Assembly (NCBI GenBank): GCA_001820685.1
Contig: MHQP01000009.1
Coordinates: forward strand, 808 to 64,807
Direction of reading: 5' to 3'
DNA from: Candidatus Sungbacteria bacterium RIFCSPLOWO2_01_FULL_47_32
GTDB lineage: Bacteria > Patescibacteriota > Minisyncoccia > Sungbacterales > GWA2-42-14
Length of the DNA: 64,000 nt
Shown: in pieces, positions 1 to 64,000 of the stretch
How positions within the stretch are numbered: the first letter of the stretch is position 1
How the letters are laid out: every line of letters begins with the position of its first letter
The notes under the pieces: generated by a model
What the model saw: only the letters and a program-made list of their open reading frames with translations
What the model was told of the DNA's origin: nothing
The model's database searches: none
Made by a program: the position numbers and the translations under genes

Positions 1-370
1 TCTTATGGCGGCAAACTCCGAATTCAAGTTTAATCTTTATGCCTTTATTATACACCCGAAGCGGCACTAATGTCAAGCCTTTTTGCGCCGATTTTCCGAT
101 GAGTTCGCGAATTTCTGATTTATGCAATAGAAGTTTTCTTGTTCTGTCCTGCTCGTAACCGCCAGGAGTATTTTTTGCCTGATACGGAGGAATAGAGGCG
201 CCGAGCAAAAAAGCTTCGCTCCCGCGGATAACGACGAACGAGCCCGAAAGATTCATTCTGCCGGAGCGCACCGCCTTCACTTCGTGCCCGAGCAACTCCA
301 AACCGGCCTCGTAAAGTTCGAGTATTTCATAATCGAAATATGCGCGTTTGTTGGTGGCCATCGGCTGCAT
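1..370 (-). CDS. smpB: SsrA-binding protein SmpB (C-terminal ~25 aa lost at window edge)
   Basis: Hand translation of the minus strand from ATG 370..368 has no stops to position 2: MQPMATNKRAYFDYEILELYEAGLELLGHEVKAVRSGRMNLSGSFVVIRGSEAFLLGASIPPYQ...DRTRKLLLHKSEIREL...VYNKGIKIKLEFGVCRHK. This is collinear with the SmpB signatures NKRA..Y...E.EAGL.L.G.EVKS.R.G..N...S.V..R..EAFL.GA.I.PY and TRKLLL. The ORF runs off the window edge, so it is absent from the ORF track. Confidence 0.8.
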   Translation of the reverse strand, partial: MQPMATNKRAYFDYEILELYEAGLELLGHEVKAVRSGRMNLSGSFVVIRGSEAFLLGASIPPYQAKNTPGGYEQDRTRKLLLHKSEIRELIGKSAQKGLTLVPLRVYNKGIKIKLEFGVCRHK

Positions 371-509
371 ATGATAAGAGTATCCCAGAATATTGCATTT
401 TTGAAGAGGGAACAAGAGGCGATGAATGGAATAGAAAAATGCTTGAAATCATGAAAAAAATGTGATAGTGTACGCCCACTGTTGTTCCTTTAAAAAAGAG
501 GCATTGCTC

Positions 510-1928
510 ATGTGCGGAATCATCGGAGCTATTTCCGAGAACGGCGGAGTCGCGCAGGATATTTATCCCGGGCTTTGGTCGCTTCAGCACCGCGGGAAAG
601 AAAGTGCCGGCATTATTACATATGACGGGCAAAAGTATCACAAAAAGAAAGACATGGGAACGGTAGAAGTTGTTTTCGGGAATGACGCCCTCTTGGGCCT
701 TGCGGGAGGTGCCGGCATTGGGCATGTGCGCTATTCAACGACGGGGCCGAACTCGGCCGAAAATATCCAGCCGGTTGAGGGCTCGTTCCGGAGCATTCCG
801 TTTTGGATAGGACATAACGGCAACTTTACGAACACCGAAGAACTTCGCGCCGAGTGCGAGAGTAAAGGATATTACTTCAAAACAACAACCGACACTGAAG
901 TTCTTGCGGCCCTCATTTTCCTTCATGGGCTTGGAGGACAAAAAAGTTTTGAATATGCCCTGAAGCTTTCTCTCAAAAAGATCGAGGGAACATACTCCAT
1001 TGTCGTGCTCTATAAAAACACAGTGTACGGCGTTGTGGACCCGACTGCAAACAGGCCGCTTGTGTATGGGGAGGGAAGGGGTCTCCGGGTTCTTGCGTCG
1101 GAGTCGGCCGCGTGCGACGTTCTTGGAATAAAATATCTTCGCGATGTAGGCCCCTGCGAGCTCATTATTTTACAAACGACGCCCACCTATCTTCAAAGGG
1201 ACCACATAGGCGATCATGCTGACGACTCTTCTCTTAAACAAAAATTCTGCATTTTTGAATATGTTTACTTTTTGCGTCCCGACAGCAAATTTGACGGAAG
1301 AAGGGCTCAATCTACCCGGGAAGAAATGGGCAAGCGGCTTTGGAAAGAATCGCCCGTTTCGGCGGATATCGTCGTACCGATTCCGGACTCCGGAAACTTT
1401 GCCGCCTCCGGTCTTGCCACGGAAGCAGGGCTCCCTTTTGTTATGGCATTCTTTCGGTCGCACTATGTCGGGCGCACGTTCATCGAGCCCATTCAGGAAC
1501 GGCGTGAAAAGGGCCTTCGGATAAAACTCAATATTATTCCCGAGCTTGTTGCCGGAAAACGGGTTGTCATTGTTGATGACTCCATCGTTCGTTCTACCGT
1601 TATAAAAAAAGTCATCGCGATGCTTCGCGAAGCGGGAGCGAAAGAAATTCATGTTCGAATCAGTTCTCCTTCTTATACTCATCCGTGCCATTACGGCATT
1701 GATACCTATCGGGTAAAGAACGAACTCATTGCCAAACGCCACGGAGGCAATAGTGAAGCCATTCGAGAAGAAATTGGCGCGGATTCGCTTCACCATCTAA
1801 GCCTTGAAGGACTTAAGGAATCAGTGTGGGTTTCGCGCGACAAAACAGTCTCTCGTTTTGGAAAGGAACAGATGTGCGATGCATGTTTTTCGGGAACATA
1901 TCATATTCCAATCAAAGAAAGGAAGTAA
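510..1928 (+). CDS. purF: amidophosphoribosyltransferase (class-II Gln amidotransferase + PRTase)
   Basis: Starts MCGIIGA (Ntn Cys). Has a PRTase P-loop region VVIVDDSIVRSTV. C-terminal Cys ligands. SD aagagg lies 8 nt upstream of ATG 510 (Met 17 of the track ORF). Confidence 0.9.
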   Translation: MCGIIGAISENGGVAQDIYPGLWSLQHRGKESAGIITYDGQKYHKKKDMGTVEVVFGNDALLGLAGGAGIGHVRYSTTGPNSAENIQPVEGSFRSIPFWIGHNGNFTNTEELRAECESKGYYFKTTTDTEVLAALIFLHGLGGQKSFEYALKLSLKKIEGTYSIVVLYKNTVYGVVDPTANRPLVYGEGRGLRVLASESAACDVLGIKYLRDVGPCELIILQTTPTYLQRDHIGDHADDSSLKQKFCIFEYVYFLRPDSKFDGRRAQSTREEMGKRLWKESPVSADIVVPIPDSGNFAASGLATEAGLPFVMAFFRSHYVGRTFIEPIQERREKGLRIKLNIIPELVAGKRVVIVDDSIVRSTVIKKVIAMLREAGAKEIHVRISSPSYTHPCHYGIDTYRVKNELIAKRHGGNSEAIREEIGADSLHHLSLEGLKESVWVSRDKTVSRFGKEQMCDACFSGTYHIPIKERK

Positions 1929-1945
1929 TGATAAAAATTACACCT

Positions 1946-1976
1946 GCTCCGATAGCCATCGGGACGGGTTTTTTGT
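1946..1976 (+). terminator. intrinsic terminator after purF
   Basis: Hairpin ctccgatagccatcggga followed by cgggtttttt. Confidence 0.5.
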
Positions 1977-2007
1977 TTGCACAAAAACTTGACTTAATGA
2001 TATCCTC

Positions 2008-2325
2008 ATGGTACATTTTTTTTATGTTCTTTTAAGGTGGAGAGACTTCGTGGCAGAAGTTTTGTGTATAGAACCGAGTGATCGCGATATAAAACTTCAG
2101 GCAATTAAGGACTATGTCTGGCGCGAGCGGATGCGGAGTGATATCACAATTCTTGGATATACCTATCGGTTCGAACTTGGATGTTGGGGGTGTGGAGAAT
2201 TTTTTAACCTTGTTGAGTGCCAGCTTTTATCTACAAAAGAAGGATACGGCGGTTGGCAGGAGCTCAAACACGATGGCATACTCGACGGGGTGTATGAATA
2301 TGTAACGAAAGGGAGGCGCGGTTAG
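2008..2325 (+). CDS. hypothetical small protein (105 aa; alternative GTG start at 2050 with a GGTGGAG SD)
   Basis: Track ORF with no recognisable motif. A TTGACT(1989-1994)-N17-TACATT(2012-2017) promoter-like pair would favour the GTG 2050 start. A terminator follows. Confidence 0.35.
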   Translation: MVHFFYVLLRWRDFVAEVLCIEPSDRDIKLQAIKDYVWRERMRSDITILGYTYRFELGCWGCGEFFNLVECQLLSTKEGYGGWQELKHDGILDGVYEYVTKGRRG

Positions 2326-2337
2326 CTTCTCTTATAA

Positions 2338-2360
2338 AGCGGCATTTTGCCGTTTTTTTC
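2338..2360 (+). terminator. intrinsic terminator
   Basis: Hairpin cggcattttgccg followed by ttttttt. Confidence 0.55.
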
Positions 2361-2397
2361 TTTTGCCTTATTCCCATTTTTTCGATAGAGTAAAGAT

Positions 2398-4110
2398 ATG
2401 ATACGCGAAGACATACGAAAAATCGTGCGGAATGCGGCCGAAAAAAAATTCGGCAATATTGGCGAGCCTGTTTTTACGGTTGAGGTTCCGGAAAATTCCG
2501 AACACGGCGACTACTCGACAAACATCGCGATGGCTCTTGCACGTACCATCAAAAAAAATCCGCTTGAAATTGCAGCGTTATTGACGGAAAGCTTAAAGGC
2601 TGAAAAGTTATTTTCCTCGGTCGCGGCTGCACCTCCCGGATTTATTAATTTCCGGCTGAATGAGGTAAATCTACTTTCTGAAATTCAAAAAAAGCTCAAA
2701 AACAAAAAAGCGTTCGGAAAAACTAATGTAGGCAAAGGCAAAACAGTTCTTGTCGAATACTTCCAGTTAAACATCGCAAAGCGCCCTCATGTGGGGCATC
2801 TTCGCTCTGCCGTTATTGGAGACGCCTTAAAACGGGTGCTTCTTTTGTCCGGATACAAAGCCGTTTCAGACACGCACGTGGGGGACTGGGGAACGCAGTT
2901 TGGGATTTTGCTTCTTGGCTTCAAAGAGGCCGGAATGTCCGTCAAAGACAAAAAAGTTTTGGCCGATCCATTTGGAGTACTTGAAGAGCTCTATATTAAG
3001 GAAAATGAAAAGATAGAAGCCGATTCGGACAGACGTGAGAAAGCAAAACTTGAGTTCGCAAAGCTAGAAAAAGGAGACAGAGAAAACAGAAAAATCTGGA
3101 AATGGATGGTTGATATTTCGATGAAGAATCTTGAAACATCAGCGCACCATCTCGGGCTTTTGAAGTTTGACGAACACAAAGGCGAAAGTTCATACGAAAA
3201 AGATATGCCAGGAATTGTGGCTCTCGCGTTTACAAAAAGGGTTGCTATAAAGAAAGACGGCGCTGCGATCGTTGACCTTTCGGACGAAAAACTTGACGAG
3301 GCGGTGCTTGTAAAGTCCGACGGAGCCTCAACATACCTTCTGCGCGACCTTGCGACAATTCAATACCGCGAAAAAAAGAAATATTTTAAAAACTTATATG
3401 TGGTTGATGTGCGCCAACAGCACCATTTTAGACAAGTTCATTTCGTTGCCGCGAGCCTCGGATTTAATTTTGAAGGAGAATCCCGCCTTGTTGAATTCGG
3501 CGCAATGACGCTTCCGGAAGGGAAAATGAGCACGCGCAAAGGCAACATTATTTCGCTTGAAAGTCTTTTGAAAGAGGCGGGCGAGCGGGCGCTCAAGGTC
3601 ATTAAAGAAAAAAATCCGGAATTGAAAAATATGGGGAGCGTTGCCGGAGCGGTCGGGCTTGGAGCCATAAAATATTTTGATCTTTCGCGAAACCGTAAAT
3701 CCGATATTGTATTTCGTTGGGAAGACGCACTTGCGTTTGAAGGAAATACCGGGCCGTATTTGCAATATACCCACGCGCGCCTTAAAAGCATTCTTAGGAA
3801 AGCGAAAAAAACGGTGAAGCTTCCTAAAAATATTCCGGTGTTGAGCGACTTAGAACACGAAATTCTTTCGCGTATTCTTTCGTTTGAAGAAGCTATCGAA
3901 GACTCTCTTGCGTCATATGCTCCGAACATTCTTGCGAACTACCTTCACTCGCTTGCCCAAAACGTGAATGAGTTTTATCATTCACACCCCGTTTTGAATG
4001 AACCGGATGAGGGCAAGAAAGCAGTTCGTCTGATGCTCGTTGAATCGTCTACAACCGCCTTAAAGCAAGGGCTTTGGTGTTTGGGGATTGTGGCGCCGGA
4101 AGAAATGTAG
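2398..4110 (+). CDS. argS: arginyl-tRNA synthetase
   Basis: Class I HVGH (HVGHLRSAVIGD). DALR-type anticodon-binding C-terminus. ArgS N-terminal add-on domain. 570 aa. Confidence 0.92.
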   Translation: MIREDIRKIVRNAAEKKFGNIGEPVFTVEVPENSEHGDYSTNIAMALARTIKKNPLEIAALLTESLKAEKLFSSVAAAPPGFINFRLNEVNLLSEIQKKLKNKKAFGKTNVGKGKTVLVEYFQLNIAKRPHVGHLRSAVIGDALKRVLLLSGYKAVSDTHVGDWGTQFGILLLGFKEAGMSVKDKKVLADPFGVLEELYIKENEKIEADSDRREKAKLEFAKLEKGDRENRKIWKWMVDISMKNLETSAHHLGLLKFDEHKGESSYEKDMPGIVALAFTKRVAIKKDGAAIVDLSDEKLDEAVLVKSDGASTYLLRDLATIQYREKKKYFKNLYVVDVRQQHHFRQVHFVAASLGFNFEGESRLVEFGAMTLPEGKMSTRKGNIISLESLLKEAGERALKVIKEKNPELKNMGSVAGAVGLGAIKYFDLSRNRKSDIVFRWEDALAFEGNTGPYLQYTHARLKSILRKAKKTVKLPKNIPVLSDLEHEILSRILSFEEAIEDSLASYAPNILANYLHSLAQNVNEFYHSHPVLNEPDEGKKAVRLMLVESSTTALKQGLWCLGIVAPEEM

Positions 4111-4112
4111 TC

Positions 4113-4206
4113 TCGCTCGGAATAGGACAAATTTTTAACGCCTATATTTTATATTCTGTATTGACCCCACCGCCAGCCCGATTAAAAATTTGTCCTATTT
4201 CTCGCT
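4113..4206 (+). repeat. dispersed structured repeat, copy A (arms ggacaaatttttaa / ttaaaaatttgtcc around the core CGCC..TATATTC..TTGACCCCACCGCCAGCCCGA)
   Basis: The core recurs at 16157, 35463 and 47608 (on the minus strand there). The flanking arms are inverted repeats. Copy A starts 3 nt after the argS stop codon. Confidence 0.7.
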
Positions 4207-4224
4207 TATGGCTTACTGAAGGAA

Positions 4225-4352
4225 ATAAATTTTTTCTCGCGCCTTTATTGCATATTCGGTATTGACTCCACAGCCCTTTTGCCCCTCACAAAAGCCCAGA
4301 GTTGTCCCCCTGATAACTCGTCGCGTTACGACCCCGACGAGAAAAAATTTTA
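4225..4352 (+). repeat. dispersed structured repeat, copy B (expanded variant; arms aaattttttctcg / cgacgagaaaaaattt)
   Basis: Core variant cgcctttattgcatattcggtattgactccacagccc plus a ~55 nt insert. The right arm is preceded by CCCCGA, as in the other copies. Confidence 0.55.
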
Positions 4353-4357
4353 CAGTT

Positions 4358-4400
4358 TCGCTCGGAATAGGACAAATTTTTAACGCCTTTGTTATAAATT
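4358..4400 (+). repeat. partial copy (left arm tcgctcggaataggacaaatttttaacgcc only)
   Basis: Identical to copy A's left arm over 30 nt, then diverges. Confidence 0.5.
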
Positions 4401-4415
4401 TCGAGGAGGCTATTC

Positions 4416-4478
4416 ATGGCTTCCTCTTTTTGTTATGATAGGGAAAGTTCTTCACATATCAGAGGTTTCATATGCTAA
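4416..4478 (+). CDS. possible 20-aa leader peptide / uORF (MASSFCYDRESSSHIRGFIC)
   Basis: A GAGGAGG SD lies 6 nt upstream of ATG 4416. Its stop overlaps the ATG of the downstream gene (ataTGCTAA). Confidence 0.25.
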   Translation: MASSFCYDRESSSHIRGFIC

Positions 4479-5158
4479 AAGCCCCTGTTTTTCGTTTGTT
4501 ACTAGGAACGGTGCTCATGGTATTTGTGCTCTCTTTTTTAGGAGTAACTTCCTATGTGTATTATGAGCCGCCAAAAGACGAATACACCGAATACGAGGAA
4601 CTTGTCTATGAGATGCTCTCGCCTCAGGGAGATTCGTCAGTTCCTGACTATCGCGACCTGTACCTTAAAAAGATCGCCAAGTACGAAGCGTTCATAAAAA
4701 AATATCCGAAGTCTCCCCTGGTGTCGGAAGCAAAACTCCGCATCGCGGAGCTCTACCGCGACGTTGACCGCGCGGAAATTTATACCTATCGCAAAGAAAT
4801 GTTTGACTGTGTCACGAGGGCAAATTTTGACGTAGCAACGGAAGAGTTCTGCATTGCAGATTTCTACCGCCGCTCCGGAAATCCGCGTGACCCGCTGTAT
4901 TTCGCAAAGGCGCAAAAACTTCTTGAAGAAATTGTCCGCGACTACGGACACAACCAGCGCTACGCGCTCACTGACCCAGGCCAGGGCCGTTTCGAATATA
5001 TCAACGAAGACGCGGGAGGATACGCGTTATACCTTCTTTCACAGGGGAAATCTCCCGAAGAAAAACTCAAAAATTATAGAAAAATTTTAAAAGAATACCG
5101 CGTACGGCCGGAATTCAAAAAGGTCGTTGAAGATTACGTGAGAAACTACGGAAAATAA
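4472..5158 (+). CDS. hypothetical N-terminally membrane-anchored protein (228 aa)
   Basis: N-terminal TM/signal anchor LLLGTVLMVFVLSFLGV. Helical, TPR-like body. No catalytic motif recognised. Confidence 0.55.
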   Translation: MLKAPVFRLLLGTVLMVFVLSFLGVTSYVYYEPPKDEYTEYEELVYEMLSPQGDSSVPDYRDLYLKKIAKYEAFIKKYPKSPLVSEAKLRIAELYRDVDRAEIYTYRKEMFDCVTRANFDVATEEFCIADFYRRSGNPRDPLYFAKAQKLLEEIVRDYGHNQRYALTDPGQGRFEYINEDAGGYALYLLSQGKSPEEKLKNYRKILKEYRVRPEFKKVVEDYVRNYGK

Positions 5159-5189
5159 ACGCTCCGATGAGCATCGGAGCGTTTTTTGT
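5159..5189 (+). terminator. intrinsic terminator
   Basis: Hairpin cgctccgatgagcatcggagcg followed by ttttttg. Confidence 0.6.
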
Positions 5190-5256
5190 TTGCCGCTTGT
5201 ATATAAGCCGGAACGGTGTTAGTCTTGAGTCAGTTCTTGCGAATGAGGAGTGCGCC

Positions 5257-5526
5257 ATGAACGTGTCAGATGTTCTCTTTTATCTCGGAGGAGTGTCTTT
5301 GGGAGCCGCTCCGTGGGTTCAGGTGGTGCGGATATTCCGTCTAAGGCGCGCGGATACGATGTCGCTTGCGGCCCTTGCGGGCATTGTGCTTGGACTTTTA
5401 GCAAACGAAATTGCGGCAGTTCTTATTGGCCAAAGAAGCCTTTTGATAGCAAACAGCGTTTCTCTTGTCGGATGGACTATTGTTCTTTTTCAAAAGATAT
5501 ATTTTGATATGCTCATCCGGCGGTAA
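5257..5526 (+). CDS. SemiSWEET / PQ-loop sugar transporter (3 TM, 89 aa)
   Basis: GAAPWVQVVRIFRLRRADTMSLAALAG ... LIANSVSLVGWTIVLF aligns with bacterial SemiSWEET (LPQV.RV..TK.TRDIS ... ILANVVTL). Met 31 of the track ORF. Confidence 0.7.
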   Translation: MNVSDVLFYLGGVSLGAAPWVQVVRIFRLRRADTMSLAALAGIVLGLLANEIAAVLIGQRSLLIANSVSLVGWTIVLFQKIYFDMLIRR

Positions 5527-5543
5527 TTCCGCCGATTTTTATT
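5516..5543 (+). terminator. intrinsic terminator
   Basis: Hairpin cggcggtaattccgccg followed by attttta. Confidence 0.45.
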
Positions 5544-5599
5544 GCCAAAACATTCTTCGGTCGTTTGATTTTAAGCGGTAAAGTGATATTATATGAAGC

Positions 5600-8500
5600 A
5601 TGCCGGACGATTCAAAACAACTAAACCTGCCCAAGCGCGAGGAAGAGGTGCTCAAGCTATGGGAGACAGAGGGCACATTTGAGAGGAGCCTTGAGAAAAC
5701 GAAAAAAGGAAAGCTTTTTACGTTCTTCGAAGGGCCTCCAACAGCAAATGCCGCTCCAGGCATCCACCACCTTGAATCGCGCGCCTTTAAGGACATTATT
5801 CCTCGCTATAAAACTATGCGCGGTTTTTTTGTTCCAAGAAAAGCAGGCTGGGACACGCACGGGCTTCCGGTCGAAATTCAGGTTGAAAAAGCCCTCGGCC
5901 TCAAGACAAAAAAAGATATTGAAGCATACGGTATCGCGGCATTCAACGAAAAATGCCGGGAGTCCGTGTGGCAATTCAAAGAAGCATGGGAAAAATCAAC
6001 CAAGCGAATCGGATTTTGGCTTGACCTTAAACAACCATATATAACTTACCAATCGGAATATATGGAAAGCCTATGGTGGATAATCAAAGAGATATGGAAA
6101 AAAGGACTATTGTATCAGGACTTCAAGGTAATTCCGTGGTGCTCCCGGTGCGGTACGGGGCTTTCAACGCATGAGCTGGGACAGCCCGGAGCGTATCGTT
6201 CGGTCAAAGAAAATTCCGTTTTTGTGAAGTTAAAAATAATGACCACGGGGCACACGAACGAATATCTGCTCGTGTGGACGACGACACCGTGGACGCTTTC
6301 CGCGAACGTTGCGGTCGCGGTCAATCCAAAAATAGATTACACAAAATTCAAGATTGGGGGCGAATACGTTTGGTCTGCCACACCGCCTCCGTACGGGCAG
6401 GGGGAGGAGATTGGGGTAATTGAAAAAGTTTCGGGGAGGTCTCTCCTTGGAATAATCTACGAACCGCTTTACCGGATTCCGAAAGAATATTCTCTCGGCG
6501 GCACTACCGAATACTCCGTTATCGGAGGAGATTTTGTTTCGACGGAAGACGGAACGGGCATGGTGCACATAGCGCCTGCGTTTGGGGATGAAGATATGAT
6601 TGCGGCAAAAAAAACATGGGGAGAAAAGTATCCGATATTCCATACCGTCAACCTCGACGGTACGATGAAGCGTGGCCTTGTTGGAGAAGGAAAATTCGCA
6701 AAAGATGCTGATGCTGAAATTGTGGAAGAACTTAAAAAGAGAGGGGTGGTGTACAAGGTAAAACCGTTCGAACATGATTATCCGTTTTGCTGGAGGTGTG
6801 GGACCGCCCTTCTCTATTTTGCAAAAAACGCCTGGTGGATAAAAATGTCGGGCTTCAAGGAAAAACTTCTTCAAAACAACGCGACAATCAACTGGGTTCC
6901 GGAACACATTAAAGAAGGGCGGTTCGGAGAATTCTTGCGAGAAGTGCGCGACTGGGCTTTTTCTCGCGACCGGTTTTGGGGAACTCCGCTTCCTGTGTGG
7001 CAATGCGAAGGATGCGGATATCAAGACATCATAGGCTCTTTTGGCGAACTTGATGCGAAAAGCGGGGGCGCTAAGAACAAATATTTGGTCATGCGGCACG
7101 GAGAATCAGAGTCAAATATACAAAATATCTGTGGGGCCAAGGATGGCTATTCGCTGACGCTCAAGGGCAGAACAGAAGTTGAAAAAGCGATTCGAATTCT
7201 GAAGAAGGAAAACATTGATGCCATTTTTGCTTCTCCGATAACCCGAACCAAAGAAACCGCAGAGATTGTGGGAGAATTCCTCGGAAAGACAATTCGCTAC
7301 GACGCGCGGCTTCGCGAGATTAACGTCGGAGACTTCGAAGGGCGGCTTGATCACCTGTATCATAGTTACTTTTCTTCGCATATCGAAAAATTCACCAAAC
7401 GCCCCCCGAACGGAGAAACGTTAAGTGATCTTCGCAGACGCATGATGGATTTTATTGAAGAAATCGAAAAAAAATTTTCAGGCAAAAAAATTCTTATCGT
7501 GAGCCATGAATATCCGATTTGGATGCTTGCAAGCGGCTCTCTCGGCTGGTCGAATGAAGCGACCATTACCGCGCACACCGGCACGAGGGCCGATGATTTC
7601 ATTGATTTTGCCGAGGTACAAGAGCTTTTGTACAAAAAATTACCGCGGGATAATACCGGCGCGGTCAACGTCCATCGGCCGTATAGTGATGAGTTTCGTT
7701 TGCCATGCCCGAAATGCAAAAAGTCGATGAAGCGCGTTTCAGAAGTCGTTGATGTGTGGTTTGACTCCGGGGCAATGCCGTTTGCACAGTCGCATTTTCC
7801 GTTTGCTTTCGAAAAAGGCTCAAAACCAAAAGAAAAACTTTTATTTCCTGCGGAATATATTTCCGAGGCGGTTGACCAGACGCGCGGGTGGTTTTATACG
7901 CTTCTTGCCGTCTCCACACTCCTTGGAAAAGGGGCGCCTTATAAAAATGTTGTTTCTTTGGGGCATGTTCTCGATAAAAATGGACAGAAAATGTCGAAGT
8001 CAAAAGAGAATGTCGTGCGCCCGGACGAAATGATACAAAAATACGGAGCCGACACAATCCGGTGGTATTTCTATTCCATCAACGCTCCGGGCGAGCCGAA
8101 GAAATTCGACGAGAAGGATCTGCAAAACAAACTCCGTGGATTTTTAGGGACACTCTGGAATAGTTTCATTCTTTTCGAAACATATGTTTCGAAAACAAAA
8201 CCCTCAGCGTCGAGCAAAAATATTCTTGACCGGTGGATAGTTGCGCGAACAAACGAGCTTGTTTCAACTGTTTCAAAAGGCCTGGATACTTACGATATTA
8301 CGGGAGCCGCGCGCGCGATAGAAGAGTTCACGATAGGCGATTTTTCAAACTGGTATTTGCGGCGTTCCCGAAGGCGTTTCCAGAAGTCTAAAAGCGCCGT
8401 CGAAAAAAAAGCAGCTACCGAAACAACCGCGTATGTTCTTCTTACTCTTGCAAAACTTACCGCTCCATTCATGCCCTTTGTGGCGGAAATTTTATGGCAG

Positions 8501-9085
8501 GGATTAAGAAAACACTGCGGATTCAAAGAAAAATCCGTGCATCTTTCCGGGTGGCCAAAGACGGAGTTAAGAGTTAAGAATGAAGAATTAAGAATTATTA
8601 AGGAGATGAAAATGGTGCGTGGGGTGGTTGCGGAAGCGCTGAAACTTCGGGCGAGTGTCGGAATAAAGGTGAGACAGCCTCTCGCTTCACTTCAATTCCC
8701 AATTTCCAAACTCAAATTTCAAAACACGAAAGAACTTTTCAGCCTAATAAGAGAAGAAGTAAATGTAAAAGAAGTTATTGACGGAAAAGAATTGAAACTC
8801 GATACCGTGATAACTCCCGAACTGAAAGAAGAAGGGGTTGCCAGGGAGGTTATACGAAACCTTCAGGAGATGAGAAAAGATCTTGGGCTTGAGCCGAAAA
8901 ACAAGATTCGCGCGCAGTTTTCATCTTCTTCGGAGCTTGAAGAGCTACTCTCGCGGCGGGAAAAGTTCATCAAAGAAGAGGCCGGAGCTACCCTCCTGGT
9001 TTTCGGCGGAAAAAAAGTATTTAAAGGAGAACACGAAGTTTTGGTAGACGGCGTGACACTTTGGATTGGGATTAGCCGGCAGTAA
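5600..9085 (+). CDS. ileS: isoleucyl-tRNA synthetase, type 2, with an inserted histidine-phosphatase (PGAM-like) domain
   Basis: [32 protein letters not shown] aligns with type-2 IleS PPTANG.PHVGH...KD..[20 protein letters not shown]. CP1 editing domain. [24 protein letters not shown]. KMSKS. Residues ~485-690 ([13 protein letters not shown] ... ILIVSHEYP) are a histidine phosphatase domain inserted between QCEGCG and CPKC. Confidence 0.9.
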   Translation: [1161 protein letters not shown]

Positions 9086-9141
9086 ACGCTAATAAATGAG
9101 CGCGGAAGTTAGTTTTACAAGGAAGTATTTAAAAAAGAGGA

Positions 9142-9166
9142 AAGCGGATAAATCCGCTTTTTTCTT
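9142..9166 (+). terminator. intrinsic terminator after ileS
   Basis: Hairpin agcggataaatccgct followed by tttttc. Confidence 0.6.
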
Positions 9167-9186
9167 TTGTATAAAAATGCGATAAT

Positions 9187-9729
9187 ATGGATATGCATTT
9201 TACCGACGGCATCATTTTAAAAAAAGACCAATACCGCGAAGCGGATTTCCTTATTACTGTTCTTACGAAAGATTTTGGAAAAATCCGGCTTGCGGCTCGT
9301 GGCGTTAGGAAGCAGGAGGCAAAACTTCGCGGGCATATTGAGGTTCTCATGCGTTCTTTTTTCGGGTTTGTTCTCACAAAAAGCGGGTACCGGCTAACCT
9401 CTGCCGATATGAAGGAATGCTATCCGAACATTCGTTCGCACCCCGAGCTCATGCGCGCGACATACTCTGTTTTCCGGCTGATTGATGCAAACACGTTTGA
9501 GGAGAGAGAAGACCCCCGCCTTTTTGAAATAACGTTGGCATTTCTTTTGGAGATGGAACGCGGGGACGACGTAACTCCCGAGGCTCTCAATGCCTGTTTA
9601 TACCGCTTTTATGCCTTGTTTCTTGATATTTCAGGGCTTCTTCCGGACCCCACCCCTCTTGAGACATCCGCTATCGACGCGATACTCGCAACACACCTTG
9701 GATTTAAAACGGAAACACTTCTGATATAA
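9187..9729 (+). CDS. recO: DNA repair protein RecO (short, 180 aa)
   Basis: N-terminal OB fold: GIILKKDQYREADFLITVLTKDFGKIRLAARGVRK. Typical RecO is ~240 aa, so the C-terminal region looks reduced. Confidence 0.65.
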   Translation: MDMHFTDGIILKKDQYREADFLITVLTKDFGKIRLAARGVRKQEAKLRGHIEVLMRSFFGFVLTKSGYRLTSADMKECYPNIRSHPELMRATYSVFRLIDANTFEEREDPRLFEITLAFLLEMERGDDVTPEALNACLYRFYALFLDISGLLPDPTPLETSAIDAILATHLGFKTETLLI

Positions 9730-9743
9730 TAGAAGGAGCAAGT

Positions 9744-11681
9744 TTGGATACTCATATGCCAGAAAAAATAAACGAACTTAAAGAAAAACTATACTCACGC
9801 GAAGGTCCGGGAGAACGCAAACCCGCAGACGAATTGCACGAGGTACATCGTTCACGCGAGGAAAAGGCAAAAACGCGGTGGGAAGAAGAGGGCGCGAGCC
9901 TTCCCGGGAAAATTCTTCAGCGGGAAGAAGCGGAAGCCAAACCGAAGCGTTCAAAACTTTTCATCGCGGTCATGGTGGTATCCCTCATTTTGCTTTTGGG
10001 AGCGGGCAGTTTTATTTTTTATAGTCTCTACTACAAAAAGAGCGGAGTTTCGCTTGAACTCATCGGAAAAGATACGGTGGAGGCCGGAGACGCGGAGGTG
10101 TGGGTTGTTATCGTCCGGAACGAAGGAGACATCCCGCTGATAAAAAACGAACTCACATTTGCCTATCCAAAAGGAGCTATTCCTCTCGCGGGGGGGGCGA
10201 CAGATCCGTCCGTTCTTCATCCAAAGATATTGATAGATTCAATACAGCCTCGCGAAGAAAAGAGGTTTGAATTTACCGCGCGCCTTTTCGGAAGTGCCGA
10301 CGAGAAAAAAATAGCCGACGCTGGCCTCATCTATCGTCCCGAAAATGTTTCTTCGCGCCTCACAAAACGGGCAAGCTTTAAAACTTCCATTTCACGGGTT
10401 CCGTTCGCTATCGCATATACTGTTTCCCCGGAAATTGTTGGAGGACAAGCTGTCTCGTTTACAGTCGATATAACGTCAAGCTCCAAAGCAACATTCGAAA
10501 ACATGTATGTGAGGATTGATTATCCAGCCGGGTTCCAGTTTGCGTCTGCGGAAGCGGCTCCGGATATTGAGAAGAACATCTGGAGGCTCGGGAATATTTC
10601 GCCAGGGGAGACGCGGCGTATTACCGTTCACGGAACGCTTGCCGGTACACCTGAAGAATTAAAGCCTATTATTGCAAGTTTCGGAGAATATAACCCCGAT
10701 ACGCGCCAATGGAAAGTCTACCTTGAAGGAAGAGGAGAGACTCGCATTTCTTCTCCTCCTCTTTTTGTCCGCCACGAGGTAAATGGGGGAGCGACACATA
10801 CCGGTAGTTTTGGAGATAATATTCAATTCCGGATATTTTATAAAAATACGCTCGGTGTTCTACTGAAAGATGTTTTTATCCGGACAAAAATAAGCGAGGG
10901 CCTCTTAAACATGCGCCAGCTTCATCCCCAATTCGGATTTTACGACGGGCAGACGCACGAAATAGTCTGGAACGCGGCTTCTAACCCGGAACTCAAAGAA
11001 GTTCTTCCCGGAGTAGAGAAAAGCGTTTTCTTTTCCGTCACAACACTTCCTACTCCGCCCGTGCACCAGCCCTCCGATAAAAATTTTGTTCTTGATGTTC
11101 ACACGCGTATCAACACACGGACCGTTCCAAAAGAATATTCCGGCATCAAAATAGAATACGAAAACACTCTTTCGATCAAAATGAAGTCGCGTCTGACACT
11201 TTCTTCTAAATCGATATTCTATGACTCTCCTTTAGGTCCGAATATTGGGAAACTTCCTCCGCGCTCAAACCAGGAAACTGGCTACACCATCCTTATGCAG
11301 GTCGTAAATACCTCAAGCGACCTTAAAGATGCGAAGGTTATGTTCGCGTTACCTGGCAATGTTCGCTGGACGGGCCAGCTAGCGGGGGACAAGACCGAAC
11401 GGGTAAACTACAATCTTTCATCAGGGGAAGCAAGCTGGAATATTGGTGACCTTCCGGCTGGCACCGGCGTTCTGAAGCCTCCGCTCCTTCTTGCGTTCAA
11501 CGTGGTACTGACACCGGGAGCCGATAGCATCGGACAGACCACGATCCTTATAAAGGATATTGCCATTACGGGAACAGATACATTTGCCGGGACAGATTTA
11601 AAAGCGGCAAATAGCGACATTACAACGAGTCTCCAGCAGGATCCGAAAGCGAAAAATTCCGATTGGGCGGTTGGTGAGTAA
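9744..11681 (+). CDS. hypothetical membrane-anchored extracellular protein with beta-sandwich-like repeats (645 aa)
   Basis: Charged N-terminus, then TM FIAVMVVSLILLLGAGSFIFYSL. Long beta-rich body of the DUF11/CARDB-like style. No enzymatic motif. Confidence 0.6.
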   Translation: MDTHMPEKINELKEKLYSREGPGERKPADELHEVHRSREEKAKTRWEEEGASLPGKILQREEAEAKPKRSKLFIAVMVVSLILLLGAGSFIFYSLYYKKSGVSLELIGKDTVEAGDAEVWVVIVRNEGDIPLIKNELTFAYPKGAIPLAGGATDPSVLHPKILIDSIQPREEKRFEFTARLFGSADEKKIADAGLIYRPENVSSRLTKRASFKTSISRVPFAIAYTVSPEIVGGQAVSFTVDITSSSKATFENMYVRIDYPAGFQFASAEAAPDIEKNIWRLGNISPGETRRITVHGTLAGTPEELKPIIASFGEYNPDTRQWKVYLEGRGETRISSPPLFVRHEVNGGATHTGSFGDNIQFRIFYKNTLGVLLKDVFIRTKISEGLLNMRQLHPQFGFYDGQTHEIVWNAASNPELKEVLPGVEKSVFFSVTTLPTPPVHQPSDKNFVLDVHTRINTRTVPKEYSGIKIEYENTLSIKMKSRLTLSSKSIFYDSPLGPNIGKLPPRSNQETGYTILMQVVNTSSDLKDAKVMFALPGNVRWTGQLAGDKTERVNYNLSSGEASWNIGDLPAGTGVLKPPLLLAFNVVLTPGADSIGQTTILIKDIAITGTDTFAGTDLKAANSDITTSLQQDPKAKNSDWAVGE

Positions 11682-11771
11682 AAAAGAGGAAAAACAGTGT
11701 TTTCACGCTGTTTTTCTGTTCTTGCAATTGCCTGCCAAAAGGAATACTATATACGTACATTAGGCGTTTTT

Positions 11772-13121
11772 ATGGAAGAAAAAGCAAAAAAACAGAAAAC
11801 GAATGAGCCTGTGTCTCCTCTTATGGAGCGTCTCGTAAGTCTCGCAAAGCGCCGAGGCTTTATTTATGCAGGCTCCGAAATTTATGGAGGGCTTGGCGGA
11901 ACATGGGACTACGGTCCTCTCGGGGTTGAGCTTAAAAATAATATCAAAAAAGAGTGGTGGAAGAGATTTGTTTCATACAGGCGAGACATGTACGGCATTG
12001 ATTCTTCCATTCTCATGAACTCAAAAGTATGGGAAGCATCGGGGCATCTGAAAAATTTCGTCGACCCGATGGTGGATTGCAAGAAGTGCAAAGGAAGATT
12101 TCGGGCTGATAAAATTGATGTTTCAAGCGGCTGTCCTACGTGCGGAGCAAAAGACTTTACCGAAGCGCGCCCGTTCAATATGATGTTCAAAACGCACGCG
12201 GGGCCGGTTGAAGATTCCGGTGCTGAGGTTTATTTGCGTCCGGAAACCGCGCAGGGCATGTTCGTCAATTTTAAGAACGTCATTGATTCATTCCATCCGA
12301 AGCTCCCGTTCGGCATAGCACAGATAGGGAAAGCATTCAGAAATGAAATTACTCCCGGAAATTTTATTTTTAGGACGCGCGAATTTGAGCAGATGGAAAT
12401 AGAATATTTTATAAAACCTGGCGGATGGGAGAGTCAGTTTGATTATTGGCTCGGCGAAATGAGAAAATGGACGGAGTTTCTCGGAATTGCGAAAGGCGTT
12501 TCGGAGCGGGAGGTTTCTGCCGAAGACCGCGCGCATTACTCGAAGCGCACGATTGATATTGATTTCGAATTTCCGTTCGGGAAAGAAGAACTCTACGGCC
12601 TTGCGTATCGAACCGACTTTGACCTTAAAAACCATATAGAAAAATCCGGCATTGACCTTGTGTACTATAATGAAGAAACAAAAAAAAAGCTCGTACCGCA
12701 CGTTATTGAGCCGACATTCGGGGTAGACAGAACGATGCTCGCGGTTCTTCTCAATTCGTTCGCGGAAGAAGAGGTAAAAGAAGGCGAGATACGCGCGGTT
12801 TTGAAATTTCCCGCGCGTCTTGCTCCCGTAAAAGTCGCGGTTTTCCCGCTTGTCTCAAACAAAGAAAATATCCTTGCCAAGGCCGAAGAAGTGCATGGCA
12901 GGCTGAAAGAATCAATAGACAGCGTACGATGGGACGATATCGGAAACATCGGAAAGAGATATCGAAGACAAGACGAGATAGGAACACCGTGGTGCGTTAC
13001 TGTGGACTATCAAACACTTGAGGACGGAACAGTTACGGTGCGGGATAGGGATACAATGAAGCAAGAGCGAATTGCGGCGGGTGAACTAGCCGGCTATTTT
13101 CACAAGAAGTTAAGTCAATAA
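11772..13121 (+). CDS. glyQS: glycyl-tRNA synthetase (alpha2 class II type)
   Basis: MERLVSLAKRRGFIYAGSEIYGGLGGTWDYGPLG is the class II GlyRS N-terminus. Anticodon-binding domain at the C-terminus. Met 26 of the track ORF. Confidence 0.9.
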   Translation: MEEKAKKQKTNEPVSPLMERLVSLAKRRGFIYAGSEIYGGLGGTWDYGPLGVELKNNIKKEWWKRFVSYRRDMYGIDSSILMNSKVWEASGHLKNFVDPMVDCKKCKGRFRADKIDVSSGCPTCGAKDFTEARPFNMMFKTHAGPVEDSGAEVYLRPETAQGMFVNFKNVIDSFHPKLPFGIAQIGKAFRNEITPGNFIFRTREFEQMEIEYFIKPGGWESQFDYWLGEMRKWTEFLGIAKGVSEREVSAEDRAHYSKRTIDIDFEFPFGKEELYGLAYRTDFDLKNHIEKSGIDLVYYNEETKKKLVPHVIEPTFGVDRTMLAVLLNSFAEEEVKEGEIRAVLKFPARLAPVKVAVFPLVSNKENILAKAEEVHGRLKESIDSVRWDDIGNIGKRYRRQDEIGTPWCVTVDYQTLEDGTVTVRDRDTMKQERIAAGELAGYFHKKLSQ

Positions 13122-13151
13122 TTTTAAGTACTTTTTCCGCCCAGGGCGGAG

Positions 13152-14480
13152 TTGCCTCTGACAGAAAGGTTTAAATTAAAATTTAAAATTGAAAAATTAA
13201 AACTTTCAACTGTGTTTAAAAAAACTGTACTTCCAAACGGGCTTCGCATCATTACTGCTCCGATGCAGGGAACGAACACCATCACGGTGCTGGTGCTTTG
13301 CGGAACCGGATCAGACTATGAATCAAACGACATTCGCGGCATGTCCCATTTTCTTGAACATATGTTTTTTAAGGGCACAACCAAGCGTCCGAAGCAGGAA
13401 ATGATAACCGAAGAACTTACGTCAATGGGGTCGCTCCACAACGCGTTCACGGGGCACGAGATGACGGGATACTATATCAAGGCCGGGAAAACCTATCTTG
13501 AGCAGTCGTTAGAAATCCTTTCCGATATGTACCAAAATTCAGTTTTTCCCGCGGAGGAAATAGAGCGGGAGAAGCAAGTTATTATTGAGGAGATGCACGA
13601 TGACCATGACACCCCCACTACGTATATCTGGTGGATATGGGAGGAGCTACTTTATGGCGACCAGCCTGCGGGATGGCATATTATGGGCAAAGAAAACATC
13701 ATCCGAGGTTTTAAGCGGGACGACTTTGTGAACTATTTTTATCACCAATATGTTTCTTCCAATACGGCCATAGTCGTTGCTGGGAATTTTGACGAAGCAA
13801 AGACCACCGAGCTTATAAAAAGTCTTTTTGGAAATCTGAGGAGCGAGCTTCCTATTCGCATGAAGCCCTTCGTTAAAGAAGTGCAGACGGCTCCTATATC
13901 AAGCATTGTTGTCAAAAAAACTGATCAAACGCACATAACGCTCGGATTTCGGGGACTTCCGGCAAATCATCCCGACCGGTATGCGGCTGATATTCTCGGA
14001 TTTATTCTTGGAGGGGGAATGTCTTCCCGCATGTTTCAGCGCATACGCGAAAAAATGGGTCTTGCCTACACCGTGCATACCCAGCACGAAAGCTCTTCTA
14101 ACCGCGGCAGTCTCGTTACCTATGCCGGAGTGGATCATACGAATACGGAGCGTGCCATTTCGGCGATGCTTGAAGAGTATAGGCGCATTACAGCCGACCG
14201 TGTGCCTGATGCCGAGTTGAAGCGCGTTAAGGACTATGTGAAGGGAACAACGCTTATTTTTCTCGAGGCCTCAAATGCCGTCGCCGACTTTATCGCAAAT
14301 GAAGAGATTTTAACAGGAAAACCGTTGACAATCGACGAAATTTTTGCTAAAATAGAAAGTGTTACGCCAAAAGACATCATCTTGATAGCTCAAAAGCTCA
14401 TCAGAAACGATACTCTGAATCTTGCTATTCTTGGTCCGCACGAGGACAAGGAAAAGTTTGAACCCCTTTTAAAACTCTAA
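13152..14480 (+). CDS. M16 family zinc peptidase (insulinase/pitrilysin-like)
   Basis: HxxEH zinc motif in GMSHFLEHMFFKGT. N-terminal KKTVLPNGLRII. The track start is TTG, so the start is uncertain. Confidence 0.75.
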   Translation: MPLTERFKLKFKIEKLKLSTVFKKTVLPNGLRIITAPMQGTNTITVLVLCGTGSDYESNDIRGMSHFLEHMFFKGTTKRPKQEMITEELTSMGSLHNAFTGHEMTGYYIKAGKTYLEQSLEILSDMYQNSVFPAEEIEREKQVIIEEMHDDHDTPTTYIWWIWEELLYGDQPAGWHIMGKENIIRGFKRDDFVNYFYHQYVSSNTAIVVAGNFDEAKTTELIKSLFGNLRSELPIRMKPFVKEVQTAPISSIVVKKTDQTHITLGFRGLPANHPDRYAADILGFILGGGMSSRMFQRIREKMGLAYTVHTQHESSSNRGSLVTYAGVDHTNTERAISAMLEEYRRITADRVPDAELKRVKDYVKGTTLIFLEASNAVADFIANEEILTGKPLTIDEIFAKIESVTPKDIILIAQKLIRNDTLNLAILGPHEDKEKFEPLLKL

Positions 14481-14533
14481 GCAAAAAGGAGCGGCCATTA
14501 AAAAACGCGTCGCTCTTTTCAGAAACAATTTCC

Positions 14534-15601
14534 ATGCCGACAAAACAACCTACTCATCCGATAGATATTTCTTACAAAGTGTTCGTCAAGTTCTTTTTGG
14601 TTGTGGGGACCGCGGTTATCCTCTACATCGTCTCTGACATACTCGTGTCCGTTTTTTTTGCCGTAGTTATCGCATCCGCTATTGAGCCTGCAATTCTTTG
14701 GTTCAAGCGGTATAAGGTTCCACGGGTTCTCGGGGTTATTATCATTTATTTGACGGTACTTTTGATATTTACGGGAATCTTTTTATTGCTTATTCCGATT
14801 CTTGTTGATGAATACCGGTCTTTCGACTCTGCCATTATTGCCACGTATCAGGCGCGTCTTTTCAGCGAGCTCAGGACACTTAATAACGTCCCATTTTTTG
14901 GTTTTTTGTCGGATAACGCCGAGCTCGTTATCGAGAACGGCTATACCCAGATAGGGCAGATAACCGGGAGCGCTGTGGGAGTTGCGTCAGCGATATTTGG
15001 AGGGCTTTTTTCGCTTATTATTCTTGCTGTTGTTTCTTTTTATCTTGCCGCGCAAGAAGAGGGAATAGAAAATTTTTTGAGACTGGTAACACCGCTTGAG
15101 TATGAAACCTACATCATCGATCTATGGACGCGCTCTCAAATAAAAATGGGGCAATGGCTGAGAGCACAGCTTCTGTTGGGCGTTCTTATTGGTGTCATGG
15201 TCTTCATCAGCTTAACGCTCCTCGGGGTGCAATATGCGCTCCTTCTTGCGATTCTCGCGGTTATGTTTGAGATCATACCGATCATCGGCCCGATACTTGC
15301 GGCGGCCCCAGGCGTATTCATGGCATTTCTGCAAACTCCTCTTCTTGGCCTTATTACGGTAATTGTGTATTTCTTCATTCAACAAATAGAATCGCATCTC
15401 ATTGTTCCTGTCGTTATGAAGCGAGCTATAGGGCTAAATCCGCTTGTTGTGATTATTGCTCTTCTTGTCGGTGCCAAGCTCGGAGGGATTCTTGGGCTTT
15501 TGATTGCTGTTCCGCTTGCATCCGCCCTTGTTGAGTTTGTCGTTGATATTGATAAAAAAAAGAGAGGCCTCTTTCAAGAAGCCCACCCGACCGTTGTTTA
15601 G
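14534..15601 (+). CDS. AI-2E family (PerM/UPF0118) transporter
   Basis: Roughly 8 TM helices. Architecture and motifs are typical of AI-2E proteins. Confidence 0.6.
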   Translation: MPTKQPTHPIDISYKVFVKFFLVVGTAVILYIVSDILVSVFFAVVIASAIEPAILWFKRYKVPRVLGVIIIYLTVLLIFTGIFLLLIPILVDEYRSFDSAIIATYQARLFSELRTLNNVPFFGFLSDNAELVIENGYTQIGQITGSAVGVASAIFGGLFSLIILAVVSFYLAAQEEGIENFLRLVTPLEYETYIIDLWTRSQIKMGQWLRAQLLLGVLIGVMVFISLTLLGVQYALLLAILAVMFEIIPIIGPILAAAPGVFMAFLQTPLLGLITVIVYFFIQQIESHLIVPVVMKRAIGLNPLVVIIALLVGAKLGGILGLLIAVPLASALVEFVVDIDKKKRGLFQEAHPTVV

Positions 15602-15619
15602 CTTTAATTTTTTCTTTGG

Positions 15620-16144
15620 CTAGAGCGACGCGAAGAAAAGCGCACACCCAAGGATGAATACTTGGAATATCTTTCCTGCTAAAACAAGTTTCGGACCGAC
15701 ATATTCTTTCCGCAAAATAAGGTTTGAGTGCATAAAGTTATGGAACTTCTTCAGTAGTGTGAAGGGGTTATTTTTTTTCCAAAGCCAAAAAATCGGCTGA
15801 AGCATGTCGGGGAGAATGCCGCCGAGGATGGTAAGCGCGACCGGCAATAGTCCGGCAAACGTCAGTTCCGGACGCAGAAGAATAAATGAGAGAGTTGACC
15901 CGATTGTAATATCAAATGCTACTTTTAAGAGGTCATACCCGATAAGCTTCGGGTCGTTTTTCAGAGTATGATCCCGTTTTTCGCTCGTATCCTCATTCAC
16001 CGAACATAGGTGATAGTCCCAGTGGGGGATAGCATCTGCGGCATAATGCGAAAGAAAAGCGAAAAGAAAAATGAAAAAAGGATGTGCCCTCATAATGGGT
16101 TTTGTAACAGCTGTTGCTATGGCAATGTGGGTGGTGAGGGTCAT
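15620..16144 (-). CDS. membrane-bound metal-dependent hydrolase, YdjM/DUF457-like
   Basis: LSHYAADAIPHWDY. Several His/Asp residues sit in TM helices. Confidence 0.45.
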   Translation of the reverse strand: MTLTTHIAIATAVTKPIMRAHPFFIFLFAFLSHYAADAIPHWDYHLCSVNEDTSEKRDHTLKNDPKLIGYDLLKVAFDITIGSTLSFILLRPELTFAGLLPVALTILGGILPDMLQPIFWLWKKNNPFTLLKKFHNFMHSNLILRKEYVGPKLVLAGKIFQVFILGCALFFASL

Positions 16145-16156
16145 ATGGAGAGCACT

Positions 16157-16234
16157 GTGAAAAATTTCTTAACGCCTCTATTATACTATATTTTTTTTGA
16201 CCCCATTGCCAGCCCGATTAAAAAATTTTCCACA
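16157..16234 (+). repeat. dispersed structured repeat, copy C
   Basis: gaaaaatttcttaa-CGCCtctattatactatattttttttGACCCCATTGCCAGCCCGA-ttaaaaaattttcc. Confidence 0.6.
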
Positions 16235-16281
16235 GCGCCTCCTTTTAGTATAGAAAAAAGCGCCACCGGGCGCTTTAGTAT

Positions 16282-16887
16282 TTATCGCTCCTCTTCGGGT
16301 AAGTCAAGGAACTCTTTCATCTCGTAAACCGTCGCTCCGCTTTGGATGAAGAGTGTTCCGTTTTCGTCGAGAAATATTGTCTCCTCAACTTCCAGGTCAA
16401 TGGCAACTATCTCTACTCCGCCCGCGTGAAGCTTCTTTAACGCACCGATGACAGCATCACTTTTTGAAATCTCAATAAAAATCTTTTGGCAGCTTATGGG
16501 GGCGAGCCACTCTTTACATGTGACGTACTTCCGGACCTCAACGGCTTTTGCTTCAAGCTGTTTGTGTCGCTTCTTTGCTTCAGCGGATACCTTGATGAGT
16601 TCTTCAATTCTATCAGGTCGGGGTTCGGCGGGGGGTTTTACTTGCTCTAAGTCTCGGGGGTATGCTTGACCGGAGTATGAGCGGTCCCCTGTATGGTTCT
16701 CTCTCCCTTCTCCATCCATAACTATTTGATATCCTTCGCTATTTCGTTCAGTCGTCTGCGCAGGAGCAGGAGCACTCTTAGCGGTTTCCTGTTTTTTCCC
16801 CTCACAGGCGGAAAGCGATAGAATTAAAGCAAAAATGGCAATACCGCCGCAGAGCCTGACAAGAGACTCATTTGTCGCGTGGGTCAC
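16282..16887 (-). CDS. lipoprotein (GTG start, lipobox LSAC)
   Basis: GTG 16887 with an AAGGA SD 7 nt upstream. Signal peptide THATNESLVRLCGGIAIFALILSLSAC. Confidence 0.55.
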   Translation of the reverse strand: MTHATNESLVRLCGGIAIFALILSLSACEGKKQETAKSAPAPAQTTERNSEGYQIVMDGEGRENHTGDRSYSGQAYPRDLEQVKPPAEPRPDRIEELIKVSAEAKKRHKQLEAKAVEVRKYVTCKEWLAPISCQKIFIEISKSDAVIGALKKLHAGGVEIVAIDLEVEETIFLDENGTLFIQSGATVYEMKEFLDLPEEER

Positions 16888-17007
16888 GATTTTTTCCTTA
16901 TGGTTGAAAGGTGCATAAGATATGTACCATAAAGATATTTTTAGGTCAAGGTTTTTATAAAGCATGCTTCATGGAAATCGGCAGTTACCGTTACGGCACA
17001 AAATACT

Positions 17008-17040
17008 AGGTCAAAACAAAAAAGCGTCCGAAGGCGCTTT
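17008..17040 (-). terminator. possible terminator for the 17043..17498 gene
   Basis: Imperfect hairpin agcgccttcggacgct followed by a T-run on the minus strand. Confidence 0.3.
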
Positions 17041-17042
17041 TG

Positions 17043-17498
17043 TTATTTATACTCCCAATACGGCCAGTAGGGATTGAGTCCGAGGAACTTTCGAATCTCC
17101 GACATATAATAGGCCATATCAGGGCTGATGGAGACTGAACCCCTTTCAACCAATATTCCGTCTCCTCTATAGCCGCTTATTCCTATCACGATACCTCTGT
17201 CGCGCAAAGTCCAAATGACTTTAAGCACGTCAGGATGCCACATGAGTTTTTCAAGAAGCGGTCTGCAGTAGGTGTTTTTTTCTCTTTCAATCATCCAGCA
17301 AATGGTTCCAGTCTGCTTTTCAAGAGTCTTAACAATCTCCTCATTCCTTTTTTCTTCCGCTGCCTGTTCACTTGCGGATTTGATAATTTTATCAATTGTA
17401 TCCGCCGGTTCAGCGGCAAGAGCAATACCTCTGTCGGGGAGCAAAGAAAGAGCGAAAATTCCGGAAACTATAACAAAGAACGTTAGTGTTTCCTTCAT
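17043..17498 (-). CDS. hypothetical secreted protein (151 aa)
   Basis: N-terminal signal peptide MKETLTFFVIVSGIFALSLL. Confidence 0.55.
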   Translation of the reverse strand: MKETLTFFVIVSGIFALSLLPDRGIALAAEPADTIDKIIKSASEQAAEEKRNEEIVKTLEKQTGTICWMIEREKNTYCRPLLEKLMWHPDVLKVIWTLRDRGIVIGISGYRGDGILVERGSVSISPDMAYYMSEIRKFLGLNPYWPYWEYK

Positions 17499-17528
17499 CT
17501 CGGTTCTCCGATATTGGCGGGTTGAAAG

Positions 17529-19046
17529 ATGTCAAAAAAAGGGTATCATAAAGCCATTGCCATGTCAATTCACGCCAAGGAAAAATTCTATATTACGACC
17601 GCCATTGATTATGCCAATGCGAAGCCCCATATCGGCCATGCTTTGGAAAAGATTCAGGCGGATGTATTTGCTCGCTACTACCGCATTAAAAGGGAGGAAG
17701 TTTTCTTTTTGACGGGTTCTGACGAGCACGGCGTTAAAATTGTTCGTGCGGCAGAAGCGGCAGGGAAAGATCAGAAGGCCTTTGTCGACGGGAACACCGA
17801 AGCCTTTAAAAATTTGAAAAATATCCTGAACTTGTCATGGGATAGATTTATTCGAACAAGCGACGTTAATCAACACTGGCCCGGAGCTCAAAAGCTGTGG
17901 ACGAAAATTTTTGAAGCGGGGGACTTATATAAAAAGAAATACCGGGGACTTTACTGTATTGGCCACGAAGCGTTTGTAACGGAAAAAGACCTTGAAGGAG
18001 GTATTTGCCGCGACCATAAAAAAGCCCCCGAGGCTGTCGAGGAGGAAAATTGGTTTTTCAGGCTTTCGAAGTATTCGAAAGAAATTGAATTAAAAATTAA
18101 GAATGACGAGTTACGAATAATTCCGAATTCACGAAAAAATGAAATTCTGGCCCTGTGCGAGCAAGGCTTAGACGACGTGAGTTTTTCGCGTCCGCGAAAA
18201 GACCTCTCGTGGGGCATTCCCGTCCCGAATGACCCGGAGCATACGATGTATGTCTGGTGCGACGCGCTTGCGAATTACATCACGGCCGTCGGGTACGAAA
18301 ATGAAACTCCGGAGTTCAAAAAGTGGTGGCCGGCGGATATGCATGTTATAGGAAAAGATATTTTAAGGTTCCATGCCGCAATTTGGCCGGGGATGCTGCT
18401 CTCTGCCGGACTGCCTCTTCCCAAGTCCGTTTTTGTCCACGGATTCATCACGGTAGAAAGAGAAAAAATGTCGAAAACAGTCGGGAACATTATCGGTGCC
18501 GAGGAGCTTATACAAAAATACGGAACAGACCCCGTGAGGTATTATTTGCTCCGCGAAATTCCGTCATACGAAGACGGCGATTTCAGCTATAAAAAATTCG
18601 AGGAGCGATACAACGGCGACCTTGCAAACGGCATCGGCAATCTTGTTTCCAGGGTTGCAACAATAGGGCAAAAACTTGGGAACATTCCTTTTAATTTCGC
18701 AGAGGACATTGTTCCGGGGACGAAAGAAAAAAATAGCTCCGTATTTGCTCTCTATGACGAAAAAGTTGCCGCGGGACGCCTGAATGAAGCGCTTGGGGTA
18801 GTTTGGGAGCTTGTCGGGTTTGCGGATCGTTATATAAATGAGCAAAAACCTTGGGCAATAAAAGATGAAGCAATATTAAAAACTGTCATTATAAACGCTT
18901 CGTGGTGCATCGGCTCCATCGGGAATCTTCTTGCGCCGTTTCTTCCTGAAACGTCGGAGCGTATTTTGTCGCAAATAAAATTTTCAAAGGATGCGCTTGA
19001 AATAAAAAAAGAGGGAACACTATTCCCCAGATTGAAAACAGACTAG
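17529..19046 (+). CDS. metG: methionyl-tRNA synthetase (short form)
   Basis: AKPHIGHALEKIQADVFARYYRIK (HIGH). KMSKTVGNII. A possible start at ATG 17562 gives an N-terminus MSIHAKEKFYITT. Confidence 0.92.
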   Translation: MSKKGYHKAIAMSIHAKEKFYITTAIDYANAKPHIGHALEKIQADVFARYYRIKREEVFFLTGSDEHGVKIVRAAEAAGKDQKAFVDGNTEAFKNLKNILNLSWDRFIRTSDVNQHWPGAQKLWTKIFEAGDLYKKKYRGLYCIGHEAFVTEKDLEGGICRDHKKAPEAVEEENWFFRLSKYSKEIELKIKNDELRIIPNSRKNEILALCEQGLDDVSFSRPRKDLSWGIPVPNDPEHTMYVWCDALANYITAVGYENETPEFKKWWPADMHVIGKDILRFHAAIWPGMLLSAGLPLPKSVFVHGFITVEREKMSKTVGNIIGAEELIQKYGTDPVRYYLLREIPSYEDGDFSYKKFEERYNGDLANGIGNLVSRVATIGQKLGNIPFNFAEDIVPGTKEKNSSVFALYDEKVAAGRLNEALGVVWELVGFADRYINEQKPWAIKDEAILKTVIINASWCIGSIGNLLAPFLPETSERILSQIKFSKDALEIKKEGTLFPRLKTD

Positions 19047-19065
19047 CTTCATTATTTTAGGAATT

Positions 19066-19093
19066 TAAAAAAGAGGGCGTAGCCCTCTTTTTG
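19066..19093. terminator. bidirectional intrinsic terminator
   Basis: aaaaagagggcgtagccctcttttt. Confidence 0.6.
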
Positions 19094-19501
19094 CTATCTT
19101 TTTCTTACGCAGTCGCTTTGCCCGGCATTTTTTCGGAAATAGAGCGAAGAAACATCGGCGTAATATCCTGGCGCTGTTTTTAAAATATTCCGAAGCCATT
19201 CTGCGGAACTTACTTCTTTAATATCGGAAGAATCCGGCTTTTGCACAAAAAAGTAAAATGGCTTTTTTTCGTCATCGGTAATAAGGATATAGTAGGTAGT
19301 GCTATCCGCCGTTTTGATAACCTCAACAGCATAGTCCACGCCTTTGTAGAACGTCATTGATGTTTTTCCGGCATCACAGGCATACTCCGCTGCGAGCCAT
19401 GTCTCCTCTTTATAGTTGGGGAATTGCCGGGAAGCTGAAGCTCCGTCGGTAACGAGCGGAAGAAACAGGAAAAAAGAAAAAAACAAGACTATATGTTTCA
19501 T
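19094..19501 (-). CDS. small secreted protein, paralog 1 (135 aa, 2 conserved Cys)
   Basis: Signal peptide. Shares ..NYKEE.....YACDAGKTS.TFYKG ... DC... with the paralog at 19606..19977. Confidence 0.6.
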   Translation of the reverse strand: MKHIVLFFSFFLFLPLVTDGASASRQFPNYKEETWLAAEYACDAGKTSMTFYKGVDYAVEVIKTADSTTYYILITDDEKKPFYFFVQKPDSSDIKEVSSAEWLRNILKTAPGYYADVSSLYFRKNAGQSDCVRKR

Positions 19502-19573
19502 CGGTTTTCACGCGGGCAAGACGATAAAGGTGCTTACAGCATAGTAAGTTTTGCCGGAGATATTGTCAAAGAT

Positions 19574-19601
19574 GAATAAAAAAATAGGGGGAACCCCCCT
19601 C
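19574..19601 (-). terminator. intrinsic terminator
   Basis: Hairpin agggggaaccccct with a T-run on the minus strand. Confidence 0.55.
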
Positions 19602-19605
19602 TGTG

Positions 19606-19977
19606 CTATTGGGACATTTTGCAGTCGTGTTTGTTGCTGTTAAGACTTGCACGGAAATTCGGAGCGTCCTCTTTGAGAGCTTTTTTTACTGCTTCAGAGG
19701 ACATGCTCTGGACCTCTGCCGACCCGGTTTTCTTCATGAAAAACGTTTCTTCGGAGTTCGTGCCCACGTCGTAGTATATGGTGCCGTTTCCAACGGTAAC
19801 AACTACAATGTCGTACTTTGATGATTTATAAAATTGAACAGAGGTTTTGCCTGCGTCGCAAACTACAGTGCCCACAAGCCTCGCTTCCTTTTCATAGTCC
19901 GGAAGCTTTGGCGTGGCGGCGAACACGAACGCCGGAATTGCAAGAACAAGAATTGAAAGAGTAAGGATGCGCTTCAT
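19606..19977 (-). CDS. small secreted protein, paralog 2 (123 aa)
   Basis: MKRILTLSILVLAIPAFVFA signal peptide. VCDAGKTSVQFYK. C-terminal HDCK. Met 18 of the track ORF. Confidence 0.6.
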   Translation of the reverse strand: MKRILTLSILVLAIPAFVFAATPKLPDYEKEARLVGTVVCDAGKTSVQFYKSSKYDIVVVTVGNGTIYYDVGTNSEETFFMKKTGSAEVQSMSSEAVKKALKEDAPNFRASLNSNKHDCKMSQ

Positions 19978-20059
19978 TGTGTCCTCTGTGGTGGGGGCGA
20001 AGTCCGTATCGGTTTTGCCGACAGGCACATCATATTAGAATAAAAATGTTCCGTCAAGT

Positions 20060-20090
20060 GTTCGCTTTTGAAAAACAAAAAAGCGGAAAT
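20060..20090 (-). terminator. intrinsic terminator
   Basis: Hairpin agcggaaattttccgct with a T-run on the minus strand. Confidence 0.55.
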
Positions 20091-20097
20091 TTTCCGC

Positions 20098-20400
20098 TTA
20101 TCTACTTTTTTGCTTACCTCGTTCATGTACTGGGCTCCGAAGAATGAATTCTCCTCGTCTCGACTGTTCAATGCCTCGCTTGATGCTTTCCTCAATTTTC
20201 CGGTGCGCGGCTATCTCGGTCTCAAGAAGTTTCCTGAAGTCTTCAAACTGCATAAGCCGCTCAAGTTTCTGACCGAATGCTGTTGTCCTGTCTTTCTCTC
20301 CTTGCCACAGCTCCTTTGCCTGTTTTTTAAAGTCAGGATATGCGCGGTAGATTTCTCGTATCAGCTTTTCAAAGTTTGTCTTCGGCCGCTTCACTCTCAT
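20098..20400 (-). CDS. small basic helical protein, paralog 1 (100 aa)
   Basis: KTNFEKLIREIYRAYPDFKK ... FEDFRKLLE. Paralog of the 20401..20718 gene. The two are directly abutting. Confidence 0.55.
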   Translation of the reverse strand: MRVKRPKTNFEKLIREIYRAYPDFKKQAKELWQGEKDRTTAFGQKLERLMQFEDFRKLLETEIAAHRKIEESIKRGIEQSRRGEFILRSPVHERGKQKSR

Positions 20401-20718
20401 TTAGAGGCCTAGCCGGATTTTGACGAATTCATACGGAACACCCTTGCCCTTCTCCATTTCTTTTTTTGCCGCGAGAACGTTTTTTTCAAACGCGCGTTCG
20501 AAAGCAACCTTTCGCTCAATGAGCTTTCTGAATTTCTCGTCCTCGAGGAAGTCATCAAGCATGTCGGAAAGTATCCGGAGTATGTCAACTTGGTCTCGCT
20601 TCATCTGTCTCACAAGCTTCGCCACGCGCTTTTTAAAAGCAGGGGCTTCTCGGTACTGCCCGGCACGCCATTTTTCAAAATTTGTCATGGAACGCTTTTC
20701 CGCCTTCTTCTTTGCCAT
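20401..20718 (-). CDS. small basic helical protein, paralog 2 (105 aa)
   Basis: ATG 20718 with an AAGGAG SD 7 nt upstream. MTNFEKWRAGQYREAPAFKK ... DEKFRKLIE. Confidence 0.6.
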   Translation of the reverse strand: MAKKKAEKRSMTNFEKWRAGQYREAPAFKKRVAKLVRQMKRDQVDILRILSDMLDDFLEDEKFRKLIERKVAFERAFEKNVLAAKKEMEKGKGVPYEFVKIRLGL

Positions 20719-20798
20719 TCTGTGGCTCCTTGAGTAAAATATGTTGTATGAAGAGTGGTGGCCGCATTGTAGCATTTTAATCGCATCATGTCAATTTT

Positions 20799-21671
20799 AT
20801 GAACTGGAACGCCAAAAACCCAAAACTTATTGATGCTCACACGCACGTCCATTTTCACGCGTATAAGGATGATGCTGATTTGGTTTTGCAAAGAGCGCTT
20901 GAGGCCGGGGTTTGGATGGTTCTTGTGGGGACACAGCTCGATACATCAAAAACTGCGATTGACTTTGCAAACCGGTATTCCGAAGGTATTTATGCAACGG
21001 TCGGGCTCCACCCGATACATACGGAAGAGTCATACCATGATGCAAAGGAGCTTGGCGCACCGTCAGCAGACTCAACAAAAAAGGAAAGCGAAAGGGGATT
21101 TACATCGCGCGGCGAAGCCTTCAGTTATGAAAAATATAAAGCGCTGGCGCTCGAAAAAAAGGTTGTCGCCATCGGAGAGTGCGGCCTCGATTACTATCGG
21201 CTTACGGAGGAAACAAAAAAGAAACAACAAGATGTTTTTACTTCGCATATTGAGCTTGCGCGCGAAGTGAAAAAGCCGCTTATGATACACTGCAGAAACG
21301 CATTTGCCGACCTTATTTCATTGCTTGAGTCGCATAAGTCCGGTCTGAACAATCCGCCCGGCGTCATGCATTTTTTTACCGGCACAAAGGATGATGCGCG
21401 CATTCTTCTTGATCTTGGCCTCTCGTTTACGTTCGGAGGAGTTATCACATTTACGCACGATTATGACGAGGTTGTGCGCTTTATTCCAATTGAGCGCATA
21501 CTTGTTGAAACCGACGCGCCGTACGTGTCGCCGGTACCGTATCGCGGCAAGAGGAACGAGCCGGCATACATTATTGAAATCGCAAAAAAACTCGCAGAAA
21601 TAAAAGGAATTCAGGAGGAAGACGCGATGACAGAAACCGTAAAAAATGCGCGGAAGATGTTTGCGATATGA
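20799..21671 (+). CDS. tatD: TatD-family metal-dependent hydrolase/DNase
   Basis: IDAHTHVHF. GECGLDYYR. His/Asp/Glu ligand pattern. ~35 aa insertion. Confidence 0.75.
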   Translation: MNWNAKNPKLIDAHTHVHFHAYKDDADLVLQRALEAGVWMVLVGTQLDTSKTAIDFANRYSEGIYATVGLHPIHTEESYHDAKELGAPSADSTKKESERGFTSRGEAFSYEKYKALALEKKVVAIGECGLDYYRLTEETKKKQQDVFTSHIELAREVKKPLMIHCRNAFADLISLLESHKSGLNNPPGVMHFFTGTKDDARILLDLGLSFTFGGVITFTHDYDEVVRFIPIERILVETDAPYVSPVPYRGKRNEPAYIIEIAKKLAEIKGIQEEDAMTETVKNARKMFAI

Positions 21672-21688
21672 AGTGAGTTCCGAAGAAA

Positions 21689-21717
21689 GAAAAAATCCGC
21701 CTAAAGGCGGTTTTTTA
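21689..21717. terminator. bidirectional terminator
   Basis: aaaaaatccgcctaaaggcggtttttta. Confidence 0.6.
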
Positions 21718-21728
21718 TCTTTTTCTGC

Positions 21729-22019
21729 TCACAGAGTGTCGGTTTTTTTATAGGCTTTTACTGTTGCTTCGCACCTCAATTCCATCTTTTCGTTCTCCCG
21801 GCTCCAGAGCTGGATTTCGAGAGAGATTTCCACATATCGCTGTTTTGTTTCCGGGCTTACCTTTATCGCATAGTTTTTGTCGATGATAGAAACGTCATAT
21901 CCCTCTGCCTCAAGAAATTTTTGAAGAACATTCACCTGTGTGTCTTTTTTTGATTCGAACGACTTGAGAAACTCTTTAATGAACGCAAAAAACATCTGTT
22001 TGATCGGTTCACTCGGCAT
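21729..22019 (-). CDS. hypothetical protein (96 aa)
   Basis: Track ORF with protein-like composition. No motif. Confidence 0.4.
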   Translation of the reverse strand: MPSEPIKQMFFAFIKEFLKSFESKKDTQVNVLQKFLEAEGYDVSIIDKNYAIKVSPETKQRYVEISLEIQLWSRENEKMELRCEATVKAYKKTDTL

Positions 22020-22168
22020 AGTCCGACACCGTTTTTAAGAACCTGCTATCACTCTTCCATATCTAGGCGGGCAAGTCAACAAAATATTGGGCTATAGGCG
22101 GAATATAGAAGAAATCCTAAAACTATGATACGATATGCTAATGAAAAATGCAGCAAGAATTGTAGCGT

Positions 22169-24631
22169 ATGTCCATGAAATATAATCCCGGAAAAATTGA
22201 AAGTAAATGGAAAAAGCTCTGGCTCAAGAAAAAAATATACGAGCCGGATCTTAAAAATGCGGAGCGTCCGTTCTATACCCTCATGATGTTTCCATATCCT
22301 TCGGCTGAAGGACTTCACATCGGAGGAGTGAGAACATTCACCGGTGTTGATATATACGGCCGGTTTAAAAGGATGCAGGGATACGACGTGTTTGAGCCAA
22401 TCGGGCTTGATGGTTTTGGAATACACTCCGAAAATTACGCTTTGAAGATCGGAAAACACCCCACGCGCCTTGTCCCCATAACGGAAAAAAATTTTTATCG
22501 CCAGCTTGTCGCAACAGGAAACGCGTTTTCCTGGGATGAAGCGCTTGAGACATATGATCCGGACTATTACCGATGGACGCAATGGATATTTATCCAGATG
22601 TTCAAGCGGGGCCTCGCATACCGCAAAAAAGCGAAGGTGAACTGGTGCCCGTCATGCCTTACGGTGCTTGCGGATGAACAGGTTGTTTCCGGCGAATGCG
22701 AACGATGCGGCTCGCCTACTATCAAAAAAGACCTCGAACAATGGTTTTTTAAAATTACAGATTATGCGGAACGCCTGTTAAACAATCTTCCTAAGCTTGA
22801 CTGGTCGGAAAATATAAAAATTGCCCAAGAACACTGGATAGGTAGATCGGAAGGGGCATTGATAAAATTTCCAATTCTCGATTCTCAAATTTCAATCGAG
22901 GTGTTTACCACGCGGCCGGATACGCTTTTTGGCGCAACATATATGGTAGTGGCCCCGGAACACCCGCTTGTCGAAACATTAAAGAACCGAATACAAAACT
23001 GGAAAGAAGCCGAAAAATATATTTCTGCGGCCGCGAAAAGGTCCGAAATAGAACGTACTGCCGAAGGGAAGGAAAAAACCGGAGTTGAGCTGAAGGGCGT
23101 GCGTGCGATTAACCCGGCAAACAAAGAAGAAATCCCCGTGTATATTGCGGATTATGTCCTTTTCGGATATGGGACCGGAGCTGTCATGGCGGTTCCTGCG
23201 CATGACGCGCGCGACTATGCCTTCGCGAAAAAATTCAATATTCCCGCGCCTGTTGTCATTGACGGCGGACAGGAAGAAATGCTTTATGTCGGCGCGGGAC
23301 GTCTTATTAATTCCGGAAAATTTTCAAGCATGCAGTCGGATGAGGCAAAACGAGCCATTACGGAATTCGTCGGAGGAACTCTCAAGGTTCAGTATCGTCT
23401 TCGTGACTGGCTTATTTCGCGCCAGCGCTACTGGGGACCGCCAATTCCTATGATATTTTGCGGAGTATGCGAAAAGGCTGGCATGGGAGAACGGAAAGAC
23501 GCGCTGGGCTGGTACACGGTTCCCGAAAGCGAACTTCCGGTGAGGCTTCCCTTTGTAAAAGATTTCAGACCGAAAGGAACCGGAGAATCGCCGCTTGCTT
23601 CGGTAAAATCTTTTTATGAAATTCCCTGCCCGAAGTGCCACAAACCTGCGCGGCGGGAGACGGATGTTTCCGACACATTTCTCGATTCGGCATGGTATTT
23701 TCTCCGTTATCCTTCTGTTTCCGACAGCCGCCAGGCTTGGAATTCCGGCATAACGAACCGGTGGCTTCCTGTCCACATGTATATCGGAGGAGCAGAACAC
23801 GCCGTCTTACATTTGCTGTATGCGCGATTTCTTACGATGGTGTTTTATGACTGGAAGCTGGTTGGTTTTGAAGAACCGTTCACAACATTTCGCGCGCATG
23901 GGCTTATTACGAAAGGCGGAGCAAAAATGTCAAAGTCAAAAGGCAATGTGGTAAATCCCGATGACTATTTCAAGCGTTACGGCGCGGATACTATGAGAAT
24001 GTACCTCGCATTCCTTGCCCCGTTTGCTGAAGGCGGAGATTTTCAGGATTCCGGAATTGCCGGCATTACGCGGTTTCTTAACCGCGTGTGGGAGTTTAGC
24101 AATGCGCACGCAAAAAAGACCTCTTCGGAATTCTCTCCAGGCGATGAAAAGGTAATAAAGTCGGTGCATAAGGCGGTAAAAAAGGTCACGGAAGACATCG
24201 CGGAGCTTCACTATAATACCGCCATTTCTGCCCTCATGGTTTTATTAAACGAATTTGAGGCAAAACCTGCCGCGGTGAACAGAGAAGACGTCGGAATATT
24301 TCTGAAATTGCTCGCGCCATTCGCTCCATTCATCACGGAAGAATTATGGCAAAAGTTTTTTGCCGATAAAAAATCCAGGAGCCACTCAATACACCTCGAA
24401 TCGTGGCCAGCATTTGATAAGAAATTGATCGTTGATGAAACGGTTGTTGTCGTCGTTCAGGTAAACGGCGTTATGCGCGACAAATTCGAAATTAAAAATG
24501 ACGCTTCTGAAGAAGAGGTGAGAACCAAAGTGCTGTCTCTTGAAAAAGTAAAGCACTATGTTCCGGATGTTTCAAAAATAAAGAAATTCATTTATATCAA
24601 AAACAAAATAGCAAATATCGTCTTGCAATGA
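22169..24631 (+). CDS. leuS: leucyl-tRNA synthetase
   Basis: MFPYPSAEGLHIGGVRTF. Editing domain. KMSKSKGNVV. 820 aa. Confidence 0.92.
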   Translation: MSMKYNPGKIESKWKKLWLKKKIYEPDLKNAERPFYTLMMFPYPSAEGLHIGGVRTFTGVDIYGRFKRMQGYDVFEPIGLDGFGIHSENYALKIGKHPTRLVPITEKNFYRQLVATGNAFSWDEALETYDPDYYRWTQWIFIQMFKRGLAYRKKAKVNWCPSCLTVLADEQVVSGECERCGSPTIKKDLEQWFFKITDYAERLLNNLPKLDWSENIKIAQEHWIGRSEGALIKFPILDSQISIEVFTTRPDTLFGATYMVVAPEHPLVETLKNRIQNWKEAEKYISAAAKRSEIERTAEGKEKTGVELKGVRAINPANKEEIPVYIADYVLFGYGTGAVMAVPAHDARDYAFAKKFNIPAPVVIDGGQEEMLYVGAGRLINSGKFSSMQSDEAKRAITEFVGGTLKVQYRLRDWLISRQRYWGPPIPMIFCGVCEKAGMGERKDALGWYTVPESELPVRLPFVKDFRPKGTGESPLASVKSFYEIPCPKCHKPARRETDVSDTFLDSAWYFLRYPSVSDSRQAWNSGITNRWLPVHMYIGGAEHAVLHLLYARFLTMVFYDWKLVGFEEPFTTFRAHGLITKGGAKMSKSKGNVVNPDDYFKRYGADTMRMYLAFLAPFAEGGDFQDSGIAGITRFLNRVWEFSNAHAKKTSSEFSPGDEKVIKSVHKAVKKVTEDIAELHYNTAISALMVLLNEFEAKPAAVNREDVGIFLKLLAPFAPFITEELWQKFFADKKSRSHSIHLESWPAFDKKLIVDETVVVVVQVNGVMRDKFEIKNDASEEEVRTKVLSLEKVKHYVPDVSKIKKFIYIKNKIANIVLQ

Positions 24632-24657
24632 GAGTTGTTTTATGATACGCTACAGGT

Positions 24658-24840
24658 GTGCAACACGAGTTCTTTACAACACAAAGGGATTCCATGAAAC
24701 GGGCTCTTTTTTTAATTCTTGGCGGTATTGTCGGAGCGAGCGTTGTTATCCTTTTGAAGGCTCATATGGAGGCGGAATATAAGAGATGTGGGCGCCTTCA
24801 GGGGTCAGACGACGACAGCTCTTGGTGGATCGGCTCATGA
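24658..24840 (+). CDS. small membrane protein (possible start at 24694, MKRALF..)
   Basis: TM LFLILGGIVGASVVILL. Its stop overlaps the next ATG (ATGA, 24837-24840). Confidence 0.35.
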   Translation: MQHEFFTTQRDSMKRALFLILGGIVGASVVILLKAHMEAEYKRCGRLQGSDDDSSWWIGS

Positions 24841-25421
24841 TGTTTCCCCTGGGGACGGCAAAAAAACCGGCAAAGTATATCCTGTATTACAATCCGGAGG
24901 GCGCAATTGAGGCGGTTTTAGCACCTCTTTATTTTGAAGATTTCAAGCCGGGAATGGTATTTGATTCCTCTCTTTCGGGGTCGTTGTCGCCGAGAGCAAT
25001 TTTTTCAAAGAAGCGCGTTGAAGAGTTTGCCGTCGTTACCGGGGATAAAAATCTTCTCCATACTGATCCGGAGTTCGCAAAAACCACCATTTTAAAGGAT
25101 GTTGTCGTTCACGGGCGTCTTGCCGGTCTTGATAAACTCTTCGGACTACTTGATAAAATCGGTTTCTGGTCGGGTTCGTTAGAAGCGCTTACCTCCGACA
25201 ATACGAATTACTTTGCTCCCGTCTATCCAAACCGCGACTGGATCAGATACGCTCTTGATGTGGTGGAAACCAAAGAGGTAGAAAAATATCCGGATAAAGG
25301 AATTGTGAAATTCCACTTCCTTTCAACAAATCAAAAAGGCAAGCGCGTTTCCGAGGGTAATTTTACGGTCATGCTGCGCAGGCGCGAGTTCTACCCCGTT
25401 ATACCCAAAGTTTCGAGATAG
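24837..25421 (+). CDS. MaoC-like (R)-hydratase / hot-dog fold protein
   Basis: FAVVTGDKNLLHTDPEFAK ... VVHGRLAG matches the MaoC dehydratase motif. Confidence 0.65.
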   Translation: MMFPLGTAKKPAKYILYYNPEGAIEAVLAPLYFEDFKPGMVFDSSLSGSLSPRAIFSKKRVEEFAVVTGDKNLLHTDPEFAKTTILKDVVVHGRLAGLDKLFGLLDKIGFWSGSLEALTSDNTNYFAPVYPNRDWIRYALDVVETKEVEKYPDKGIVKFHFLSTNQKGKRVSEGNFTVMLRRREFYPVIPKVSR

Positions 25422-25498
25422 GGCATTACTATTCAAAAAATAATTTCCCCGCAAACATCTTTTTAGCATGAGGGTGTAACGGGGCAGGTAAAAAATAA

Positions 25499-25527
25499 TG
25501 GCTTCCATGTTGGAAGCCTTTCTTATT
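25499..25527 (+). terminator. intrinsic terminator
   Basis: ggcttccatgttggaagcc followed by tttcttatt. Confidence 0.55.
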
Positions 25528-25549
25528 GTCACTCGCGGCCCGAGCTTAA

Positions 25550-25906
25550 TTATACTAAGTTCTGAGTTACCAAACTATATTGTGAAATAAGGCTTGATGC
25601 GTAGAGTTCCGAAACTCCCGAAGGCGAATTATCGGACGGGCTTGGGGTGTATGAAACAGCAAGGAGCATTTCCCTTTCCGTTTTCGGATGTTTCCAGGAA
25701 GTCTCGACGACGGCGGCAAGCCCTTCTACTTCATTCCAAAGTCCGTACATCCTGCGAAGCGGTGCCCGCGGAATTCTCTCCAGCCATCGCTCACGCACAA
25801 TGGAAAAAATTGCTGGCGCATATGAGATGCCGAAGGCAAGAAGTTCCTCATCTGTTAAGGGCTCTTTCATTGAGGAACTGTGATAGATCGGGACGGGGTC
25901 TTCCAT
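25550..25906 (-). CDS. doubtful hypothetical ORF
   Basis: Track ORF only. S/P-rich C-terminus. Overlaps an opposite-strand ORF. May be non-coding. Confidence 0.2.
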   Translation of the reverse strand: MEDPVPIYHSSSMKEPLTDEELLAFGISYAPAIFSIVRERWLERIPRAPLRRMYGLWNEVEGLAAVVETSWKHPKTEREMLLAVSYTPSPSDNSPSGVSELYASSLISQYSLVTQNLV

Positions 25907-26026
25907 ACCATACCTCCCACAAAGAACATTTCTATAATGATTATACATAATAAAATGTATCTTGTAAAGGCCATTATTGAAGACTAAAGGGTACCAATTT
26001 TTTAAAAAATTCATTATGATACGGGC

Positions 26027-26953
26027 ATGAAAGAAAGCGTGGAACAACTTCACAGCCGTAAGTCTTTGCGAAGCAAGGAAAAGCCAGCTTCGCTTGAAAA
26101 AGACGGAAAGAGCACGGAAATAATAGAACGAATGCAGGATCTCTTATCTACTGTTGAAAAAGCGAAAAATGTTCCTTCAGGAAAATATAATAGAGAGCAG
26201 AAAAGATTTTTAATATACTCTGAAAGCACAAAAAAAGGGGCGCATAAGGGCTCTCCCGAGTCTCTTGAAGAAATTGAGGTCATATTTCAAATGCCAGAGT
26301 TTTTTTCTAACCAACTTGATGCTGCTGAAAAAAAGTTTTCATCTGCAAAGGCAAAGGGCGATTTTATAAAGAAATTAACCGAGTACCAGTATCTTATCTC
26401 ACATTTTATTGAGAAGAATAAGGAGGGCAAAGAATACCTAGATGAGCTCTGGAAACTTTTTGAGCGAATAGCGAATATTGAGGGGGTGTCAGCTAGCCAG
26501 TGCGAGGCATTGAAGTCTGGTATACTCGGGCAAGTTGCAACAGGACACCTTTTCCAGTTTTTTAAGGACGTCCACACAGAGCAGGCAACACCGCACGAAG
26601 ACGCGTTTTATAAAATAGACCTCTGGATAGATGACTATAATTCTCAATCGGGACGTTCTGCGGTGCAGACGACAACATCTCAAGCGGCGGAAAAATTTGA
26701 TATTCTCACAGATTTTGAAGAAATATCCTTTCCGGCGTTAAAAATTAAAGATTCTTATTTTTCTAACAACCTTTTAAATAAAATAAACCGTTTTCGGATG
26801 AGCGCTCAAAGATATGCGGAGGAATATGGGGAACCGATTAGCTCATATCTCATCATTCTTCCTCGGAATGAGATTGACTCACTAACCGGTGTCCCGTCAG
26901 AAAAGCTTTCAGGTCAATTTACCAAACGAATGAGCGAAATCTTAGATATTTAA
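26027..26953 (+). CDS. hypothetical protein (308 aa), ORFan
   Basis: Lys/Glu-rich, helical. No motif recognised. Confidence 0.55.
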   Translation: MKESVEQLHSRKSLRSKEKPASLEKDGKSTEIIERMQDLLSTVEKAKNVPSGKYNREQKRFLIYSESTKKGAHKGSPESLEEIEVIFQMPEFFSNQLDAAEKKFSSAKAKGDFIKKLTEYQYLISHFIEKNKEGKEYLDELWKLFERIANIEGVSASQCEALKSGILGQVATGHLFQFFKDVHTEQATPHEDAFYKIDLWIDDYNSQSGRSAVQTTTSQAAEKFDILTDFEEISFPALKIKDSYFSNNLLNKINRFRMSAQRYAEEYGEPISSYLIILPRNEIDSLTGVPSEKLSGQFTKRMSEILDI

Positions 26954-26958
26954 ATTAT

Positions 26959-27120
26959 ATGAATGAAAACGAAGGACAACTTAACTTGCCGGAAAACCTG
27001 CAGCCAGTGCTGGGTGTTTTGGGAGAGGAAAAAATGGATACGTTTGCGACCCCAGAGAGCTCTTTTCGGGGCAAAGAAGCCAAGGTGGTGGAACAAGAAA
27101 AAAAGGAGGCGGATATTTAG
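26959..27120 (+). CDS. possible acidic micro-protein (53 aa; alternative basic frame 26963..27175)
   Basis: Hand-translated MNENEGQLNLPENLQPVLGVLGEEKMDTFATPESSFRGKEAKVVEQEKKEADI. Fits exactly between the two flanking ORFans. Confidence 0.2.
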   Translation: MNENEGQLNLPENLQPVLGVLGEEKMDTFATPESSFRGKEAKVVEQEKKEADI

Positions 27121-27128
27121 AAATAGTT

Positions 27129-28499
27129 GTGGAAAATTGCCAAGAATTTACTACGGAGTTTCAGGCAATTCTTGATAAAAAACTTTTACACAGCCGCGTG
27201 CTTCCGCAGGAACAGTCTCTATTTGATAAGGAGTTACATGGTTGGTGGTGGTCCCGGTTCGGTATCAGTTTTGCCAGTCGTCATCGCTTAATCGATGGAG
27301 AGGCTCGCAATCGCCCGGAAGACTTTTCTGATAAAAGTGTGGGGCTTGATGAAAGTTCGTCCGGGGGCGTGTGGTCAGGGACAAAGATACAATATTGGGT
27401 TTCCCAACTGCGGCGGGAAATTGATATATTGCCTGATGATATTGTAAAAATTATTCAGCAAAAGCCAGAAAAGCTGGCCCTGGACGAGCAAAGAAGACTT
27501 AAACGATACGTACATCGGCGAGGACAAAGTATAGAGTTTGCCATTCAAAAGAAAGATAGGATTTCCGAACTTAAAAAAAGAATCCAGAGCGCAGAAAACG
27601 GTGCAGATCCGTTTGAAGGAGAAGATGCCCACAATAGAAGGAAAGTATTTTTTGATTCCGAACGCGACTTGTTCTACATAAAGGAAGGGCAAGAGAGGAG
27701 AGATCTTGGTGTTGGAGACTTGCTTGCGGATTATGCGTGGGGCATAACGTACGACCCGGACGGATCAGTACCTGAAAAAAAAAGACGTATGCTTATAAAA
27801 AAACTTGCTTTAAACGAAGCGCGTCGAGAAATAGAAAAAATTTACGATAGCGAACTTTCGGCTATCTACGAAATTTCTCAAGGTGCCGGGGCAATTGGTT
27901 TGGATAAAATTGAGAACAAAGCAAAAAAACTTTACAACCTTGAGCAAGAAAGGGCGTTTGGGGGTATTATTGCGGAGCGTGCGGTGCGGGAGTTTTTAAC
28001 TCGGCTTTCACTGAATAATCAAAAAGCAAATTTTTTTGTTGAGCGGTCGAATGCTGCTGAGGATAGCCAATACAAATACGATTTTAAAGTGCGGCGGCGT
28101 TCGCGCACTCGTGGGGTTGCCATCGAAGGAAAAGACATGCCGAGGGACGAGTATGTGCGGTTAAAAAAAGAGATCGGTTTTCAACTTACCGTGACCGGAG
28201 CCGGCCCAAGCCTTAAGAAAAAAGAAGACCAGCTTGAAGAGGCGCGGGAAAAAATTAAGCGGACGGGTCTTTTTGTAAAGAGGCGTGTCGAAGATATTGC
28301 GCTTCTTTCTCTTAGCACCCCCAGGTTCGGGGACTATTTTAGGAGGTGGCTTGAAGAGGGTAAGCCCTCGGGTGGGCCTGAGCAGTATTTTTCTGAAAAA
28401 GAGAAGCATCTTATCATAAACACTATTTCACACAATTTTCTCCCCCCTGAGGAGGCGGCGCTACCGACCTGGAGCCCGGTAACCGAAGCAGATGAGTAA
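27129..28499 (+). CDS. hypothetical protein (456 aa), ORFan; GTG start
   Basis: GWWWSRFG. Charged, helical. No motif. Confidence 0.55.
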   Translation: MENCQEFTTEFQAILDKKLLHSRVLPQEQSLFDKELHGWWWSRFGISFASRHRLIDGEARNRPEDFSDKSVGLDESSSGGVWSGTKIQYWVSQLRREIDILPDDIVKIIQQKPEKLALDEQRRLKRYVHRRGQSIEFAIQKKDRISELKKRIQSAENGADPFEGEDAHNRRKVFFDSERDLFYIKEGQERRDLGVGDLLADYAWGITYDPDGSVPEKKRRMLIKKLALNEARREIEKIYDSELSAIYEISQGAGAIGLDKIENKAKKLYNLEQERAFGGIIAERAVREFLTRLSLNNQKANFFVERSNAAEDSQYKYDFKVRRRSRTRGVAIEGKDMPRDEYVRLKKEIGFQLTVTGAGPSLKKKEDQLEEAREKIKRTGLFVKRRVEDIALLSLSTPRFGDYFRRWLEEGKPSGGPEQYFSEKEKHLIINTISHNFLPPEEAALPTWSPVTEADE

Positions 28500-28517
28500 G
28501 TGTTTTAATAGATAGCT

Positions 28518-30362
28518 ATGTGCGGAATTGTAGGATACATCGGAAAGCAAAAGGCCCTGCCGGTTTTGATTGACGGCATAAAAAGCCTTGAATACCGCGG
28601 ATATGACTCCGCCGGCTTTGCCGTATCCACGGCGGGGGGGGTCGTGAAAAGCAAGAAGGCGGTCGGCCGTGTTTCAAATCTTGAACTAAAAATCGAAGAA
28701 AAGGACATCCGCCATGGAAATGCCGGCATTTGCCATACGCGCTGGGCGACGCACGGGGGGGTTACCGAAGAGAATGCCCATCCTCATTCGGACTGCAAGG
28801 GGGAATTATGGCTCTGCCACAACGGCATTATCGAGAACTACAAGGACTTTAAAAGCGACCTTGCGCGCCGCGGCCACACATTCAAATCCGAAACGGATTC
28901 CGAGGTTCTTGCCCATCTTATAGAGGAGTTCAAAACACAAGACCCGGCGCTTGCGACCGAGGAAGCGGTGCGGCTGGCTCTTCTTTCCGTTCGCGGGACG
29001 TATGGGTTAGCGCTTCTTGATTCGAAAAACCCGGGTACACTTATTGCCGCGCGGAATTTTTCTCCGCTTCTTATCGGCGTGGGGGACGGGGAATACATTA
29101 TTGCATCCGATGCTTCGGCTGTTTTGAAGCACACAAAAAATGTCGTGTACCTCGACGACGGAGAAATGGCCGTGCTTACGCCGAAGTCCCATAAAATCTT
29201 CGATCTGAAAAGGAACACAATAAACCGGAAATCGGAAGAGCTTACCTGGGACATTGAAGAAGCTCAAAAGGGCGGGAACCCCCACTTTATGTTGAAAGAA
29301 ATTCTTGAAGAGCCGGAGGCGATAGAAAATTCTATTCGCGGGCGCATTGTTGCGAAGGAAGGGCTGATAAAGCTCGGAGGAATTTTGGCGGTTGAGGAAA
29401 AATTACGAAACGCAAAACGCATTCTCATTGCCGGATGCGGCACCGCATATCTTGCAGGGAAAGTCGGGGAGTACATGCTTGAAGAATACGGTGGCATTCC
29501 CGTAAAAATAGAGCTTGCTTCCGAATTCAGGTATCGGAAACCTATCTTTCGCGAAGGAGATGTCATGCTTGTCGTATCGCAGTCGGGAGAAACGGCGGAT
29601 ACGCTTGCAGCCCTCGCCGAAGCCAAGCAAAAAGGCGTTTTGTCCCTCGGCATCGTGAACGTCGTCGGCTCAACTATCGCCCGGCAAACTGACGCGGGAG
29701 TTTATCAGCATGTCGGCCCTGAAATAGGAGTTGCTTCGACAAAAGCGTTCACGTCGCAGGTTGCAATTTTAGCGCTCCTTTCCGTTATGCTTGGGAGACA
29801 GCGCGATATGTCGGTTGTGATGGCGCGGCGCATTACGGAAGAGCTCTCTCGCATTCCGGAACTCATGAAAAAAATAATCAAACAGAGCGAAGCAATAAAA
29901 AAACTTGCAAAAAAATACCAGCCGTATCGCGACTTTCTTTTTCTTGGGAGGAAATATAATTACCCCGTTGCTCTTGAGGGAGCCTTAAAACTCAAAGAAA
30001 TCTCATATGTTCACGCCGAGGGATTTTCGGCAGGCGAGATGAAGCACGGGCCAATCGCCATGATAGATAAAAGTTTCCCGTCAATATGCATTGCCCCTTC
30101 CGACTCGGTGTATGAAAAAATGGTCTCGAATATGGAAGAGATAAAAGCGCGGAGCGGCCCTATTATTGTGATTGCTACCGAGGGGAATAAAAAAATAGAA
30201 GAAATTACGAAAGACGTTATCTATATACCGAAAACCCTTGAAATGCTGACGCCGCTCTTGGCGGTCGTCCCGCTGCAGCTTTTTGCGTATCACTTCGGAG
30301 TGCTTCGGGGACTTGATGTAGACAAGCCGCGGAATTTGGCAAAGTCAGTTACTGTGGAGTAA
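28518..30362 (+). CDS. glmS: glutamine--fructose-6-phosphate aminotransferase
   Basis: MCGIVGYIG (Ntn Cys). Two SIS domains. C-terminal ...SVTVE. Confidence 0.93.
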   Translation: MCGIVGYIGKQKALPVLIDGIKSLEYRGYDSAGFAVSTAGGVVKSKKAVGRVSNLELKIEEKDIRHGNAGICHTRWATHGGVTEENAHPHSDCKGELWLCHNGIIENYKDFKSDLARRGHTFKSETDSEVLAHLIEEFKTQDPALATEEAVRLALLSVRGTYGLALLDSKNPGTLIAARNFSPLLIGVGDGEYIIASDASAVLKHTKNVVYLDDGEMAVLTPKSHKIFDLKRNTINRKSEELTWDIEEAQKGGNPHFMLKEILEEPEAIENSIRGRIVAKEGLIKLGGILAVEEKLRNAKRILIAGCGTAYLAGKVGEYMLEEYGGIPVKIELASEFRYRKPIFREGDVMLVVSQSGETADTLAALAEAKQKGVLSLGIVNVVGSTIARQTDAGVYQHVGPEIGVASTKAFTSQVAILALLSVMLGRQRDMSVVMARRITEELSRIPELMKKIIKQSEAIKKLAKKYQPYRDFLFLGRKYNYPVALEGALKLKEISYVHAEGFSAGEMKHGPIAMIDKSFPSICIAPSDSVYEKMVSNMEEIKARSGPIIVIATEGNKKIEEITKDVIYIPKTLEMLTPLLAVVPLQLFAYHFGVLRGLDVDKPRNLAKSVTVE

Positions 30363-30363
30363 T

Positions 30364-30393
30364 TTGACAAATACCATCACCCTCTTTTATACT
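30364..30393 (+). promoter_or_regulatory. sigma70-like promoter, TTGACA-N18-TATACT
   Basis: Seen directly: ttgaca (30364-30369), 18-nt spacer, tatact (30388-30393). Confidence 0.45.
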
Positions 30394-30433
30394 AGGTTTG
30401 TGCTTCATTCCTAACACCAAAAAGAGGCAGTAT

Positions 30434-30490
30434 ATGTTTGGGCTTGTTGCCGTCGTTGTGGGTATGGTCGTGGTCTTTGTTGCCATATGA
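30434..30490 (+). CDS. 18-aa hydrophobic peptide MFGLVAVVVGMVVVFVAI
   Basis: AAAGAGG SD 6 nt upstream of ATG 30434. Promoter upstream. A hairpin at ~30519-30556 and a terminator downstream. Confidence 0.35.
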   Translation: MFGLVAVVVGMVVVFVAI

Positions 30491-30603
30491 TGTGGCGCAT
30501 CAACCGAGCTAACATATGGTCTTGCTATGGGATGGATGATTCTAGCCATAGCAGTATTCTCAGTAGTAAAGAAACACATAAAAAAATCTTAAATCAGTAA
30601 GTT

Positions 30604-30630
30604 ACCGCACGCTTAGCGTTGCGGTTTTTT
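30604..30630 (+). terminator. intrinsic terminator
   Basis: accgcacgcttagcgttgcggt followed by tttttt. Confidence 0.55.
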
Positions 30631-30701
30631 GTTAGATGGCGAGAACAGATATAAACTTTGGTATTGAAAAATCGCTCGTTTAGGCTATCATTCTATACAT
30701 T

Positions 30702-32429
30702 ATGACCATTGAGGAAATCATAAAAAAAGCTGAAGTAAAGCTTACGCTTAACGACTCAGATAAAGAACGCATTATGCGCGCATTTGAATTTGCAAAAGCG
30801 GCTCACGGAGTGCAAAAGCGAAAATCGGGGGATTTGTATATTGAACATCCTCTTATGGTTGCGTATGGCGTTGCTGAAATGGGATTGGACGCCTCGGCAA
30901 TCGTGGCAGCCCTTCTCCACGACGTCTGCGAAGACACGACATGCGCCCCCGAGACGCTTGAGAAAAATTTTGGGAAAGATGTTTTGTTTTTGGTTGACGG
31001 CGTTACAAAACTCGACAAGATACGCTTCCACGGGACCGAACGCGAGGCCGAAAATCTCCGGAAGATGTTTCTTGCCATTGCCGAAGACATCCGCGTCGTT
31101 TTGATAAAACTCATGGACAGGCGCCACAACATGAAAACTCTTTCCTCTCTTCCTCCGGAAAAGCAAAAACGCATAGCTCTTGAAACGCTCGAGCTGTATG
31201 CACCGCTCGCGTATCGCCTTGGCATCGGAGAAATAAAAGGACAGCTTGAAGATCTTGCGTTCCCGTACGTATATCCGAAGGAACATGAGTGGCTTATAGA
31301 GCAGGTAAAAGACCCGTTGGTTCTGCGCCAAAAATATGCCGAACGCCTCATTCCTCTCGTGAAAAAAGAACTTGAGGCGGAAAACATCCACTATCGCGAT
31401 GTCCACGGCCGGGGCAAGCATTTATTCAGCCTGTACAAAAAACTCTTAAAATATGAAATGGATATCAATAAAATATTCGACCTTGTCGCGGTCAGAGTCG
31501 TTGTAGGAACCATTGAAGAGTGTTATGGCGCTCTGGGGGTTGTTCATAAGCTCTGGAGGCCTATGCCGGGGCTTGTAAAGGACTACATCGCTCTTCCCAA
31601 ACCGAACGGATACCGCTCCATTCACACAACAGTTTTCGGGCCGGAGGGAAGAGTAACCGAATTTCAGATACGGACGGAAGAAATGCATATTCAGGCCGAA
31701 CAGGGTATTGCCGCCCACTGGGCGTATTCCGAAAGCAAAAGCGGAAATATCTACCGCGAGCGGCAGACGGTTTTTGCCGACAAAAAACAGCTTGAGTGGG
31801 TAAATCAGCTTCGCGATTGGCAAAAAGAATTCAGGAATCCGGATGAATTTATAGAATCCCTCAAGATAGATTTTTTCAAAAACCGCATTTTCGTCTTAAC
31901 TCCCAAGGGGGACGTTATTGATCTTCCCGAGGGGGCAACGCCCGTGGATTTTGCGTATCAGGTGCACACAGACATCGGAAATCAGGCCGCAGGAGCGCGG
32001 GTAAACGCAAAAATGGTTCCGCTTGACCATGAACTCCACAATGGAGACGTTATCGAGGTTATTACGCAAAAAAATAAAAAGCCGAGTTCCGACTGGCTAA
32101 AATTCGTCAAGACAGCGGGCGCTAAAAAACGCATCCAGGTGGCTCTCCGCGAAACGCGTGAAGCCATAGCGTTCTCCCGGCGAGGCGGGCAAATGGTTGA
32201 ATTGAGGCTCGCGATAAAAGACAGAATAGGCCTCTTGAAGGATGTTTCGGAGATTGTCGCCGATTTTAAGATAAACATGAAAAGCATTACGAGCGAAACA
32301 AAGAACAGGCTTTATCCGCTTATCGTTATTCACGCTCCGTTTAAAAACAAGGAACAGCTTGAAAAAATGATGGTAAAGATGAAAAACATTACCGGTGTAG
32401 AAGAAGTGAGCTACACATTTATAAACTAA
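30702..32429 (+). CDS. rel: bifunctional (p)ppGpp synthetase/hydrolase, RelA/SpoT family (short, 575 aa)
   Basis: HD domain (HPLMVAYGVA ... LLHDVCEDT). Synthetase domain. TGS and ACT-like C-terminus. Confidence 0.88.
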   Translation: MTIEEIIKKAEVKLTLNDSDKERIMRAFEFAKAAHGVQKRKSGDLYIEHPLMVAYGVAEMGLDASAIVAALLHDVCEDTTCAPETLEKNFGKDVLFLVDGVTKLDKIRFHGTEREAENLRKMFLAIAEDIRVVLIKLMDRRHNMKTLSSLPPEKQKRIALETLELYAPLAYRLGIGEIKGQLEDLAFPYVYPKEHEWLIEQVKDPLVLRQKYAERLIPLVKKELEAENIHYRDVHGRGKHLFSLYKKLLKYEMDINKIFDLVAVRVVVGTIEECYGALGVVHKLWRPMPGLVKDYIALPKPNGYRSIHTTVFGPEGRVTEFQIRTEEMHIQAEQGIAAHWAYSESKSGNIYRERQTVFADKKQLEWVNQLRDWQKEFRNPDEFIESLKIDFFKNRIFVLTPKGDVIDLPEGATPVDFAYQVHTDIGNQAAGARVNAKMVPLDHELHNGDVIEVITQKNKKPSSDWLKFVKTAGAKKRIQVALRETREAIAFSRRGGQMVELRLAIKDRIGLLKDVSEIVADFKINMKSITSETKNRLYPLIVIHAPFKNKEQLEKMMVKMKNITGVEEVSYTFIN

Positions 32430-32430
32430 A

Positions 32431-32456
32431 AGGCGGCCCGTGGGCCACTTTTTCTT
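32431..32456 (+). terminator. intrinsic terminator
   Basis: ggcggcccgtgggccac followed by ttttt. Confidence 0.45.
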
Positions 32457-32481
32457 TGCGATTAAAAGGTTTCTGCTTCTT

Positions 32482-32769
32482 TTAAAGGCTGTCCAAGACT
32501 CTGTCGTTCGCAAAAACAATAAGCTCATCAACACTAATAATTTCTGTTTGTTTACCAATAAAATCAGACTCGGTTCCAAAAGCTTCAAAGCCCTCCCGCA
32601 TCATAATATAAATGAGCCTCTGAAGACCGTGTGGTGTTTCAGCGTTTTTTATTCTAATAACCTTTCCTACTATTTTTTGTCGGATATTACTGTCGTAAAA
32701 ACTCACCAATGTGCCCTTCCTAAGTTTTGTTTTTGCAGTCAGTTTTTTAGCCACTGGGATATTCCTCAT
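32482..32769 (-). CDS. hypothetical protein (95 aa)
   Basis: Track ORF with protein-like composition. Confidence 0.4.
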   Translation of the reverse strand: MRNIPVAKKLTAKTKLRKGTLVSFYDSNIRQKIVGKVIRIKNAETPHGLQRLIYIMMREGFEAFGTESDFIGKQTEIISVDELIVFANDRVLDSL

Positions 32770-32822
32770 ACCATTTTTTCAAAGTTCGACACGGTTAAGC
32801 GTATCACACTATTTAATTAAGT

Positions 32823-32846
32823 AAAATCGGCCGTCAGGGGCCGATT
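32823..32846. terminator. hairpin aaatcggccgtcaggggccgattt (terminator-like)
   Basis: Same stem sequence as the hairpin at 33352. Confidence 0.45.
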
Positions 32847-32855
32847 TATTTTGTC

Positions 32856-33287
32856 TTATTTTTCTTCCTTTTTACTCTCCATGCTGATCTTTTGTCGTTT
32901 GATGGCAAATGTTTTTTCAATTGTCGGTTGAGTATAACCATCTTTGTCTACTTCAGACCTCATGATTTTGATGGAAACAAAGCTTCCTTCCGGCCCGCGA
33001 ATACTATCGACAACTTCTTCAACCTCAACAAAAGCAAGACTTTTTCCATTAATCTCAAACAAAATATCACCAACTTGAATACCGGCATGGTCCGCGGGGC
33101 CTCCTAGCAACACAGAAACAACATAATAGTAATTTTTTGGTTCTGATTTGTTACCCTTATCATCTTCAAAGGACATTGAATATCCTTTCAGTCTAATTCC
33201 GATGCCGATAAATTCTTCTGCAAAAGCCGCAACAGTGAAGGAAACAAGCATAGTTGCCAGCATGAGCAAAAGGGCTTTTTTAAGCAC
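32856..33287 (-). CDS. secreted PDZ-domain protein
   Basis: Signal peptide. PDZ core GIQVGDILFEINGKSL. Confidence 0.65.
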   Translation of the reverse strand: MLKKALLLMLATMLVSFTVAAFAEEFIGIGIRLKGYSMSFEDDKGNKSEPKNYYYVVSVLLGGPADHAGIQVGDILFEINGKSLAFVEVEEVVDSIRGPEGSFVSIKIMRSEVDKDGYTQPTIEKTFAIKRQKISMESKKEEK

Positions 33288-33351
33288 TTTCTTCTCCAGT
33301 GTTGTTTAGGAACTGTGTGTGCAGTCTATCGTGTTTATTACCTTTTGTCAA

Positions 33352-33372
33352 ATAAAATCGGCCGAAGGGCCG
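33352..33372 (-). terminator. hairpin aatcggcccttcggccgatt followed by a T-run (minus)
   Basis: Terminator for parB. Shares the stem aatcggcc/ggccgatt with the hairpin at 32823. Confidence 0.5.
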
Positions 33373-33416
33373 ATTCGTGGCAAACTAACCAACTCACAAA
33401 CTAATCAACTAAGAAT

Positions 33417-34541
33417 CTACGCTTCGCGTATCATTTTTTCGAGTATGGACCTCAATTCTTCGTCGGAATAAAATTCCACAACAATTTTTCCTTTCCCCCC
33501 GTCCATTTTAACGAGAGAGACGCGCGTCCCCAAAAACTCTTCAAGCTGTCGTTGCCATTCGCGGTCTCCAAACTCAAGCCGCGTTACATCTTTTCTTTGG
33601 GGAACTCTGCGGTGCCCTAAAAGAGCCCGTGCCGCAAATTCCGCTTCGCGGACATTCAGTTTTGTCCGCGCGATCTCTTCAAGCAGGATGCGCTGTTTTG
33701 AAGCGTCTCCCGAAAGCATCAAAAGAGCCCTGGCATGCCCCTCCGAAAGCTGGCTCGCTCTGACTTGCTCCTGAATGTTGTCGGGGAGTGTCAAAAGCCG
33801 CATGCTGTTCGTAACGTATTCACGGGATTTCCCGACTTTTTCTGCAATCTCTTTTTGCGTGAGGCGGAAGTCGTCGGCAAGCTGTTTGAACGCCACCGCG
33901 CGTTCAATGGGATTTAAGTCTTCTCTTTGGACATTCTCAATGAGGGCAAGTTCAAGCTTCAGACGATCGTGGAGTTTGTCTTTTTTTATAATGATCGGAA
34001 CTTCGCGGAGTCCCGCAAGCTGTGACGCCCGCCAGCGCCGTTCTCCGGCAATAAGCTGGTAGCGGACGGCAAGGCCTCGGGAAGTTTCTTCTTCTATTTT
34101 TGTGACCAAAAGAGGCTGAAGAATTCCGTAATTTTTTATGGAATCCGCAAGAGTTTTAAGGCCTTCCTCCTCAAAGACGCGGCGTGGCTGGAAAGGGTTT
34201 GGCTCTATCTTTGAAGCTTCTATCCAAAAAATACTATCCGCTTGTTTTGAGTTTTTTGACTCTGGCTGACTCGGAACGGCATATTCATACGTTTTTTTTG
34301 CGACGACCGCGGCCGGCGGTGTTTTTATTTGGGACGGCTCGGAGGTGGCTGTTTGTATTCGTATCCCTTTATACTTCAGCAATGAAACATCTCCTGCAAG
34401 GCTAATACTATGTACCGGCTCTTCAAGATTTTCCTGGAATGCCAAAATATCGTCGGCGTGGAACCGGCTTTTTTGCTTGTTTTCGCTATTGTCTTGTGGA
34501 ATGAGGGATTCCAAACCCCGTCCGAGAGGAGCCATGTACAA
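33417..34541 (-). CDS. parB: chromosome partitioning protein ParB/Spo0J (with N-terminal extension)
   Basis: ParB box GERRWRAS. HTH (LTQKEIAEKVGKSREYVTN). C-terminal dimerisation region. Confidence 0.85.
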   Translation of the reverse strand: MYMAPLGRGLESLIPQDNSENKQKSRFHADDILAFQENLEEPVHSISLAGDVSLLKYKGIRIQTATSEPSQIKTPPAAVVAKKTYEYAVPSQPESKNSKQADSIFWIEASKIEPNPFQPRRVFEEEGLKTLADSIKNYGILQPLLVTKIEEETSRGLAVRYQLIAGERRWRASQLAGLREVPIIIKKDKLHDRLKLELALIENVQREDLNPIERAVAFKQLADDFRLTQKEIAEKVGKSREYVTNSMRLLTLPDNIQEQVRASQLSEGHARALLMLSGDASKQRILLEEIARTKLNVREAEFAARALLGHRRVPQRKDVTRLEFGDREWQRQLEEFLGTRVSLVKMDGGKGKIVVEFYSDEELRSILEKMIREA

Positions 34542-34611
34542 TAATTTAAAATTATAAATGCTGAATGCTAAATACTAACTAAAATTCTAATTTCTAAATC
34601 CTAAATTCTCA

Positions 34612-35406
34612 TTATCGGGAATATGATTTTGGGTCTGCGGAAATTTTTTCGAGCTTCAGTATCTCTTCCGCGAGCCTCCGGTACGCTTTTGCTCCGTGGC
34701 TGTACGGGTCATACTGCAGGACGGATTTTCCGAAACTGGGTGCCTCCGCCAGGCTGACATTCCGCGGAATGACGGTATCGAAGACATATCCAGGAAATTT
34801 TTGGTTTATTTCTTTTACGACCGCGCGGTGAAGCCTGGATTTTCGGTCATACATCGTAAGGAGCGCTCCCATAACTTCTATCTTTGTTTTCAGATTGCTA
34901 TTTATAAGATTAATTGTTTTTAAAAGTTCGGCAAGCCCTTCAAGCGAATAATATTCGCATTGAGCCGGGATGATGACTTTATGCGCGGCGGTCAGGGCAT
35001 TTAGTGTAAGCAGTCCGAGTGAAGGAGGAGAATCGATAACGATATAATCGTAGTCGTCGGCAAGCTCTTTTAAGGCATCGCGGAGCCTGAATTCCCTTTT
35101 TTTCTCGGAGACGAGCTCTATGGACGCTCCCGCAAGGTCGCCCGCCGCAGGAAGCACGTCAAGGCCGAGGATTTTCGTTCGTTTTATTGCAAGCTTTGTG
35201 TCTTTCGGATTTATCAGGGCGTGATAGACGGTCTGTTTAAGGGTTTTTGAGGAGATGCCCGCTCCCGATGTCGCGTTCCCTTGCGGGTCGATATCAACCA
35301 AAAGCACCCGCTTTCCGAATGCCCGGAGATATGCCGCGGTGTTGACTGCGGTCGTTGTTTTTCCTACACCGCCCTTTTGATTGCAAAATGTGATGATTCT
35401 TGTCAT
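34612..35406 (-). CDS. parA: chromosome partitioning ATPase ParA/Soj
   Basis: Deviant Walker A NQKGGVGKTT. Adjacent to parB. Met 6 of the track ORF. Confidence 0.88.
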   Translation of the reverse strand: MTRIITFCNQKGGVGKTTTAVNTAAYLRAFGKRVLLVDIDPQGNATSGAGISSKTLKQTVYHALINPKDTKLAIKRTKILGLDVLPAAGDLAGASIELVSEKKREFRLRDALKELADDYDYIVIDSPPSLGLLTLNALTAAHKVIIPAQCEYYSLEGLAELLKTINLINSNLKTKIEVMGALLTMYDRKSRLHRAVVKEINQKFPGYVFDTVIPRNVSLAEAPSFGKSVLQYDPYSHGAKAYRRLAEEILKLEKISADPKSYSR

Positions 35407-35462
35407 AAAAGACCTTCTCATTATACTCGATTTTAAGCCAATTTACAAGGGATGCTCGAAAC

Positions 35463-35546
35463 GTAATAAATTTTTAACGCCTTTATTGTATATTCTTTGC
35501 TGATCCCACCGCCAGCCCGATTAAAAATTTATTCCGTTTCTCGCTT
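35463..35546 (+). repeat. dispersed structured repeat, copy D
   Basis: aataaatttttaa-CGCCTTTATTGTATATTCTTTGCTGATCCCACCGCCAGCCCGA-ttaaaaatttatt. About 115 bp upstream of the tRNA-Leu. Confidence 0.65.
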
Positions 35547-35660
35547 AAACATTCCGATAGGAAATGAGCGTTTTTGAGCCAATCATGCCTCGCTTAGGGA
35601 TTCCTAAAGGAAAGATTTGAAATTTGCTGTATTTTATGGTAAATTTGTCTTGAAATATAC

Positions 35661-35743
35661 GGGCGAGTGGCGGAATGGCAGACGCAATGGACTCAAAATC
35701 CATCGGGGGCAACCCCATGAGAGTTCGACTCTCTCCTCGCCCA
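35661..35743 (+). tRNA. tRNA-Leu (anticodon CAA), type II with long variable arm; CCA not encoded
   Basis: Folded by hand. Acceptor gggcgag/ctcgccc. Anticodon stem atgga/tccat with loop cuCAAaa. Variable arm cgggggcaaccccat. T-arm gagag-ttcgact-ctctc. Discriminator A. Confidence 0.8.
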
Positions 35744-35756
35744 TAAAATTTTAAAA

Positions 35757-36518
35757 ATGATGGATAAAGAACATATTTCTAGCCCCGAACAAAAAGAGCA
35801 AATTCCCTATAACATTCTGGGGAAAATTAGCATTATGCGGCATGGAGCTACTGAATACACGGAGCAGTACCCCGACCTTACGGACTTGGGGGCAGAGCAA
35901 ATTACAATTCAGGCAAAAAAACTGAAAGAAAAAATTGACCAAGAAAAAGAAGATGTTTTTATCGCGTCATCCCCTGCGGCACGAGCACGAGGCAGTGCTG
36001 ATATTGTAAGGACAGAGCTTGGCGGTAGAGAAACAAGAGTTATGCGGAGCATGCGCGGAGTTCAGATTCGAAACCGCGAAGAGGCCATGAGGATGATTCA
36101 GGAAATTATCGGACCCGATAAAGATGTAAAGAAAATGGATAGAGCATATGCCCACGACCCCCAATTTGAAGAGCGGGTTGATGTGTGGGAACCTCGTTCA
36201 AATATCGAGAAGCGATTTTTTAATGGATTTGAACATTTAGTTCGTGTATTTAATAAATATAATGAAACGAATTCGCAAAAAATCGCGCACTTTGTCGGAG
36301 TTTCCCATTTTGAGCTTCTAAATCATCTTGTAAAAAGAGTGTTCCATCTCGATAGCCCGGAGGCGGATCAGCTTAATTTTGGCGAAATGATTGAGATGAC
36401 CGTTCTTGGGGCAAGAGAGGAACATCACATTCCTATACTCATAACATTTCGTGGTAAAACAAAAGAAATCGTTTTTGATAGGAACACAAAAGCGATTGAA
36501 ATAACAAAAGAAGATTAA
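35757..36518 (+). CDS. histidine phosphatase superfamily (PGAM-like) protein
   Basis: IMRHGATEY (RHG). LTDLGAEQ. Second His in VGVSHFELL. Confidence 0.65.
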   Translation: MMDKEHISSPEQKEQIPYNILGKISIMRHGATEYTEQYPDLTDLGAEQITIQAKKLKEKIDQEKEDVFIASSPAARARGSADIVRTELGGRETRVMRSMRGVQIRNREEAMRMIQEIIGPDKDVKKMDRAYAHDPQFEERVDVWEPRSNIEKRFFNGFEHLVRVFNKYNETNSQKIAHFVGVSHFELLNHLVKRVFHLDSPEADQLNFGEMIEMTVLGAREEHHIPILITFRGKTKEIVFDRNTKAIEITKED

Positions 36519-37525
36519 TGGACTCAGATACTGATAAAAAAATTATCAGCGCGTTTCTTAAGGGATCAGTGCTGGGTCTTGCGGAAGAAGGTACGTCTGC
36601 AGAGTATATTCAAACCCAAATTTCTCATATTTTCCTATATTCTCATACGGTTTATAAATTATACCGCCGCGATAACGAAAATTTTAACGCTCTTTTTGCC
36701 GATCTTTCGGGTGAAAAAAGAGCGGATTTTTATAAAGAAGACTTTTTTTATAACCACTATTTTAACCCGGCGGTGTATAAAAAGCTTGTCGGTGTGCTCG
36801 TCCATGACAACGAGGTTATTCTCACGGAAGCCAGCGCCGGGCTTGATTGGGCAATCGAAATGGCCCGGATTGACGCGGCAGAGAATTTAACAGCCTTATT
36901 GATCCATGGCTCTCTTAAAGAAGATGATTTTCGGAGTATCGGGTATCAAATGACAAAAACCCTTGCAGAATTTCCTCGTAAGTCGGATACAAAAAATAAT
37001 TGGTATGCAATAATGAAGGCCAATTTTGAAGATAACGAAAGTTTTGTGTACCTTGCCGACCCGTTGATAAAAAAAGACGACACAAGAAAAGTTCTAGAAG
37101 TTTTAAAAAATTATTTCGAAAATGGGAAGGAAAGATTTGTTAACATGACAGGAGAACAGCTTATTTGCGCCATCGATAACCACTCCGATAATGTATTTTA
37201 TAACGGAGGCGAGGTCTCGTTTATTGATGTCTATCTGCCAAAAGAAAATTGGCGTATGATTGACCCGTTTTATGCAGTCTGCCGGCTTTCCGCGGATGTT
37301 TTGGTTTTGGGAGGAAATACATATGCCGAAGCTCTTATCTCAGGGTACGAAGACTATTATGGAAACGACAAGACCAGTAGGAGCATTCAGCTTTTTTATC
37401 AACTTGATGGCGCACTCATAAAAGCGGCTTATTTATATATAATAGGGAAAGATAGCGGAAAAAGGTTAAATGAGGCAGAAAAATATTGGCAATTTATTAT
37501 GAGCTCGATTTCGGAGTTAAAGTAG
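36518..37525 (+). CDS. hypothetical protein (335 aa)
   Basis: No convincing motif. Adjacent in the same direction with an ATGA-type junction to the upstream gene. Confidence 0.5.
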   Translation: MDSDTDKKIISAFLKGSVLGLAEEGTSAEYIQTQISHIFLYSHTVYKLYRRDNENFNALFADLSGEKRADFYKEDFFYNHYFNPAVYKKLVGVLVHDNEVILTEASAGLDWAIEMARIDAAENLTALLIHGSLKEDDFRSIGYQMTKTLAEFPRKSDTKNNWYAIMKANFEDNESFVYLADPLIKKDDTRKVLEVLKNYFENGKERFVNMTGEQLICAIDNHSDNVFYNGGEVSFIDVYLPKENWRMIDPFYAVCRLSADVLVLGGNTYAEALISGYEDYYGNDKTSRSIQLFYQLDGALIKAAYLYIIGKDSGKRLNEAEKYWQFIMSSISELK

Positions 37526-37567
37526 AAAAGACACCTGACACCTATTACAAAATAATAAACTAAAAAT

Positions 37568-38005
37568 ATGACCATTGAGTTCTCTAGGAAGTTAATTAAG
37601 GGTCGGATTGTTGAAGTTATTTTTGAACAAATGATTCGCGAAGAAGGTAGATATACCGTGATTCCTTTTGGCTATGAACATACAATGCCGACACTTGCGC
37701 AGTATAGGAATATTTCAGAAGTCCCAAATGTAATCGATAATATTTCAGATGCCCCTGATTTCGCACTTATTTCAGAAGATAAGACAAAACTCTTTCTTGT
37801 AGAGGTAAAGTATCAGAGGACTCTTGATATTGAAGAATTAAGTACATGTGGGAAAAAATTACTTGATCGACGGGAGTCTCCTTGGGTTTTTGTTGCAACG
37901 CCAAATGGTTTTTATTGCGCACCATGTAGTTCTGTTTGCAGAGAAAATAAAATAGGCGAGTTGTCAAAAACTGGGTTACAGTGGAACGTCAAGCAGACTA
38001 TTTAA
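37568..38005 (+). CDS. PD-(D/E)xK nuclease-fold protein (145 aa)
   Basis: APDFALISEDKTKLFLVEVKYQ gives PD...(E)VK. Upstream acidic EVIFEQMIREE. Confidence 0.45.
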   Translation: MTIEFSRKLIKGRIVEVIFEQMIREEGRYTVIPFGYEHTMPTLAQYRNISEVPNVIDNISDAPDFALISEDKTKLFLVEVKYQRTLDIEELSTCGKKLLDRRESPWVFVATPNGFYCAPCSSVCRENKIGELSKTGLQWNVKQTI

Positions 38006-38119
38006 AATTGCTTAACGAGTTTGAAAAATAATTTCTACCTAAAGTTGGGTCAGGAGCCCTTTCTGTGCTGATAGGGACAAAAACATTAAATTGTCAAAGT
38101 GCCCAGCTGAAAATATTTT

Positions 38120-38566
38120 ATGAGTATTGAGCAAAAAGACACATATTTTGTGGCTGTAAAAATATTCCTGCAGAAGGACGGAAAACTTTTGATATTGAAA
38201 GATAACTTCGGCGACTGGGATTTGCCCGGCGGAAGGATAAAAAAAGACGAATTTGAAAAGCCGTTAGACGAGATTATAAAAAGAAAAATGTCCGAAGAAT
38301 TGGGCAATGATATTACATATGCTATCGGCAAACCTGTTGTCTTTTTAAGGCACGAAAGAGTTGAAGCATCTCCGGGGAATCCTACCGTGAGGATATTTGC
38401 TATTGGGTACGAGGGGGCGCTCGAAAGCGGAGAAGTTAAGACTTCGGAAAGACATCCGGAAATGCTTTGGGTAGATCTGTTTAGCTTCAGGCCAGAAGAT
38501 TATTTTAAGGGAGGCTGGCTTAAGGGTGTTCAAGAATATTTATCTATTGTACGAACACAACAATGA
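38120..38566 (+). CDS. NUDIX hydrolase
   Basis: Nudix box GGRIKKDEFEKPLDEIIKRKMSEELG. Confidence 0.8.
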   Translation: MSIEQKDTYFVAVKIFLQKDGKLLILKDNFGDWDLPGGRIKKDEFEKPLDEIIKRKMSEELGNDITYAIGKPVVFLRHERVEASPGNPTVRIFAIGYEGALESGEVKTSERHPEMLWVDLFSFRPEDYFKGGWLKGVQEYLSIVRTQQ

Positions 38567-39024
38567 AGCTTCTTATACCAAATTCCGAGACAATTGAGCT
38601 GAAGACCTTAATTTTGGACCTTAACGGCACGCTTACTCTGCAAGGCAGGATAATAGAGGGCGTAGGAGAAAGACTTGCTAAGATAAGAGAAAAAGGGTTA
38701 AGGATATTTTTGCTTTCCGGAGATACCCGTGGGAACGCAAAGGAAGTTGCCGATGAATTGAATATAGAACTGGTAAAAGCTTCTACCGGGGAAGAAAAGC
38801 GGACAGTGGCTTTGGAACTGGATCCGACAACATGTGCTGCGGTCGGCAACGGGCTGATAGATGCCGCTCTTTTTCATGTAGTGAAGCTTTCTATTGCCGT
38901 CATGCAAGCAGAGGGCGTCCACACAAAATCTTTAATGGAAGCGGATATTGTGGTTCCATCCATTCTGAACGCCTTAGATATCCTCATTGACGAAAATAGT
39001 CTTATTGCAACTCTGCGGCCGTAG
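38563..39024 (+). CDS. HAD-like hydrolase (small, KdsC/Cof-like size)
   Basis: Motif I LILDLNGTL (D-x-N instead of D-x-D). LSGD. AVGNGLIDAALF (motif IV). Confidence 0.5.
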   Translation: MKLLIPNSETIELKTLILDLNGTLTLQGRIIEGVGERLAKIREKGLRIFLLSGDTRGNAKEVADELNIELVKASTGEEKRTVALELDPTTCAAVGNGLIDAALFHVVKLSIAVMQAEGVHTKSLMEADIVVPSILNALDILIDENSLIATLRP

Positions 39025-39055
39025 GTTACTTTCGGTCGAGAACCAACTACGCATA

Positions 39056-39973
39056 ATGAATGAAAAACAAGATACAAACCATACACGAGAGGGGGTAATT
39101 TTAATATTGCTGTCCTCCGTTATGTTTGGCAGTTATGGAGTTTGGTCAAAACTCATTGGCAGCTCTTTCGGGGTCTTCTATCAGGGCTGGGTACGAGCAC
39201 TGCTTATTTCTCTCGCGCTTTTCCCAATCCTCCTCTTTACTAAAAAGATTGTTTCTTTTGAACGAAATGACCGGAAGTGGCTCGCTATTTTTTTGATATT
39301 TACGTCTTTTACCACCGCACCCATCTACTACGCCTTCACGCACATGGACCTTAGCGCTGCATATCTGCTCTTTTTTGTCGGAGTAATACTTACCATGTAT
39401 ATCGTTGGGTTCACGCTGTTTCGAGAAAAAATAACGAAGATAAAATTGATTGCTCTTATTACCGCATGCCTCGGACTCTACGCGGTCTTTTCGTTTTCCG
39501 CAGATACCTTTACTCCTCTTGCCGCGTGTATGGCATTTCTGAACGGTATTGCCAGTGGCGGTGAAATAGCGTTTTCTAAAAAGCTATCCGGGTCATATTC
39601 CCCATTATATCTCTCATGGCTTAGCTGGATTGCCATTCTTGTTACAAACGGCATCATGTCTCTTGCGGCGGGCGAGATACAGCACGTTCCCTCATTTGAT
39701 ATGGCGTGGTTCTACCTCGTTGCCTATGCTACAACCGGGATTATCGGCTTTTGGTTGGTGCTTAAGGGCATACAATACCTGGAAAGCAGTATTGGAAGCC
39801 TGCTTACTCCTCTCGAAGTAGTATTTGGAATTCTTTTTGGAATCGTCATCTTCAACGAGTCTTTAACCTTTCGAGTGGTTTTGGGAGGATTGTTAATTAT
39901 CGTTGCGGCCATTCTTCCTCATCTTCATAAAATAATCAGTTCGGGTCGTGTCCCGACAGCCAGTTTGAGATAG
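39056..39973 (+). CDS. EamA/DMT-family transporter (10 TM)
   Basis: Two EamA-like 5-TM halves. Met 24 of the track ORF. Confidence 0.6.
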   Translation: MNEKQDTNHTREGVILILLSSVMFGSYGVWSKLIGSSFGVFYQGWVRALLISLALFPILLFTKKIVSFERNDRKWLAIFLIFTSFTTAPIYYAFTHMDLSAAYLLFFVGVILTMYIVGFTLFREKITKIKLIALITACLGLYAVFSFSADTFTPLAACMAFLNGIASGGEIAFSKKLSGSYSPLYLSWLSWIAILVTNGIMSLAAGEIQHVPSFDMAWFYLVAYATTGIIGFWLVLKGIQYLESSIGSLLTPLEVVFGILFGIVIFNESLTFRVVLGGLLIIVAAILPHLHKIISSGRVPTASLR

Positions 39974-40003
39974 GTTTAAAGTGCGAAAAGCATTTAAATA
40001 CAT

Positions 40004-40501
40004 ATGGTAACGTTATATAATGTAACTTCTTCTGACGGATTTATTGCCCGAAAAGACGGGAGCGAGGACTTTATCCCCGACAACCTTTGGGTTAACTTTC
40101 TCAATCTTTGTAAGGAATACGGAACGATAATTATGGGACGAAAGACGTATGATACTATTCAAAAATATGATCAGGAGATATTAGCACCATTTGAAAAATT
40201 GCCAATTAGAAAAATTGTGGTAACTGCCAACCCAAAATTTTTCCCAAAGCAGGGTTATATAGTTGCACGTTCCCCGGAAGATGCTGTTCTCCTTGCGCCT
40301 AATGCTCTTGTTTCAAGCGGACCCACGCTTAACGATTATTTTTTGAAAAACGGTTTTGTAAAAAAGATTATTATTCATCAAGTATCGATTGCTATCGAAG
40401 AGGGCATAAAACCTTTTGAACAAAATAATGCCACCCTGGTTCCTGTTGAGGGAGTGCCACAGCTCGACGGTGTAAGGGTGAAAGAGTATGTTGTTGTCTA
40501 G
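40004..40501 (+). CDS. dihydrofolate reductase-family / RibD C-terminal-domain-like reductase
   Basis: SSDGFIARKDGSEDFI...IIMGRKTY (DHFR_1/RibD_C pattern). Confidence 0.55.
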   Translation: MVTLYNVTSSDGFIARKDGSEDFIPDNLWVNFLNLCKEYGTIIMGRKTYDTIQKYDQEILAPFEKLPIRKIVVTANPKFFPKQGYIVARSPEDAVLLAPNALVSSGPTLNDYFLKNGFVKKIIIHQVSIAIEEGIKPFEQNNATLVPVEGVPQLDGVRVKEYVVV

Positions 40502-40543
40502 TATCCGAGAAAGCTGGCAAACCGGAAACAGCTTCGAATTTTA

Positions 40544-40575
40544 AAACCCCCTCGCATTCGGGGGTTTAACTTTTT
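40544..40575 (+). terminator. intrinsic terminator
   Basis: aaaccccctcgcattcgggggttt followed by aacttttt. Confidence 0.55.
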
Positions 40576-40640
40576 CCTGAAGTGGTGTATAGTAATAATC
40601 GGCTTCTTTGAAAAATCTGCGGAGCGGGTATCGAGGGCGC

Positions 40641-41051
40641 ATGGCTTACAGCGACAAGGTCAATGACCACTATAATAATCCCAGAAATGTCGGAACGTTA
40701 CCGAAGGACGACCCAAACGTTGGGACAGGCTTGGTTGGCGCTCCAGAATGCGGGGACGTCATGAAGCTTCAAATAAGAGTAAATCCCGAAACGGGCGTTA
40801 TCGAAGACGCGAAGTTCAAAACTTTCGGCTGCGGATCTGCCATCGCTTCCTCAAGCCTTGCCACAGAGTGGCTTAAAGGAAGAACGATTGAAGAGGCGGG
40901 AGAAATTAAAAATACTGATATTGTAAACGAACTGAAACTTCCGCCGGTAAAAATCCACTGTTCCGTCCTTGCAGAAGACGCAATCAAAGCCGCTCTTGAG
41001 AACTACCGGGAAAAACAAACCAACAAAAAGGAGGCAACCGATGGCAATTAA
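40641..41051 (+). CDS. iscU: Fe-S cluster scaffold, NifU/IscU family
   Basis: APECGD, GCGSAIAS and HCS cysteine motifs. Met 12 of the track ORF. Confidence 0.85.
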   Translation: MAYSDKVNDHYNNPRNVGTLPKDDPNVGTGLVGAPECGDVMKLQIRVNPETGVIEDAKFKTFGCGSAIASSSLATEWLKGRTIEEAGEIKNTDIVNELKLPPVKIHCSVLAEDAIKAALENYREKQTNKKEATDGN

Positions 41052-41430
41052 GCTGACAGAGCGCGCAGTAGAGAAAGTAAAAGAATTGCGTGAAGATTTT
41101 GCGCATGAGAAAAATCTTCCGTCAGAGGCGGTATACCTTCGAATGGGTGTGAGGGGCGGGGGGTGTTCAGGCCTTTCATACAGTCTTGAATTTGATACGA
41201 AAAAGGAAGCAAGCGATAAGGTATTCGACCATGAATACCGTCGGGGCGAAGACGGAGTAGGGTTTGTTTGGGGATTTGAGGTCGTGGTTGATGTAAAAAG
41301 CTATCTTTTTCTGAACGGCGCAACCTTGGACTACGTAATCGAGGGACTCGGCGGCGGGTTTACGTTCGACAACCCTAACGCAAAGTCTTCCTGCGGGTGC
41401 GGAACCTCGTTCCAGCCGGAGGAGGGATAG
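41041..41430 (+). CDS. iscA: Fe-S cluster insertion protein, HesB/IscA/ErpA family
   Basis: C-terminal CGCGTSF. Start overlaps the iscU stop. Met 25 of the track ORF. Confidence 0.8.
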   Translation: MAIKLTERAVEKVKELREDFAHEKNLPSEAVYLRMGVRGGGCSGLSYSLEFDTKKEASDKVFDHEYRRGEDGVGFVWGFEVVVDVKSYLFLNGATLDYVIEGLGGGFTFDNPNAKSSCGCGTSFQPEEG

Positions 41431-41433
41431 ACA

Positions 41434-41802
41434 GTGAAACAGCACTGCAAGGATATGACGTTCTTCGTCGCCGATGACGCTTTCGACTATATTGTTGAGG
41501 CTCGGAACAATGCCGGGAAGCAGCACTGCGATTATATGCGCGTCTATATTCGTGAAGATGTGAAGAGTTGTTGCGGGCCGGCATACGGCTTTGAGTTCGC
41601 TGAATACAGCGAACCGCAGGACTATTATTTGCCATTCGAGAAGAGGGGTGTTGGAATTCTTCGTGTTCTTATCGATCCCAAGTGGAAAGATATTCTCAAC
41701 AATGTTGAAATAGTGCTGGTCGATATGCCAATGGTACCTATGGGGAAAGGGCTCAAGATCAAGAACCCGAACGTGCGGTCAAAATGCGCGTGCGGGAATT
41801 AA
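41434..41802 (+). CDS. second HesB/IscA-like protein (GTG start)
   Basis: C-terminal KCACGN, plus SCCG upstream. Confidence 0.5.
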   Translation: MKQHCKDMTFFVADDAFDYIVEARNNAGKQHCDYMRVYIREDVKSCCGPAYGFEFAEYSEPQDYYLPFEKRGVGILRVLIDPKWKDILNNVEIVLVDMPMVPMGKGLKIKNPNVRSKCACGN

Positions 41803-41805
41803 TAT

Positions 41806-41831
41806 AAAACGGCATACATGCCGTTTTTTTT
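41806..41831. terminator. bidirectional terminator
   Basis: aacggcatacatgccgtt followed by tttttttt. Confidence 0.6.
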
Positions 41832-41832
41832 G

Positions 41833-42408
41833 TTATATCGAGAGAAGGAGTCGGGCAATTCTTTCTTTTGTGTGTTGAAGCAGGAAACGCTTGCCGTAAT
41901 GAACCGCGTATGAGGAAACAATACCGACAACCGCCCCGGCCACAACATCCGATGGCCAATGGACGCCTGCCGCAACGCGGTTTATGGATATAGAAAACGC
42001 TATAAGCAAAAAAAGAAGCCCGCTTTTGCGGTAGCGGAAAAAAATCGTCATGCCGAGCGCAAAAAAGAATGCCGCGTGTCCCGAAGGAAACGAGGCTTCC
42101 TGTGGGTGTTCAATGAGCGTTGTAACCCCGCTTAGCGCTTCAAACGGGCGGAGCCTTTGCCAAAAAAAACGGATTATTTCAACAACAAAAAACCGTGAAA
42201 AAATTCCGGATGCCGCTATTTCAAGAACCAAAAAACGGTTTTTAAGTTTTTGGACTTCATCTTTATAAAAAAAGAAAAAAAGAACTGCGGCTGTTCCTGC
42301 GATATATGGCAAGTAGTGCGCTTTAAAAATTATTCCATTGTCAACCAACGGGTTCATGCCAGCCCATGAGTTTAACCATCTAAAAAGAGAAATATCGAGC
42401 GAATTCAT
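41833..42408 (-). CDS. PAP2-family phosphatase (undecaprenyl-diphosphatase / phosphatidate phosphatase type)
   Basis: PSGH and SRVAAGVHWPSD motifs. Multi-TM. Confidence 0.75.
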   Translation of the reverse strand: MNSLDISLFRWLNSWAGMNPLVDNGIIFKAHYLPYIAGTAAVLFFFFYKDEVQKLKNRFLVLEIAASGIFSRFFVVEIIRFFWQRLRPFEALSGVTTLIEHPQEASFPSGHAAFFFALGMTIFFRYRKSGLLFLLIAFSISINRVAAGVHWPSDVVAGAVVGIVSSYAVHYGKRFLLQHTKERIARLLLSI

Positions 42409-42410
42409 AG

Positions 42411-43241
42411 TTATTTTTGCAGTTTAGCGAGTGTTATTAAATTCTTGAAAAGGAGCGCTACCGTAACCGGCCCGACACCCCCCGGAACGGGCGTGATGTA
42501 AGACGCTTTTTTCGATACGCCATCAAAGTCAATATCTCCCACAAGTTTTCCTTCGGATTCCGACGTTCCCGCGTCTATCGCAATTACGCCCTCTTTGACC
42601 ATATCGGCCGTGATAAGCTTCGGTTTTCCGGCTCCGCTTATGATAATATCGGCGTGCTCAATAAATTCAGAAATATCCTTGGTGTGCTCATCAACAACCG
42701 AGAATGTTGCGTGTTCGCGGAGAAGATCTATTGCAATAGGGCGCCCTACGAGTTTTCCGGAACCGACGAGAACGACAGACTTGCCGGCGTACGTCAGAGA
42801 ATATTCTTTTAGGAATGCACGAACTGCCCCGACGACAGGAGGCACAATATGAGAACGTCCGGTCGCAAAATTGCCGATAGCGCGGCTAGAAAGCATGTCG
42901 ACGTCTTTTTCAGGAATGACGGAGTTCAAAATATATTGAGTATTGATATTCTCCGGAAGCGGCAACTGAACGACAAGCCCCGTTGTTGTTTTGTTGTGCG
43001 CGATATCGAATATCTTCTTTCTCAATTCATTTGTTGTGATGCGGGCGTCAAACCGATGAATGCGAAAATCCGATCCGATGGATTCGGCCGCCTTATTCTT
43101 TTGAGAAACAAATTTTTCCACTACCGGATGGTCTCCGACGATCACAACATCAAGTCGCACCTTTTTTGGGATGTGCGCGAGCTCGCTTCGCATTTCGGCG
43201 AATATTTTTTGAGAAAGGGTTTTCCCGTCGAGAAGTATCAT
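42411..43241 (-). CDS. folD: methylene-THF dehydrogenase / methenyl-THF cyclohydrolase
   Basis: MILLDGK. PGGVGPVTVALL. Met 43 of the track ORF. Confidence 0.88.
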   Translation of the reverse strand: MILLDGKTLSQKIFAEMRSELAHIPKKVRLDVVIVGDHPVVEKFVSQKNKAAESIGSDFRIHRFDARITTNELRKKIFDIAHNKTTTGLVVQLPLPENINTQYILNSVIPEKDVDMLSSRAIGNFATGRSHIVPPVVGAVRAFLKEYSLTYAGKSVVLVGSGKLVGRPIAIDLLREHATFSVVDEHTKDISEFIEHADIIISGAGKPKLITADMVKEGVIAIDAGTSESEGKLVGDIDFDGVSKKASYITPVPGGVGPVTVALLFKNLITLAKLQK

Positions 43242-43308
43242 ACCCGTGAATATACCAGATTTTTTGCATTTTGGCAAAGAAAAAAGGAAGCAGTAATGCT
43301 TCCATATA

Positions 43309-43623
43309 TTAATGGACAGGAACGCCTCCGGTGCAATAGTACTCTCTATAGATCGGATATCCGCCACCGGAATACCTCATGTATTCGCGGAAGATGAACC
43401 TGGGGTTTGCGTTCCGGAAGATATATCCTCCCTGAATCGTTATATCAACCTTGGGCTCTCCAACCGGTTTGCCCCAAAGGGTTGGTTGGTATGAGTAAAT
43501 ATGCGTAATCTCATAACACGGTGACTGATGTCTCGACCGGTCTTTCCGGACCGTGAGCTCAATAGTGCCGCAACCCGCAAGAATTGTAAGACAGAATGCA
43601 AAAGCAAGAGCTTTTTTAAGCAT
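43309..43623 (-). CDS. small lipoprotein (lipobox LAGC)
   Basis: MLKKALAFAFCLTILAGC. Confidence 0.55.
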   Translation of the reverse strand: MLKKALAFAFCLTILAGCGTIELTVRKDRSRHQSPCYEITHIYSYQPTLWGKPVGEPKVDITIQGGYIFRNANPRFIFREYMRYSGGGYPIYREYYCTGGVPVH

Positions 43624-43636
43624 GTATCCTTTCTCC

Positions 43637-44902
43637 TTATGTGGGGAATTTTCTGCAAAGAGTTTTTACCTTGTTATATGTAGCTGAAGGATTTGAAATT
43701 GTCAAGGCTTCGTAGATTAATTGTGCAACAAGTTTCATTTCACATTCTTTCATGCCTCGCGTTGTGATTGAGGGCGTTCCGATACGGATGCCGGAAGGGT
43801 CGAATGGAGAGCGCGTGTCGTAGGGGATAGTATTGCGGTTCACGATGATGCCGACATCTTCAAGGCAGTTTTGTCCCTCTTTTCCGGAGATGCCGAGATT
43901 TGTGAGATCAATCAGCATCAAATGATTTTCGGTGCCTCCGGAGACAAGTTCAAGCCCGAACTGCTTCAGTTCTCCTGCAAGTGTTTTCGCGTTCCTCACA
44001 ATCTGTTTTCCATATGCCTTGAAAGCCGGCTTCGTTGCTTCTTCAAGGCATACCGCAATGGCTGCGGTTTGGTTGTCGTGGGGTCCACCCTGAAGTCCCG
44101 GAAAAATCGCTTTGTCGAGTAAGGAAGCGCTATCAACACCGTGTTTTTTTGCAATTTCCGATTCGCGATTCACGAAGATAAGAGCGCCTCGCGGGCCACG
44201 AAGTGTTTTATGCGTCGTTGTTGTTACAATATCCGCATATGGAAATGGTGAAGGGTGCGCGCCCGCGGCAATAAGTCCCGCGATGTGCGCCATGTCAACC
44301 ATAAAGTAGGCTCCGACGTCATCGGCAATACGCCTGAATTTTTTAAAGTCGATAACGCGCGGATACGCAGTAGCGCCCGCAATGATAAGTTTGGGATGTT
44401 CTTTGTGGGCAAGCGTTGCGACTTCGTCGTAGTTGATGAGACCATCGCGCCCAACGCCGTATTGAACGGCAGTATAAAACTTTCCTGAAGCGCTCACTTT
44501 CCATCCGTGCGTTAAGTGGCCGCCAAAGGGGAGCGACATGCCCATTAATTTTTCTCCCGGCTGGAGGAGTCCTACATACACGGCAAAATTTGCGGGAGAG
44601 CCGGAAAGGGCCTGCACGTTTACATGCCAATTCTGCCCGAGGTGGAAAACTTTTCTTGCTCGGTTTTGCGCGAGCGTCTCTATTTCGTCAACAAATTGGT
44701 TTCCTCCATAGTAGCGTTTTCCGGGATATCCTTCCGAATACTTATTCGTAAGAGAAGAGCCGAGAGCTTCAAGGACTGCTTTTGATACAATGTTCTCTGA
44801 AGGGATGAGGTCGAGAGTTTCTGTTTGGCGGCGAGTTTCCTTCGTGATGAGTTCAGCTATTTTTTTATCCGTTTTTTTAAGAGGTAGTTTTGAGGTTTTC
44901 AT
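43637..44902 (-). CDS. glyA: serine hydroxymethyltransferase
   Basis: LIPSENIVS. PLP-Lys region TTTHKTLRGPRG. Met 14 of the track ORF. Confidence 0.92.
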   Translation of the reverse strand: MKTSKLPLKKTDKKIAELITKETRRQTETLDLIPSENIVSKAVLEALGSSLTNKYSEGYPGKRYYGGNQFVDEIETLAQNRARKVFHLGQNWHVNVQALSGSPANFAVYVGLLQPGEKLMGMSLPFGGHLTHGWKVSASGKFYTAVQYGVGRDGLINYDEVATLAHKEHPKLIIAGATAYPRVIDFKKFRRIADDVGAYFMVDMAHIAGLIAAGAHPSPFPYADIVTTTTHKTLRGPRGALIFVNRESEIAKKHGVDSASLLDKAIFPGLQGGPHDNQTAAIAVCLEEATKPAFKAYGKQIVRNAKTLAGELKQFGLELVSGGTENHLMLIDLTNLGISGKEGQNCLEDVGIIVNRNTIPYDTRSPFDPSGIRIGTPSITTRGMKECEMKLVAQLIYEALTISNPSATYNKVKTLCRKFPT

Positions 44903-45027
44903 AGTATTTTTAATTGTAGGCCACGGAGTGTTTTTCTGCAATTCATTGTGGATAACTTTCGAGTGACCGAAGGCGGCTTTTCTGATACACCTGTGTACAG
45001 GTATTTGAAAATAAAAAAGAGAGTGGC

Positions 45028-45846
45028 ATGAGCCCGAAAGAGAAAGCGGGAGCCAAATCGAATGTTTTCGTGTTTGACGGCGACGATACTCTTTGGATGA
45101 ACGAATGGCAGTATTCCCAGGCGTACTCGGACTTCTTCAGCTATTTATATAAAATTTTTGGGAATAAAACGCCGAACCTTCACTATCTCCAAGAGCGTTA
45201 TTTCCGTACCGAGGGTGAGATGTATAAGGAGTGGGGCATTCGCAGGGGGAGGCTCGCGGAAGCCATGATCCAAACATATCGGGATATATGCAATTGGGCG
45301 CTCTGGAGATTCGAAGCCGACCTGTGGCGGGAGGAGCACGAAGTATATATCCGAAAGATAGGCGACCAGCCGTTTGATTTCGGAAGGCTCGAGTGGCTTT
45401 CCGGAGCAAAATCCATTTTGTCATACCTGAAGCGGCGAGGGCACATGGTCTGTTTTCTTTCGAGCTATGACAAAAAAGTTTTCCCCCAGCGGGCAGAATT
45501 CCTCGGATTGTATGAATTTTTCTCCAAAGAAAATATTCTTCTTACGGAAGGCAAAAAAACAAAGGATGATTTTGTAATGGTAAGCGGCTGGCAAAAAGAA
45601 ACTGACGCTACCCGCGCGTGGTATGCCATTGGAAACGGCGAATCAGATATTTTGCCCCCGCTTGAAATATCGGAAAACTGGCACGGCATCTACATCCCAC
45701 ATGGGTCGACGTCCCGCTATCTTGCCTCGGAATATTTCAAGGAAGGCGGAAGGGCGCTTAACTTCATGCCGCCTCCCATGGAAAATTCGCGTGTTCAAAC
45801 AATACGATCCATCGGGTGCCTGCCCACCGACGTTACAGGGGCATAA
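45028..45846 (+). CDS. HAD-superfamily hydrolase
   Basis: VFDGDDTLW (DxDxT). LSSYD. GNGESD. Confidence 0.6.
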   Translation: MSPKEKAGAKSNVFVFDGDDTLWMNEWQYSQAYSDFFSYLYKIFGNKTPNLHYLQERYFRTEGEMYKEWGIRRGRLAEAMIQTYRDICNWALWRFEADLWREEHEVYIRKIGDQPFDFGRLEWLSGAKSILSYLKRRGHMVCFLSSYDKKVFPQRAEFLGLYEFFSKENILLTEGKKTKDDFVMVSGWQKETDATRAWYAIGNGESDILPPLEISENWHGIYIPHGSTSRYLASEYFKEGGRALNFMPPPMENSRVQTIRSIGCLPTDVTGA

Positions 45847-45847
45847 A

Positions 45848-45876
45848 AATAAATCCGCCCAAGGGCGGATTTATTG
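45848..45876. terminator. bidirectional terminator
   Basis: aaatccgcccaagggcggattt. Confidence 0.55.
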
Positions 45877-46509
45877 TATCCGTAATCCATTTTTTACCGT
45901 CTTAAGAAAATTATTTTTATGGCTTTCGTTCGAGACAAGATCAAGGGTGTCGGTATTGACGGTTATGATATTCAAATTGGTGTGTTCGCGTATCCACTCT
46001 TTTTGGAGTTCGGAAAGGAGACTCACATATGACATATCAACCTCTTTTTCGAAATCGCGCGAGCGTTTTTTAATGCGCGACTCAACGACAGGAAGCGAGG
46101 CCTCAAGTCCGACAATAAGGTCCGGAACAGGGAGGTCTTCTTTCAGAGTATTGTAAAAGCCGGCATAGAGGCTGTATTCGTCTTCGCTTGTATATCCGAG
46201 TACTTTTGAGGCTTTCGCGTACGTAAAGTGGTCCTGATAAATGGGGGTATCCTGGACGACGCTTACACGCGAAAGAAGATCTTTTACGCGATTCAGTTGT
46301 TTTGCTTTTTCATAAAGGTAGAAGAGCTGTGTCGGAAGTGCCCATCGCTTGGCATCTTTGTAAAAAAGGGGGAGAAAAGCGTTTTCAGCGACGTTTTCTT
46401 CAAACAGATAAAATCCAAGTTCTTGCGCAAGAAGATTTGCCGCTGTTGTTTTCCCGGAGCCCATGACTCCGGCGATCGAAATGTAGTATGTTTTACTTTT
46501 CCCTTCCAT
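45871..46509 (-). CDS. deoxynucleoside kinase (dAK/dGK/dCK family)
   Basis: P-loop GVMGSGKTT. FEE. ERS-like VESRIKKRSRDFE. Confidence 0.8.
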   Translation of the reverse strand: MEGKSKTYYISIAGVMGSGKTTAANLLAQELGFYLFEENVAENAFLPLFYKDAKRWALPTQLFYLYEKAKQLNRVKDLLSRVSVVQDTPIYQDHFTYAKASKVLGYTSEDEYSLYAGFYNTLKEDLPVPDLIVGLEASLPVVESRIKKRSRDFEKEVDMSYVSLLSELQKEWIREHTNLNIITVNTDTLDLVSNESHKNNFLKTVKNGLRIQ

Positions 46510-46547
46510 ATATACTTTTTATCATAAATCAGCCGTGAAGTAAATTA

Positions 46548-46575
46548 AAAAACGCCCCGATGACCGTCGGGGCGG
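46548..46575 (-). terminator. intrinsic terminator
   Basis: cgccccgacggtcatcggggcg followed by tttttt on the minus strand. Confidence 0.55.
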
Positions 46576-46576
46576 T

Positions 46577-46996
46577 TTAGGAGAAGCTATGGCGCCTCAC
46601 CAGGCGTTTTTTAATTTTCTTCGTTGTTTCCTTTGAAAGCGAGCGGGATGCCGGGTGTGGCATCAATACGATCGGCACGCCGGGAACGAGTTTACGGAGT
46701 GATTCTTTGGCTACCGCACCGCATACAAGAATGATATTCTGATGGACAGCACGAATCCTTCTCTTTATGTGTGCGGCATCCGGAGGAAAGACTCCGCTCG
46801 GCATGTCCGCCAAAAGAGGGTTTGCGTTGGCGAAACGAATTCGATAAAGCCGGAGAGGTAAAACTTCGCGAAAGAGGCATGTTCCGGTTCGTGACGCCCG
46901 GAACTCTTTTCGCCAAACGGCGGGATGCCATTTTTGCAGCTTCCCCCGCTTCCACGGACACTGGAGAACGACAAGGAGAACTGGCTGTGTGCCCAT
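46577..46996 (-). CDS. hypothetical; possible degenerate uracil-DNA-glycosylase-superfamily fold
   Basis: NIILVCGAVAKESL ... VPIVLMPHPASRS resembles the family-4 UDG C-terminal motifs (..LG..A...L ... HPS/HPA). The GEAPG catalytic motif is not recognisable. Confidence 0.35.
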   Translation of the reverse strand: MGTQPVLLVVLQCPWKRGKLQKWHPAVWRKEFRASRTGTCLFREVLPLRLYRIRFANANPLLADMPSGVFPPDAAHIKRRIRAVHQNIILVCGAVAKESLRKLVPGVPIVLMPHPASRSLSKETTKKIKKRLVRRHSFS

Positions 46997-46998
46997 TC

Positions 46999-47406
46999 TT
47001 AATTCAGAAGAAAATCCACGCGGGACCGCAAAAGCAGATAACGTTTCCGGACGCTTTGTATCTTGAGCAGCCGGGGGCGGCTGATTGTTCTCCCGGAAGA
47101 GCCCATGGATGTCCGTATGAATATATCATACGGAAAGTCCGCGGGAAATTGCTCCTTCGAGAGGTCTATAGTTTGAGTGTTTGCCGCAAGCATATTCCAA
47201 CAATGCGTCTTAAAGCCAAGTTTTTTTGCCCAGCGAGGCGAAAGCCTGCCCTGTCTCAAGGTTCCGCCAAAAAAGTCCTGCACAACGAATGCGGCAACAA
47301 GGCAGTGCCCCTGCAGAGGATTTTCTTTTGTCCAAAGGCGTGGAGTGAAGCTTGTTTCAGCCGAAGCGGCCTTCTTAAGGACTGTTTTCAGGCGCTGGAG
47401 GGGCAT
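46999..47406 (-). CDS. hypothetical protein (136 aa), adjacent to the 46577..46996 gene in the same direction
   Basis: The stop at 46999 sits directly next to the ATG at 46996. Met 26 of the track ORF. Confidence 0.4.
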   Translation of the reverse strand: MPLQRLKTVLKKAASAETSFTPRLWTKENPLQGHCLVAAFVVQDFFGGTLRQGRLSPRWAKKLGFKTHCWNMLAANTQTIDLSKEQFPADFPYDIFIRTSMGSSGRTISRPRLLKIQSVRKRYLLLRSRVDFLLN

Positions 47407-47467
47407 GGTTCGCTTCCTCACTATCAACGTTCTATCGATAACGGTACATAAATAGAAATATTTTGCA

Positions 47468-47495
47468 AAAAAAAACCGCACAAAAGCGGTTTCCT
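47468..47495 (-). terminator. intrinsic terminator
   Basis: aaccgcttttgtgcggtt followed by ttttttttt on the minus strand. Confidence 0.55.
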
Positions 47496-47607
47496 ATAAG
47501 ACTGTGTGAGCAAAAATAGTTTTCTGAAAACGCTCACTCGACGAGTTTGCGTGGTTTATCCAGCAACGTGGCTGTTTTTCCTTAAGTAAACCCTCAAAGC
47601 GAAGCTG

Positions 47608-47679
47608 GCAGATTTTTCTTCGTCGGGCTGGCGGTGGGGTCAAACAAGTATATACAGTAAAGGCGCGAAGAAAAATCTG
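47608..47679 (-). repeat. dispersed structured repeat, copy E (minus orientation)
   Basis: Reverse complement reads cagatttttcttcg-CGCCTTTACTGTATATACTTGTTTGACCCCACCGCCAGCCCGA-cgaagaaaaatctg. Starts immediately after the dcd stop codon. Confidence 0.7.
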
Positions 47680-48357
47680 CTAGCGAGCGACCTCCCAATC
47701 CTTGTGCATCTGCGGAATCATCATGTGGGGATTCCACGACGCCTTTACTTCTTCAATATCCTGCGAGCGCTGGTATTTTCCTCCTTCTCCGACATAGTCC
47801 ACCGTCGCTGCTTTTAGGGGCTCAACCTCATAGAACACCATTTGGGCGATTCTTCTCCCGACAACAAGCGGGATTGTAAAATTCTGCGAATTATTCGTTA
47901 TCTCCATCGTCCATTTGTTGAAATATCCGACATCTCCCCACCCGGCGTCTTTGCAAACCTCAATAAAATTTCTTCCAAGAGAGGAGCGGGCGTACATTTT
48001 TCCTACGCAAATATCGCGCCCTCCGATGAATTCTTGGGTATGTCCCAAAACGGTCTCTCCCGGTTTCAATAAAATAACTTGTTCTGTCGGTTTGATATTT
48101 TTCAGGGCGACACCGGTCCTTTTTGTAACGTCAGACGCGGTTTCCGCCTCAAAAGGGCCCGTCCACACCCGTTTGGTTGAGTCTTCGTCGTAGATGTTAT
48201 GGAGCGTAGCACCTCCTTCGGGCGACCCCTCGCGCCAAAACCACTCGCCGAGCGTTACGTCATAGCTCGTCGTTTTGAGTTTCCGGTCATCAAAAGGCTC
48301 TATAACGATAGTCCCTCTCTTCATGTGCCGGACGATCGCGTCGCGTGAAAGTAGCAT
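47680..48357 (-). CDS. dcd: dCTP deaminase family protein (long form)
   Basis: MLLSRDAIVRHMKRGTIVIEPF....SYDVTLG. Confidence 0.8.
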   Translation of the reverse strand: MLLSRDAIVRHMKRGTIVIEPFDDRKLKTTSYDVTLGEWFWREGSPEGGATLHNIYDEDSTKRVWTGPFEAETASDVTKRTGVALKNIKPTEQVILLKPGETVLGHTQEFIGGRDICVGKMYARSSLGRNFIEVCKDAGWGDVGYFNKWTMEITNNSQNFTIPLVVGRRIAQMVFYEVEPLKAATVDYVGEGGKYQRSQDIEEVKASWNPHMMIPQMHKDWEVAR

Positions 48358-48428
48358 GGTAAAAAGATGCTGCGCTTCAAAGCAGGAATGCCTTGCGACA
48401 TGCGCTTACAAGTAGATGTTTCTCTATT

Positions 48429-49064
48429 CTAAAACCGCCGCAATAATTGGTCAAGTTCCCCCCTTGTCATGATACCGGAACGCAAAACAATCGGAGAATT
48501 TTTGGTAAGATCAACGAGCATTGACGGCTCGCTCGATATCTCTCCGGCATCAATGATAAGGTCGGGCCTTTCTTTTTCTTTCGCAAAATAGTGTTCGATT
48601 TCTTTAGTGTTTTTTGCGGGCGGCATGCCGGAAATATTTGCGGAGGTTTGAGCGAGCGGGACATCCATTTTATCCAAAACTTCTTTTAAAAACTTATGGT
48701 CCGGCATTCGGAGCGCTAGTGTTTCAAGGTTTCCCGTAAGGATTTTTGGGAGTTTGCCTTTATGGTGGAACACTGCCGAAACAGCGCCCGGCCAGACTCT
48801 CTCAAGAAACTCCGCCTTTTCGTCCGAGATATACGCAAGGCGCCGAGCAGATGCGATGTCCTTAACAAAAATCGGCAACGCTTTTTCTTTCAATCTGGTT
48901 TTTATCCGGAATATTTTTTTTATTGCATCAGTGTTCATTGCGTCGGCCACAAGACCATACACGGTGTCTGTCGGAAGTGCAAGAACTTTTCCTTTTTTGA
49001 GAAAAGAAACTGTCTGAAAGATGATTTCTTCAAAATTTTTAGCTTCAAGTGTCACGGTTTTCAT
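48429..49064 (-). CDS. tsaC: L-threonylcarbamoyladenylate synthase (YrdC/Sua5 domain)
   Basis: ALPTDTVYGLVADA. KALPIF. Confidence 0.82.
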   Translation of the reverse strand: MKTVTLEAKNFEEIIFQTVSFLKKGKVLALPTDTVYGLVADAMNTDAIKKIFRIKTRLKEKALPIFVKDIASARRLAYISDEKAEFLERVWPGAVSAVFHHKGKLPKILTGNLETLALRMPDHKFLKEVLDKMDVPLAQTSANISGMPPAKNTKEIEHYFAKEKERPDLIIDAGEISSEPSMLVDLTKNSPIVLRSGIMTRGELDQLLRRF

Positions 49065-49143
49065 GGCCGCATAATTTTAAAGAATCATACCATAGCCATC
49101 GGTTTTTTGAAAATAATGACGCATATAGTTGGCAAATAGAAAA

Positions 49144-49168
49144 ATTCACCCCGTGGTGAATTTTTGCC
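49144..49168. terminator. hairpin attcaccccgtggtgaat followed by ttttt
   Basis: Lies downstream of the small minus-strand ORF at 49202..49336. Confidence 0.4.
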
Positions 49169-49201
49169 TCACAAATGCTTGTTATAATTACAGCGAATCC
49201 G

Positions 49202-49336
49202 CTATGCCGGTGTTTCTTTTTGGCTGGACACATCTCTATCTTTTTTCCGTTTCAACCAGCGTATTACCCAAACACGGATGCCATACACGACAGCGAGCGG
49301 TAAGAGTATTTCAATTAATATCAAAATAAAATTCAT
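49202..49336 (-). CDS. possible small membrane protein (44 aa; MNFILILIEILLPLAVVYGIRVWVIRWLKRKKDRDV..)
   Basis: TM helix plus a basic tail. Has its own downstream hairpin. No clear SD. Confidence 0.3.
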   Translation of the reverse strand: MNFILILIEILLPLAVVYGIRVWVIRWLKRKKDRDVSSQKETPA

Positions 49337-49683
49337 TTTTTTTGTTTTTAGGGCCGGAAAATAACTCTTTTCCGAGTGTATCTTCGTACTATGAGTATAA
49401 GCTATTTCCGTTTTTAATTCAAATCGCTTGTCCACATGGGGGAGGAGAAGACTCATTATCATGCTTTTGGGCGGACGGCGCGAGAAACTTAGCTTCTTTG
49501 TGTAACTTTGATTATCGACGTTTCACCGTTTTTAGAATATAATGGAAGCATTAACCTTTTCTGCTCAAGGCGGAAAATGTGCTCTATTCTATGTAAAAAA
49601 CCGGGATAGTCTGAAAAATTTCTTACTCGGCAGTCCAAGACAAGCATTCAAGAATTAAACGGAACAGGCGTGTTCAAAAAATT

Positions 49684-52600
49684 ATGAATGGAAGGCATCA
49701 TAAAAACACCGATGCTGTCGGTGATCCAATTCATCGCATGTCAAAGAGCCATCCTGAAAAAATTGCGGTCGTCTTGCCCGCGCACAATGAAGCAGCGCAT
49801 ATTGGCGCTGTTCTTCGTGCTCTTGCCGCTTACCCCGTTATTCCCATAGTCGTCGACGACGCATCCGGCGATGGTACTGCAACTCGCGCCGGTTCTCATA
49901 CAAATGTTGCTGTCGTAACCCGCACGTATCGGGGGGGCAAAGAGGCTGCTCTTAAAGACGGACTTCATGAGGCGCTTCGCCGTGGCGTCGACGCAGTGGT
50001 CTTTATGGATGCCGACGGACAGCATGATCCGGCCGACATCGAAAAGTTTCTTACTCTCTGGAGAAGCGAGCATCCGGATGTAATTATTGGAATGCGAAAT
50101 TTGAGAAGTCGCGTAATGCCTCTTTCGCGAAAAGTGTGGAACCGTCTTATAAGCCTGCTCATCGGATTTTTTGCCGAAAAAATCTTTTCTGATACTCAAT
50201 GCGGATTTCGTCTTTTTTCTCGCCGTGCCGCCGAAAAACTTTCATTCGGTGCATCCGGGTATGCGTTTGAAACTGAGAGCATATACGAAATGCTTGAACA
50301 AGGCTTTGAGGTACGCGTGGTTCCCATAAAAACCATATATAATAAAGTCGGCAAAGAATCACTTTTCGAAATAAGCCGGGCTATGCATCTTTTTTATTAT
50401 GCCGTGACGCGTGGCATGCGCTGTTCGGTAAAACGCTCTTTTCAGATTTTCCATCAGGTAGCAAAGCCGGCGCTCATCCTTCTTTTTATTTTTCTTTCGT
50501 TTCTGCTTTTTGTGGAGTCATATATGGCGGCGACCAATGAGCCACAAGCCTCTCGCAATGCCCTCTCTGCGGAATATCTTGCGGCATTTACCTGGTTAAA
50601 AAAACACACCGAACCCAGCGCGATTATTATGGCACACTGGTATCGCGGCAACCAGATCGTCGCATTCGCAGACCGGAGAGTTGTTTCTACGACGAAAGTG
50701 TACCCCACGGAGGCTACAGATGTTGCCGAACGGCACCGTGATATTGCAAAGTTTTTTCTTGCGGGAGACGAAACAAAAGCGCTTTCAGTTGCCACAAAAT
50801 ACAGCGCGTCATATGTTTTCGTAAGCAAAGACTTCGAGGCGTGGCTCTGCAATAACATCTCCCGGTGTGATGTTAGTCTCGACGGGCGGACGCTTTCCCG
50901 CCGGGCAATGCGGCAAACTTTCGCTGGCCGCATGGCGCAAGGAGATGAGTTCACGCATTTTAAAAAAGTCTGGAATTCCCCGCACATTGCGATATATAAA
51001 ATAACCGATGCGGACCAGTCTATTCCTCACCATGTTCGGGAGACAGCGCTTTTTATTGCCCGCTCGACGATTGAGGCCGCACTCAACGGTAAAACGCTCA
51101 CACCACAAGACTTTCAAAAGCTTATTCGCGCACGGGGGCTGGATGAGGCGTTTTCCGAAAAAATGGATGTTGATGTTTCTGCGTGGTCAAACCAACGCTT
51201 TCGCGCCTCACGCCTTGGGATTGGTGGGACATTACTAGGAAACATTGTTCTTGCCGCGCACGCCACTGCATTTGATAACCGCTTTTACTCGCTTGAAAAA
51301 AGCGAGGTCGAAGCAATGCAGGTTGAAGTCGTATTCATGAAAGATGACCCATATCCTCTTGAGCCATACGCGCTTAAAACAGCCTCTATCGATCCTTTTA
51401 AGGGCTATGCGCTTGAATATAAAAATAATAGGGTCATCTTTCTTCCGGAGGTTTTTAATGTTCATCAGTACCACAATCTTGCGGAATTTTTAGGAAGTCT
51501 GTGCAGGAAGGGAGGGTTTGCGGCATCGTGCTATCGTGAGCCGGATGCGCGCGTAACTGCGTTTAGCGTGGAAGATATCATTGAGTCAAAAGATAAAAAA
51601 ACCATTCTTGAGCTCGCGGGGCCCTTGGTTGATGCTTTGGCCGAATACTCCGATACCCGTCTCATGGCGCGTCTCGGACTTGCCGCCCGGTGGCTTTTGG
51701 CAAACAGCGACGCCGAAGGGCGCATGACATTTACTATTAATCCGCTTGACGGCACCGAGTCCAGAAATTTTGACGTGATCAGAAATGCTCTCGGATCACA
51801 AAGCCTGGCCGCATTCTATCGAATAAGCGGCGATAAAAACTTTTTGGAAAGCGCACAAAAAAGCAGAAATTATATCGTATCAAAAAGAGAGTTTCTCCGG
51901 AGCAATTACCCGAGCGAAAAGCTTCCCACCGGTATTTTGAATTTTCTTATTCTTGCCGACCTTGAACTTTTTGACATAACACACAACGAAACTTATAAAA
52001 CTTCGGCGGTTATGTGGACAAACATGCTGTGGTCTTTACGATCCGGAAGAGAGGACTTTTCTTTGGTGTTTTTTCCAGATGGGAAATCTGCCGGCGCTGA
52101 AGGAAGAAGAAGTGACCCAATCGTTCGTTATCAAGCGCTCGCTGCTCTTGCAAAATCAATGCGTGTGACCGGAAGTTCTGCGCGCCTTAAGGACCTTGAA
52201 TTGCTTGCATCAATGTACCAGAAGGAGTTTCAGCAGGGCCGGATACTGAAAGAAGGCAAACTCTCTATCGCAAAAAATGCCTGGCTCGTCAATGCGTTTG
52301 CGGAAATGTATCGTCTTACGAAAAAACGTGAATATGCCGATTTTGCCTTTGACGTTGCGGACTGGCTGCTTGGTTACCAGCTTTTGGGAGGGGCCGGGAA
52401 GGAGGGTGCGTTCACCAACACTCCGGCCGATGACGATACGTATTACGCGCGCGGCACAGGAAAAACGACGGAAGCGCTCGCCGACGCGTATGCTTTGGCA
52501 AAAGAGACGGGAGACGCACGGAGAGAAAAAATATACGCCGAATCTCTCCGTTCTGCGTTTGGCTGGCTTATGAGTCTTCAGCTGACAGACGAAAACAGCT

Positions 52601-52734
52601 TCTGGGTTTCCCCCTCGGCGCTTTCACGTTCTATTGGCGGCCTGCGCCACGATGTAAAAAATCCTAAATTATGGATTGACAGCGCTTCGCATTTTCTTCT
52701 CGGCGGCTCCATGTATTTGAAATCCTTAAAATAG
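49684..52734 (+). CDS. polyprenyl-phosphate glycosyltransferase (GT2, GtrB/DPM1/Ppm1-like) fused to 2-3 TM helices and a ~740 aa extracytoplasmic domain
   Basis: N-terminal KIAVVLPAHNE. VVDDASGDGT. VVFMDADGQHDP (DxD). QCGFRLFSRR. TM helices at ~240-290. C-terminal region with (alpha/alpha)-repeat-like helix pairs (ADWLLGYQLLGGAGKEGAF, FGWLMSLQLTDENSFW), preceded by WYRGNQI...DRR...YVFV. Confidence 0.8.
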   Translation: MNGRHHKNTDAVGDPIHRMSKSHPEKIAVVLPAHNEAAHIGAVLRALAAYPVIPIVVDDASGDGTATRAGSHTNVAVVTRTYRGGKEAALKDGLHEALRRGVDAVVFMDADGQHDPADIEKFLTLWRSEHPDVIIGMRNLRSRVMPLSRKVWNRLISLLIGFFAEKIFSDTQCGFRLFSRRAAEKLSFGASGYAFETESIYEMLEQGFEVRVVPIKTIYNKVGKESLFEISRAMHLFYYAVTRGMRCSVKRSFQIFHQVAKPALILLFIFLSFLLFVESYMAATNEPQASRNALSAEYLAAFTWLKKHTEPSAIIMAHWYRGNQIVAFADRRVVSTTKVYPTEATDVAERHRDIAKFFLAGDETKALSVATKYSASYVFVSKDFEAWLCNNISRCDVSLDGRTLSRRAMRQTFAGRMAQGDEFTHFKKVWNSPHIAIYKITDADQSIPHHVRETALFIARSTIEAALNGKTLTPQDFQKLIRARGLDEAFSEKMDVDVSAWSNQRFRASRLGIGGTLLGNIVLAAHATAFDNRFYSLEKSEVEAMQVEVVFMKDDPYPLEPYALKTASIDPFKGYALEYKNNRVIFLPEVFNVHQYHNLAEFLGSLCRKGGFAASCYREPDARVTAFSVEDIIESKDKKTILELAGPLVDALAEYSDTRLMARLGLAARWLLANSDAEGRMTFTINPLDGTESRNFDVIRNALGSQSLAAFYRISGDKNFLESAQKSRNYIVSKREFLRSNYPSEKLPTGILNFLILADLELFDITHNETYKTSAVMWTNMLWSLRSGREDFSLVFFPDGKSAGAEGRRSDPIVRYQALAALAKSMRVTGSSARLKDLELLASMYQKEFQQGRILKEGKLSIAKNAWLVNAFAEMYRLTKKREYADFAFDVADWLLGYQLLGGAGKEGAFTNTPADDDTYYARGTGKTTEALADAYALAKETGDARREKIYAESLRSAFGWLMSLQLTDENSFWVSPSALSRSIGGLRHDVKNPKLWIDSASHFLLGGSMYLKSLK

Positions 52735-52742
52735 TATTTCGC

Positions 52743-54545
52743 ATGAACAATGTCCTGCTAAAAAAAAGACGGACTCTCGTTGCGGCAGGGTTGCTTGTTT
52801 TTATTTTCATGGGAGGGCTCTATGTGCGAACCATTCGCACGGGACATTACCTCCCATATCACACTGTTGCCAGCTACTACTATGATAAATCAAACCGGCT
52901 GAATAACGACGGGGTTTTCCCCAAAACGGATATATGGGATTTTGCCCCGGACGCAAGGATTGATAATGCTCCTCCGGGACTGGCCTATATAACGGTCTTT
53001 CTCTACCGGGTGTTCGGCGGCAGAACAGCATTTTATGATTTTGCCCAAACGTTTCCTCTTTTCATATATGCGGCATGGTTCATCATGCTCGTTCTTTCTT
53101 TTAGAAAGCTTTTTGGCGCGCTCATAACGCTCGGAGGAGCAGCACTTTTTGCATTTCTTCCCGTCTCAGCTTTTTTTACAACACGCGGCCACTATCTGGA
53201 AGAGACGCTCGGCGCGTTACTTATTTTCATCATGGTGCATTGTATTATCCGAATTCCCGAGGAAAAAGAACGGCGGCAACGACACATTCTTAGTATTTCT
53301 CTTCTTCTTTCTACGGCACTTTTCGCGCTCACCTGGCAGCAATATATCGTGGTACTGGGTGCTGCGGGAGCACTCATAGCACTCTGGGCCTTTAAAAAAA
53401 GCGTCGCATCAGCCGGTCTTCTTGCCCTCGCCATCGCGGGCGGGGTCTTTCTTGCCGAGGCTTGGTGTCGTTTGGCAGGACTCGGATATTCGCCGCTTAT
53501 GATGGCATGGGAGTTTATCTATGCCACTATTCACCACAATGATCCGGCACTCTATGCCGCGATGCGTCGAACGGACTGGGCAAATCCCGGTCTCAAAGAT
53601 CTATATAGTTATTTTGGCGCGCTCGGCATACTTGCGGGTATCCTCGGGGTTTTCTCCGTACTTACCGATCTAAAAAACTCACGGAAGCAAGTAATCGGGA
53701 TATTTGCCGCCGCAGGGCTTGTGGTACTTGCCGCATTTGTAAAGGACCGGTTTTTAGCATTGACCCTTTTTTTATATCTCTTCGCGCTTGGCCTTGATGT
53801 TCTTATCCATCCTGAAATGATACGCCGCGCCTTCAAATCTTTTTTTTCGTTACCGGGAGTGGCGCGGTCTCTTTGTATCGTGGGCGCCCATAAAAAAGAA
53901 CTCACGGCCGGAGTGTGCGTTCTTATTGCCAGTGGAATAGTGTTCACTCTATTCTCCGATACCATTCTTTCGAAGACGCTGTATCGAAATAAACCGCTTC
54001 CTATAATCACTGTTTCATCCGGCAATACGCCGCTGAAGGTCGGCGGCTCGTATAAGGTCGTTCTTACTCTTAAAAATACCGGCGGAAGGCCTCTTTCCGG
54101 AGATAGTGTTTTCGGCGGCCTGCACGTGGAGATTGAAAACGCAATCGTTAAAAACATTCGCGCGTATTCGCGTTTCACCAAATCGGAGGCGTCACTTAAA
54201 AACTTCGCCTGGGCGGGAGACAAATTTTTCTTTGAAACGAAATATTATTTTCTCAATTCGAGCGAGGATGGGGGGGTTACGTTCGTGGTCGAACCATATG
54301 CCCTGCCGGTAACAATTTATTACCGCGGATGGCTGCCGGGGTTTTGCACGAAAGAAGAGCGAGGTACGGCGCTTAACGATCTCCTGCCTGCTTGGAAGAG
54401 AGATGACAAAGGCGGCTGGCGAAACGAATCCTGTATCATGCGCGCGCCGGAGACCCCGGAAAACGGAGCAACCCTTTGCCGCATACCTGTTATGGCGGCT
54501 CACCAAGCAATTCAGGACTTTCCGTGTTTTGAGAAGCAATTGTAA
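52743..54545 (+). CDS. GT-C fold glycosyltransferase, PMT_2/ArnT-like (GT39/GT83-like)
   Basis: First-loop motif TDIWDFAPDARIDNAPPGLAYITVFLYRVFGG matches the D/E...PPL-Y....FG pattern of ArnT/PMT_2. ~11 TM helices. ~200 aa C-terminal soluble domain. Starts 9 nt after the GT2 gene. Confidence 0.65.
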   Translation: MNNVLLKKRRTLVAAGLLVFIFMGGLYVRTIRTGHYLPYHTVASYYYDKSNRLNNDGVFPKTDIWDFAPDARIDNAPPGLAYITVFLYRVFGGRTAFYDFAQTFPLFIYAAWFIMLVLSFRKLFGALITLGGAALFAFLPVSAFFTTRGHYLEETLGALLIFIMVHCIIRIPEEKERRQRHILSISLLLSTALFALTWQQYIVVLGAAGALIALWAFKKSVASAGLLALAIAGGVFLAEAWCRLAGLGYSPLMMAWEFIYATIHHNDPALYAAMRRTDWANPGLKDLYSYFGALGILAGILGVFSVLTDLKNSRKQVIGIFAAAGLVVLAAFVKDRFLALTLFLYLFALGLDVLIHPEMIRRAFKSFFSLPGVARSLCIVGAHKKELTAGVCVLIASGIVFTLFSDTILSKTLYRNKPLPIITVSSGNTPLKVGGSYKVVLTLKNTGGRPLSGDSVFGGLHVEIENAIVKNIRAYSRFTKSEASLKNFAWAGDKFFFETKYYFLNSSEDGGVTFVVEPYALPVTIYYRGWLPGFCTKEERGTALNDLLPAWKRDDKGGWRNESCIMRAPETPENGATLCRIPVMAAHQAIQDFPCFEKQL

Positions 54546-54573
54546 AGTAGCGGGAACTGATACGCTATCGAAA

Positions 54574-54599
54574 GGTCCGCCCCGAGGCGGATCTTTTTT
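54574..54599 (+). terminator. intrinsic terminator
   Basis: tccgccccgaggcgga followed by tctttttt. Confidence 0.55.
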
Positions 54600-54664
54600 G
54601 TATCTTCGGCAAGTAGTGTGGTCTATTGCGTATTATATCGATAAATTCCGCCTGTTGTTTATCT

Positions 54665-56125
54665 TTAAAACTTTTCAACAAATCCGGCGCCCTCTCCGAA
54701 ATAAATCACTCCCCGCTCTCCCCGGTTAAGGCGCTGCACAATGTCGCCCCCGGGAGAGATTATGGCAGAGATGCCGGTCTTATAAGCCCGGAAAAGCCAT
54801 ACGTGGGCCTCGGTCGCGCGAAGCTGTGCCATTCTAAGCGTACCGCGAAAAATGAAATTCGATAGAAATGGACGGTCGCTTCCCGAAACAACAAGAATGG
54901 GTGCGCCCATGCGCTTGATGCGATTCAGGAACTTCGGTGAAAATGGCTCATTACAGATGGCTGCGGCAAATATGCCGTCCGGCGTCAGAAGACCATTTTT
55001 TTCTGCGGCATCAGCCGGAACAAATGGCGTTATCGAATAACCGACGGGTTTATCAAAAAGATACTTATAAAAACCGCCGGGGCGGTAGTCAGAAACCGGG
55101 AACAATATCTCTTTTTTGTACTTTCCGACGACCTCGCCGTGTTGTAACGCGAACATTGTCTGAAGAATAATACCACCCTCCGTTTTTACCGGAATGTAGA
55201 ATATAACAGTCGCATCCGTTTCAATAAGTGTTTTGCCGAGCGTTTGCGTCCAAAAATCTTTTGAAAGCTTTGACTCCGCCGTTACAGGCGAGACGATCTG
55301 CGCCGAAAAAATGATCGTTTGAACGTTTCGCGTAAGCGCCTTTTTGATAAGCGGACCGTAATTCTCATCACGTTCTATCGGAAAAGTATCCGGAAATTTC
55401 ACATTGGGTTGAATAATAGCAACAGATGGTAAACCGGCCGGATATTCCGCTGAAATTCGCTCATGCAACATAACACCATAGAGGAAAAAAATGATAAGCC
55501 CGAATAACGAGAGGCTAATGTAAAAAAGCGGGATTCGCGTAAGCGGACGAAATACACAGCACGCATAGAGAATGCTCCCTGAAAACACTGTTATAAAACT
55601 TAAGAGGGGAACACCCAAAAATATCCCCGCCAGTTCCCGAAAGAGCCCTATGGCAACGAGCGGAATACCCACAAACCACCAATCAAATCCGAAGGTGACC
55701 ACGCGTATGACAAGCTCTGACACGACCCAAAGCGCCGGAAAGACAAACAGAATAAGCGGCTCATGCGGAATTTTTCTTGCCACCAATTTAAGCGCTACAA
55801 ACATGATACCAAAAACACCGCCAAAGATACCCGCGGCAACCGCGAATATGCCCAAAACTCTGGCAATAAGCTTGGGGTCGAAAGCAGTTGCGGCGCCAAA
55901 CACTTCGGATTCAGCATCGAGAAGCGGCGGCAATCCTATAAGGAGGAAAAGAGTTCCGACAAACGCGCCCCACAAAAAAACCGTAAAAACTGCCTTGGAA
56001 ACGACCATGCGCATACCGAAAAGGAGGGGTGGAAATATAAAAAACGCAAGAAACCACAGAGGTCCGCTCCAGTATGAAAGCCCAAAAAAAACCATTGAAA
56101 GAAGGAATGGAAGGAATGTGCGCAT
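54665..56125 (-). CDS. lnt: apolipoprotein N-acyltransferase
   Basis: N-terminal ~6-7 TM. C-terminal CN-hydrolase domain with IIQPNV (Glu), K, and AAICNEPF (catalytic Cys). Confidence 0.75.
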   Translation of the reverse strand: MRTFLPFLLSMVFFGLSYWSGPLWFLAFFIFPPLLFGMRMVVSKAVFTVFLWGAFVGTLFLLIGLPPLLDAESEVFGAATAFDPKLIARVLGIFAVAAGIFGGVFGIMFVALKLVARKIPHEPLILFVFPALWVVSELVIRVVTFGFDWWFVGIPLVAIGLFRELAGIFLGVPLLSFITVFSGSILYACCVFRPLTRIPLFYISLSLFGLIIFFLYGVMLHERISAEYPAGLPSVAIIQPNVKFPDTFPIERDENYGPLIKKALTRNVQTIIFSAQIVSPVTAESKLSKDFWTQTLGKTLIETDATVIFYIPVKTEGGIILQTMFALQHGEVVGKYKKEILFPVSDYRPGGFYKYLFDKPVGYSITPFVPADAAEKNGLLTPDGIFAAAICNEPFSPKFLNRIKRMGAPILVVSGSDRPFLSNFIFRGTLRMAQLRATEAHVWLFRAYKTGISAIISPGGDIVQRLNRGERGVIYFGEGAGFVEKF

Positions 56126-56223
56126 GAGATTATACCATCATTATAGTATGGGTTTCCGTTTCTTAGAAGAAAGATAAAATAAAGCCTTTCGCATTAAGCA
56201 TACATTCAAAGATTTTCTGATTA

Positions 56224-56251
56224 AAGAAGATCCCCTAGAGGGGATCTTCTT
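56224..56251. terminator. perfect palindromic hairpin aagaagatcccc-taga-ggggatcttctt
   Basis: Between the 3' end of the surface-protein gene and the lnt start. Confidence 0.5.
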
Positions 56252-56268
56252 CTTTAATTGCTTTTGTA

Positions 56269-58035
56269 TTATTTTCCGCCTTCTCCCTCGCCACCGCCAC
56301 CGCCCGCTTCGGCACCTGCATCTTCATCTTCAGCTTCAGCACCACCGCCCGCTTCGGCACCTGCATTTTCATCTTCAGCTTCAGCACCACCGCCCGCTTC
56401 GGCACCTGCATTTTCATCTTCAGCGTCGGCTCCTCCAGGGGCTCCGGGACCTGTATCAGGGCCGGCATTTTCAACATCTGAACCATCTGCAGCTTCGGCA
56501 CCTGCATTTTCATCTTCAGCGTCGGCTCCTCCAGGGGCTCCGGGACCTGTATCAGGACCGGCATTACCGCCGGAAACTTCAGGGGCGTTAGCTCCGACCT
56601 CAACTTCAGCAACACTTCCAGGGGCGCCGGGACCGGTATCAGGGCCGGGATTTCCAACATCCACATCCACCCCCACATCCATGTCAATACCTATATCCAC
56701 ATCTATGTCAATACCTATATCCACATCAGTAGTAACGTCTACGGTAGGAGTAAGGCCAAAGAAACTTGCGATTGCATTTATTGCATTGATGGCCATCTGA
56801 CCAATTGTGCTTAAAAGTCCGCCGAACATGCCATCAATCGCATTGCTTATCATGCCATTCGTTACTGCGTCTACAACTGCAACAACGGCCATCGCCATCA
56901 TTCCTATTGGGCCAGTAACTGCCGTAATTCCGAGGCCGACAACGCCCAATCCTACCGACGCAGGAGTAGCGCCATTGCCTATTCCTATAGCACCCGCAAC
57001 GGCACCTCCTATTCCGGTAGCTGCAGGCCCGCCACCTCCACTTCCGCCTCCATCTCCGCTTGTCCCGCCTGACGTTCCTCCTGATGTGCCTCCATCTGTA
57101 CTGCCGCTCCCATCAGACATTCCGCCCGTAGTTCCTCCGGAGTCTGTTGATGGACTGCCAGCATCAGAACCTCCGCCTGATGTCGTATCGCTGGTTGGTG
57201 AAGAGCATGAAAGCGTTCCGCAGCTCTCGCAAGATCCCCCAACGTAAGTGCAGTCGGCAGGCGGGGGAGCACAGGAGACACACGATGACGGAGGGGGAGG
57301 CGAAGATGTTGGCGAAGATGTTGGAGCTAACGCAAGACCCGGTTCAACGCTCCATCCGGTGATTTTGTTATCATATGATATTTTCCACCATGTAAAACCA
57401 TCCGCGACCATAGGTCCGTCGATAACTGTGCCCAGAGAACCGGAGGGTTCATTGCCGATAAGTGTTCCGGAGGACGAAGGAGAAGAGCGGACATTCAAAA
57501 CTTCTGTTGTAATGACCCTGTCTCCGATAGAAAACATCGGAGTGATGATTTCAGGAGTCGGTGTTGTCGGAGGCGAACTCGGAGCGGGGGGTAAAGAAGC
57601 GGGAACTACCTTAACGTTAAATGTGGTCTGCGCGGCGAGCCCGTTTCCGGTTGCGTATGCCGTGATCGCATATATTCCGAGGGGGGTTGTTGGCGTCGTA
57701 GTTATAATAATCGTCGTACCGCATGGAGGGATGCAGGAAGAAGGGGCAAATAAAAACGATGAGTCCGAAGGAAGTCCGGCTGCCGAAAAGGCAACCTTTT
57801 CTTCCGCAGCCGGGCTTATAAAAGCGTTAAGCGTATTCGCGGCACTTTGTCCTTGGGCAATAGTTACGTCTCCTCCGTTTTGAAGGAGGAATGCGATGGA
57901 TCCGGGCGGCGTTGACGTGGAGGTTTGAGCGATAACGAAGCCAGCCGGGAAACTTAGAATTGCCAGGTGGGCGATAAGCGCAAACGAAATTGTTTTTCCC
58001 ACAAGGGAAGAGGCTCTTTGTGAAAATATTTTCAT
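56269..58035 (-). CDS. large secreted Ser/Thr/Gly-rich repeat protein with an SH3b-like domain (589 aa)
   Basis: Signal peptide MKIFSQRASSLVGKTISFALIAHLAILSFPAGFVIAQ (Met 31 of the track ORF). SH3b-like GDRVITTEVLNVRSSPSSSGTLIG...WWKISYD...GWS. Cys cluster CVSCAPPPADCTYVGGSCESCGTLSC. Gly-zipper hydrophobic segment. (D-hydrophobic)n run DVDIGIDIDVDIGIDMDVGVDVDVG. Acidic tandem repeats GPDTGPGAPGGADAEDENAGAEA. Confidence 0.7.
   Translation of the reverse strand: MKIFSQRASSLVGKTISFALIAHLAILSFPAGFVIAQTSTSTPPGSIAFLLQNGGDVTIAQGQSAANTLNAFISPAAEEKVAFSAAGLPSDSSFLFAPSSCIPPCGTTIIITTTPTTPLGIYAITAYATGNGLAAQTTFNVKVVPASLPPAPSSPPTTPTPEIITPMFSIGDRVITTEVLNVRSSPSSSGTLIGNEPSGSLGTVIDGPMVADGFTWWKISYDNKITGWSVEPGLALAPTSSPTSSPPPPSSCVSCAPPPADCTYVGGSCESCGTLSCSSPTSDTTSGGGSDAGSPSTDSGGTTGGMSDGSGSTDGGTSGGTSGGTSGDGGGSGGGGPAATGIGGAVAGAIGIGNGATPASVGLGVVGLGITAVTGPIGMMAMAVVAVVDAVTNGMISNAIDGMFGGLLSTIGQMAINAINAIASFFGLTPTVDVTTDVDIGIDIDVDIGIDMDVGVDVDVGNPGPDTGPGAPGSVAEVEVGANAPEVSGGNAGPDTGPGAPGGADAEDENAGAEAADGSDVENAGPDTGPGAPGGADAEDENAGAEAGGGAEAEDENAGAEAGGGAEAEDEDAGAEAGGGGGEGEGGK
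56290..56730. repeat. in-frame tandem DNA repeats (units ~45 and ~96 bp) inside the surface-protein gene
   Basis: Seen directly: repeated caccaccgcccgcttcggcacctgcatyttcatcttcagcttcag and ...gcgtcggctcctccaggggctccgggacctgtatcaggrccggcatt... Confidence 0.8.
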
Positions 58036-58115
58036 AAAAGAAGGTATTTTTTGAAGTTTTATATTATCTTCATAGTACTCCATTCTATGCTTATTCACAA
58101 ATTCCCTATGCACAG

Positions 58116-58146
58116 AAAAATGCAAAAACCCGCCTCAAGGCGGGTT
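58116..58146 (-). terminator. intrinsic terminator after yvcK
   Basis: aacccgccttgaggcgggtt followed by tttgcattttt on the minus strand. Confidence 0.55.
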
Positions 58147-59103
58147 TTAAAGCAAAGAAACAAGAACAGAGGCAAGCTTTTTGGGGTCATGCCTCAAAAA
58201 CCCTTTTTCTCGGAGGAAATCTCCGAATATTGGCGTGGGTTTTTGGGACATACCTTCCGATCCCACAAACTCCGAGCGCTCGGCGGAATATTTCGTAAGA
58301 CGAGCGAGGGAGGGCCGGCGCGTGTTGACGACGGCATAGTCGAGCACACGCTTTCCCAGGTAGGCTTCAATAGTTGACACGAATTGCGATGCGTCAAACT
58401 TATTCGTTTCGCCGGACTTTGTCATAAGATTCACAACATACGCTTTTTTTGCTTTTGAGCTTCGTATCGCTTCCGGAATGCCGGAAACGATAAGATTCGG
58501 AACGATGCTTGTGTAAAGGTCTCCGGGGCCGATGACGATAAGGTCTGCCGTGCGTATCTTCTCAACGGCCCGTTTATTTGCGCGCGCCTTCGGCGAAAGG
58601 AAAACGCGCTTGATTTTAAGTTCCGGGTCATGCTTCGGAACGTCGATATTCGTTTCTCCCATGACTGTTCTGCCGTTCTCAAGGAGTGCTCCGAGTTTTA
58701 CGTTTGAAAGCGTAACCGGCAATACGTGCCCGCGGATGTTCAGAAGCCTTCCTGCTTCGTACACCGCGTCTTCAAAACTTCCGGTAAGCCGCTCAAGGGC
58801 TGTTAGCATGATGTTGCCGAATGTGTGTCCCTTGAGGTTTCCTTGTTCAAAGCGGTAGTTGAAAAGATCCGCGACAAGACGGTCTTCGGTATGAGAAAGC
58901 GCTACCAAAACTCTCCGCACGTCTCCCGGAGGAAGTATGCCGAATTCTTCTCTCAAAACTCCGGATGATCCTCCGTCGTCAGCCATGGAAACGACCGCGG
59001 AAAGTTCCACCGGATATGCGCGGAGTCCGGAAAGCACGGTAAACACACCGGTGCCTCCGCCGATGACGACTATCTTTTTTGTTTTATCCGCCGCTGTTTT
59101 CAT
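58147..59103 (-). CDS. yvcK: YvcK / CofD-like (UPF0052) gluconeogenesis-factor family protein
   Basis: KIVVIGGGTGVFTVLSGL. MADDGGSSG. Confidence 0.8.
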   Translation of the reverse strand: MKTAADKTKKIVVIGGGTGVFTVLSGLRAYPVELSAVVSMADDGGSSGVLREEFGILPPGDVRRVLVALSHTEDRLVADLFNYRFEQGNLKGHTFGNIMLTALERLTGSFEDAVYEAGRLLNIRGHVLPVTLSNVKLGALLENGRTVMGETNIDVPKHDPELKIKRVFLSPKARANKRAVEKIRTADLIVIGPGDLYTSIVPNLIVSGIPEAIRSSKAKKAYVVNLMTKSGETNKFDASQFVSTIEAYLGKRVLDYAVVNTRRPSLARLTKYSAERSEFVGSEGMSQKPTPIFGDFLREKGFLRHDPKKLASVLVSLL

Positions 59104-59255
59104 GTTTCCGTATTACTTCAGAGTAACGGTAAAAAGAAAAAAATCAAATGTATAACTTCGAAGACTTGCGCGGCGTGTTATAATGTGCTACTTTTTTGCC
59201 AGCGCTCATTAACATTTTTATACGGATGTGCGTTCCGGAGAGAACGGAGGACGCG

Positions 59256-59948
59256 ATGGACCAGAACGAAACGGCATATCTTTTCAGCGCTCTTATGACC
59301 GCGCGCGAATGGGTCAGAGTAAAACAGCAGACAAGAAATATCAGAGACATTCCGTATTTTCGGGACCCTGACAATACGTGGGTGGACGAGCGGGCCGAGA
59401 TAGGCGCAGGAACCAGGGTATTTCCCGGGTGTGTCATTATGGGGGAGACCGTCATCGGCAAAAACTGCGTTATCTGGCCACACGCTGTTATTTTTAACGT
59501 TAAGACCGAAGACAATGTTACGATAGCTCTTCCGCATCTGAAAAACTGCGCGATAGGCCGAGGGTCCGTCGTGGGTTCTCTTTCGGAACTTAACCGAACG
59601 GAACTTGGAAAAGAAGTGAAGATGCAGCATCATGGATATCTTGGAGATACAACAGTTGGGGATGGCTCGAACATAGGGGCGGGTACCATTACGGCAAATT
59701 ATGACGGTAAAAATAAGCATAAAACCGTTCTCGGCACCGGTTCGTCAACGGGGGTTCATACAACCCTTATTGCACCGAATAAACTTCCTGAAGGGGTATA
59801 CATTGCCGCGCACTCCGTTGTTCCAGCAAGCGCCAATGATAAAATAGAGGGTGGTATTCCTCCTTTCTCGCTTCTTATCAGCCGAGTAAAGGAACTTATC
59901 TGCAAATCCCTCAAGCGAAACGAACAAAAGCCAAAAATGGAGAAGTAA
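59256..59948 (+). CDS. standalone GlmU-type left-handed beta-helix acetyltransferase (GlcN-1-P N-acetyltransferase domain homolog)
   Basis: NIGAGTITANYDGKNKHKTVLGTGSSTGVHTTLIAPNKLPEGVYIAAHSVV aligns with the GlmU C-terminal domain ([35 protein letters not shown]). GGAGG SD 5 nt upstream of ATG 59256. Confidence 0.75.
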   Translation: MDQNETAYLFSALMTAREWVRVKQQTRNIRDIPYFRDPDNTWVDERAEIGAGTRVFPGCVIMGETVIGKNCVIWPHAVIFNVKTEDNVTIALPHLKNCAIGRGSVVGSLSELNRTELGKEVKMQHHGYLGDTTVGDGSNIGAGTITANYDGKNKHKTVLGTGSSTGVHTTLIAPNKLPEGVYIAAHSVVPASANDKIEGGIPPFSLLISRVKELICKSLKRNEQKPKMEK

Positions 59949-59950
59949 CC

Positions 59951-60205
59951 ATGGTGCCCCAGGACACAGACCATCTGAAAAATTTTTGCCACAAACATTT
60001 TGCGTCGTATCGGTTTTTTACTATCAGTAGGAAAGTTTTTGGATATCCGCTTGGTTCGTTGGGGCGGAAGGAAGATACCGATATTATCGTGTCCTATTGC
60101 CCGCGAGAAGATTGCACGGTATACGAAATGAATCCTTCCGCGTATAATATTTGGGCGGGTGCGCTGGGGGATACGATTCAGAACCAACTCCTTGTTGATA
60201 CATGA
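59951..60205 (+). CDS. small Cys/His protein, paralog 1 (84 aa)
   Basis: FCHKHF...VSYCPREDCTVYE. GGAG SD upstream. Confidence 0.5.
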   Translation: MVPQDTDHLKNFCHKHFASYRFFTISRKVFGYPLGSLGRKEDTDIIVSYCPREDCTVYEMNPSAYNIWAGALGDTIQNQLLVDT

Positions 60206-60303
60206 TTCGGGTTCGCGTCCTTGAATGGAAGATGGCGGAGAGGGCACAGAGCAAAACTCCGGGCCTTACAGAGTAAAACCCCCACAACCCGAAAGGAGCA
60301 ATC

Positions 60304-60615
60304 ATGACCACGCCTAACCTCGCCTCTCCCCCGAAAAGTGAAGAACAGACTTGCCGTGAGCACGGAACGCCCCTTCAGACGTTCGATCTTGCGAAAGAAT
60401 ATCTCGGCATGGACAGATACAGTTCTCTTGTCGTGCGTTACTGCCCGAACCTGCTCTGCCAGGTATATGTTTGCGATAAGCCCTATAAAATACGGAAAGT
60501 AACCGGCACGCTCGGAATTCAGCAGCCATACGACGACCTCACATTAAACGTCGTTATTCAGCTTCACATTCTGAAAAAACAGATCGCCCGCAATATGGTG
60601 GGCGACCAAAGATAG
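60304..60615 (+). CDS. small Cys/His protein, paralog 2 (103 aa)
   Basis: TCREHG...VRYCPNLLCQVYV. AAAGGAG SD 5 nt upstream. Confidence 0.55.
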   Translation: MTTPNLASPPKSEEQTCREHGTPLQTFDLAKEYLGMDRYSSLVVRYCPNLLCQVYVCDKPYKIRKVTGTLGIQQPYDDLTLNVVIQLHILKKQIARNMVGDQR

Positions 60616-60618
60616 AAA

Positions 60619-60644
60619 CCCCGCGAAGTTTTCGCGGGATTTTT
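60619..60644. terminator. bidirectional terminator
   Basis: cccgcgaagttttcgcggg followed by atttttc. Confidence 0.6.
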
Positions 60645-60654
60645 CATTTACTTT

Positions 60655-62835
60655 TTATTCGGGCGTATCCGTTGTTTCCGGCACTTCGGCGGTATCGGCC
60701 TGCGGAGCATCTTTTTTCATTTTATAGTCGCATTCCTTGCTGTTGCATTTGATGCCGTATTTCGTTTCTATTAAAGGATTTTCGCATTTCGGGCATTTTT
60801 CTCCCGTCGGTTTTCCCCACGCGGCGAACATGCAGTCGGGGTAGCGCGAACAGCCGAAGAAAATTTTTCCCTTGCGTGTTTTTTTGACGATAACATTTCC
60901 CTCAACGCATTTGGGGCAGGCCATGCCGAGATTCTGCTTTTCTTCAACGGATTTCAGAGATTTTGCGTTCTTGCAGTCCGGGAAGCCGGAGCATGCCATA
61001 AATTTGCCGAATCGTCCGTACCGGACTATCATGGGCTTTCCGCATTTTTCACAGACCTCATCCGTCGTCTCGACGGGAGTTTTTTTCTCAACTTCCGTGA
61101 ATTTTTCTTTAAGATTTTTTTCGAACGGAATGTAAAAATCCTTGATGACCGGCCGCCACTCCTTTTTACCTTCCGCAATCTCATCAAGCTCTTCTTCCAT
61201 TTTCGCGGTGAATTGGATATCGACGACAACCGGGAAGTGCTCGACCAAAAGGTCATTTACTACGAATCCGATGTCTGTCGGCTGAAAGCGCTTTTCATCG
61301 TTTTTAAGGACATACCCGCGGTCTTGAATGGTCGACATAATCGGCGCGTACGTTGAAGGGCGGCCGATGCCGAACTTTTCCAATGTTTTAACAAGCGAAG
61401 CTTCAGTAAATCGCGATGGCGGGTCGGTGTAATGCTGTCCCGGTTTTAGTTCTTTCGGTATCACTCCTTCGTCCTTTTTGAGTTCGGGCAGGAGTAGTTC
61501 GCCGATCTTAATTGGGTATACCTTAAGGAAGCCGTCGAATTTAATGATCTGGCCGTTTGAACGGAAGGTATAATGCGAAGCACGCGCGTGCTGGGGCTTC
61601 GGGCTCTTTGACGTTCCGATGTCTATTGCCGTCGCATCAAAAAGCGCATCGGGCATCTGGGTTGCGATGAAACGTTTCCAGACAAGGTCATACAAACGGT
61701 ACTGATTTCTATTCAAATACTGCCTGACGGATTCCGGATCCAGCTTCGGGTCTGTCGGGCGGATCGCTTCATGCGCTTCCTGCGCTCCTTTCGACTTTGT
61801 CTTGAAAATGCGAGGAGAAGGAAGAGCATAATTTTTGCCGAAGTTCGTTTCGATATATTCTTTTCCTGCGGCAAGCGCTTCTCCGGACATGTTTACCGAG
61901 TCCGTTCTCATATATGTGATAAGACCGACCGGACCTTCTCCGAGTTCGATGCCTTCATAGAGCTGCTGTGCTATGAGCATTGTCTGCTTTGCGGAAAATC
62001 GGAGGCGTCTCCATGCTTCCTGCTGAAGGGTGCTTGTTGTGAACGGGGGAGACGGCTTTTTTGAAACCGCGCGTTTTTCAATGGTTGAGACTTTCCACTC
62101 TGCCCCTTCAAGGTCGGCGACTATCTCTTTCGCTTCTTTTTCGTTTTGTATGCCAAACTTGTCGAGAACAACGTTGTCTATTTTGATGAGGTTTGCGGAA
62201 AATTCCACGGGAGATGTTTTCTCTTCTGCGGGGCTCAAAAGCGCTATAATGCTCCAGTATTCCTGTGGCTTAAAAGCCTGAATCTCTCGCTCGCGCTCGA
62301 CAATAAGCCGAACCGCGACGGATTGCACACGGCCCGCCGAAAGCCCCCGCGTTACTTTTTTCCATAAAAAAGGAGAAAGCTGGTATCCGACAAGTCGGTC
62401 AAGGATGCGCCGTGCCTGCTGGGCCGAAACAAGCCGCTCGTCAATAGGGCGCGGATGCGTCAGCGCTTCTTCAATCGCTTTTTTTGTTATCTCATGGAAC
62501 ACGATGCGTTCGGTCGTCTCAAGCTGTTTTTTTGTAAGGCCGAGCGCTTGTATCAGGTGCCAGGCGATTGCTTCTCCTTCGCGGTCCTCATCGGTCGCGA
62601 GTATTATTTTATCCGCCTCTTTTGCTCCAGCCTTCAGTTTTTTTACCACTGGCTGCGATCTCCTGGAAATAACATATTGCGGTTCGAAATTGTTTGCGGT
62701 GTCCACACCGAGTTTGTAGGCCGGAAGGTCGCGAATATGCCCATAACTTGATTCAATGATAAAATCAGCCCCGAGGAACCGGGAGATTGTTTTTGCCTTG
62801 GTTGGCGACTCAACAATGACGAGGTGTTTTGCCAT
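60655..62835 (-). CDS. topA: DNA topoisomerase I
   Basis: Toprim N-terminus MAKHLVIVESPTKAKTI. Catalytic Tyr region. C-terminal C4 zinc ribbons (CEKCGKPM, CPKCV). Confidence 0.93.
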   Translation of the reverse strand: MAKHLVIVESPTKAKTISRFLGADFIIESSYGHIRDLPAYKLGVDTANNFEPQYVISRRSQPVVKKLKAGAKEADKIILATDEDREGEAIAWHLIQALGLTKKQLETTERIVFHEITKKAIEEALTHPRPIDERLVSAQQARRILDRLVGYQLSPFLWKKVTRGLSAGRVQSVAVRLIVEREREIQAFKPQEYWSIIALLSPAEEKTSPVEFSANLIKIDNVVLDKFGIQNEKEAKEIVADLEGAEWKVSTIEKRAVSKKPSPPFTTSTLQQEAWRRLRFSAKQTMLIAQQLYEGIELGEGPVGLITYMRTDSVNMSGEALAAGKEYIETNFGKNYALPSPRIFKTKSKGAQEAHEAIRPTDPKLDPESVRQYLNRNQYRLYDLVWKRFIATQMPDALFDATAIDIGTSKSPKPQHARASHYTFRSNGQIIKFDGFLKVYPIKIGELLLPELKKDEGVIPKELKPGQHYTDPPSRFTEASLVKTLEKFGIGRPSTYAPIMSTIQDRGYVLKNDEKRFQPTDIGFVVNDLLVEHFPVVVDIQFTAKMEEELDEIAEGKKEWRPVIKDFYIPFEKNLKEKFTEVEKKTPVETTDEVCEKCGKPMIVRYGRFGKFMACSGFPDCKNAKSLKSVEEKQNLGMACPKCVEGNVIVKKTRKGKIFFGCSRYPDCMFAAWGKPTGEKCPKCENPLIETKYGIKCNSKECDYKMKKDAPQADTAEVPETTDTPE

Positions 62836-62902
62836 TTTTTTGATTATACGATATGTGTCAAAAAATAAAAAATGCCGCTTTAAGAAATTCTTTTCGTATA
62901 CA

Positions 62903-63778
62903 CTATGAAATTTTCGTCCACTGCTCGTTTTCCATGCGTTTTACAAGTTTTTTGAGCTCAAGCATGGCAAGTGTTGAAAGAATTTGCGGTGTTGATAAAC
63001 CTGCTTTCAACTTCAGTTCCGCGACCGTGGACGGAGACGCTTCAAGGATTTCAAAAATCGTTTTTTCCTCTCCTTCGAGTGCCTTTTTTTGTTCAATTTT
63101 TCGCGCGGCCGGAAGGTGCTGGAGAGAGAGTTCTTCCAGAATGTCCTCGGCTGACGTTATCGCTTTCGCCCCTCTTTTGATGAGGCCATTTGGACCGGCG
63201 GACTCTTTTGAAAAAATTGAGCCTGGCAGGGCAAATACTTCACGGTCGTGTTCCAAAGCAAATCGTGCGGTAATTAAAGCGCCGGACCTTTCTTTTGCTT
63301 CGATGACGACAACCCCGAGCGAGAGACCCGAAACAATTCTGTTTCGTTCAGGGAAATGGTGCCATAATGGAGGAGTTCCTGCGGGGTATTCCGAAAGAAT
63401 GGCTCCTCCTTTGGTTATGATCTCATCGGCAAGATTTTTATTCTCTCTGGGGAAAATTGACGGCGCGTCAATTCCGGAACCGAGGACCGCAATAGTGCGA
63501 AGGCCGGATTTGAGCGCGGCTTTATGAGCGACGGTATCAATTCCTGACGCAAGTCCGCTTACTATCGTAAGTCCGGCAATTTCCGAAAGCTCGCGCACGA
63601 GTCTTTCGGTTGCTTCAACGCCGTAGCGGGTCGGTTTTCGGGTTCCAACAATTGCAAGGCATTGTTCTTCGGTCTTGAGCGTCCCGCGGACATAGAGAAC
63701 TTCGGGAGACGCGTGGATCTCGTGTAAACGCTTTGGGAAGACCGAATCGGTTTTTTGTATGACACGCATATCAGACAT
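62903..63778 (-). CDS. dprA: DNA processing protein DprA/Smf
   Basis: Rossmann-like CLAIVGTRKPTRYG...SGLASGIDTVAHKAAL...GVVVIEAKERSGALITA. C-terminal winged-helix-like tail. Met 19 of the track ORF. Confidence 0.85.
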   Translation of the reverse strand: MSDMRVIQKTDSVFPKRLHEIHASPEVLYVRGTLKTEEQCLAIVGTRKPTRYGVEATERLVRELSEIAGLTIVSGLASGIDTVAHKAALKSGLRTIAVLGSGIDAPSIFPRENKNLADEIITKGGAILSEYPAGTPPLWHHFPERNRIVSGLSLGVVVIEAKERSGALITARFALEHDREVFALPGSIFSKESAGPNGLIKRGAKAITSAEDILEELSLQHLPAARKIEQKKALEGEEKTIFEILEASPSTVAELKLKAGLSTPQILSTLAMLELKKLVKRMENEQWTKIS

Positions 63779-63904
63779 GAGGACACAATATAATAGAAAG
63801 AAATAATTTGGCAAGAGTGAGCGCCACCACATCTTGTGTGTTTTTCCATTTTATGGTACTTATTGCATCAAGTACATTGAAAATATATTGAGAGAATGGG
63901 CGCC

Positions 63905-64000
63905 ATGAATGCGAAGGCGAAAGACCTGCGCGGGCACTATGAAGTTGAGGAACGACTGAAAAATCAGGGCAACCGAGTTCATTATGAGCTCGTTCATTCC
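63905..64000 (+). CDS. 5' fragment of an unidentified ORF running off the window
   Basis: ATG 63905, then MNAKAKDLRGHYEVEERLKNQGNRVHYELVHS with no stop before the edge. Confidence 0.2.
   Translation, partial: MNAKAKDLRGHYEVEERLKNQGNRVHYELVHS

Follow-up and report, generated by a model that had tools for sequence, protein, structure and literature searches.

A putative family of small mobile palindromic elements with a conserved loop and freely varying stems in Patescibacteria

Introduction

Directly downstream of argS in a Sungbacteria genome lies a hairpin-forming repeat, found again elsewhere on the same contig, in which a conserved core is enclosed by inverted-repeat arms that differ between copies yet remain complementary within each of them. 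The question raised by this locus is what kind of element would combine a fixed interior with free ends, in Patescibacteria, whose tiny genomes are under strong reduction. The original prediction, made from the sequence alone, favoured a structured RNA or a DNA cruciform over a MITE defined by terminal inverted repeats. The window analysed here is the whole stretch of 64,000 nucleotides of Candidatus Sungbacteria bacterium RIFCSPLOWO2_01_FULL_47_32 (contig MHQP01000009.1), with position 1 as its first letter; the arginyl-tRNA synthetase that it encodes matches the protein of this organism at 100% identity. With moderate confidence, we take the repeat to represent a hitherto undescribed family of small palindromic elements, mobile but non-autonomous, in Patescibacteria (Sungbacteria, Harrisonbacteria, Terrybacteria and relatives), comparable to REP and RPE repeats and recognised through the core.

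Copies in the window and their neighbours

The window contains four canonical copies, a variant whose core is interrupted by a 59-nt insertion, and a fragment that corresponds to a left half, which bears out the five to six copies sharing a CGCC core reported initially. The 21-mer TTGACCCCACCGCCAGCCCGA, sought with at most three mismatches, matched at 4161, 16197 and 35500 on the plus strand and at 47623 on the minus strand, with no match in 100 dinucleotide shuffles of the window, and a covariance model (R1) built from 29 copies retrieved five full copies at 38 to 80 bits (E 1e-5 to 1e-14), the next-best match having an E-value of 0.3. The features are as follows.

4113 to 4206, plus strand: copy 1, directly after the argS stop (model span 4115-4205, 80.3 bits; folding z-score -5.6); outer motif TCTCGCTCGG 4111-4120, left arm 4119-4138, core 4139-4181 (CGCC...TTGACCCCACCGCCAGCCCGA), right arm 4182-4201, outer TCGCT 4202-4206
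4202 to 4229, plus strand: tail after copy 1, the conserved 3' tail of the Sungbacteria subfamily, TCGCTTATGGCTTACTGAAGGAAATAAA
4227 to 4351, plus strand: copy 2, variant (model span 4216-4361, 38.2 bits, E 9e-6; z-score -5.9); left arm 4227-4239, 5' core from 4240, TTGACTCCACAGCC at 4262-4275, 59-nt insertion 4276-4334, CGA 4335-4337, right arm 4338-4351
4356 to 4399, plus strand: partial copy, consisting of the outer motif, left arm, CGCC and start of the A/T-rich segment
16147 to 16242, plus strand: copy 3, antisense to both of its minus-strand neighbours (model span 16149-16241, 68.8 bits); left arm 16147-16172, core 16173-16217 (3' core TTGACCCCATTGCCAGCCCGA), right arm 16218-16242
35454 to 35546, plus strand: copy 4, between parA (minus strand) and tRNA-Leu (model span 35454-35544, 77.6 bits); outer GCTC 35454-35457, arms 35458-35477 and 35521-35540, core 35478-35520, outer TCGCTT 35541-35546
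35590 to 35613, plus strand: solo tail motif TCGCTTAGGGATTCCTAAAGGAAA, with no hairpin beside it
47577 to 47689, minus strand: copy 5, overlapping the dcd stop (model span 47599-47689, 77.2 bits); outer GCTCGC 47683-47688, arms 47666-47684 and 47604-47622, core 47623-47665, tail TTCGCTTTGAGGGTTTACTTAAGGAAA extending down to about 47577

Within each copy the arms were 85-100% complementary and differed from those of the other copies, so that the right arm is indeed the reverse complement of that copy's own left arm; they are longer than the 13-15 nt first proposed, i.e. 18-26 nt (the arm match of copy 1 was scored as 18 nt at 100%). Folding z-scores ranged from -2.7 to -5.6 for the four canonical copies, where a long stem closes a loop of about 40-45 nt, and reached -5.9 for variant copy 2 (4225-4352), which closes a larger loop with three small hairpins. 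Copy 2 retains the 5' core and TTGACTCCACAGCC, its 59 extra nucleotides sitting before the final CGA, inside the 3' core; the three hairpins formed by this insertion (4276-4334) pair CUUUUG with CAAAAG, GAGUUGUC with GAUAACUC and GUCG with CGAC. The left end of the partial copy (4356-4399) is identical to that of copy 1 (TTCGCTCGGAATAGGACAAATTTTTAACGCC) and then diverges, the 3' core and right arm being missing.

The conserved unit of the Sungbacteria copies reaches past the hairpin on both sides, as GCTCGC to its left and TTCGCTT..GG..TTACT.AAGGAAA to its right. The tail of copy 1 is also kept in another Sungbacteria MAG (L052), and the copies in L070, L074 and L122, like those at 35541 and 47603 in the window, are followed by similar tails. 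The solo tail at 35590-35613 (TCGCTT..GG..CT.AAGGAAA) stands 45 nt past the tail of copy 4 and may be the remnant of a lost copy.

Two copies had been described as starting 0-3 nt after a same-strand stop codon. This holds for argS, whose stop (4108-4110) lies 2-3 nt before copy 1; the stop of dcd (47680-47682), by contrast, lies inside the left end of copy 5, so that the element itself supplies the TAG. Homologues of dcd end in ...DWEV plus two or three residues, and the right flank of copy 5 would restore an end ...EVASL*, matching their x-S-x C-termini, which hints that insertion of copy 5 may have replaced the last codons of dcd; relatives at 77-83% identity are too diverged downstream for an empty site to be aligned. 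The tRNA-Leu gene starts at 35661, about 115 nt beyond copy 4 (35454-35544), as first noted. It is adjoined, like copy 4, by parB-parA (33417-35421), a neighbourhood that may lie near the replication origin. A dprA competence gene is found at the end of the window (62903-63832). No transposase, integrase, reverse transcriptase or HUH/Y1 gene was found among the 59 ORFs of the 64-kb window, and no gene class was associated with the copies.

Element density in the window is about one per 13 kb. We regard it as extremely improbable that the repeat is a DNA site serving another process, whether recombination of the integron attC type, DNA uptake or inversion of a switch. Like attC, it is a folded hairpin whose central part varies, its inverted repeats enclose an asymmetric segment, and Patescibacteria are thought to depend on DNA uptake, with DprA encoded in the window. 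However, RYYYAAC/GTTRRRY boxes (alignment A1), a cassette array and an integrase are all missing, the neighbours are housekeeping genes, the density is far below that of uptake signals, and orientation was the same in all independent assemblies of the same locus.

Distribution and layout of the family

Further copies in related MAGs, the search for which had been suggested as a check, were indeed numerous, with about 65 distinct copies overall. A core-pattern scan of species-representative genomes revealed the core with its arms in 11 species-level Patescibacteria MAGs, and one further MAG carrying the element was reached through argS, giving at least 12 other Patescibacteria MAGs, among them Harrisonbacteria, Terrybacteria, Sungiibacteriota and bins labelled "Patescibacteria group"; a metagenome scan contributed about 50 more copies or contigs. 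Copies from the same genome are not independent, so these counts overstate the statistical weight. Core-pattern matches in high-G+C genomes were dismissed as chance occurrences inside genes, and a single chance match in viral contigs led us to discard a phage origin; 15-16-nt pieces of the long-form domain, used in two further scans, likewise matched by chance only. A literature search returned no mention of the core sequence or of a palindromic repeat in these lineages.

Layout is constant throughout: left arm, CGCC-TYYAT, an A/T-rich stretch, an optional inner module, (A/T)A-TGAYCCCAYYGCCAGCCCGA and right arm. The arms measure 12-33 nt, mostly 20-30, with 90-100% Watson-Crick pairing, and enclose an asymmetric and nearly invariant core of about 45 nt, of which a 20-mer is nearly invariant across several candidate phyla-level lineages. 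The inner module takes four forms: it is absent, or a short G+C-rich hairpin, or a multi-stem domain of about 140 nt, or a complete second copy in reverse (L042). The short forms, entirely devoid of the long domain, are the commonest, while the long form totals about 230 nt with its inner domain of about 140 nt folding as a three-way junction. Inner length in confirmed copies is at most 171 nt, longer values being chance matches or misassigned arms. Among about 120 loci examined, no autonomous relative carrying an ORF and no parent insertion sequence was found. In one locus (L021), the str operon is bracketed by two element copies in opposite orientations and contains a 132-residue ORF (2819-3217) between rpsG and fusA.

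Several simpler identities were considered and rejected. An intrinsic (Rho-independent) terminator is a short G+C-rich stem followed by a U tract; the element instead has A/T-rich stems of 20-30 bp that close a loop of about 45 nt, and it lacks a T tract on its 3' side. A leader peptide (ATG/TTG-ATC-CCA-CCG...) was set aside since neither L052 nor the nested copy of L042 has the start codon and no ribosome-binding site is present. An ORF running across copies was also dismissed: the two plus-strand frames without the core's built-in TGA were stop-free in only 42-47% of 57 short copies, and the third, with this TGA, was never open. A G-quadruplex or i-motif in the core is incompatible with C>T variants that break the tracts, and likenesses of the core to 5S rRNA, the 16S 3' end, tRNA 3' halves, T-box and twister received no Rfam support. 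ARAGORN found nothing that would make the long form a tRNA or tmRNA. Insertion into pre-existing hairpins was likewise rejected, no empty A/T-rich palindromes of this kind being present in the window.

Stem pairing and strand-specific folding

Pairing of the arms, as opposed to their sequence, was clearly conserved. In an alignment of 60 copies, 91.9% of stem cells were paired, versus 49.9% after shuffling and at most 48% with a slid partner; both sides changed in 19 of the 21 pairs, double changes amounted to 531 cells versus 163±11 in shuffles, and the covariation score was 0.96 versus 0.19. Selection for a stem, proposed at the outset from compensatory variation around a fixed core, is thus well founded, but a pure RNA stem is not: G-U pairs made up only about 2% of arm cells, and the arms therefore look like a Watson-Crick DNA inverted repeat and not like a wobble-tolerant RNA helix. 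Arms are unrelated between subfamilies, except for a T-run/A-run a few bases from the core, and their outer ends are weakly conserved (RAA...TTY).

The consensus of the long inner domain, from nine sequences, comprises 52 pairs, 24 of them with compensatory changes, and 22 G-U cells were counted versus 6 A-C cells, one G-U being kept in 7 of the 9 sequences; this excess indicates single-stranded folding of the plus strand, as RNA or DNA. No strand signal came from the small inner hairpins, whose folding energies were equal on both strands. In the loop, about 30 conserved nucleotides have no pairing partner inside the element, and both loop strands are C-rich.

Such a fold invites comparison with small ribozymes and riboswitches, in which a conserved core likewise lies between a variable closing P1 and an optional, variable P2, and the copies might then be small RNAs that act independently, or a new type of RNA that cleaves itself or has another catalytic activity; the active centre would lie in the internal loop, and the long form would be the full version. 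The covarying three-way junction of the long form, about 230 nt in length, and the lack of an Rfam match, which would make this a new class, are in line with this proposal. The conserved loop nucleotides, unpaired within the element and C-rich on both strands, speak against it, as do the lack of a conserved promoter or terminator flanking the copies, the embedding of many copies in operons or ORFs, and the predominance of short forms that lack the long domain. We therefore hold it to be distinctly unlikely. That the repeat belongs to no Rfam family was confirmed: a search with the Rfam 15 covariance models matched only the tRNA-Leu in the window, gave no match in seven loci carrying long forms, and at E<=10 returned nothing on 4090-4420 of the window or on 3340-3640 of L001.

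Position, orientation and constraint

Between co-directional genes, 31 copies were sense and 10 antisense; eight further copies lay between convergent genes and four between divergent ones. The hairpin of sense copies starts a median of about 10 nt past the upstream stop codon (about 20 nt for antisense copies), and this near-stop placement holds even where the spacer offered several hundred bases. Transcription into 3' UTRs, as originally envisaged, is thus common but, given the antisense copies, not obligatory, and the sense bias could reflect the direction of transcription or replication.

The orthologue of copy 1 also appears to be constrained. Copy 1 with its tail was 86.8% identical between the window and L052, versus 78.8% for the last 1400 nt of argS, in a comparison of a single pair of Sungbacteria genomes, and the sole arm substitution was compensated (an A>G / T>C pair). 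This speaks for selective maintenance of at least some copies, or for a structure that maintains itself.

These observations are at the heart of the main rival explanation, possible though rather unlikely in our judgment, according to which the repeat would be a structured RNA of the host that acts in cis, between cistrons or at the 3' ends of mRNAs, stabilising the message, marking processing sites or sensing terminating ribosomes, its C-rich loop binding a conserved protein or RNA and its spread being secondary. Placement about 10 nt past stops with a 31:10 sense bias, an orthologous copy better conserved than argS with its stem change compensated, and an inner domain that folds strand-specifically, with G-U well above A-C, are all in line with it. 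Ordinary intrinsic terminators with a G+C-rich stem and a T run are moreover found elsewhere in the window (5154-5187, 9130-9171, 16255-16275 and 46537-46622, one back-to-back pair among them), so the genome does not depend on the repeat for termination and the element would be something additional. By contrast, one in four of the copies between co-directional genes runs antisense, divergent promoter regions hold four copies, some copies are read through in frame inside coding sequences, the stems are nearly devoid of G-U pairs, no gene class is tied to the copies, and a related genome lacks the element around syntenic genes. A function at mRNA 3' ends and mobility are not mutually exclusive, and conservation of the orthologue together with placement at stop codons could equally mean host function instead of selfish spread.

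Signs of mobility

Several comparative patterns point to an element that moves. The Sungbacteria MAG that carries the orthologue of copy 1 (L052, ArgS 82% identical) lacks copy 2 at the same site, and in a more distant Sungbacteria genome no copy was found in 21 kb of syntenic DNA around argS; no strain polymorphism was seen at the argS locus, the spacing being the same in nine assemblies. Whole arms were common to five Terrybacteria copies and to four REEB69 copies with unrelated flanks, and therefore the arms belong to the copied unit. In L042 (2311-2501), a complete reverse second element is nested exactly at the position of the optional inner hairpin of other copies; the copy in L081 is truncated at its 5' end, and the arms of L076 have decayed.

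Two of the approximately 65 copies are intragenic. An in-frame, stop-free copy lies in a linker of LeuRS (L096), adding about 29 residues compared with none in seven homologues, and another lies in frame between the helicase motifs of a PcrA/UvrD-type helicase (L006), where residues 80-112 (33 residues) replace residues 85-88 of PcrA (4 residues). Both insertions read RASI(Y/D)KSNNDPTASPR. In another LeuRS homologue (P0242), this linker (columns 250-270 of alignment A6) holds a different insertion, about 18 residues long and including SPVASSSSRNDLIPQIA, which may be another decayed insertion.

From these patterns we infer that the element is mobile; the sites compared included no filled and empty pair similar enough to show the exact boundaries of an insertion. 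As regards the initial choice between a structured RNA or cruciform and a MITE, the part that excluded a classical MITE with terminal inverted repeats and target-site duplications stood (see below), but a structured RNA that is not mobile is not supported, in view of the bursts of copies sharing arms, presence and absence at orthologous sites, nesting and truncation, and the in-frame insertions in leuS and in the pcrA/uvrD-like gene. Speaking against mobility, the extreme conservation of the 20-mer across families is unusual for REP-like repeats.

Flanking repeats and the relationship to MITEs

With a size of 90-230 bp, terminal inverted repeats, an intergenic location and weakly conserved outer arm ends, the element could be taken for a classical MITE, i.e. 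a deletion derivative of a DDE insertion sequence, mobilised via its terminal inverted repeats and duplicating its target sites. One subfamily is even flanked by direct GCTCGC repeats that look like a 6-bp duplication. Flanking direct repeats of at least 4 nt were found in 12.7% of copies versus 7.6% in cross-pairings, and all strong cases (the 6-nt GCTCGC) fell in this one subfamily of Terry- and Sungbacteria, whose members always have GCTCGC at the left end and (GC)TTCGCT at the right. Since this motif does not change between unrelated sites and recurs in genomes that are unrelated, it probably belongs to the subfamily's element and is not a duplication; GAGGTCGCTCGC, for instance, was found at the end of dcd as well as next to an IS30, in non-coding DNA. 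A sequence-specific duplication is a less likely alternative reading.

Across the family, neither a general target-site duplication nor a conserved terminal repeat was found, most copies being devoid of any duplication. In addition, arms unrelated between subfamilies around an invariant interior are the reverse of what a MITE would be expected to show, and no parent insertion sequence was found among the loci examined. The flank check thus upholds the initial argument against a MITE defined by its terminal inverted repeats, an origin that we now consider very improbable. A complete IS30-family insertion sequence with 25-nt inverted repeats (L086, 460-1526) ends about 50 nt before an element copy; it was rejected as the parent, its own inverted repeats lying elsewhere and its ends being unrelated to those of the element.

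Proposed mechanism and significance

From a mechanistic point of view, a mobile palindromic element of this type may be pictured as follows. The copied unit is the hairpin, i.e. two Watson-Crick arms around the asymmetric and nearly invariant core, whose centre accepts an optional module (nothing, a small hairpin, the three-way junction of about 140 nt or a reverse copy). It would be recognised and moved in trans via the core sequence, folded back as a single plus strand, of DNA or RNA. Only the pairing of the arms would matter, not their sequence, which would explain why they turn over freely yet stay complementary. Copies would survive mainly just downstream of stop codons, where a hairpin may be harmless or even useful, for example as an mRNA 3'-end structure, and such usefulness would account for purifying selection on the orthologous copy. 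It is unlikely, although slightly less so than an independent catalytic RNA, that the element is instead a mobile structured RNA module, in which the loop and three-way junction form the active centre of a novel system, catalytic or RNA-templated, and new copies regenerate their arms by fold-back copying of one arm; this would explain perfect Watson-Crick, nearly G-U-free stems of arbitrary sequence.

Whichever factor recognises it, the element reverses the usual logic of bacterial palindromic repeats by conserving its loop and leaving its stem free. It can also carry a covarying, RNA-like domain absent from Rfam, and can be tolerated inside essential genes. Were the recognising factor identified, this would bring to light a new mechanism of mobilisation or else a conserved activity, peculiar to Patescibacteria, that binds RNA or DNA. 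The element also breaks gene calls, since mechanically called ORFs run into it and the dcd stop codon is supplied by it, and it offers a useful metagenome marker for these lineages.

Comparison with known repeat systems

Four known systems share traits with the mobile hairpins proposed here. Integron attC sites, like this element, fold as single strands, keep pairing over sequence and bear a variable terminal structure of very different lengths, but their conserved boxes (R''/R') lie at the stem base, and here conservation is found in the internal loop, with neither cassettes nor IntI. ERIC and the Correia/NEMIS MITEs are likewise imperfect palindromes of 100-150 bp, transcribed in operons, with size variants due to internal insertions and a distribution across related genera; they differ by their conserved terminal repeats and, in Correia, by a TA duplication, neither of which is found here.

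REP and REPIN sequences are mobilised by RAYT, an HUH transposase similar to those of IS200/IS605. The likeness lies in extragenic hairpins at gene 3' ends, often within about 15 nt of stops, in the lack of target-site duplications, in vertical inheritance with occasional bursts and in a presumed action as folded single strands. In REP and REPIN, however, the stem is conserved and the loop variable, which is the reverse of the present arrangement, and no RAYT-like gene was found in the window or next to any copy.

Rickettsia palindromic elements (RPE) appear nearest of all in behaviour, above REP/REPIN and ERIC. To our knowledge, neither a transposase nor a mechanism has been described for them. 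They differ from the present element in lineage, in being defined as families by overall sequence where an invariant loop core with free stems is seen here, and in the optional structured inner domain that we found in Patescibacteria. Both are nevertheless small palindromic repeats of reduced genomes, found between genes and in frame within housekeeping genes, here those for LeuRS and a PcrA/UvrD-like helicase. RPE are also inserted in frame, without stops, into genes (PMC10969869), and in-frame, stop-free copies within ORFs, the mark of membership among RPE, were found here as well, a likeness that places the element in the same behavioural class and claims no sequence relationship.

Follow-up and report, generated by a model that had tools for sequence, protein, structure and literature searches.

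The window analysed here, that is, the whole 64-kb stretch of DNA, encodes an isoleucyl-tRNA synthetase (IleRS) that carries a second enzyme within its own zinc knuckle. The inserted segment (aa 489-689) consists of an entire branch-1 histidine phosphatase domain and short linkers, placed in the CP3 subdomain of an otherwise ordinary synthetase. The phosphatase is a dedicated partner of the synthetase and no chance passenger; in related Patescibacteria, members of its family occur in four forms, fused to or adjoining IleRS or fused to ValRS. We consider it probable that the insert is a catalytically competent phosphatase functionally coupled to IleRS and valyl-tRNA synthetase (ValRS), and it is most likely an active phosphomonoesterase dedicated to these two enzymes.

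The synthetase and its gene

The ileS gene is a single uninterrupted reading frame, and its sequence describes one polypeptide, a housekeeping type-2 IleRS (IleRS2) in which the editing domain, the GIHH signature, the KMSKS loop, and the anticodon-binding domain are all intact. The protein scores 821.5 bits against the NCBIfam ileS equivalog TIGR00392, well beyond its cut-off of 621.4, and Pfam recognizes in it tRNA-synt_1, His_Phos_1, Anticodon_1, and DUF5915. The best solved relative is the T. thermophilus IleRS (1ile, E 9e-234), and the P. megaterium IleRS2 (8c8w) is matched at E 2.5e-224. Each of these two alignments consists of two collinear blocks flanking the insert; against 1ile, residues 8-488 pair with 8-480 and residues 690-1021 with 489-820. 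These nearest relatives, the score, and the collinearity, together with a DUF5915 C-terminus where a type-1 enzyme would have a zinc-binding one, bear out the type-2 assignment made in the first-pass annotation of this DNA.

The N-terminal body comprises the Rossmann N-half, the CP core, the CP1 editing domain, CP2, the RDWAFSRDRFWG linker, and the start of CP3. Within CP1, WTTTPWTL and GTGMVHIAPAFGDED align with the editing domain of 1ile, and the isolated editing-domain chains 1wk8 and 1wny are matched as well. The linker motif between CP2 and CP3 forms part of the pocket for the tRNA CCA end in the yeast IleRS (PMC7955072). The class I signatures are KMSKS and GIHH, the latter a form of the G/AXHH variant that is known only in IleRS2 and gives mupirocin hyper-resistance (PMC10485003). 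The features of the gene and its surroundings are collected in Table 1.

Table 1. Features of the fused ileS gene and of its neighbours, in window coordinates
Feature	Residues (aa)	Nucleotides	Strand	Basis
argS, upstream member of the locus		2398..4110	+	Pfam tRNA-synt_1d, DALR_1, Arg_tRNA_synt_N
ileS, type-2 IleRS with internal histidine phosphatase domain	1161 in all	5600..9085	+	single uninterrupted ORF
N-terminal IleRS body	1-488	5600..7063	+	aligned with 1ile 8-480
Swapped signature GIHH instead of HxGH	54-57	5759..5770	+	aligned with HVGH of 1ile
WTTTPWTL, CP1 editing domain		6275-6298	+	aligned with 1ile
First zinc-knuckle pair CEGC	C469, C472	7004..7015	+	aligned with C461/C464 of 1ile (VCQACG)
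Inserted segment, about 200 residues	489-689	7064..7666	+	gap in 1ile alignment
Pfam His_Phos_1 core	496-655	7085..7564	+	PF00300
RHG motif, H500 the predicted phospho-accepting nucleophile, in KYLVMRHGESESN	R499, H500, G501	7094..7102	+	sequence
Asparagine of the insert	N506	7115-7117	+	sequence
Second phosphate-pocket arginine, in ASPITRTKETAEIV / SPITRTKETAEI	R549	7244..7246	+	sequence
Predicted general acid, in RLREI	E573	7316..7318	+	sequence
Second catalytic histidine, in ILIVSHEYPIWM (ILIVSHE)	H636	7505..7507	+	sequence
C-terminal IleRS body	690-1161	7667..9085	+	aligned with 1ile 489-820
HRPY, C-terminal body		7673-7684	+
Second zinc-knuckle pair CPKC	C703, C706	7706..7717	+	aligned with C502/C504 region of 1ile
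VDVWFDSG, C-terminal body		7748-7771 (DVWFDSG 7751-7771)	+
KMSKS, C-terminal body	797-801	7988-8002	+
Anticodon_1, anticodon-binding domain	877-1028		+	Pfam
DUF5915, type-2 C-terminal domain	1066-1160		+	Pfam
recO, downstream member of the locus		9187-9729	+	Pfam RecO_N
DUF11/CLIPPER protein, downstream member of the locus		9744-11681	+	Pfam DUF11

A phosphatase domain in the zinc knuckle

The CP3 subdomain carries a zinc motif in the T. thermophilus IleRS (PMC7191050). The segment of interest, which has no counterpart in insert-less IleRS, is placed between the two CxxC pairs of this knuckle, where the first-pass annotation had located it, and the alignment with 1ile now sets its limits. Every motif quoted there (CEGC, KYLVMRHGESESN, ASPITRTKETAEIV, ILIVSHEYPIWM, HRPY, CPKC, and VDVWFDSG) is present in the reading frame. 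The branch-1 histidine phosphatase family PF00300 is recognized far above its gathering score of 21.7, both on the whole protein (E 9.7e-38, 130.2 bits) and on the excised segment (E 4.9e-39, 134.5 bits).

An AlphaFold model covering aa 451-737 reached a pLDDT of 88 and a pTM of 0.84, with high confidence over both insert junctions. The top Foldseek matches of the insert model were 4ij6, 6s2q, 6e4b, 4pza, 9mmh, and 1h2e, with a probability of 1.0 and target-normalised TM scores of 0.72-0.78 against structures of PspA, GpgP, CobC, and PhoE. The model predicts the alpha/beta fold of the PGAM type, as had been proposed from the letters of the sequence, in a small domain with a short cap region like that of SixA or PhoE. 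An intein, a self-splicing element, or another mobile insertion was considered and rejected, since Pfam sees only His_Phos_1 in the insert (no Hint or homing-endonuclease domain), and the junctions are modelled confidently as continuous with the CP3 hairpin. The GC content along ileS is also uniform (0.44-0.48), giving no sign of a chimeric assembly or of foreign DNA acquired recently.

The catalytic core of the family is present in full, with the RHG histidine H500, the arginines R499 and R549, the acidic donor E573, and H636; both catalytic histidines are thus intact, as first reported. Conservation was counted over 227 fused domains, with second and third copies included. R499, H500, and H636 are found in all 227 and R549 in 226, while the position of E573 holds an acidic residue in 225 (E in 210, D in 15) and that of N506 an asparagine in 197. 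This catalytic set is shared despite an overall identity of only 31-50%, and its near-invariance is the pattern expected of an enzyme selected for catalysis. The earlier suggestion that the insert may be active is strengthened accordingly.

The same near-invariance bears on a structural alternative, in which the domain would serve to dimerise IleRS, to join it to ValRS, or to pair with a second copy of itself, and catalysis would be a side issue. In its favour, dimers are the usual state of histidine phosphatases of this kind, some IleRS contain the domain two or three times, both IleRS and ValRS bear such a domain, and the CAAD domain of cyanobacteria is a precedent for a recurrent insert whose role is chiefly structural or in localisation (PMC4893482). 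A scaffold would hardly account for an Arg/His/Arg/His set and an acidic residue kept almost without exception in 227 fused domains, and we regard this alternative as very unlikely.

From the chemistry of the family, H500 would attack a phosphomonoester held by R499, R549, H636, and N506, E573 would protonate the leaving group, and the phospho-histidine would then be hydrolysed. This chemistry is well established, and it makes poor candidates of Ap4A and Ap3A, which the first-pass annotation had offered as possible substrates. Synthetases can make dinucleoside polyphosphates (ApnA) in side reactions, and the domain would be located on the very enzyme that produces them. Nevertheless, the targets of branch-1 histidine phosphatases are terminal phosphomonoesters, attacked by way of a phospho-histidine, and ApnA lacks a terminal phosphate; such compounds fall to the HIT, Nudix, and ApaH families, and IleRS is not known as a prominent producer of them. 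Hydrolysis of ApnA is therefore highly improbable as the role of the insert.

Family membership of the phosphatase

The insert resembles PhoE, CobC, PspA, and GpgP, and it is not a phosphoglycerate mutase (PGM). The label "PGAM-like" given to it at first is right for the fold only, as the domain stays below the cut-off of every phosphoglycerate mutase model. The short archaeal model dPGM_arch gave 98-101 bits (cut-off 225), TIGR01258 gave 36.9 (81.7), eight more dPGM or phosphoglyceromutase equivalog models stayed below 45 bits with cut-offs above 300, and the GpmB model NF002901 reached 61-66 (261). The alpha-ribazole phosphatase CobC was rejected on two models (TIGR03162, 87-91 against 162.9; NF011580, 55-60 against 250), the PspA-type phosphoserine phosphatase on NF045917 (70-74 against 350), though 4ij6 is the best Foldseek match, and SixA on a score of 28 bits against 74.5. 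Falling below the curated thresholds for CobC, PspA, and dPGM, the insert cannot be given their substrates by transfer. No PADLOC model was matched by the insert or by one free-standing homologue, and a component of anti-phage defence was rejected on that ground.

These scores also weigh on the idea of metabolic moonlighting, according to which the domain would be a divergent PGM or another phosphatase of central metabolism, linked to ileS for co-expression only, as suits a streamlined genome, and mechanistically independent of aminoacylation. The archaeal dPGM model is, after all, the top NCBIfam match, no PGM appears among the 31 window ORFs scanned with Pfam, and PGM is reported to be patchy in Parcubacteria, with none present or detected in several of the shallow clades, "possibly because too divergent" (PMC7304191). 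Against this, all dPGM models lie far below their cut-offs, a BLAST alignment with an approximate sequence of E. coli GpmA covers only the first 54 residues (3-56), and the best structural matches are phosphatases. Co-expression also fails to explain three internal sites, tandem copies, and a parallel insertion in the knuckle of ValRS. Moonlighting of this kind is thus unlikely.

Distribution in Patescibacteria

The fusion is not peculiar to this gene but belongs to a large Patescibacterial family, which the first-pass annotation missed. Full-length architectures were taken from representative proteins and translated loci. At 50% identity, 207 clusters scored E<=1e-30, and at least 150 clusters share the insert and its site; among the best 150, most cover the whole of a query that extends across the junctions, and many come from proteins of 1100-1200 aa. 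A scan of GTDB species genomes with a 5-sequence alignment of the insert gave at least 507 confirmed stretches. Patescibacteria account for all of the best 80 of these loci, and 68 of them encode an IleRS that has the insert at the identical site. [quoted passage not shown] The taxon names come from MAG record titles and may not be reliable in every case, examples being "Saccharibacteria" and "Gammaproteobacteria" among TPA assemblies.

Four forms can be distinguished in Patescibacteria: a separate gene of about 200 aa, the CP3 insert, which is the majority form, insertion in other loops or in two to three copies, and insertion in ValRS. Some IleRS carry the phosphatase domain at two further surface-loop sites (B and C), and a two-domain form of 1419 aa is found on six contigs of up to 1.06 Mb. 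ValRS with the domain is seen in locus L073 and in no fewer than 14 clusters of fragments, and in most of these proteins the domain lies between the CxxC pairs of the ValRS's own CP3 knuckle. The LeuRS, MetRS, and ArgRS encoded in the 64-kb window have no such phosphatase domain. In a neighbour-joining tree of IleRS bodies, built on raw p-distances and to be read only qualitatively, the fused and adjacent-gene states are interspersed.

Gene neighbourhood and free-standing counterparts

The conserved order of the locus is argS-(phosphatase)-ileS-recO-DUF11. The order argS-phosphatase-ileS, with the phosphatase as a separate gene, is seen in loci L081, L082, L083, and L087, and the recO and DUF11 neighbours recur in L081-L084 and L087. 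The free-standing close relatives of the insert lie next to an insert-less ileS, within the same argS-ileS-recO locus, in 14 of 14 cases. This count leaves out P0041, which looked free-standing but belongs to an ileS broken into pieces, on a contig where gene calls are split. Among the best 80 GTDB loci, each of the 11 free-standing close relatives immediately precedes an insert-less ileS in the same orientation, with a PLP-enzyme gene intervening in one case. For three pairs of called genes (P0024, P0033, P0027), the phosphatase adjoins the insert-less ileS with an overlap of 4-10 nt or a gap of 4 nt. In other lineages, then, the true free-standing counterpart of the insert is this gene just ahead of ileS. 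Five free-standing His_Phos proteins that are more distant (31-33% identity) do not adjoin ileS.

The window holds a second PGAM-like reading frame (35757..36518), which the first-pass annotation had pointed out. It exists and gives a weak His_Phos_1 match (E 3.6e-7), and it adjoins no synthetase. Over 93 aa it shares only 28% identity with the insert, so that it is a distant relative at most, not a close paralogue, and has no part in the model proposed here.

The neighbourhood also informs on a possible protein phosphatase, acting on the synthetase or a translation factor, in cis or on neighbours, for instance by undoing the work of a HipA-type toxin kinase or of a regulatory kinase. The superfamily does include protein phosphatases (SixA, PGAM5, Sts-1), HipA-family kinases target class I synthetases, the build of the insert recalls SixA as well as PhoE, and action in trans would be compatible with several insertion sites. 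Yet no conserved kinase accompanies the locus, either in the best GTDB loci or in those with a free-standing phosphatase, we know of no kinase directed at IleRS or ValRS, and neither the SixA model nor PADLOC recognizes the domain. Such a role seems quite unlikely, somewhat more so than moonlighting.

Proposed function

On the reading preferred here, the domain would serve IleRS and ValRS as a dedicated, active phosphomonoesterase and strip a phosphate from something that these synthetases bind or make. Candidates may be a 2'- or 3'-phosphate or a pyrophosphate on the CCA terminus of tRNA, which would block charging, or alternatively a nucleoside monophosphate; on either reading the domain would condition or repair a substrate of aminoacylation. 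A phosphorylated tRNA end or nucleotide is weakly favoured as the specific substrate, with low confidence.

A more specific and more doubtful proposal is that Patescibacterial IleRS and ValRS carry a built-in RNA-end healing enzyme, acting on the 2'/3'-phosphate or pyrophosphate of the tRNA CCA end. The damage would come from cyclic-phosphate-forming nucleases (after the action of a 2H esterase) or from pyrophosphokinases of the toxSAS type, and the synthetase would repair and then recharge its own tRNA. The pyrophosphorylation of the CCA end by toxSAS toxins is a documented block on charging, and CP3 starts immediately after the linker that lines the CCA pocket. The gene neighbourhood of P0058, a relative with 32% identity, may lend weak support to an RNA-end substrate; its gene lies 19 nt after that of a 2H/LigT cyclic phosphodiesterase and an MBL-fold gene, and in locus L055 a homologue of this MBL gene overlaps the stop of a fused ileS.

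Other observations speak against an RNA-end substrate. The synthetases accept the domain at three different surface positions, and it also exists as a protein of its own, which argues against a need for precise placement by the tRNA 3' end. To our knowledge, no member of the histidine phosphatase superfamily acts on RNA ends, and there is no obvious reason why repair of tRNA ends should be limited to IleRS and ValRS. The neighbourhood with LigT comes from one lineage of a distant relative, and a LigT/2H homologue, sought in the window and in all retrieved loci, was found in L085 only.

Significance

Few enzymes have been studied as thoroughly as the class I synthetases, whose known extra catalytic activity is to edit out amino acids activated in error. 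In the present case, a second and unrelated catalytic centre is kept in or beside IleRS, and also in ValRS, over a large part of the CPR, in three genomic arrangements and at several insertion sites. Such persistence implies a selected reaction tied to tRNA charging that has hitherto been undescribed, and the minimal genomes of the host group make it unlikely that a retained enzyme of 200 residues is dispensable. Our literature search on IleRS or aminoacyl-tRNA synthetases with histidine phosphatase or PGM in CPR/Patescibacteria returned no description of the fusion, and a fusion of phosphatase with IleRS is absent from the text of the AARS Online paper. The substrate could reveal a repair of tRNA or nucleotides, a regulatory phosphorylation cycle of the synthetase, or a link between translation and central metabolism. 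If RNA-end healing were true, the histidine phosphatase superfamily would gain a novel activity, and translation a new step of quality control or immunity. Additionally, the phosphatase domain is a convenient lineage marker.

Comparison with known systems

The nearest enzymes in fold and catalytic residues are the small broad-specificity branch-1 phosphatases, namely PhoE/YhfR (1ebb, 1h2e), PspA (4ij5/4ij6), GpgP Rv2419c (4pza), CobC (6e4b), and the HFP of the riboflavin pathway (9mmh), which match the insert in sequence at E-values of 5e-13 to 7e-7. Unlike the insert, they act in metabolism as free-standing enzymes, with no synthetase attached to any of them. A CobC-like histidine phosphatase fused to a nucleic-acid enzyme is known in the actinobacterial RNase H/acid phosphatase (Rv2228c type, NF005567), and RNase H proteins with His_Phos are among the homologues of the insert (P0053, P0089). 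The insert scores 86-90 bits against the phosphatase half of NF005567 (cut-off 326); the Rv2228c-type fusion is terminal and has a different partner, whereas the insert sits in a loop.

On the side of the synthetase, ileS_w_GNAT (NF040702), which partly matches the body of the window IleRS, provides a precedent for an IleRS with an extra catalytic domain, in that case an N-acetyltransferase (GNAT). The IleRS2 with G/AXHH have the same type of synthetase body as the GIHH-bearing enzyme of the window, but the motif there concerns mupirocin resistance and no phosphatase insert is described (PMC10485003).

The closest evolutionary parallel is CAAD, which in cyanobacteria is contained in the class I synthetases ValRS, IleRS, LeuRS, GluRS, ArgRS, MetRS, and CysRS (PMC4893482). 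Like the phosphatase insert, CAAD is one domain with stand-alone homologues that monomeric class I synthetases of a single phylum have taken up again and again, at various internal positions on their surface. In the gltX-curt1 case, gene adjacency in related species preceded fusion. The overall evolutionary pattern matches that of the phosphatase in Patescibacteria. The two differ in that CAAD is a non-enzymatic two-helix membrane anchor, while the insert is a soluble domain with an invariant catalytic centre. After cyanobacterial CAAD, the phosphatase-bearing synthetases of Patescibacteria are a second natural case in which class I synthetases captured a domain convergently.

Phosphatase Domain within the Zinc Knuckle of Isoleucyl-tRNA Synthetase

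The ileS gene of the window scores 821.5 bits against the curated equivalog model TIGR00392 (cut-off 621.4), and the nearest solved relatives of its product are type-2 enzymes, namely T. thermophilus IleRS (1ile, E 9e-234) and Priestia megaterium IleRS2 (8c8w, E 2.5e-224). The alignment with 1ile splits into two collinear blocks, residues 8-488 matching 8-480 and residues 690-1021 matching 489-820; the ~200 residues between the blocks therefore have no counterpart in 1ile. This gap delimits the insert, and it lies between two cysteine pairs that match the zinc site of T. thermophilus IleRS, which is located in the CP3 subdomain (PMC7191050). Pfam His_Phos_1 is matched at residues 496-655 (E 1e-37). 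The first-pass annotation had placed a PGAM-like domain in this zinc-knuckle loop, and the single reading frame, the gap and the Pfam match confirm it. Outside the insert, with editing-domain motifs, KMSKS, an anticodon-binding domain and a type-2 C-terminal domain, the synthetase looks fully functional. Its class I signature is of the swapped G/AXHH form, which has been reported in IleRS2 only and confers mupirocin hyper-resistance (PMC10485003).

Features of the window (window positions)
Feature	Position	Strand	Remark
argS	2398-4110		ArgRS of the synthetase gene cluster; same locus as the free-standing relatives P0024, P0033 and P0027
ileS	5600-9085	+	one ORF, 1161 codons; TIGR00392; collinear with 1ile
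Class I signature (HIGH)	5759-5770	+	swapped GIHH instead of HxGH, from sequence
First zinc-knuckle pair	7004-7015	+	CEGC (C469/C472); precedes insert
Phosphatase insert	7064-7666		residues 489-689
Second zinc-knuckle pair	7706-7717	+	CPKC (C703/C706); follows insert
recO	9187-9729		downstream of ileS
DUF11 gene	9744-11681		downstream of recO
Class II HGTP-type synthetase	11697-13121		synthetase gene cluster
MetRS	17529-19046		synthetase gene cluster
LeuRS	22169-24631		synthetase gene cluster
Long Rel/SpoT homologue	30702-32429		HD, synthetase, TGS and ACT domains
tRNA-Leu(CAA)	35661-35743		followed by the His_Phos_1 ORF
Distant His_Phos_1 protein	35757-36518		Pfam E 3.6e-7; RHG and SH motifs present
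335-aa ORF	36518-37525		start overlaps stop of preceding ORF
1016-aa ORF	49684-52734		N-terminal family-2 glycosyltransferase and AMMECR1 (aa 523-630)

Fold and Family of the Insert

By sequence, the closest solved proteins are PhoE (1ebb/1h2e, E 5e-13) and PspA (4ij5), both small phosphatases, followed at lower rank by GpgP, an HFP, CobC and fructose-2,6-bisphosphatase domains. An AlphaFold2 model of residues 451-737, built on a 25-sequence alignment, reached a mean pLDDT of 88 and a pTM of 0.84; both junctions are of high confidence, so that the insert is predicted to be rigid on the CP3 hairpin. Foldseek against the PDB returned histidine phosphatases and mutases only, the best matches being PspA, GpgP, CobC, HFP and PhoE (target-normalised TM 0.72-0.78). 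As modelled, the insert is a PGAM fold with phosphatase-like features, in agreement with the first reading, and its catalytic residues are complete (R499, H500, N506, R549, E573 and H636).

None of the curated subfamily models is reached by the insert, neither archaeal dPGM (98-101 bits, cut-off 225), TIGR01258 for dPGM (36.9, cut-off 81.7), CobC (TIGR03162; 87-91, cut-off 163), PspA (70-74, cut-off 350) nor SixA (28, cut-off 74.5), and in a BLAST comparison with E. coli GpmA only the 54 residues near the RHG align. Homology thus gives no substrate assignment. A divergent PGM or other metabolic phosphatase, fused for co-expression alone, would suit the top NCBIfam rank of the archaeal dPGM model and the reportedly patchy occurrence of PGM in Parcubacteria (PMC7304191); however, the mutase models all fail, and repeated internal insertions into two synthetases are hard to explain in this way.

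Distribution among Patescibacteria

The junction-spanning segment (residues 451-737) was searched against 1.84 billion cluster representatives, yielding 207 proteins at E<=1e-30. For the majority of the top 150, the match runs without a break from query residue 1 to ~285, at about residue 450-500 of proteins of 1100-1200 aa. In representatives that we mapped, the order is IleRS N-part, phosphatase, IleRS C-part, with junctions at the same IleRS positions. Scanning the GTDB species, each represented by one genome, yielded at least 507 confirmed stretches. The best 80 are all from Patescibacteria/CPR by record title, some TPA titles being probably unreliable, and include Sungbacteria, Jorgensen-, Yonath-, Staskawicz-, Lipton-, Colwell-, Nomura-, Yanofsky-, Taylor- and Doudnabacteria, Paceibacteria and Minisyncoccia. 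Among these 80, the insert occupies the same site of IleRS in 68, a free-standing gene of ~200 aa occurs in 11, and one is a valyl-tRNA synthetase (ValRS). The structural interpretation of the first-pass annotation is supported and considerably extended. The fusion occurs in too many independent genomes to be an assembly or frameshift artefact. Of 65 fused IleRS, 40 keep both zinc-ligand pairs and 16 have lost both; the insert is therefore independent of the metal site.

Full-length fused proteins were obtained from the cluster representatives only. In two protein-homologue searches, all listed matches were <=497 aa and the window protein was absent, which suggests that this index is biased by length or fragments. 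Public annotations read "class I tRNA ligase family protein" or "histidine phosphatase family protein, partial". At one locus (L084, 937-6869 in its own coordinates), argS and ileS are separated by an IS605 OrfB-like gene and a Cas1 gene, and the phosphatase-bearing ileS is called as four pieces, probably through long-read frameshifts, or else as a decaying gene.

Further Insertion Sites, Multiple Copies and ValRS

The domain is also found at site B, near residue 740 of the window protein (homologues P0180, P0242), and at site C, near residues 864-870, where the catalytic/stem-contact part gives way to the anticodon-binding helices (P0207, P0215, P0242). Tandem CP3 copies occur in P0225, P0186, P0260 and P0259, and one tandem variant is annotated as Candidatus Peribacteria. 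Some IleRS of 1419-1489 aa carry two or three phosphatase domains that appear catalytically intact; the multi-copy or other-site forms are P0242/P0385-P0389, P0215, P0207, P0180, P0225 and P0259/P0391. Six contigs, the longest of 1.06 Mb, carry the 1419-aa two-domain form, which is thus not an assembly artefact.

In ValRS of Patescibacteria, the phosphatase is seen at one locus (L073, 2267-5692, with a Val_tRNA-synt_C domain) at the equivalent of site B. Apart from this locus, a protein search turned up no fewer than 14 ValRS fragment clusters that contain PF00300; proteins P0263-P0275, P0305 and P0378 carry the domain. Most place it between VWYCxGCG and CxKCG...DTLDTWFSSG, the ValRS CP3 zinc knuckle and exact counterpart of the IleRS site, and some after DTLDTWFSSG...WP. 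These domains, of RHGETDWN type, form their own similarity group and may derive from independent capture or from transfer out of IleRS. The ArgRS, class II HGTP-type, MetRS and LeuRS genes of the window carry no phosphatase domain.

Free-Standing Phosphatase at the ileS Locus

In each of the 11 free-standing loci among the best 80, the phosphatase gene directly precedes an ileS that lacks the insert (935-1006 aa) and has the same orientation, except that in one (L064, 4898-5920) a PLP-dependent (PALP) enzyme gene comes in between. Three more relatives from another search route, P0024 (a Portnoybacteria MAG), P0033 and P0027, show the order argS-(small ORF)-phosphatase-ileS-recO-DUF11/CLIPPER; the called phosphatase stop and ileS start overlap by 4 nt and 10 nt in the first two and are 4 nt apart in the third. 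At L062 (2167-3516), the place of argS upstream of the phosphatase is taken by a gene with an AGS_C (SMODS-associated sensor) domain. Five remoter free-standing His_Phos proteins (31-33% identity) lie in unrelated gene contexts; the ileS adjacency is thus specific to this subfamily. By similarity, free-standing domains fall in among inserted ones, the free L070 domain being 58% identical to the L038 insert, and a rough neighbour-joining tree of IleRS bodies places the unfused state at five or more positions, including the basal group. The phosphatase is evolutionarily tied to IleRS and ValRS.

Catalysis and Substrate

Across 227 fused domains, a set that counts second and third copies and has an overall identity of 31-50%, the Arg and His of RHG and the second His are kept in all, the second Arg in 226, and the acidic residue is Glu in 210 and Asp in 15. 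The multi-copy IleRS forms suggested a structural or dimerisation module, but the invariant catalytic residues contradict it. A complete and conserved histidine phosphatase domain is held, as modelled, rigidly on CP3 of an otherwise normal IleRS. By superfamily chemistry, H500 would attack a phosphomonoester held by R499, R549, H636 and N506, with E573 as acid. The same chemistry speaks against hydrolysis of Ap4A/Ap3A, which the first reading had proposed and which is chemically unlikely.

The ligands of IleRS and ValRS include ATP, AMP and the CCA end of tRNA, an argument for an RNA or nucleotide substrate. In the same direction, phospho-modification of the CCA end does occur as a block to aminoacylation (toxSAS), and CP3 is immediately preceded by the RDWxxSRxRxWG linker, a segment that lines the CCA pocket of the yeast enzyme (PMC7955072). 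A more distant free-standing relative on many contigs (P0058, 32% identical) follows, after 19 nt, a 2H/LigT cyclic-phosphodiesterase gene and an MBL-fold (PF13483) gene (L085, 2674-4594); homologues of the MBL gene overlap the stop codon of a fused ileS (L055, 5977-6630) and lie near ileS in L068 (7945-8436). This neighbourhood may point to RNA-end processing. The three different surface sites and the separate protein speak against a macromolecular substrate that needs strict positioning, and so does the resemblance of these permissive sites to insertion points of the cyanobacterial CAAD domain, which face away from the tRNA. A protein phosphatase acting on the synthetase is possible, but is without backing from gene context. 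Weighing these arguments, an active phosphatase functionally coupled to IleRS/ValRS is probable, and a tRNA end or nucleotide is a candidate substrate of low probability.

Other Features of the Window

The second PGAM-like protein of the first-pass annotation is indeed a free-standing His_Phos_1 protein; it is distant, and neither it nor the 335-aa ORF overlapping its stop is related to the IleRS insert. The 335-aa ORF has no Pfam match and only a faint CARF/HEPN-like match in PADLOC (E 2.5e-4). The architecture of the 1016-aa ORF is unusual.

Comparison with Known Systems

No description of a synthetase-histidine phosphatase fusion was found in the literature, including the AARS Online paper, in a search that was thin on subscription journals. 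The protein is a synthetase with an accessory domain, in a combination that appears to be undescribed. The closest enzymatic relatives of the insert are PhoE, CobC, PspA and GpgP, and among fusions to enzymes that act on nucleic acids, the actinobacterial RNase H/acid phosphatase protein (NF005567) comes closest. An IleRS-with-GNAT model in NCBIfam gives a precedent for accessory catalytic domains in IleRS. The nearest evolutionary analogue is the cyanobacterial CAAD domain, which seven class I synthetases have captured repeatedly at different internal positions; in one case the genes were adjacent before they fused (PMC4893482). CAAD is non-enzymatic and serves as a membrane anchor, whereas the phosphatase insert would be an enzyme domain.

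Follow-up and report, generated by a model that had tools for sequence, protein, structure and literature searches.

Does a run of four neighboring genes (A to D) in a 64,000-nt stretch of DNA (the window) form one module for protein glycosylation and lipoprotein maturation? The original prediction read A and B as a Ppm1-like GT2 and a PMT/ArnT-like GT-C that O-mannosylate protein D and lipoproteins, and C as an Lnt that N-acylates lipoproteins, as in the actinobacterial Ppm1-Lnt (Ppm2) and Pmt system. All four open reading frames (ORFs) are present as predicted, and the proposed CPR host was confirmed by 100% protein matches bearing the names Candidatus Sungbacteria or Parcubacteria group. 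The analysis, which is computational only, points to a different reading: A and B would together constitute a two-protein, polyprenyl-phosphate-sugar-dependent glycosylation machine acting outside the cytoplasm, with a split and rearranged STT3/AglB-type GT-C (probability of about 0.6). In that case, a candidate-phyla bacterium would carry a sugar-lipid synthase GT2 joined in one protein with half of a split STT3 relative.

Layout of the locus

Genes A and B lie in close tandem with B downstream, as predicted, although the gap from the A stop to the B start is 8 nt rather than 9 nt. Gene C is convergent with B, and terminator-like hairpins stand between A-B, C and D (Table 1), which look, from the sequence, like separate transcription units; the hairpin between D and C suggests that these two genes are transcribed apart, although they are a conserved pair. 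The promoter-like site upstream of A is weak evidence, since such sites are in total no more frequent than shuffling predicts. The A-B operon (49684-54545) is probably the conserved functional unit.

Table 1. Positions of the genes, domains and signals of the locus within the window
Feature	Position	Strand	Basis or details
Promoter-like site ahead of gene A (TCGACG-17-TATAAT)	49515..49543	+	Consensus scan, 10/12 matches; weak
Gene A, 1016 aa; GT2, one TM helix, STT3-core-like domain, AMMECR1, (α/α)6 barrel	49684..52734	+	ORF, homologues, domain searches
A GT2 domain, residues ~25-250, polyprenyl-phosphate glycosyltransferase type, cytoplasmic	49756..50433	+	Pfam, profile vs PDB, Foldseek
A TM helix, residues 259-281, sole TM helix of A	50458..50526	+	Hydropathy peak 2.56
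A core domain, residues ~285-445, extracytoplasmic, homologous to STT3/AglB/PglB core (WWDYG)	50536..51018	+	hhalign, profile vs PDB, HMM
HWYRG motif of A (in place of WWDYG), residues 318-322	50635-50649	+	Alignment
A AMMECR1 domain, residues ~450-640, predicted extracytoplasmic	51031..51603	+	Pfam, profile vs PDB
A (α/α)6 barrel, residues ~655-1016, resembles carbohydrate-active enzymes	51646..52734	+	Foldseek, profile vs PDB
Gene B, 600 aa	52743-54545	+	ORF
B GT-C membrane domain, residues 1-413, ~11 TM, homologous to STT3/AglB N-terminal domain	52743..53981	+	Profile search, hhalign, AF2/Foldseek
B Cys-rich extracytoplasmic Ig-like beta-sandwich, residues ~418-600	53994..54545	+	
Terminator-like hairpin closing A-B operon	54570..54597	+	12-bp stem then T run, 25 nt past B stop
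Gene C, 486 aa; divergent Lnt-like, LNT_N membrane domain and CN_hydrolase, without canonical catalytic Glu	54665..56125	-	HMMs, alignments
Palindromic hairpin between D stop and C start	56224..56251	.	12-bp stem
Gene D, 588 aa; signal peptide, Ig-like region, SH3-like domain, S/T/P/G-rich linkers, Gly-zipper hydrophobic block, acidic repeat tail ending GGK	56269..58035	-	Sequence, composition, Pfam
Tandem 45/96-nt repeats in D	56297-56550		

Gene B and the STT3 family

The predicted coupling of a GT2 to a GT-C directly downstream was borne out, but the family assigned to the GT-C was not. No match of B to PMT_2 (PF13231) was found at E <= 0.1, nor any PMT Pfam match; the first-loop motif previously taken as a PMT_2/ArnT signature belongs to an STT3-like EL1, and the family-level affinity is to STT3, all of which speaks against a PMT/ArnT-family enzyme. 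A profile of close B homologues retrieved about 60 family clusters and then distant matches, 54 of 55 of which carried Pfam STT3. Residues 7-356 aligned with residues 15-425 of an STT3 template in hhalign (99.8% probability, E 8e-29), and the AF2 model (pLDDT 89.8) gave Foldseek matches of which the best 19 were all OST catalytic subunits. Conserved residues of B comprise D63, P77, P78, Y151, E154, W198, R276 and K334, of which D63, E154 and K334 are invariant acidic or basic residues at OST-equivalent positions. Opposite the first catalytic Asp of OSTs, B has an Ala that is not conserved.

Gene A and the missing half

The GT2 was correctly recognized as a polyprenyl-phosphate sugar synthase type, but it accounts for only the first quarter of A, a multidomain protein whose remainder had been overlooked and whose architecture is common to seven full-length homologues (40-43% identity). 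The domain is of the DPMS/GtrB/ArnC class: it matches PF00535 (E 2e-19), its closest solved relatives are DPMS (5mlz, 1e-18), GtrB (7e-16) and ArnC (1e-13) in profile searches against the PDB and ArnC (2.7e-8), GtrB (3e-7) and DPMS (7e-7) in Foldseek, and it carries the motifs DADGQ and D.Q.GFR, with D109, D111, Q172, G174, F175 and R176 invariant in the homologue alignment.

The TM helix that follows matches the last TM helix of STT3/AglB, and the hhalign alignment of A residues 244-435 with template residues 433-659 (98.0% probability, E 2.7e-13) starts inside it and pairs HWFRG with WWDYG. The core profile matched STT3A (E 5e-4) and the C-terminal domains of AglB (2e-3 and 4e-3) in the PDB, and an HMM of the A core (A2) matched the core of at least 15 genuine OSTs; the AF2 model cannot be relied on for this domain (pLDDT < 50 over residues 275-446), and the homology in this part comes from sequence profiles. 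A and B cover contiguous, non-overlapping stretches of one STT3 template, and therefore resemble an STT3-type transferase that has been split and rearranged.

The AMMECR1 domain matches PF01871 (AmmeMemoRadiSam system protein A) above the gathering cutoff (E 3.6e-11, 43.3 bits, cutoff 25) and 1zq7 in the PDB (7e-9). Compared with the AMMECR1 family, it is set apart by its fusion to glycosylation domains, by the lack of a Memo or radical-SAM partner in the window and by a predicted extracytoplasmic location, to which the sole TM helix of A, the invariant Cys pairs and the signal peptides of related fusion proteins point. The barrel (model pLDDT mostly 80-96) resembles the GH88 unsaturated glucuronyl hydrolase 3wiw (5.9e-6) and cellobiose 2-epimerase (7.7e-6) in Foldseek, and glucuronyl C5-epimerase (5e-6) and GH76 (1e-3) in profile searches against the PDB.

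Conservation of the A-B pair

The B membrane domain and the A TM helix and core are co-encoded in all 11 distinct loci examined, the window included, in genes that usually overlap or lie a few nt apart. The parts are shuffled between polypeptides in six differing fusion/fission arrangements: the window and most loci have GT2-TM-core-AMMECR1-barrel followed by B, whereas the GT2 is its own gene in L102, the protein has GT2-TM-core only in L093, TM-core alone adjoins a B-barrel fusion in L103, P0032 and P0035, and beta-sandwich-TM-core-AMMECR1-barrel is followed by the B TM domain only in L091 and P0086. The permuted relatives in L091 are on an archaeal-looking contig. From synteny and fusions, we infer a putative physical A-B complex. 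DsbA, DsbD or thioredoxin genes adjoin the pair in L001, L004, L086, L088, L089 and L091 which, together with the single TM helix and the invariant Cys pairs in the A and B families, argues for an extracytoplasmic location.

These homologies could be taken to place A-B with AglB and PglB as a canonical N-oligosaccharyltransferase, passing a lipid-linked glycan to the Asn of N-X-S/T. In euryarchaea, AglB draws on monophosphate-linked donors whose assembly begins with an AglJ-type GT2, and in haloarchaea DPMS-like AglJ or AglD charges a monophosphate lipid carrier for the STT3-family/GT-C enzymes AglB or AglS. AglJ is the second-best NCBIfam match of A (71.5 bits, far under the AglJ cutoff of 325), although the host here is bacterial (CPR). 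We nevertheless regard this as highly improbable for several reasons: (i) the counterpart of WWDYG in the A family is HWYRG, EWTQG or TWPYG, none of which keeps the Asp of WWD; (ii) the first catalytic Asp is not conserved in B; (iii) no further glycan-assembly glycosyltransferases, such as those of the Agl pathway, were found near A-B; and (iv) D has no N-X-S/T sequon in its sequence, and the small secreted acidic peptides that recur beside A-B in relatives share no consistent one. The best reading is a non-canonical acceptor rather than a sequon, and the two missing Asp residues imply that catalysis, if any, differs in detail; A-B may even be an inactive scaffold. A-B further differs from GT66 enzymes (STT3, AglB and PglB) in its division between two proteins, the C-terminal half coming first in the operon and being joined to the GT2, in having about 11 TM helices in B rather than 13, in the extra beta-sandwich, AMMECR1 and barrel domains, and in its presumed donor, which would be a monosaccharide on polyprenyl monophosphate instead of an oligosaccharide on a diphosphate.

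Proposed mechanism and acceptor

In the proposed mechanism, (i) the GT2 of A would load polyprenyl phosphate, on the inner side of the membrane, with a monosaccharide taken from a nucleotide sugar, (ii) a flippase would flip the lipid-linked sugar, (iii) the B membrane domain, completed by the TM helix and core of A, would pass the sugar to an extracytoplasmic acceptor, and (iv) the ecto-module of AMMECR1, barrel and beta-sandwich would bind or process that acceptor. We favor a secreted acidic protein or peptide as the acceptor, with a glycan nearly as likely. To our knowledge, protein acceptors are the only ones otherwise known for the STT3 lineage, and the recurrent acidic peptides and Dsb genes likewise point to peptide or protein substrates.

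The same chemistry could instead be directed at a cell-envelope glycan or glycolipid (peptidoglycan, a teichoic-acid-like polymer or an S-layer glycan), with the barrel binding the polymer. The relatives of the barrel are all sugar-binding and the sequon-binding Asp of WWD is gone from A, while no polymer-synthesis genes were found near A-B; as a complete reading we hold this to be possible but rather doubtful. Its parallels are three-component systems (GtrA/GtrB/Gtr*, ArnC/ArnE-F/ArnT and CsbB/GtcA/YfhO), which mostly modify glycans and in which the polyprenyl-P-sugar product of a GtrB/ArnC-type GT2 is used outside the cytoplasm by a neighboring GT-C (PMC11127046). A-B shares the GT2 beside a GT-C gene but differs from these systems in three respects: a scan of window ORFs turned up no flippase gene, the GT-C belongs to the STT3 lineage and not to Gtr*/ArnT/YfhO, and the synthase is covalently joined to a transferase part, AMMECR1 and the barrel.

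AMMECR1-barrel proteins also exist without any GT2 or GT-C (e.g., L098_669 and P0071), in L098 beside the accessory genes that also go with A-B (for a small peptide, a ~360-aa protein and a rhodanese), so that the ecto-module may chiefly do something other than glycosyl transfer, such as maturing acidic, Cys-containing peptides that are secreted. The STT3-like parts would then be degenerate anchors or scaffolds. The partial loss of canonical OST catalytic residues would fit, but the GT2 catalytic motifs are invariant, the GT2 is kept in 9 of the 11 loci (in L091 and L103, the portions retrieved showed none) and the OST-equivalent charged residues of B do not vary, which makes this reading unlikely.

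Genes C and D as a separate pair

Gene C has the predicted CN_hydrolase domain (54.2 bits) and matches Lnt (TIGR00546), although at 114.9 bits it falls below the curated cutoff of 132.9. Aligned with Pseudomonas aeruginosa Lnt and canonical Lnts, it keeps K338 and C391 but has Ala in the column of the WPE Glu, so that the claimed E-K-C triad is incomplete. Several lipobox lipoproteins had been expected in the window; a strict filter left a single lipobox ORF (43309-43623, LAGC). Protein D, the length of which is counted from the ATG used in the original prediction (a longer, TTG-started ORF overlaps a terminator hairpin), has the expected signal peptide and S/T/P/G-rich tracts, and an SH3_3 match (26.4 bits), but its Gly-zipper hydrophobic block and acidic repeat tail make it more than a plain secreted repeat protein.

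The one-module reading with which we began draws on the Ppm/DPMS type of the GT2, on the adjacency of GT2, GT-C, Lnt homologue and D in the window, and on several observations in relatives: a D-like protein (L086_798) near A-B in L086, a D'-Lnt' pair 5 kb from an AMMECR1-barrel gene set in L098, and a genomic slot that holds either A-B or D'-Lnt' in L086 and L101. Against it stand a GT-C outside the PMT family, the absence of MIR domains, and a gene C that converges on B, is terminated on its own and lacks the catalytic Glu. Synteny fails as well: the Lnt-like HMM matched none of the 10 other A-B loci, and C adjoins A-B only in the window. A single O-glycosylation and lipoprotein locus is therefore improbable. 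D-like proteins, found near A-B in only 2 of the 11 loci, accompany Lnt-like genes in four genomes and stand before them in L095, L098 and L101; by this gene order, C and D are a separate conserved pair whose position beside A-B is not conserved.

Organization of the locus

The gene pair A-B, encoding a GT2-containing protein (A) and a downstream GT-C membrane protein (B), is followed by the convergent Lnt-like gene C and by D, which encodes a secreted Ser/Thr/Pro/Gly-rich protein with a glycine zipper; the coordinates of these and related features are collected in the table. Since terminator-like hairpins lie after B, between D and C, and upstream of D, the DNA looks like three separate transcription units, A-B, C, and D. 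An alternative TTG start of D gives a longer ORF that overlaps a terminator hairpin. Databases hold identical proteins, annotated as hypothetical, from MAGs of Candidatus Sungbacteria and the Parcubacteria group, bearing out the CPR origin that had been guessed. The remaining window genes are housekeeping genes (aminoacyl-tRNA synthetases, GlmS, RelA/SpoT, ParAB, SHMT, FolD, TopA, and DprA), among which a 1161-aa class I tRNA synthetase of the isoleucyl/valyl type (5600-9085) carries an unusual histidine phosphatase insertion (His_Phos_1 at 496-655, E 1e-37). The scan of window ORFs (small ORFs in part) revealed no other glycosyltransferase and no recognizable flippase of the GtrA/SMR/MATE type, and the gene lists of the related loci likewise showed no such flippase. 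Several lipobox lipoproteins had been noted in the window; with a strict filter a single ORF passed, at 43309-43623 on the minus strand (MLKKALAFAFCLTILAGC).

Features of the window and of related loci (L numbers denote contigs of relatives)
Feature	Sequence	Position	Strand	Description
Gene A	window	49684-52734	+	1016-aa ORF
GT2 domain	protein A	residues ~25-250		PF00535 at 29-186, E 2e-19
TM helix	protein A	residues 259-281		single
STT3-core-like domain	protein A	residues ~285-445		resembles STT3/AglB C-terminal core
AMMECR1 domain	protein A	residues ~450-640		PF01871, 43.3 bits (gathering cutoff 25)
(α/α)6 barrel	protein A	residues ~655-1016		nearest folds (Foldseek) GH88 glucuronyl hydrolase, cellobiose 2-epimerase
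Gene B	window	52743-54545	+	600-aa ORF, start 8 nt past A stop
Terminator-like hairpin	window	54570-54597		after B
Gene C	window	54665-56125	-	486-aa ORF, convergent with B
Terminator-like hairpin	window	56224-56251		between D and C
Gene D	window	56269-58035	-	588 aa from the ATG originally used
Terminator-like hairpin	window	58125-58148		upstream of D
D-like/Lnt-like pair	window	54665-58035		Lnt-like protein Glu-less
D-like/Lnt-like pair	L095	6504-9458		Lnt-like protein Glu-less
D-like/Lnt-like pair	L098	6131-9296		Lnt-like protein Glu-less
D-like/Lnt-like pair	L101	5575-7663		Lnt-like protein Glu-less
Rearranged A-B pair	L091	8001-11781		P0086 and 356-aa gene
Small secreted peptide	L001	14871-15203
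Small secreted peptide	L004	16608-16844
Small secreted peptide	L006	~12865-13110
Small secreted peptide	L088	9571-9807
Small secreted peptide	L089	7661-8041
Small secreted peptide	L098	16460-16720
~340-370-aa family	L001	15271-16368		with associated genes
~340-370-aa family	L004	16935-19062		with associated genes
~340-370-aa family	L088	9826-11975		with associated genes
~340-370-aa family	L089	8156-9274		with associated genes
~340-370-aa family	L098	16760-17296		with associated genes

Membrane domain of protein B

B had been taken for a PMT_2/ArnT-type GT-C transferase. Pfam and NCBIfam gave nothing useful for it: no PMT_2 or PMT match appeared in B at E <= 0.1 or in six close homologues at E <= 1, and one homologue (43% identity) carries a Pfam STT3 match. 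A phmmer search of the PDB with B found no match, and the profile of the six homologues reached only STT3A there (E 0.2). The STT3 signal appeared only when this profile was searched against 1.84 billion representative proteins, which returned about 60 clusters of the family, trailed by a set of distant matches. Of 55 distant matches sampled, 54 carry Pfam STT3, 35 STT3-PglB_core, and 16 an AglB_core-like domain, and their consensus contains WWDYGYW. Aligned with this set by hhalign, the B family matched over residues 7-356 of B (99.8%, E 8e-29), and B possesses an N-terminal multi-TM GT-C domain homologous to PF02516. The AF2 model of B, built from a 33-sequence alignment (pLDDT 89.8), pointed the same way, its top 19 Foldseek matches in the PDB all being catalytic subunits of oligosaccharyltransferases (OSTs), namely, STT3A (8.6e-10), AglB (9.5e-9), yeast Stt3, STT3B, and PglB; ArnT followed only at 4e-4, and no PMT was among the PDB matches. 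Having failed both the PMT/ArnT Pfam and the structural-neighbor tests, identification as a PMT-type O-mannosyltransferase was rejected.

The loop signature formerly read as PMT type belongs to the external loop 1 of STT3-type enzymes, where the invariant D63 of B falls on the second conserved Asp of OSTs and its PP(G)LAY on their "YP.G." Elsewhere, the OST counterparts are the D.E motif for "Y.EE," SWGG for "TWQQ," and the EL5 Glu for D278. Within the second acidic motif (D.D/D.E), E154 (at least 90% conserved) aligns and L152 occupies the first acidic position; the invariant W198 aligns with the Trp of SWGG. The first catalytic Asp of OSTs, in external loop 1, corresponds to the nonconserved A43, and D63 lies further along the loop. 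B lacks the WWDYG domain and ends in a Cys-rich, Ig-like beta-sandwich. A search of metagenome contigs with the six-sequence alignment recovered two loci only.

Domains of protein A

The N-terminal domain of A is a GT2 with an invariant DxD motif (D109-A-D111). With a family profile of seven full-length homologues (40 to 43% identity), the best matches among solved structures were DPMS (1e-18), GtrB (7e-16), and ArnC (1e-13), and the GT2 part of the AF2 model (pLDDT about 70 to 89) likewise found ArnC, GtrB, and DPMS as its best Foldseek matches. Together with NCBIfam, where PpgS (77.8 bits, cutoff 370) and then AglJ (71.5 bits, cutoff 325) scored best, these comparisons set the domain nearest to lipid-phosphate sugar synthases and not to processive or soluble GT2s, so the original prediction of a polyprenyl-phosphate sugar synthase type was correct. 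Since no NCBIfam equivalog cutoff was reached, the matches do not give the sugar specificity. When genome contigs were searched with the A profile, L006 was the only full-length match; the generic DADGQ pattern swamped this search, and rarity cannot be read from it.

A extends well past its GT2 domain, through a TM helix, a core-like domain, an AMMECR1 domain, and an (α/α)6 barrel. The core-like domain resembles the extracytoplasmic C-terminal domain of STT3/AglB/PglB that normally carries WWDYG; it is matched weakly by Pfam AglB_core and several OST chains in the PDB, and the family profile improves these matches (STT3A, E 5e-4; AglB C-terminal domains, 2e-3 to 4e-3). Compared profile to profile with 55 genuine STT3/AglB proteins, A matched across the TM helix and core domain (98.0% probability, E 2.7e-13), and the plain HMM of the A family matches the core of at least 15 of the 55. 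The invariant HW[FY][RD]G[HN]Q[IV] of the family falls over WWDYGYW of STT3/AglB; at this position the protein studied here reads HWYRG, the Asp is absent throughout the family, and the core-like domain sits in A, not in B. The AF2 model is of good quality in the GT2, AMMECR1, and barrel domains and unreliable over residues 275-446 (pLDDT below 50 over the core-like domain; the seven sequences used were too few), and the assignment of the core domain is therefore drawn from sequence profiles only.

The AMMECR1 segment gave no phmmer match in the PDB, and the family profile matches AMMECR1 structures at 7e-9. Sequence-profile matches of the barrel include glucuronyl C5-epimerase and GH76. The single TM helix, the invariant Cys pairs, the signal peptides on fused relatives, and the DsbA, DsbD, or thioredoxin genes that adjoin the A-B pair in six loci place all of A beyond the TM helix, by prediction, outside the cytoplasm. 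We know of no function for the AMMECR1 domain; its context here, among carbohydrate enzymes, is predicted to be extracytoplasmic.

Two putative halves of an STT3-type enzyme

On a single STT3/AglB template, B occupies positions 15-425 and A positions 433-659, two adjoining stretches with no overlap. The B membrane domain and the TM-core part of A are co-encoded in all 11 distinct loci examined (the window, L001, L004, L006, L086, L088, L089, L091, L093, L102, and L103), and both genes also occur on two short contigs; in the loci examined, the genes mostly overlap or lie a few nucleotides apart. The domains are arranged in several ways: (i) in the window and most loci, a GT2-TM-core-AMMECR1-barrel protein precedes B; (ii) in L102, a separate GT2 gene stands ahead of TM-core-AMMECR1-barrel and B; (iii) in L093, a short GT2-TM-core protein lies beside a full B; (iv) in L103, a stand-alone 181-aa TM-core protein lies beside a B-barrel fusion, the same fusion being found in P0032 and P0035; (v) in L091, the B membrane domain stands alone after a beta-sandwich-TM-core (TWPYG)-AMMECR1-barrel protein; and (vi) in P0069, P0071, and P0075, secreted proteins lacking glycosyltransferase parts, the beta-sandwich of B is joined to AMMECR1 and in some cases also to the barrel. 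The L091 contig, which looks archaeal from its Alba, form-III RuBisCO, and GGR-like genes and also encodes AMP phosphorylase, showed no GT2 within the stretch fetched. Fusion and fission in such varied forms typically mark components of a single working complex, and on these sequence grounds A and B look like two halves of one split STT3-type enzyme.

Proposed mechanism and classification

We estimate at about 0.6 the probability that A-B performs, in general terms, polyprenyl-P-sugar-dependent extracytoplasmic transfer. Such a reaction would involve several steps: (i) the GT2 of A would make a polyprenyl-P-monosaccharide at the inner face of the membrane; (ii) a flippase would carry the lipid-linked sugar across; (iii) B, completed by the TM helix and core of A, would pass the sugar to an extracytoplasmic acceptor; and (iv) the AMMECR1, barrel, and beta-sandwich module would engage that acceptor, for which a protein or peptide is slightly more likely than a glycan. 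The same logic, with lipid-sugar synthase and GT-C encoded together, applies in the three-component systems in which a synthase of the GtrB/ArnC type works with a flippase and a GT-C (PMC11127046).

A-B shares its fold lineage with STT3/AglB/PglB but differs in being divided over two polypeptides and in missing both WWDYG and the first catalytic Asp, and for these reasons a canonical N-OST was rejected. The loss of that Asp and of the Asp of WWD suggests that acceptor recognition, and perhaps the chemistry, would differ from those of N-glycosylation. As the defining features of each fail, we file A-B as a member of neither the OST nor the PMT/ArnT group. A bolder proposal, which we regard as rather unlikely in its full form, is that A-B and its relatives constitute an undescribed class of split STT3-derived transferases in CPR and at least one archaeal-looking lineage, in which the acceptor-side half, made of the last TM helix and a WWDYG-less core, would be covalently tied to the donor synthase, linking synthesis inside to transfer outside, and the AMMECR1/barrel/Ig-like module would direct non-N-linked modification, either of D-like surface proteins or of small, acidic Cys-peptides that are secreted. 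If true, this would provide the first concrete biochemical context for AMMECR1.

STT3 family members are the textbook catalysts of N-glycosylation, with bacterial examples mainly from the PglB of a few proteobacteria, and every STT3-family enzyme known to us is a single polypeptide. A split, domain-shuffled relative without the sequon-binding WWD would broaden the known roles of the fold, and fusing one transferase half to a synthase of polyprenyl-phosphate sugars would compactly couple donor supply with transfer across the membrane. Public databases name the family "hypothetical protein," "AMMECR1 domain-containing protein," or "RgtA/B/C/D-like domain-containing protein," and in the papers searched we found no description of the A-B system and no study tying STT3/AglB/PglB to Patescibacteria/CPR or AMMECR1 to bacterial glycosyltransferases. 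CPR cells rely on surface contacts with their hosts; the system, known from computation and so far from CPR bacteria and one archaeal-looking contig, offers a putative surface-modification target in the few cultivated CPR members and is relevant to glycobiologists and CPR biologists.

The Lnt-like and D-like pair

The original prediction had joined PMT-type O-glycosylation and Lnt-dependent lipoprotein maturation in one locus. The GT2 class survives from it, and the PMT identity and the inclusion of Lnt in the module do not: the HMM of the Lnt-like family matched nothing in the other 10 A-B loci, C looks like a separate transcription unit, and it pairs with D-like proteins, and Lnt was consequently rejected as a module component. 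C scores 114.9 bits against TIGR00546 (Lnt), under the curated equivalog cutoff of 132.9, with CN_hydrolase at 54.2 bits (cutoff 23.2) and LNT_N at 19.7 bits, below its cutoff of 27.1, though homologues carry LNT_N. In alignments with Pseudomonas aeruginosa Lnt and canonical Lnts, the catalytic residues K338 and C391 are invariant, and Ala or Gly takes the place of the "WPE" Glu across the CPR clade of C (FSAQI in the window), so that the E-K-C triad formerly ascribed to C is reduced to its Lys and Cys.

Ahead of the nearest homologues of C, and on their strand, a D-like protein is encoded (in L095/L097, in L098, and in L101, which is distant, but not in L100); this order, D-like and then Glu-less Lnt-like, is conserved as a pair across four CPR genomes. 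Common to the D-like proteins are a signal peptide, a stretch rich in S/T/P/G, a hydrophobic glycine-zipper block rich in Gly and Ala (48 to 52% identical to that of D in L095 and L098), and an acidic tail that ends in GGK in four of four. These proteins, and not lipobox lipoproteins, might be what the Lnt-like enzyme acts on. D contains no N-X-S/T sequon. At its 3' end (56297-56550), tandem 45/96-nt repeats, with up to 98% matches over 2.8 copies, encode its acidic "AGAEAGGGAEAEDEN" repeats, and this tract may be variable in length.

A few loose links exist between A-B and C/D, and the two may be connected functionally through D-like surface proteins, although this is not the conserved feature. 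In L086, two genes upstream of A, lies the gene for a D-like surface protein that combines SH3-like repeats with a glycine zipper. The related contigs L086 (3601-11875) and L101 (3051-7663) are flanked alike by HMA and P-type ATPase genes (69% identity), the same genomic slot being occupied by A-B in one and by a D-like/Lnt-like pair in the other, and in L098 such a pair lies 5 kb from an AMMECR1-barrel gene set.

Accessory genes and candidate acceptors

Accessory families recur downstream of A-B in L001, L004, L006, L088, and L089 and also follow the AMMECR1-barrel protein of L098, which lacks glycosyltransferase parts. One family consists of small secreted peptides of 78 to 126 aa with a TM helix, RG[VI]Y[SD]L, a signal peptidase-like site AxA|D[IVA]P, an acidic S/G/D/E tail, and usually two Cys residues; they have no consistent N-X-S/T sequon and, in their genomes, are the most obvious candidate acceptors. 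A second, of about 340 to 370 aa with a single TM helix and no Pfam domain, recurs by A-B with exported rhodanese and DsbA-like genes. Searches of the window for the small acidic peptides, the ~360-aa family, rhodanese, and DsbA found none. In L093 (1-13951), where P0057, the most distant B homologue examined, accompanies the short GT2-TM-core gene, the neighbors include Wzy_C, PqqD-like, radical SAM, nitroreductase, ScmC, and ICMT/PEMT-like genes, a hint of a setting in peptide modification.
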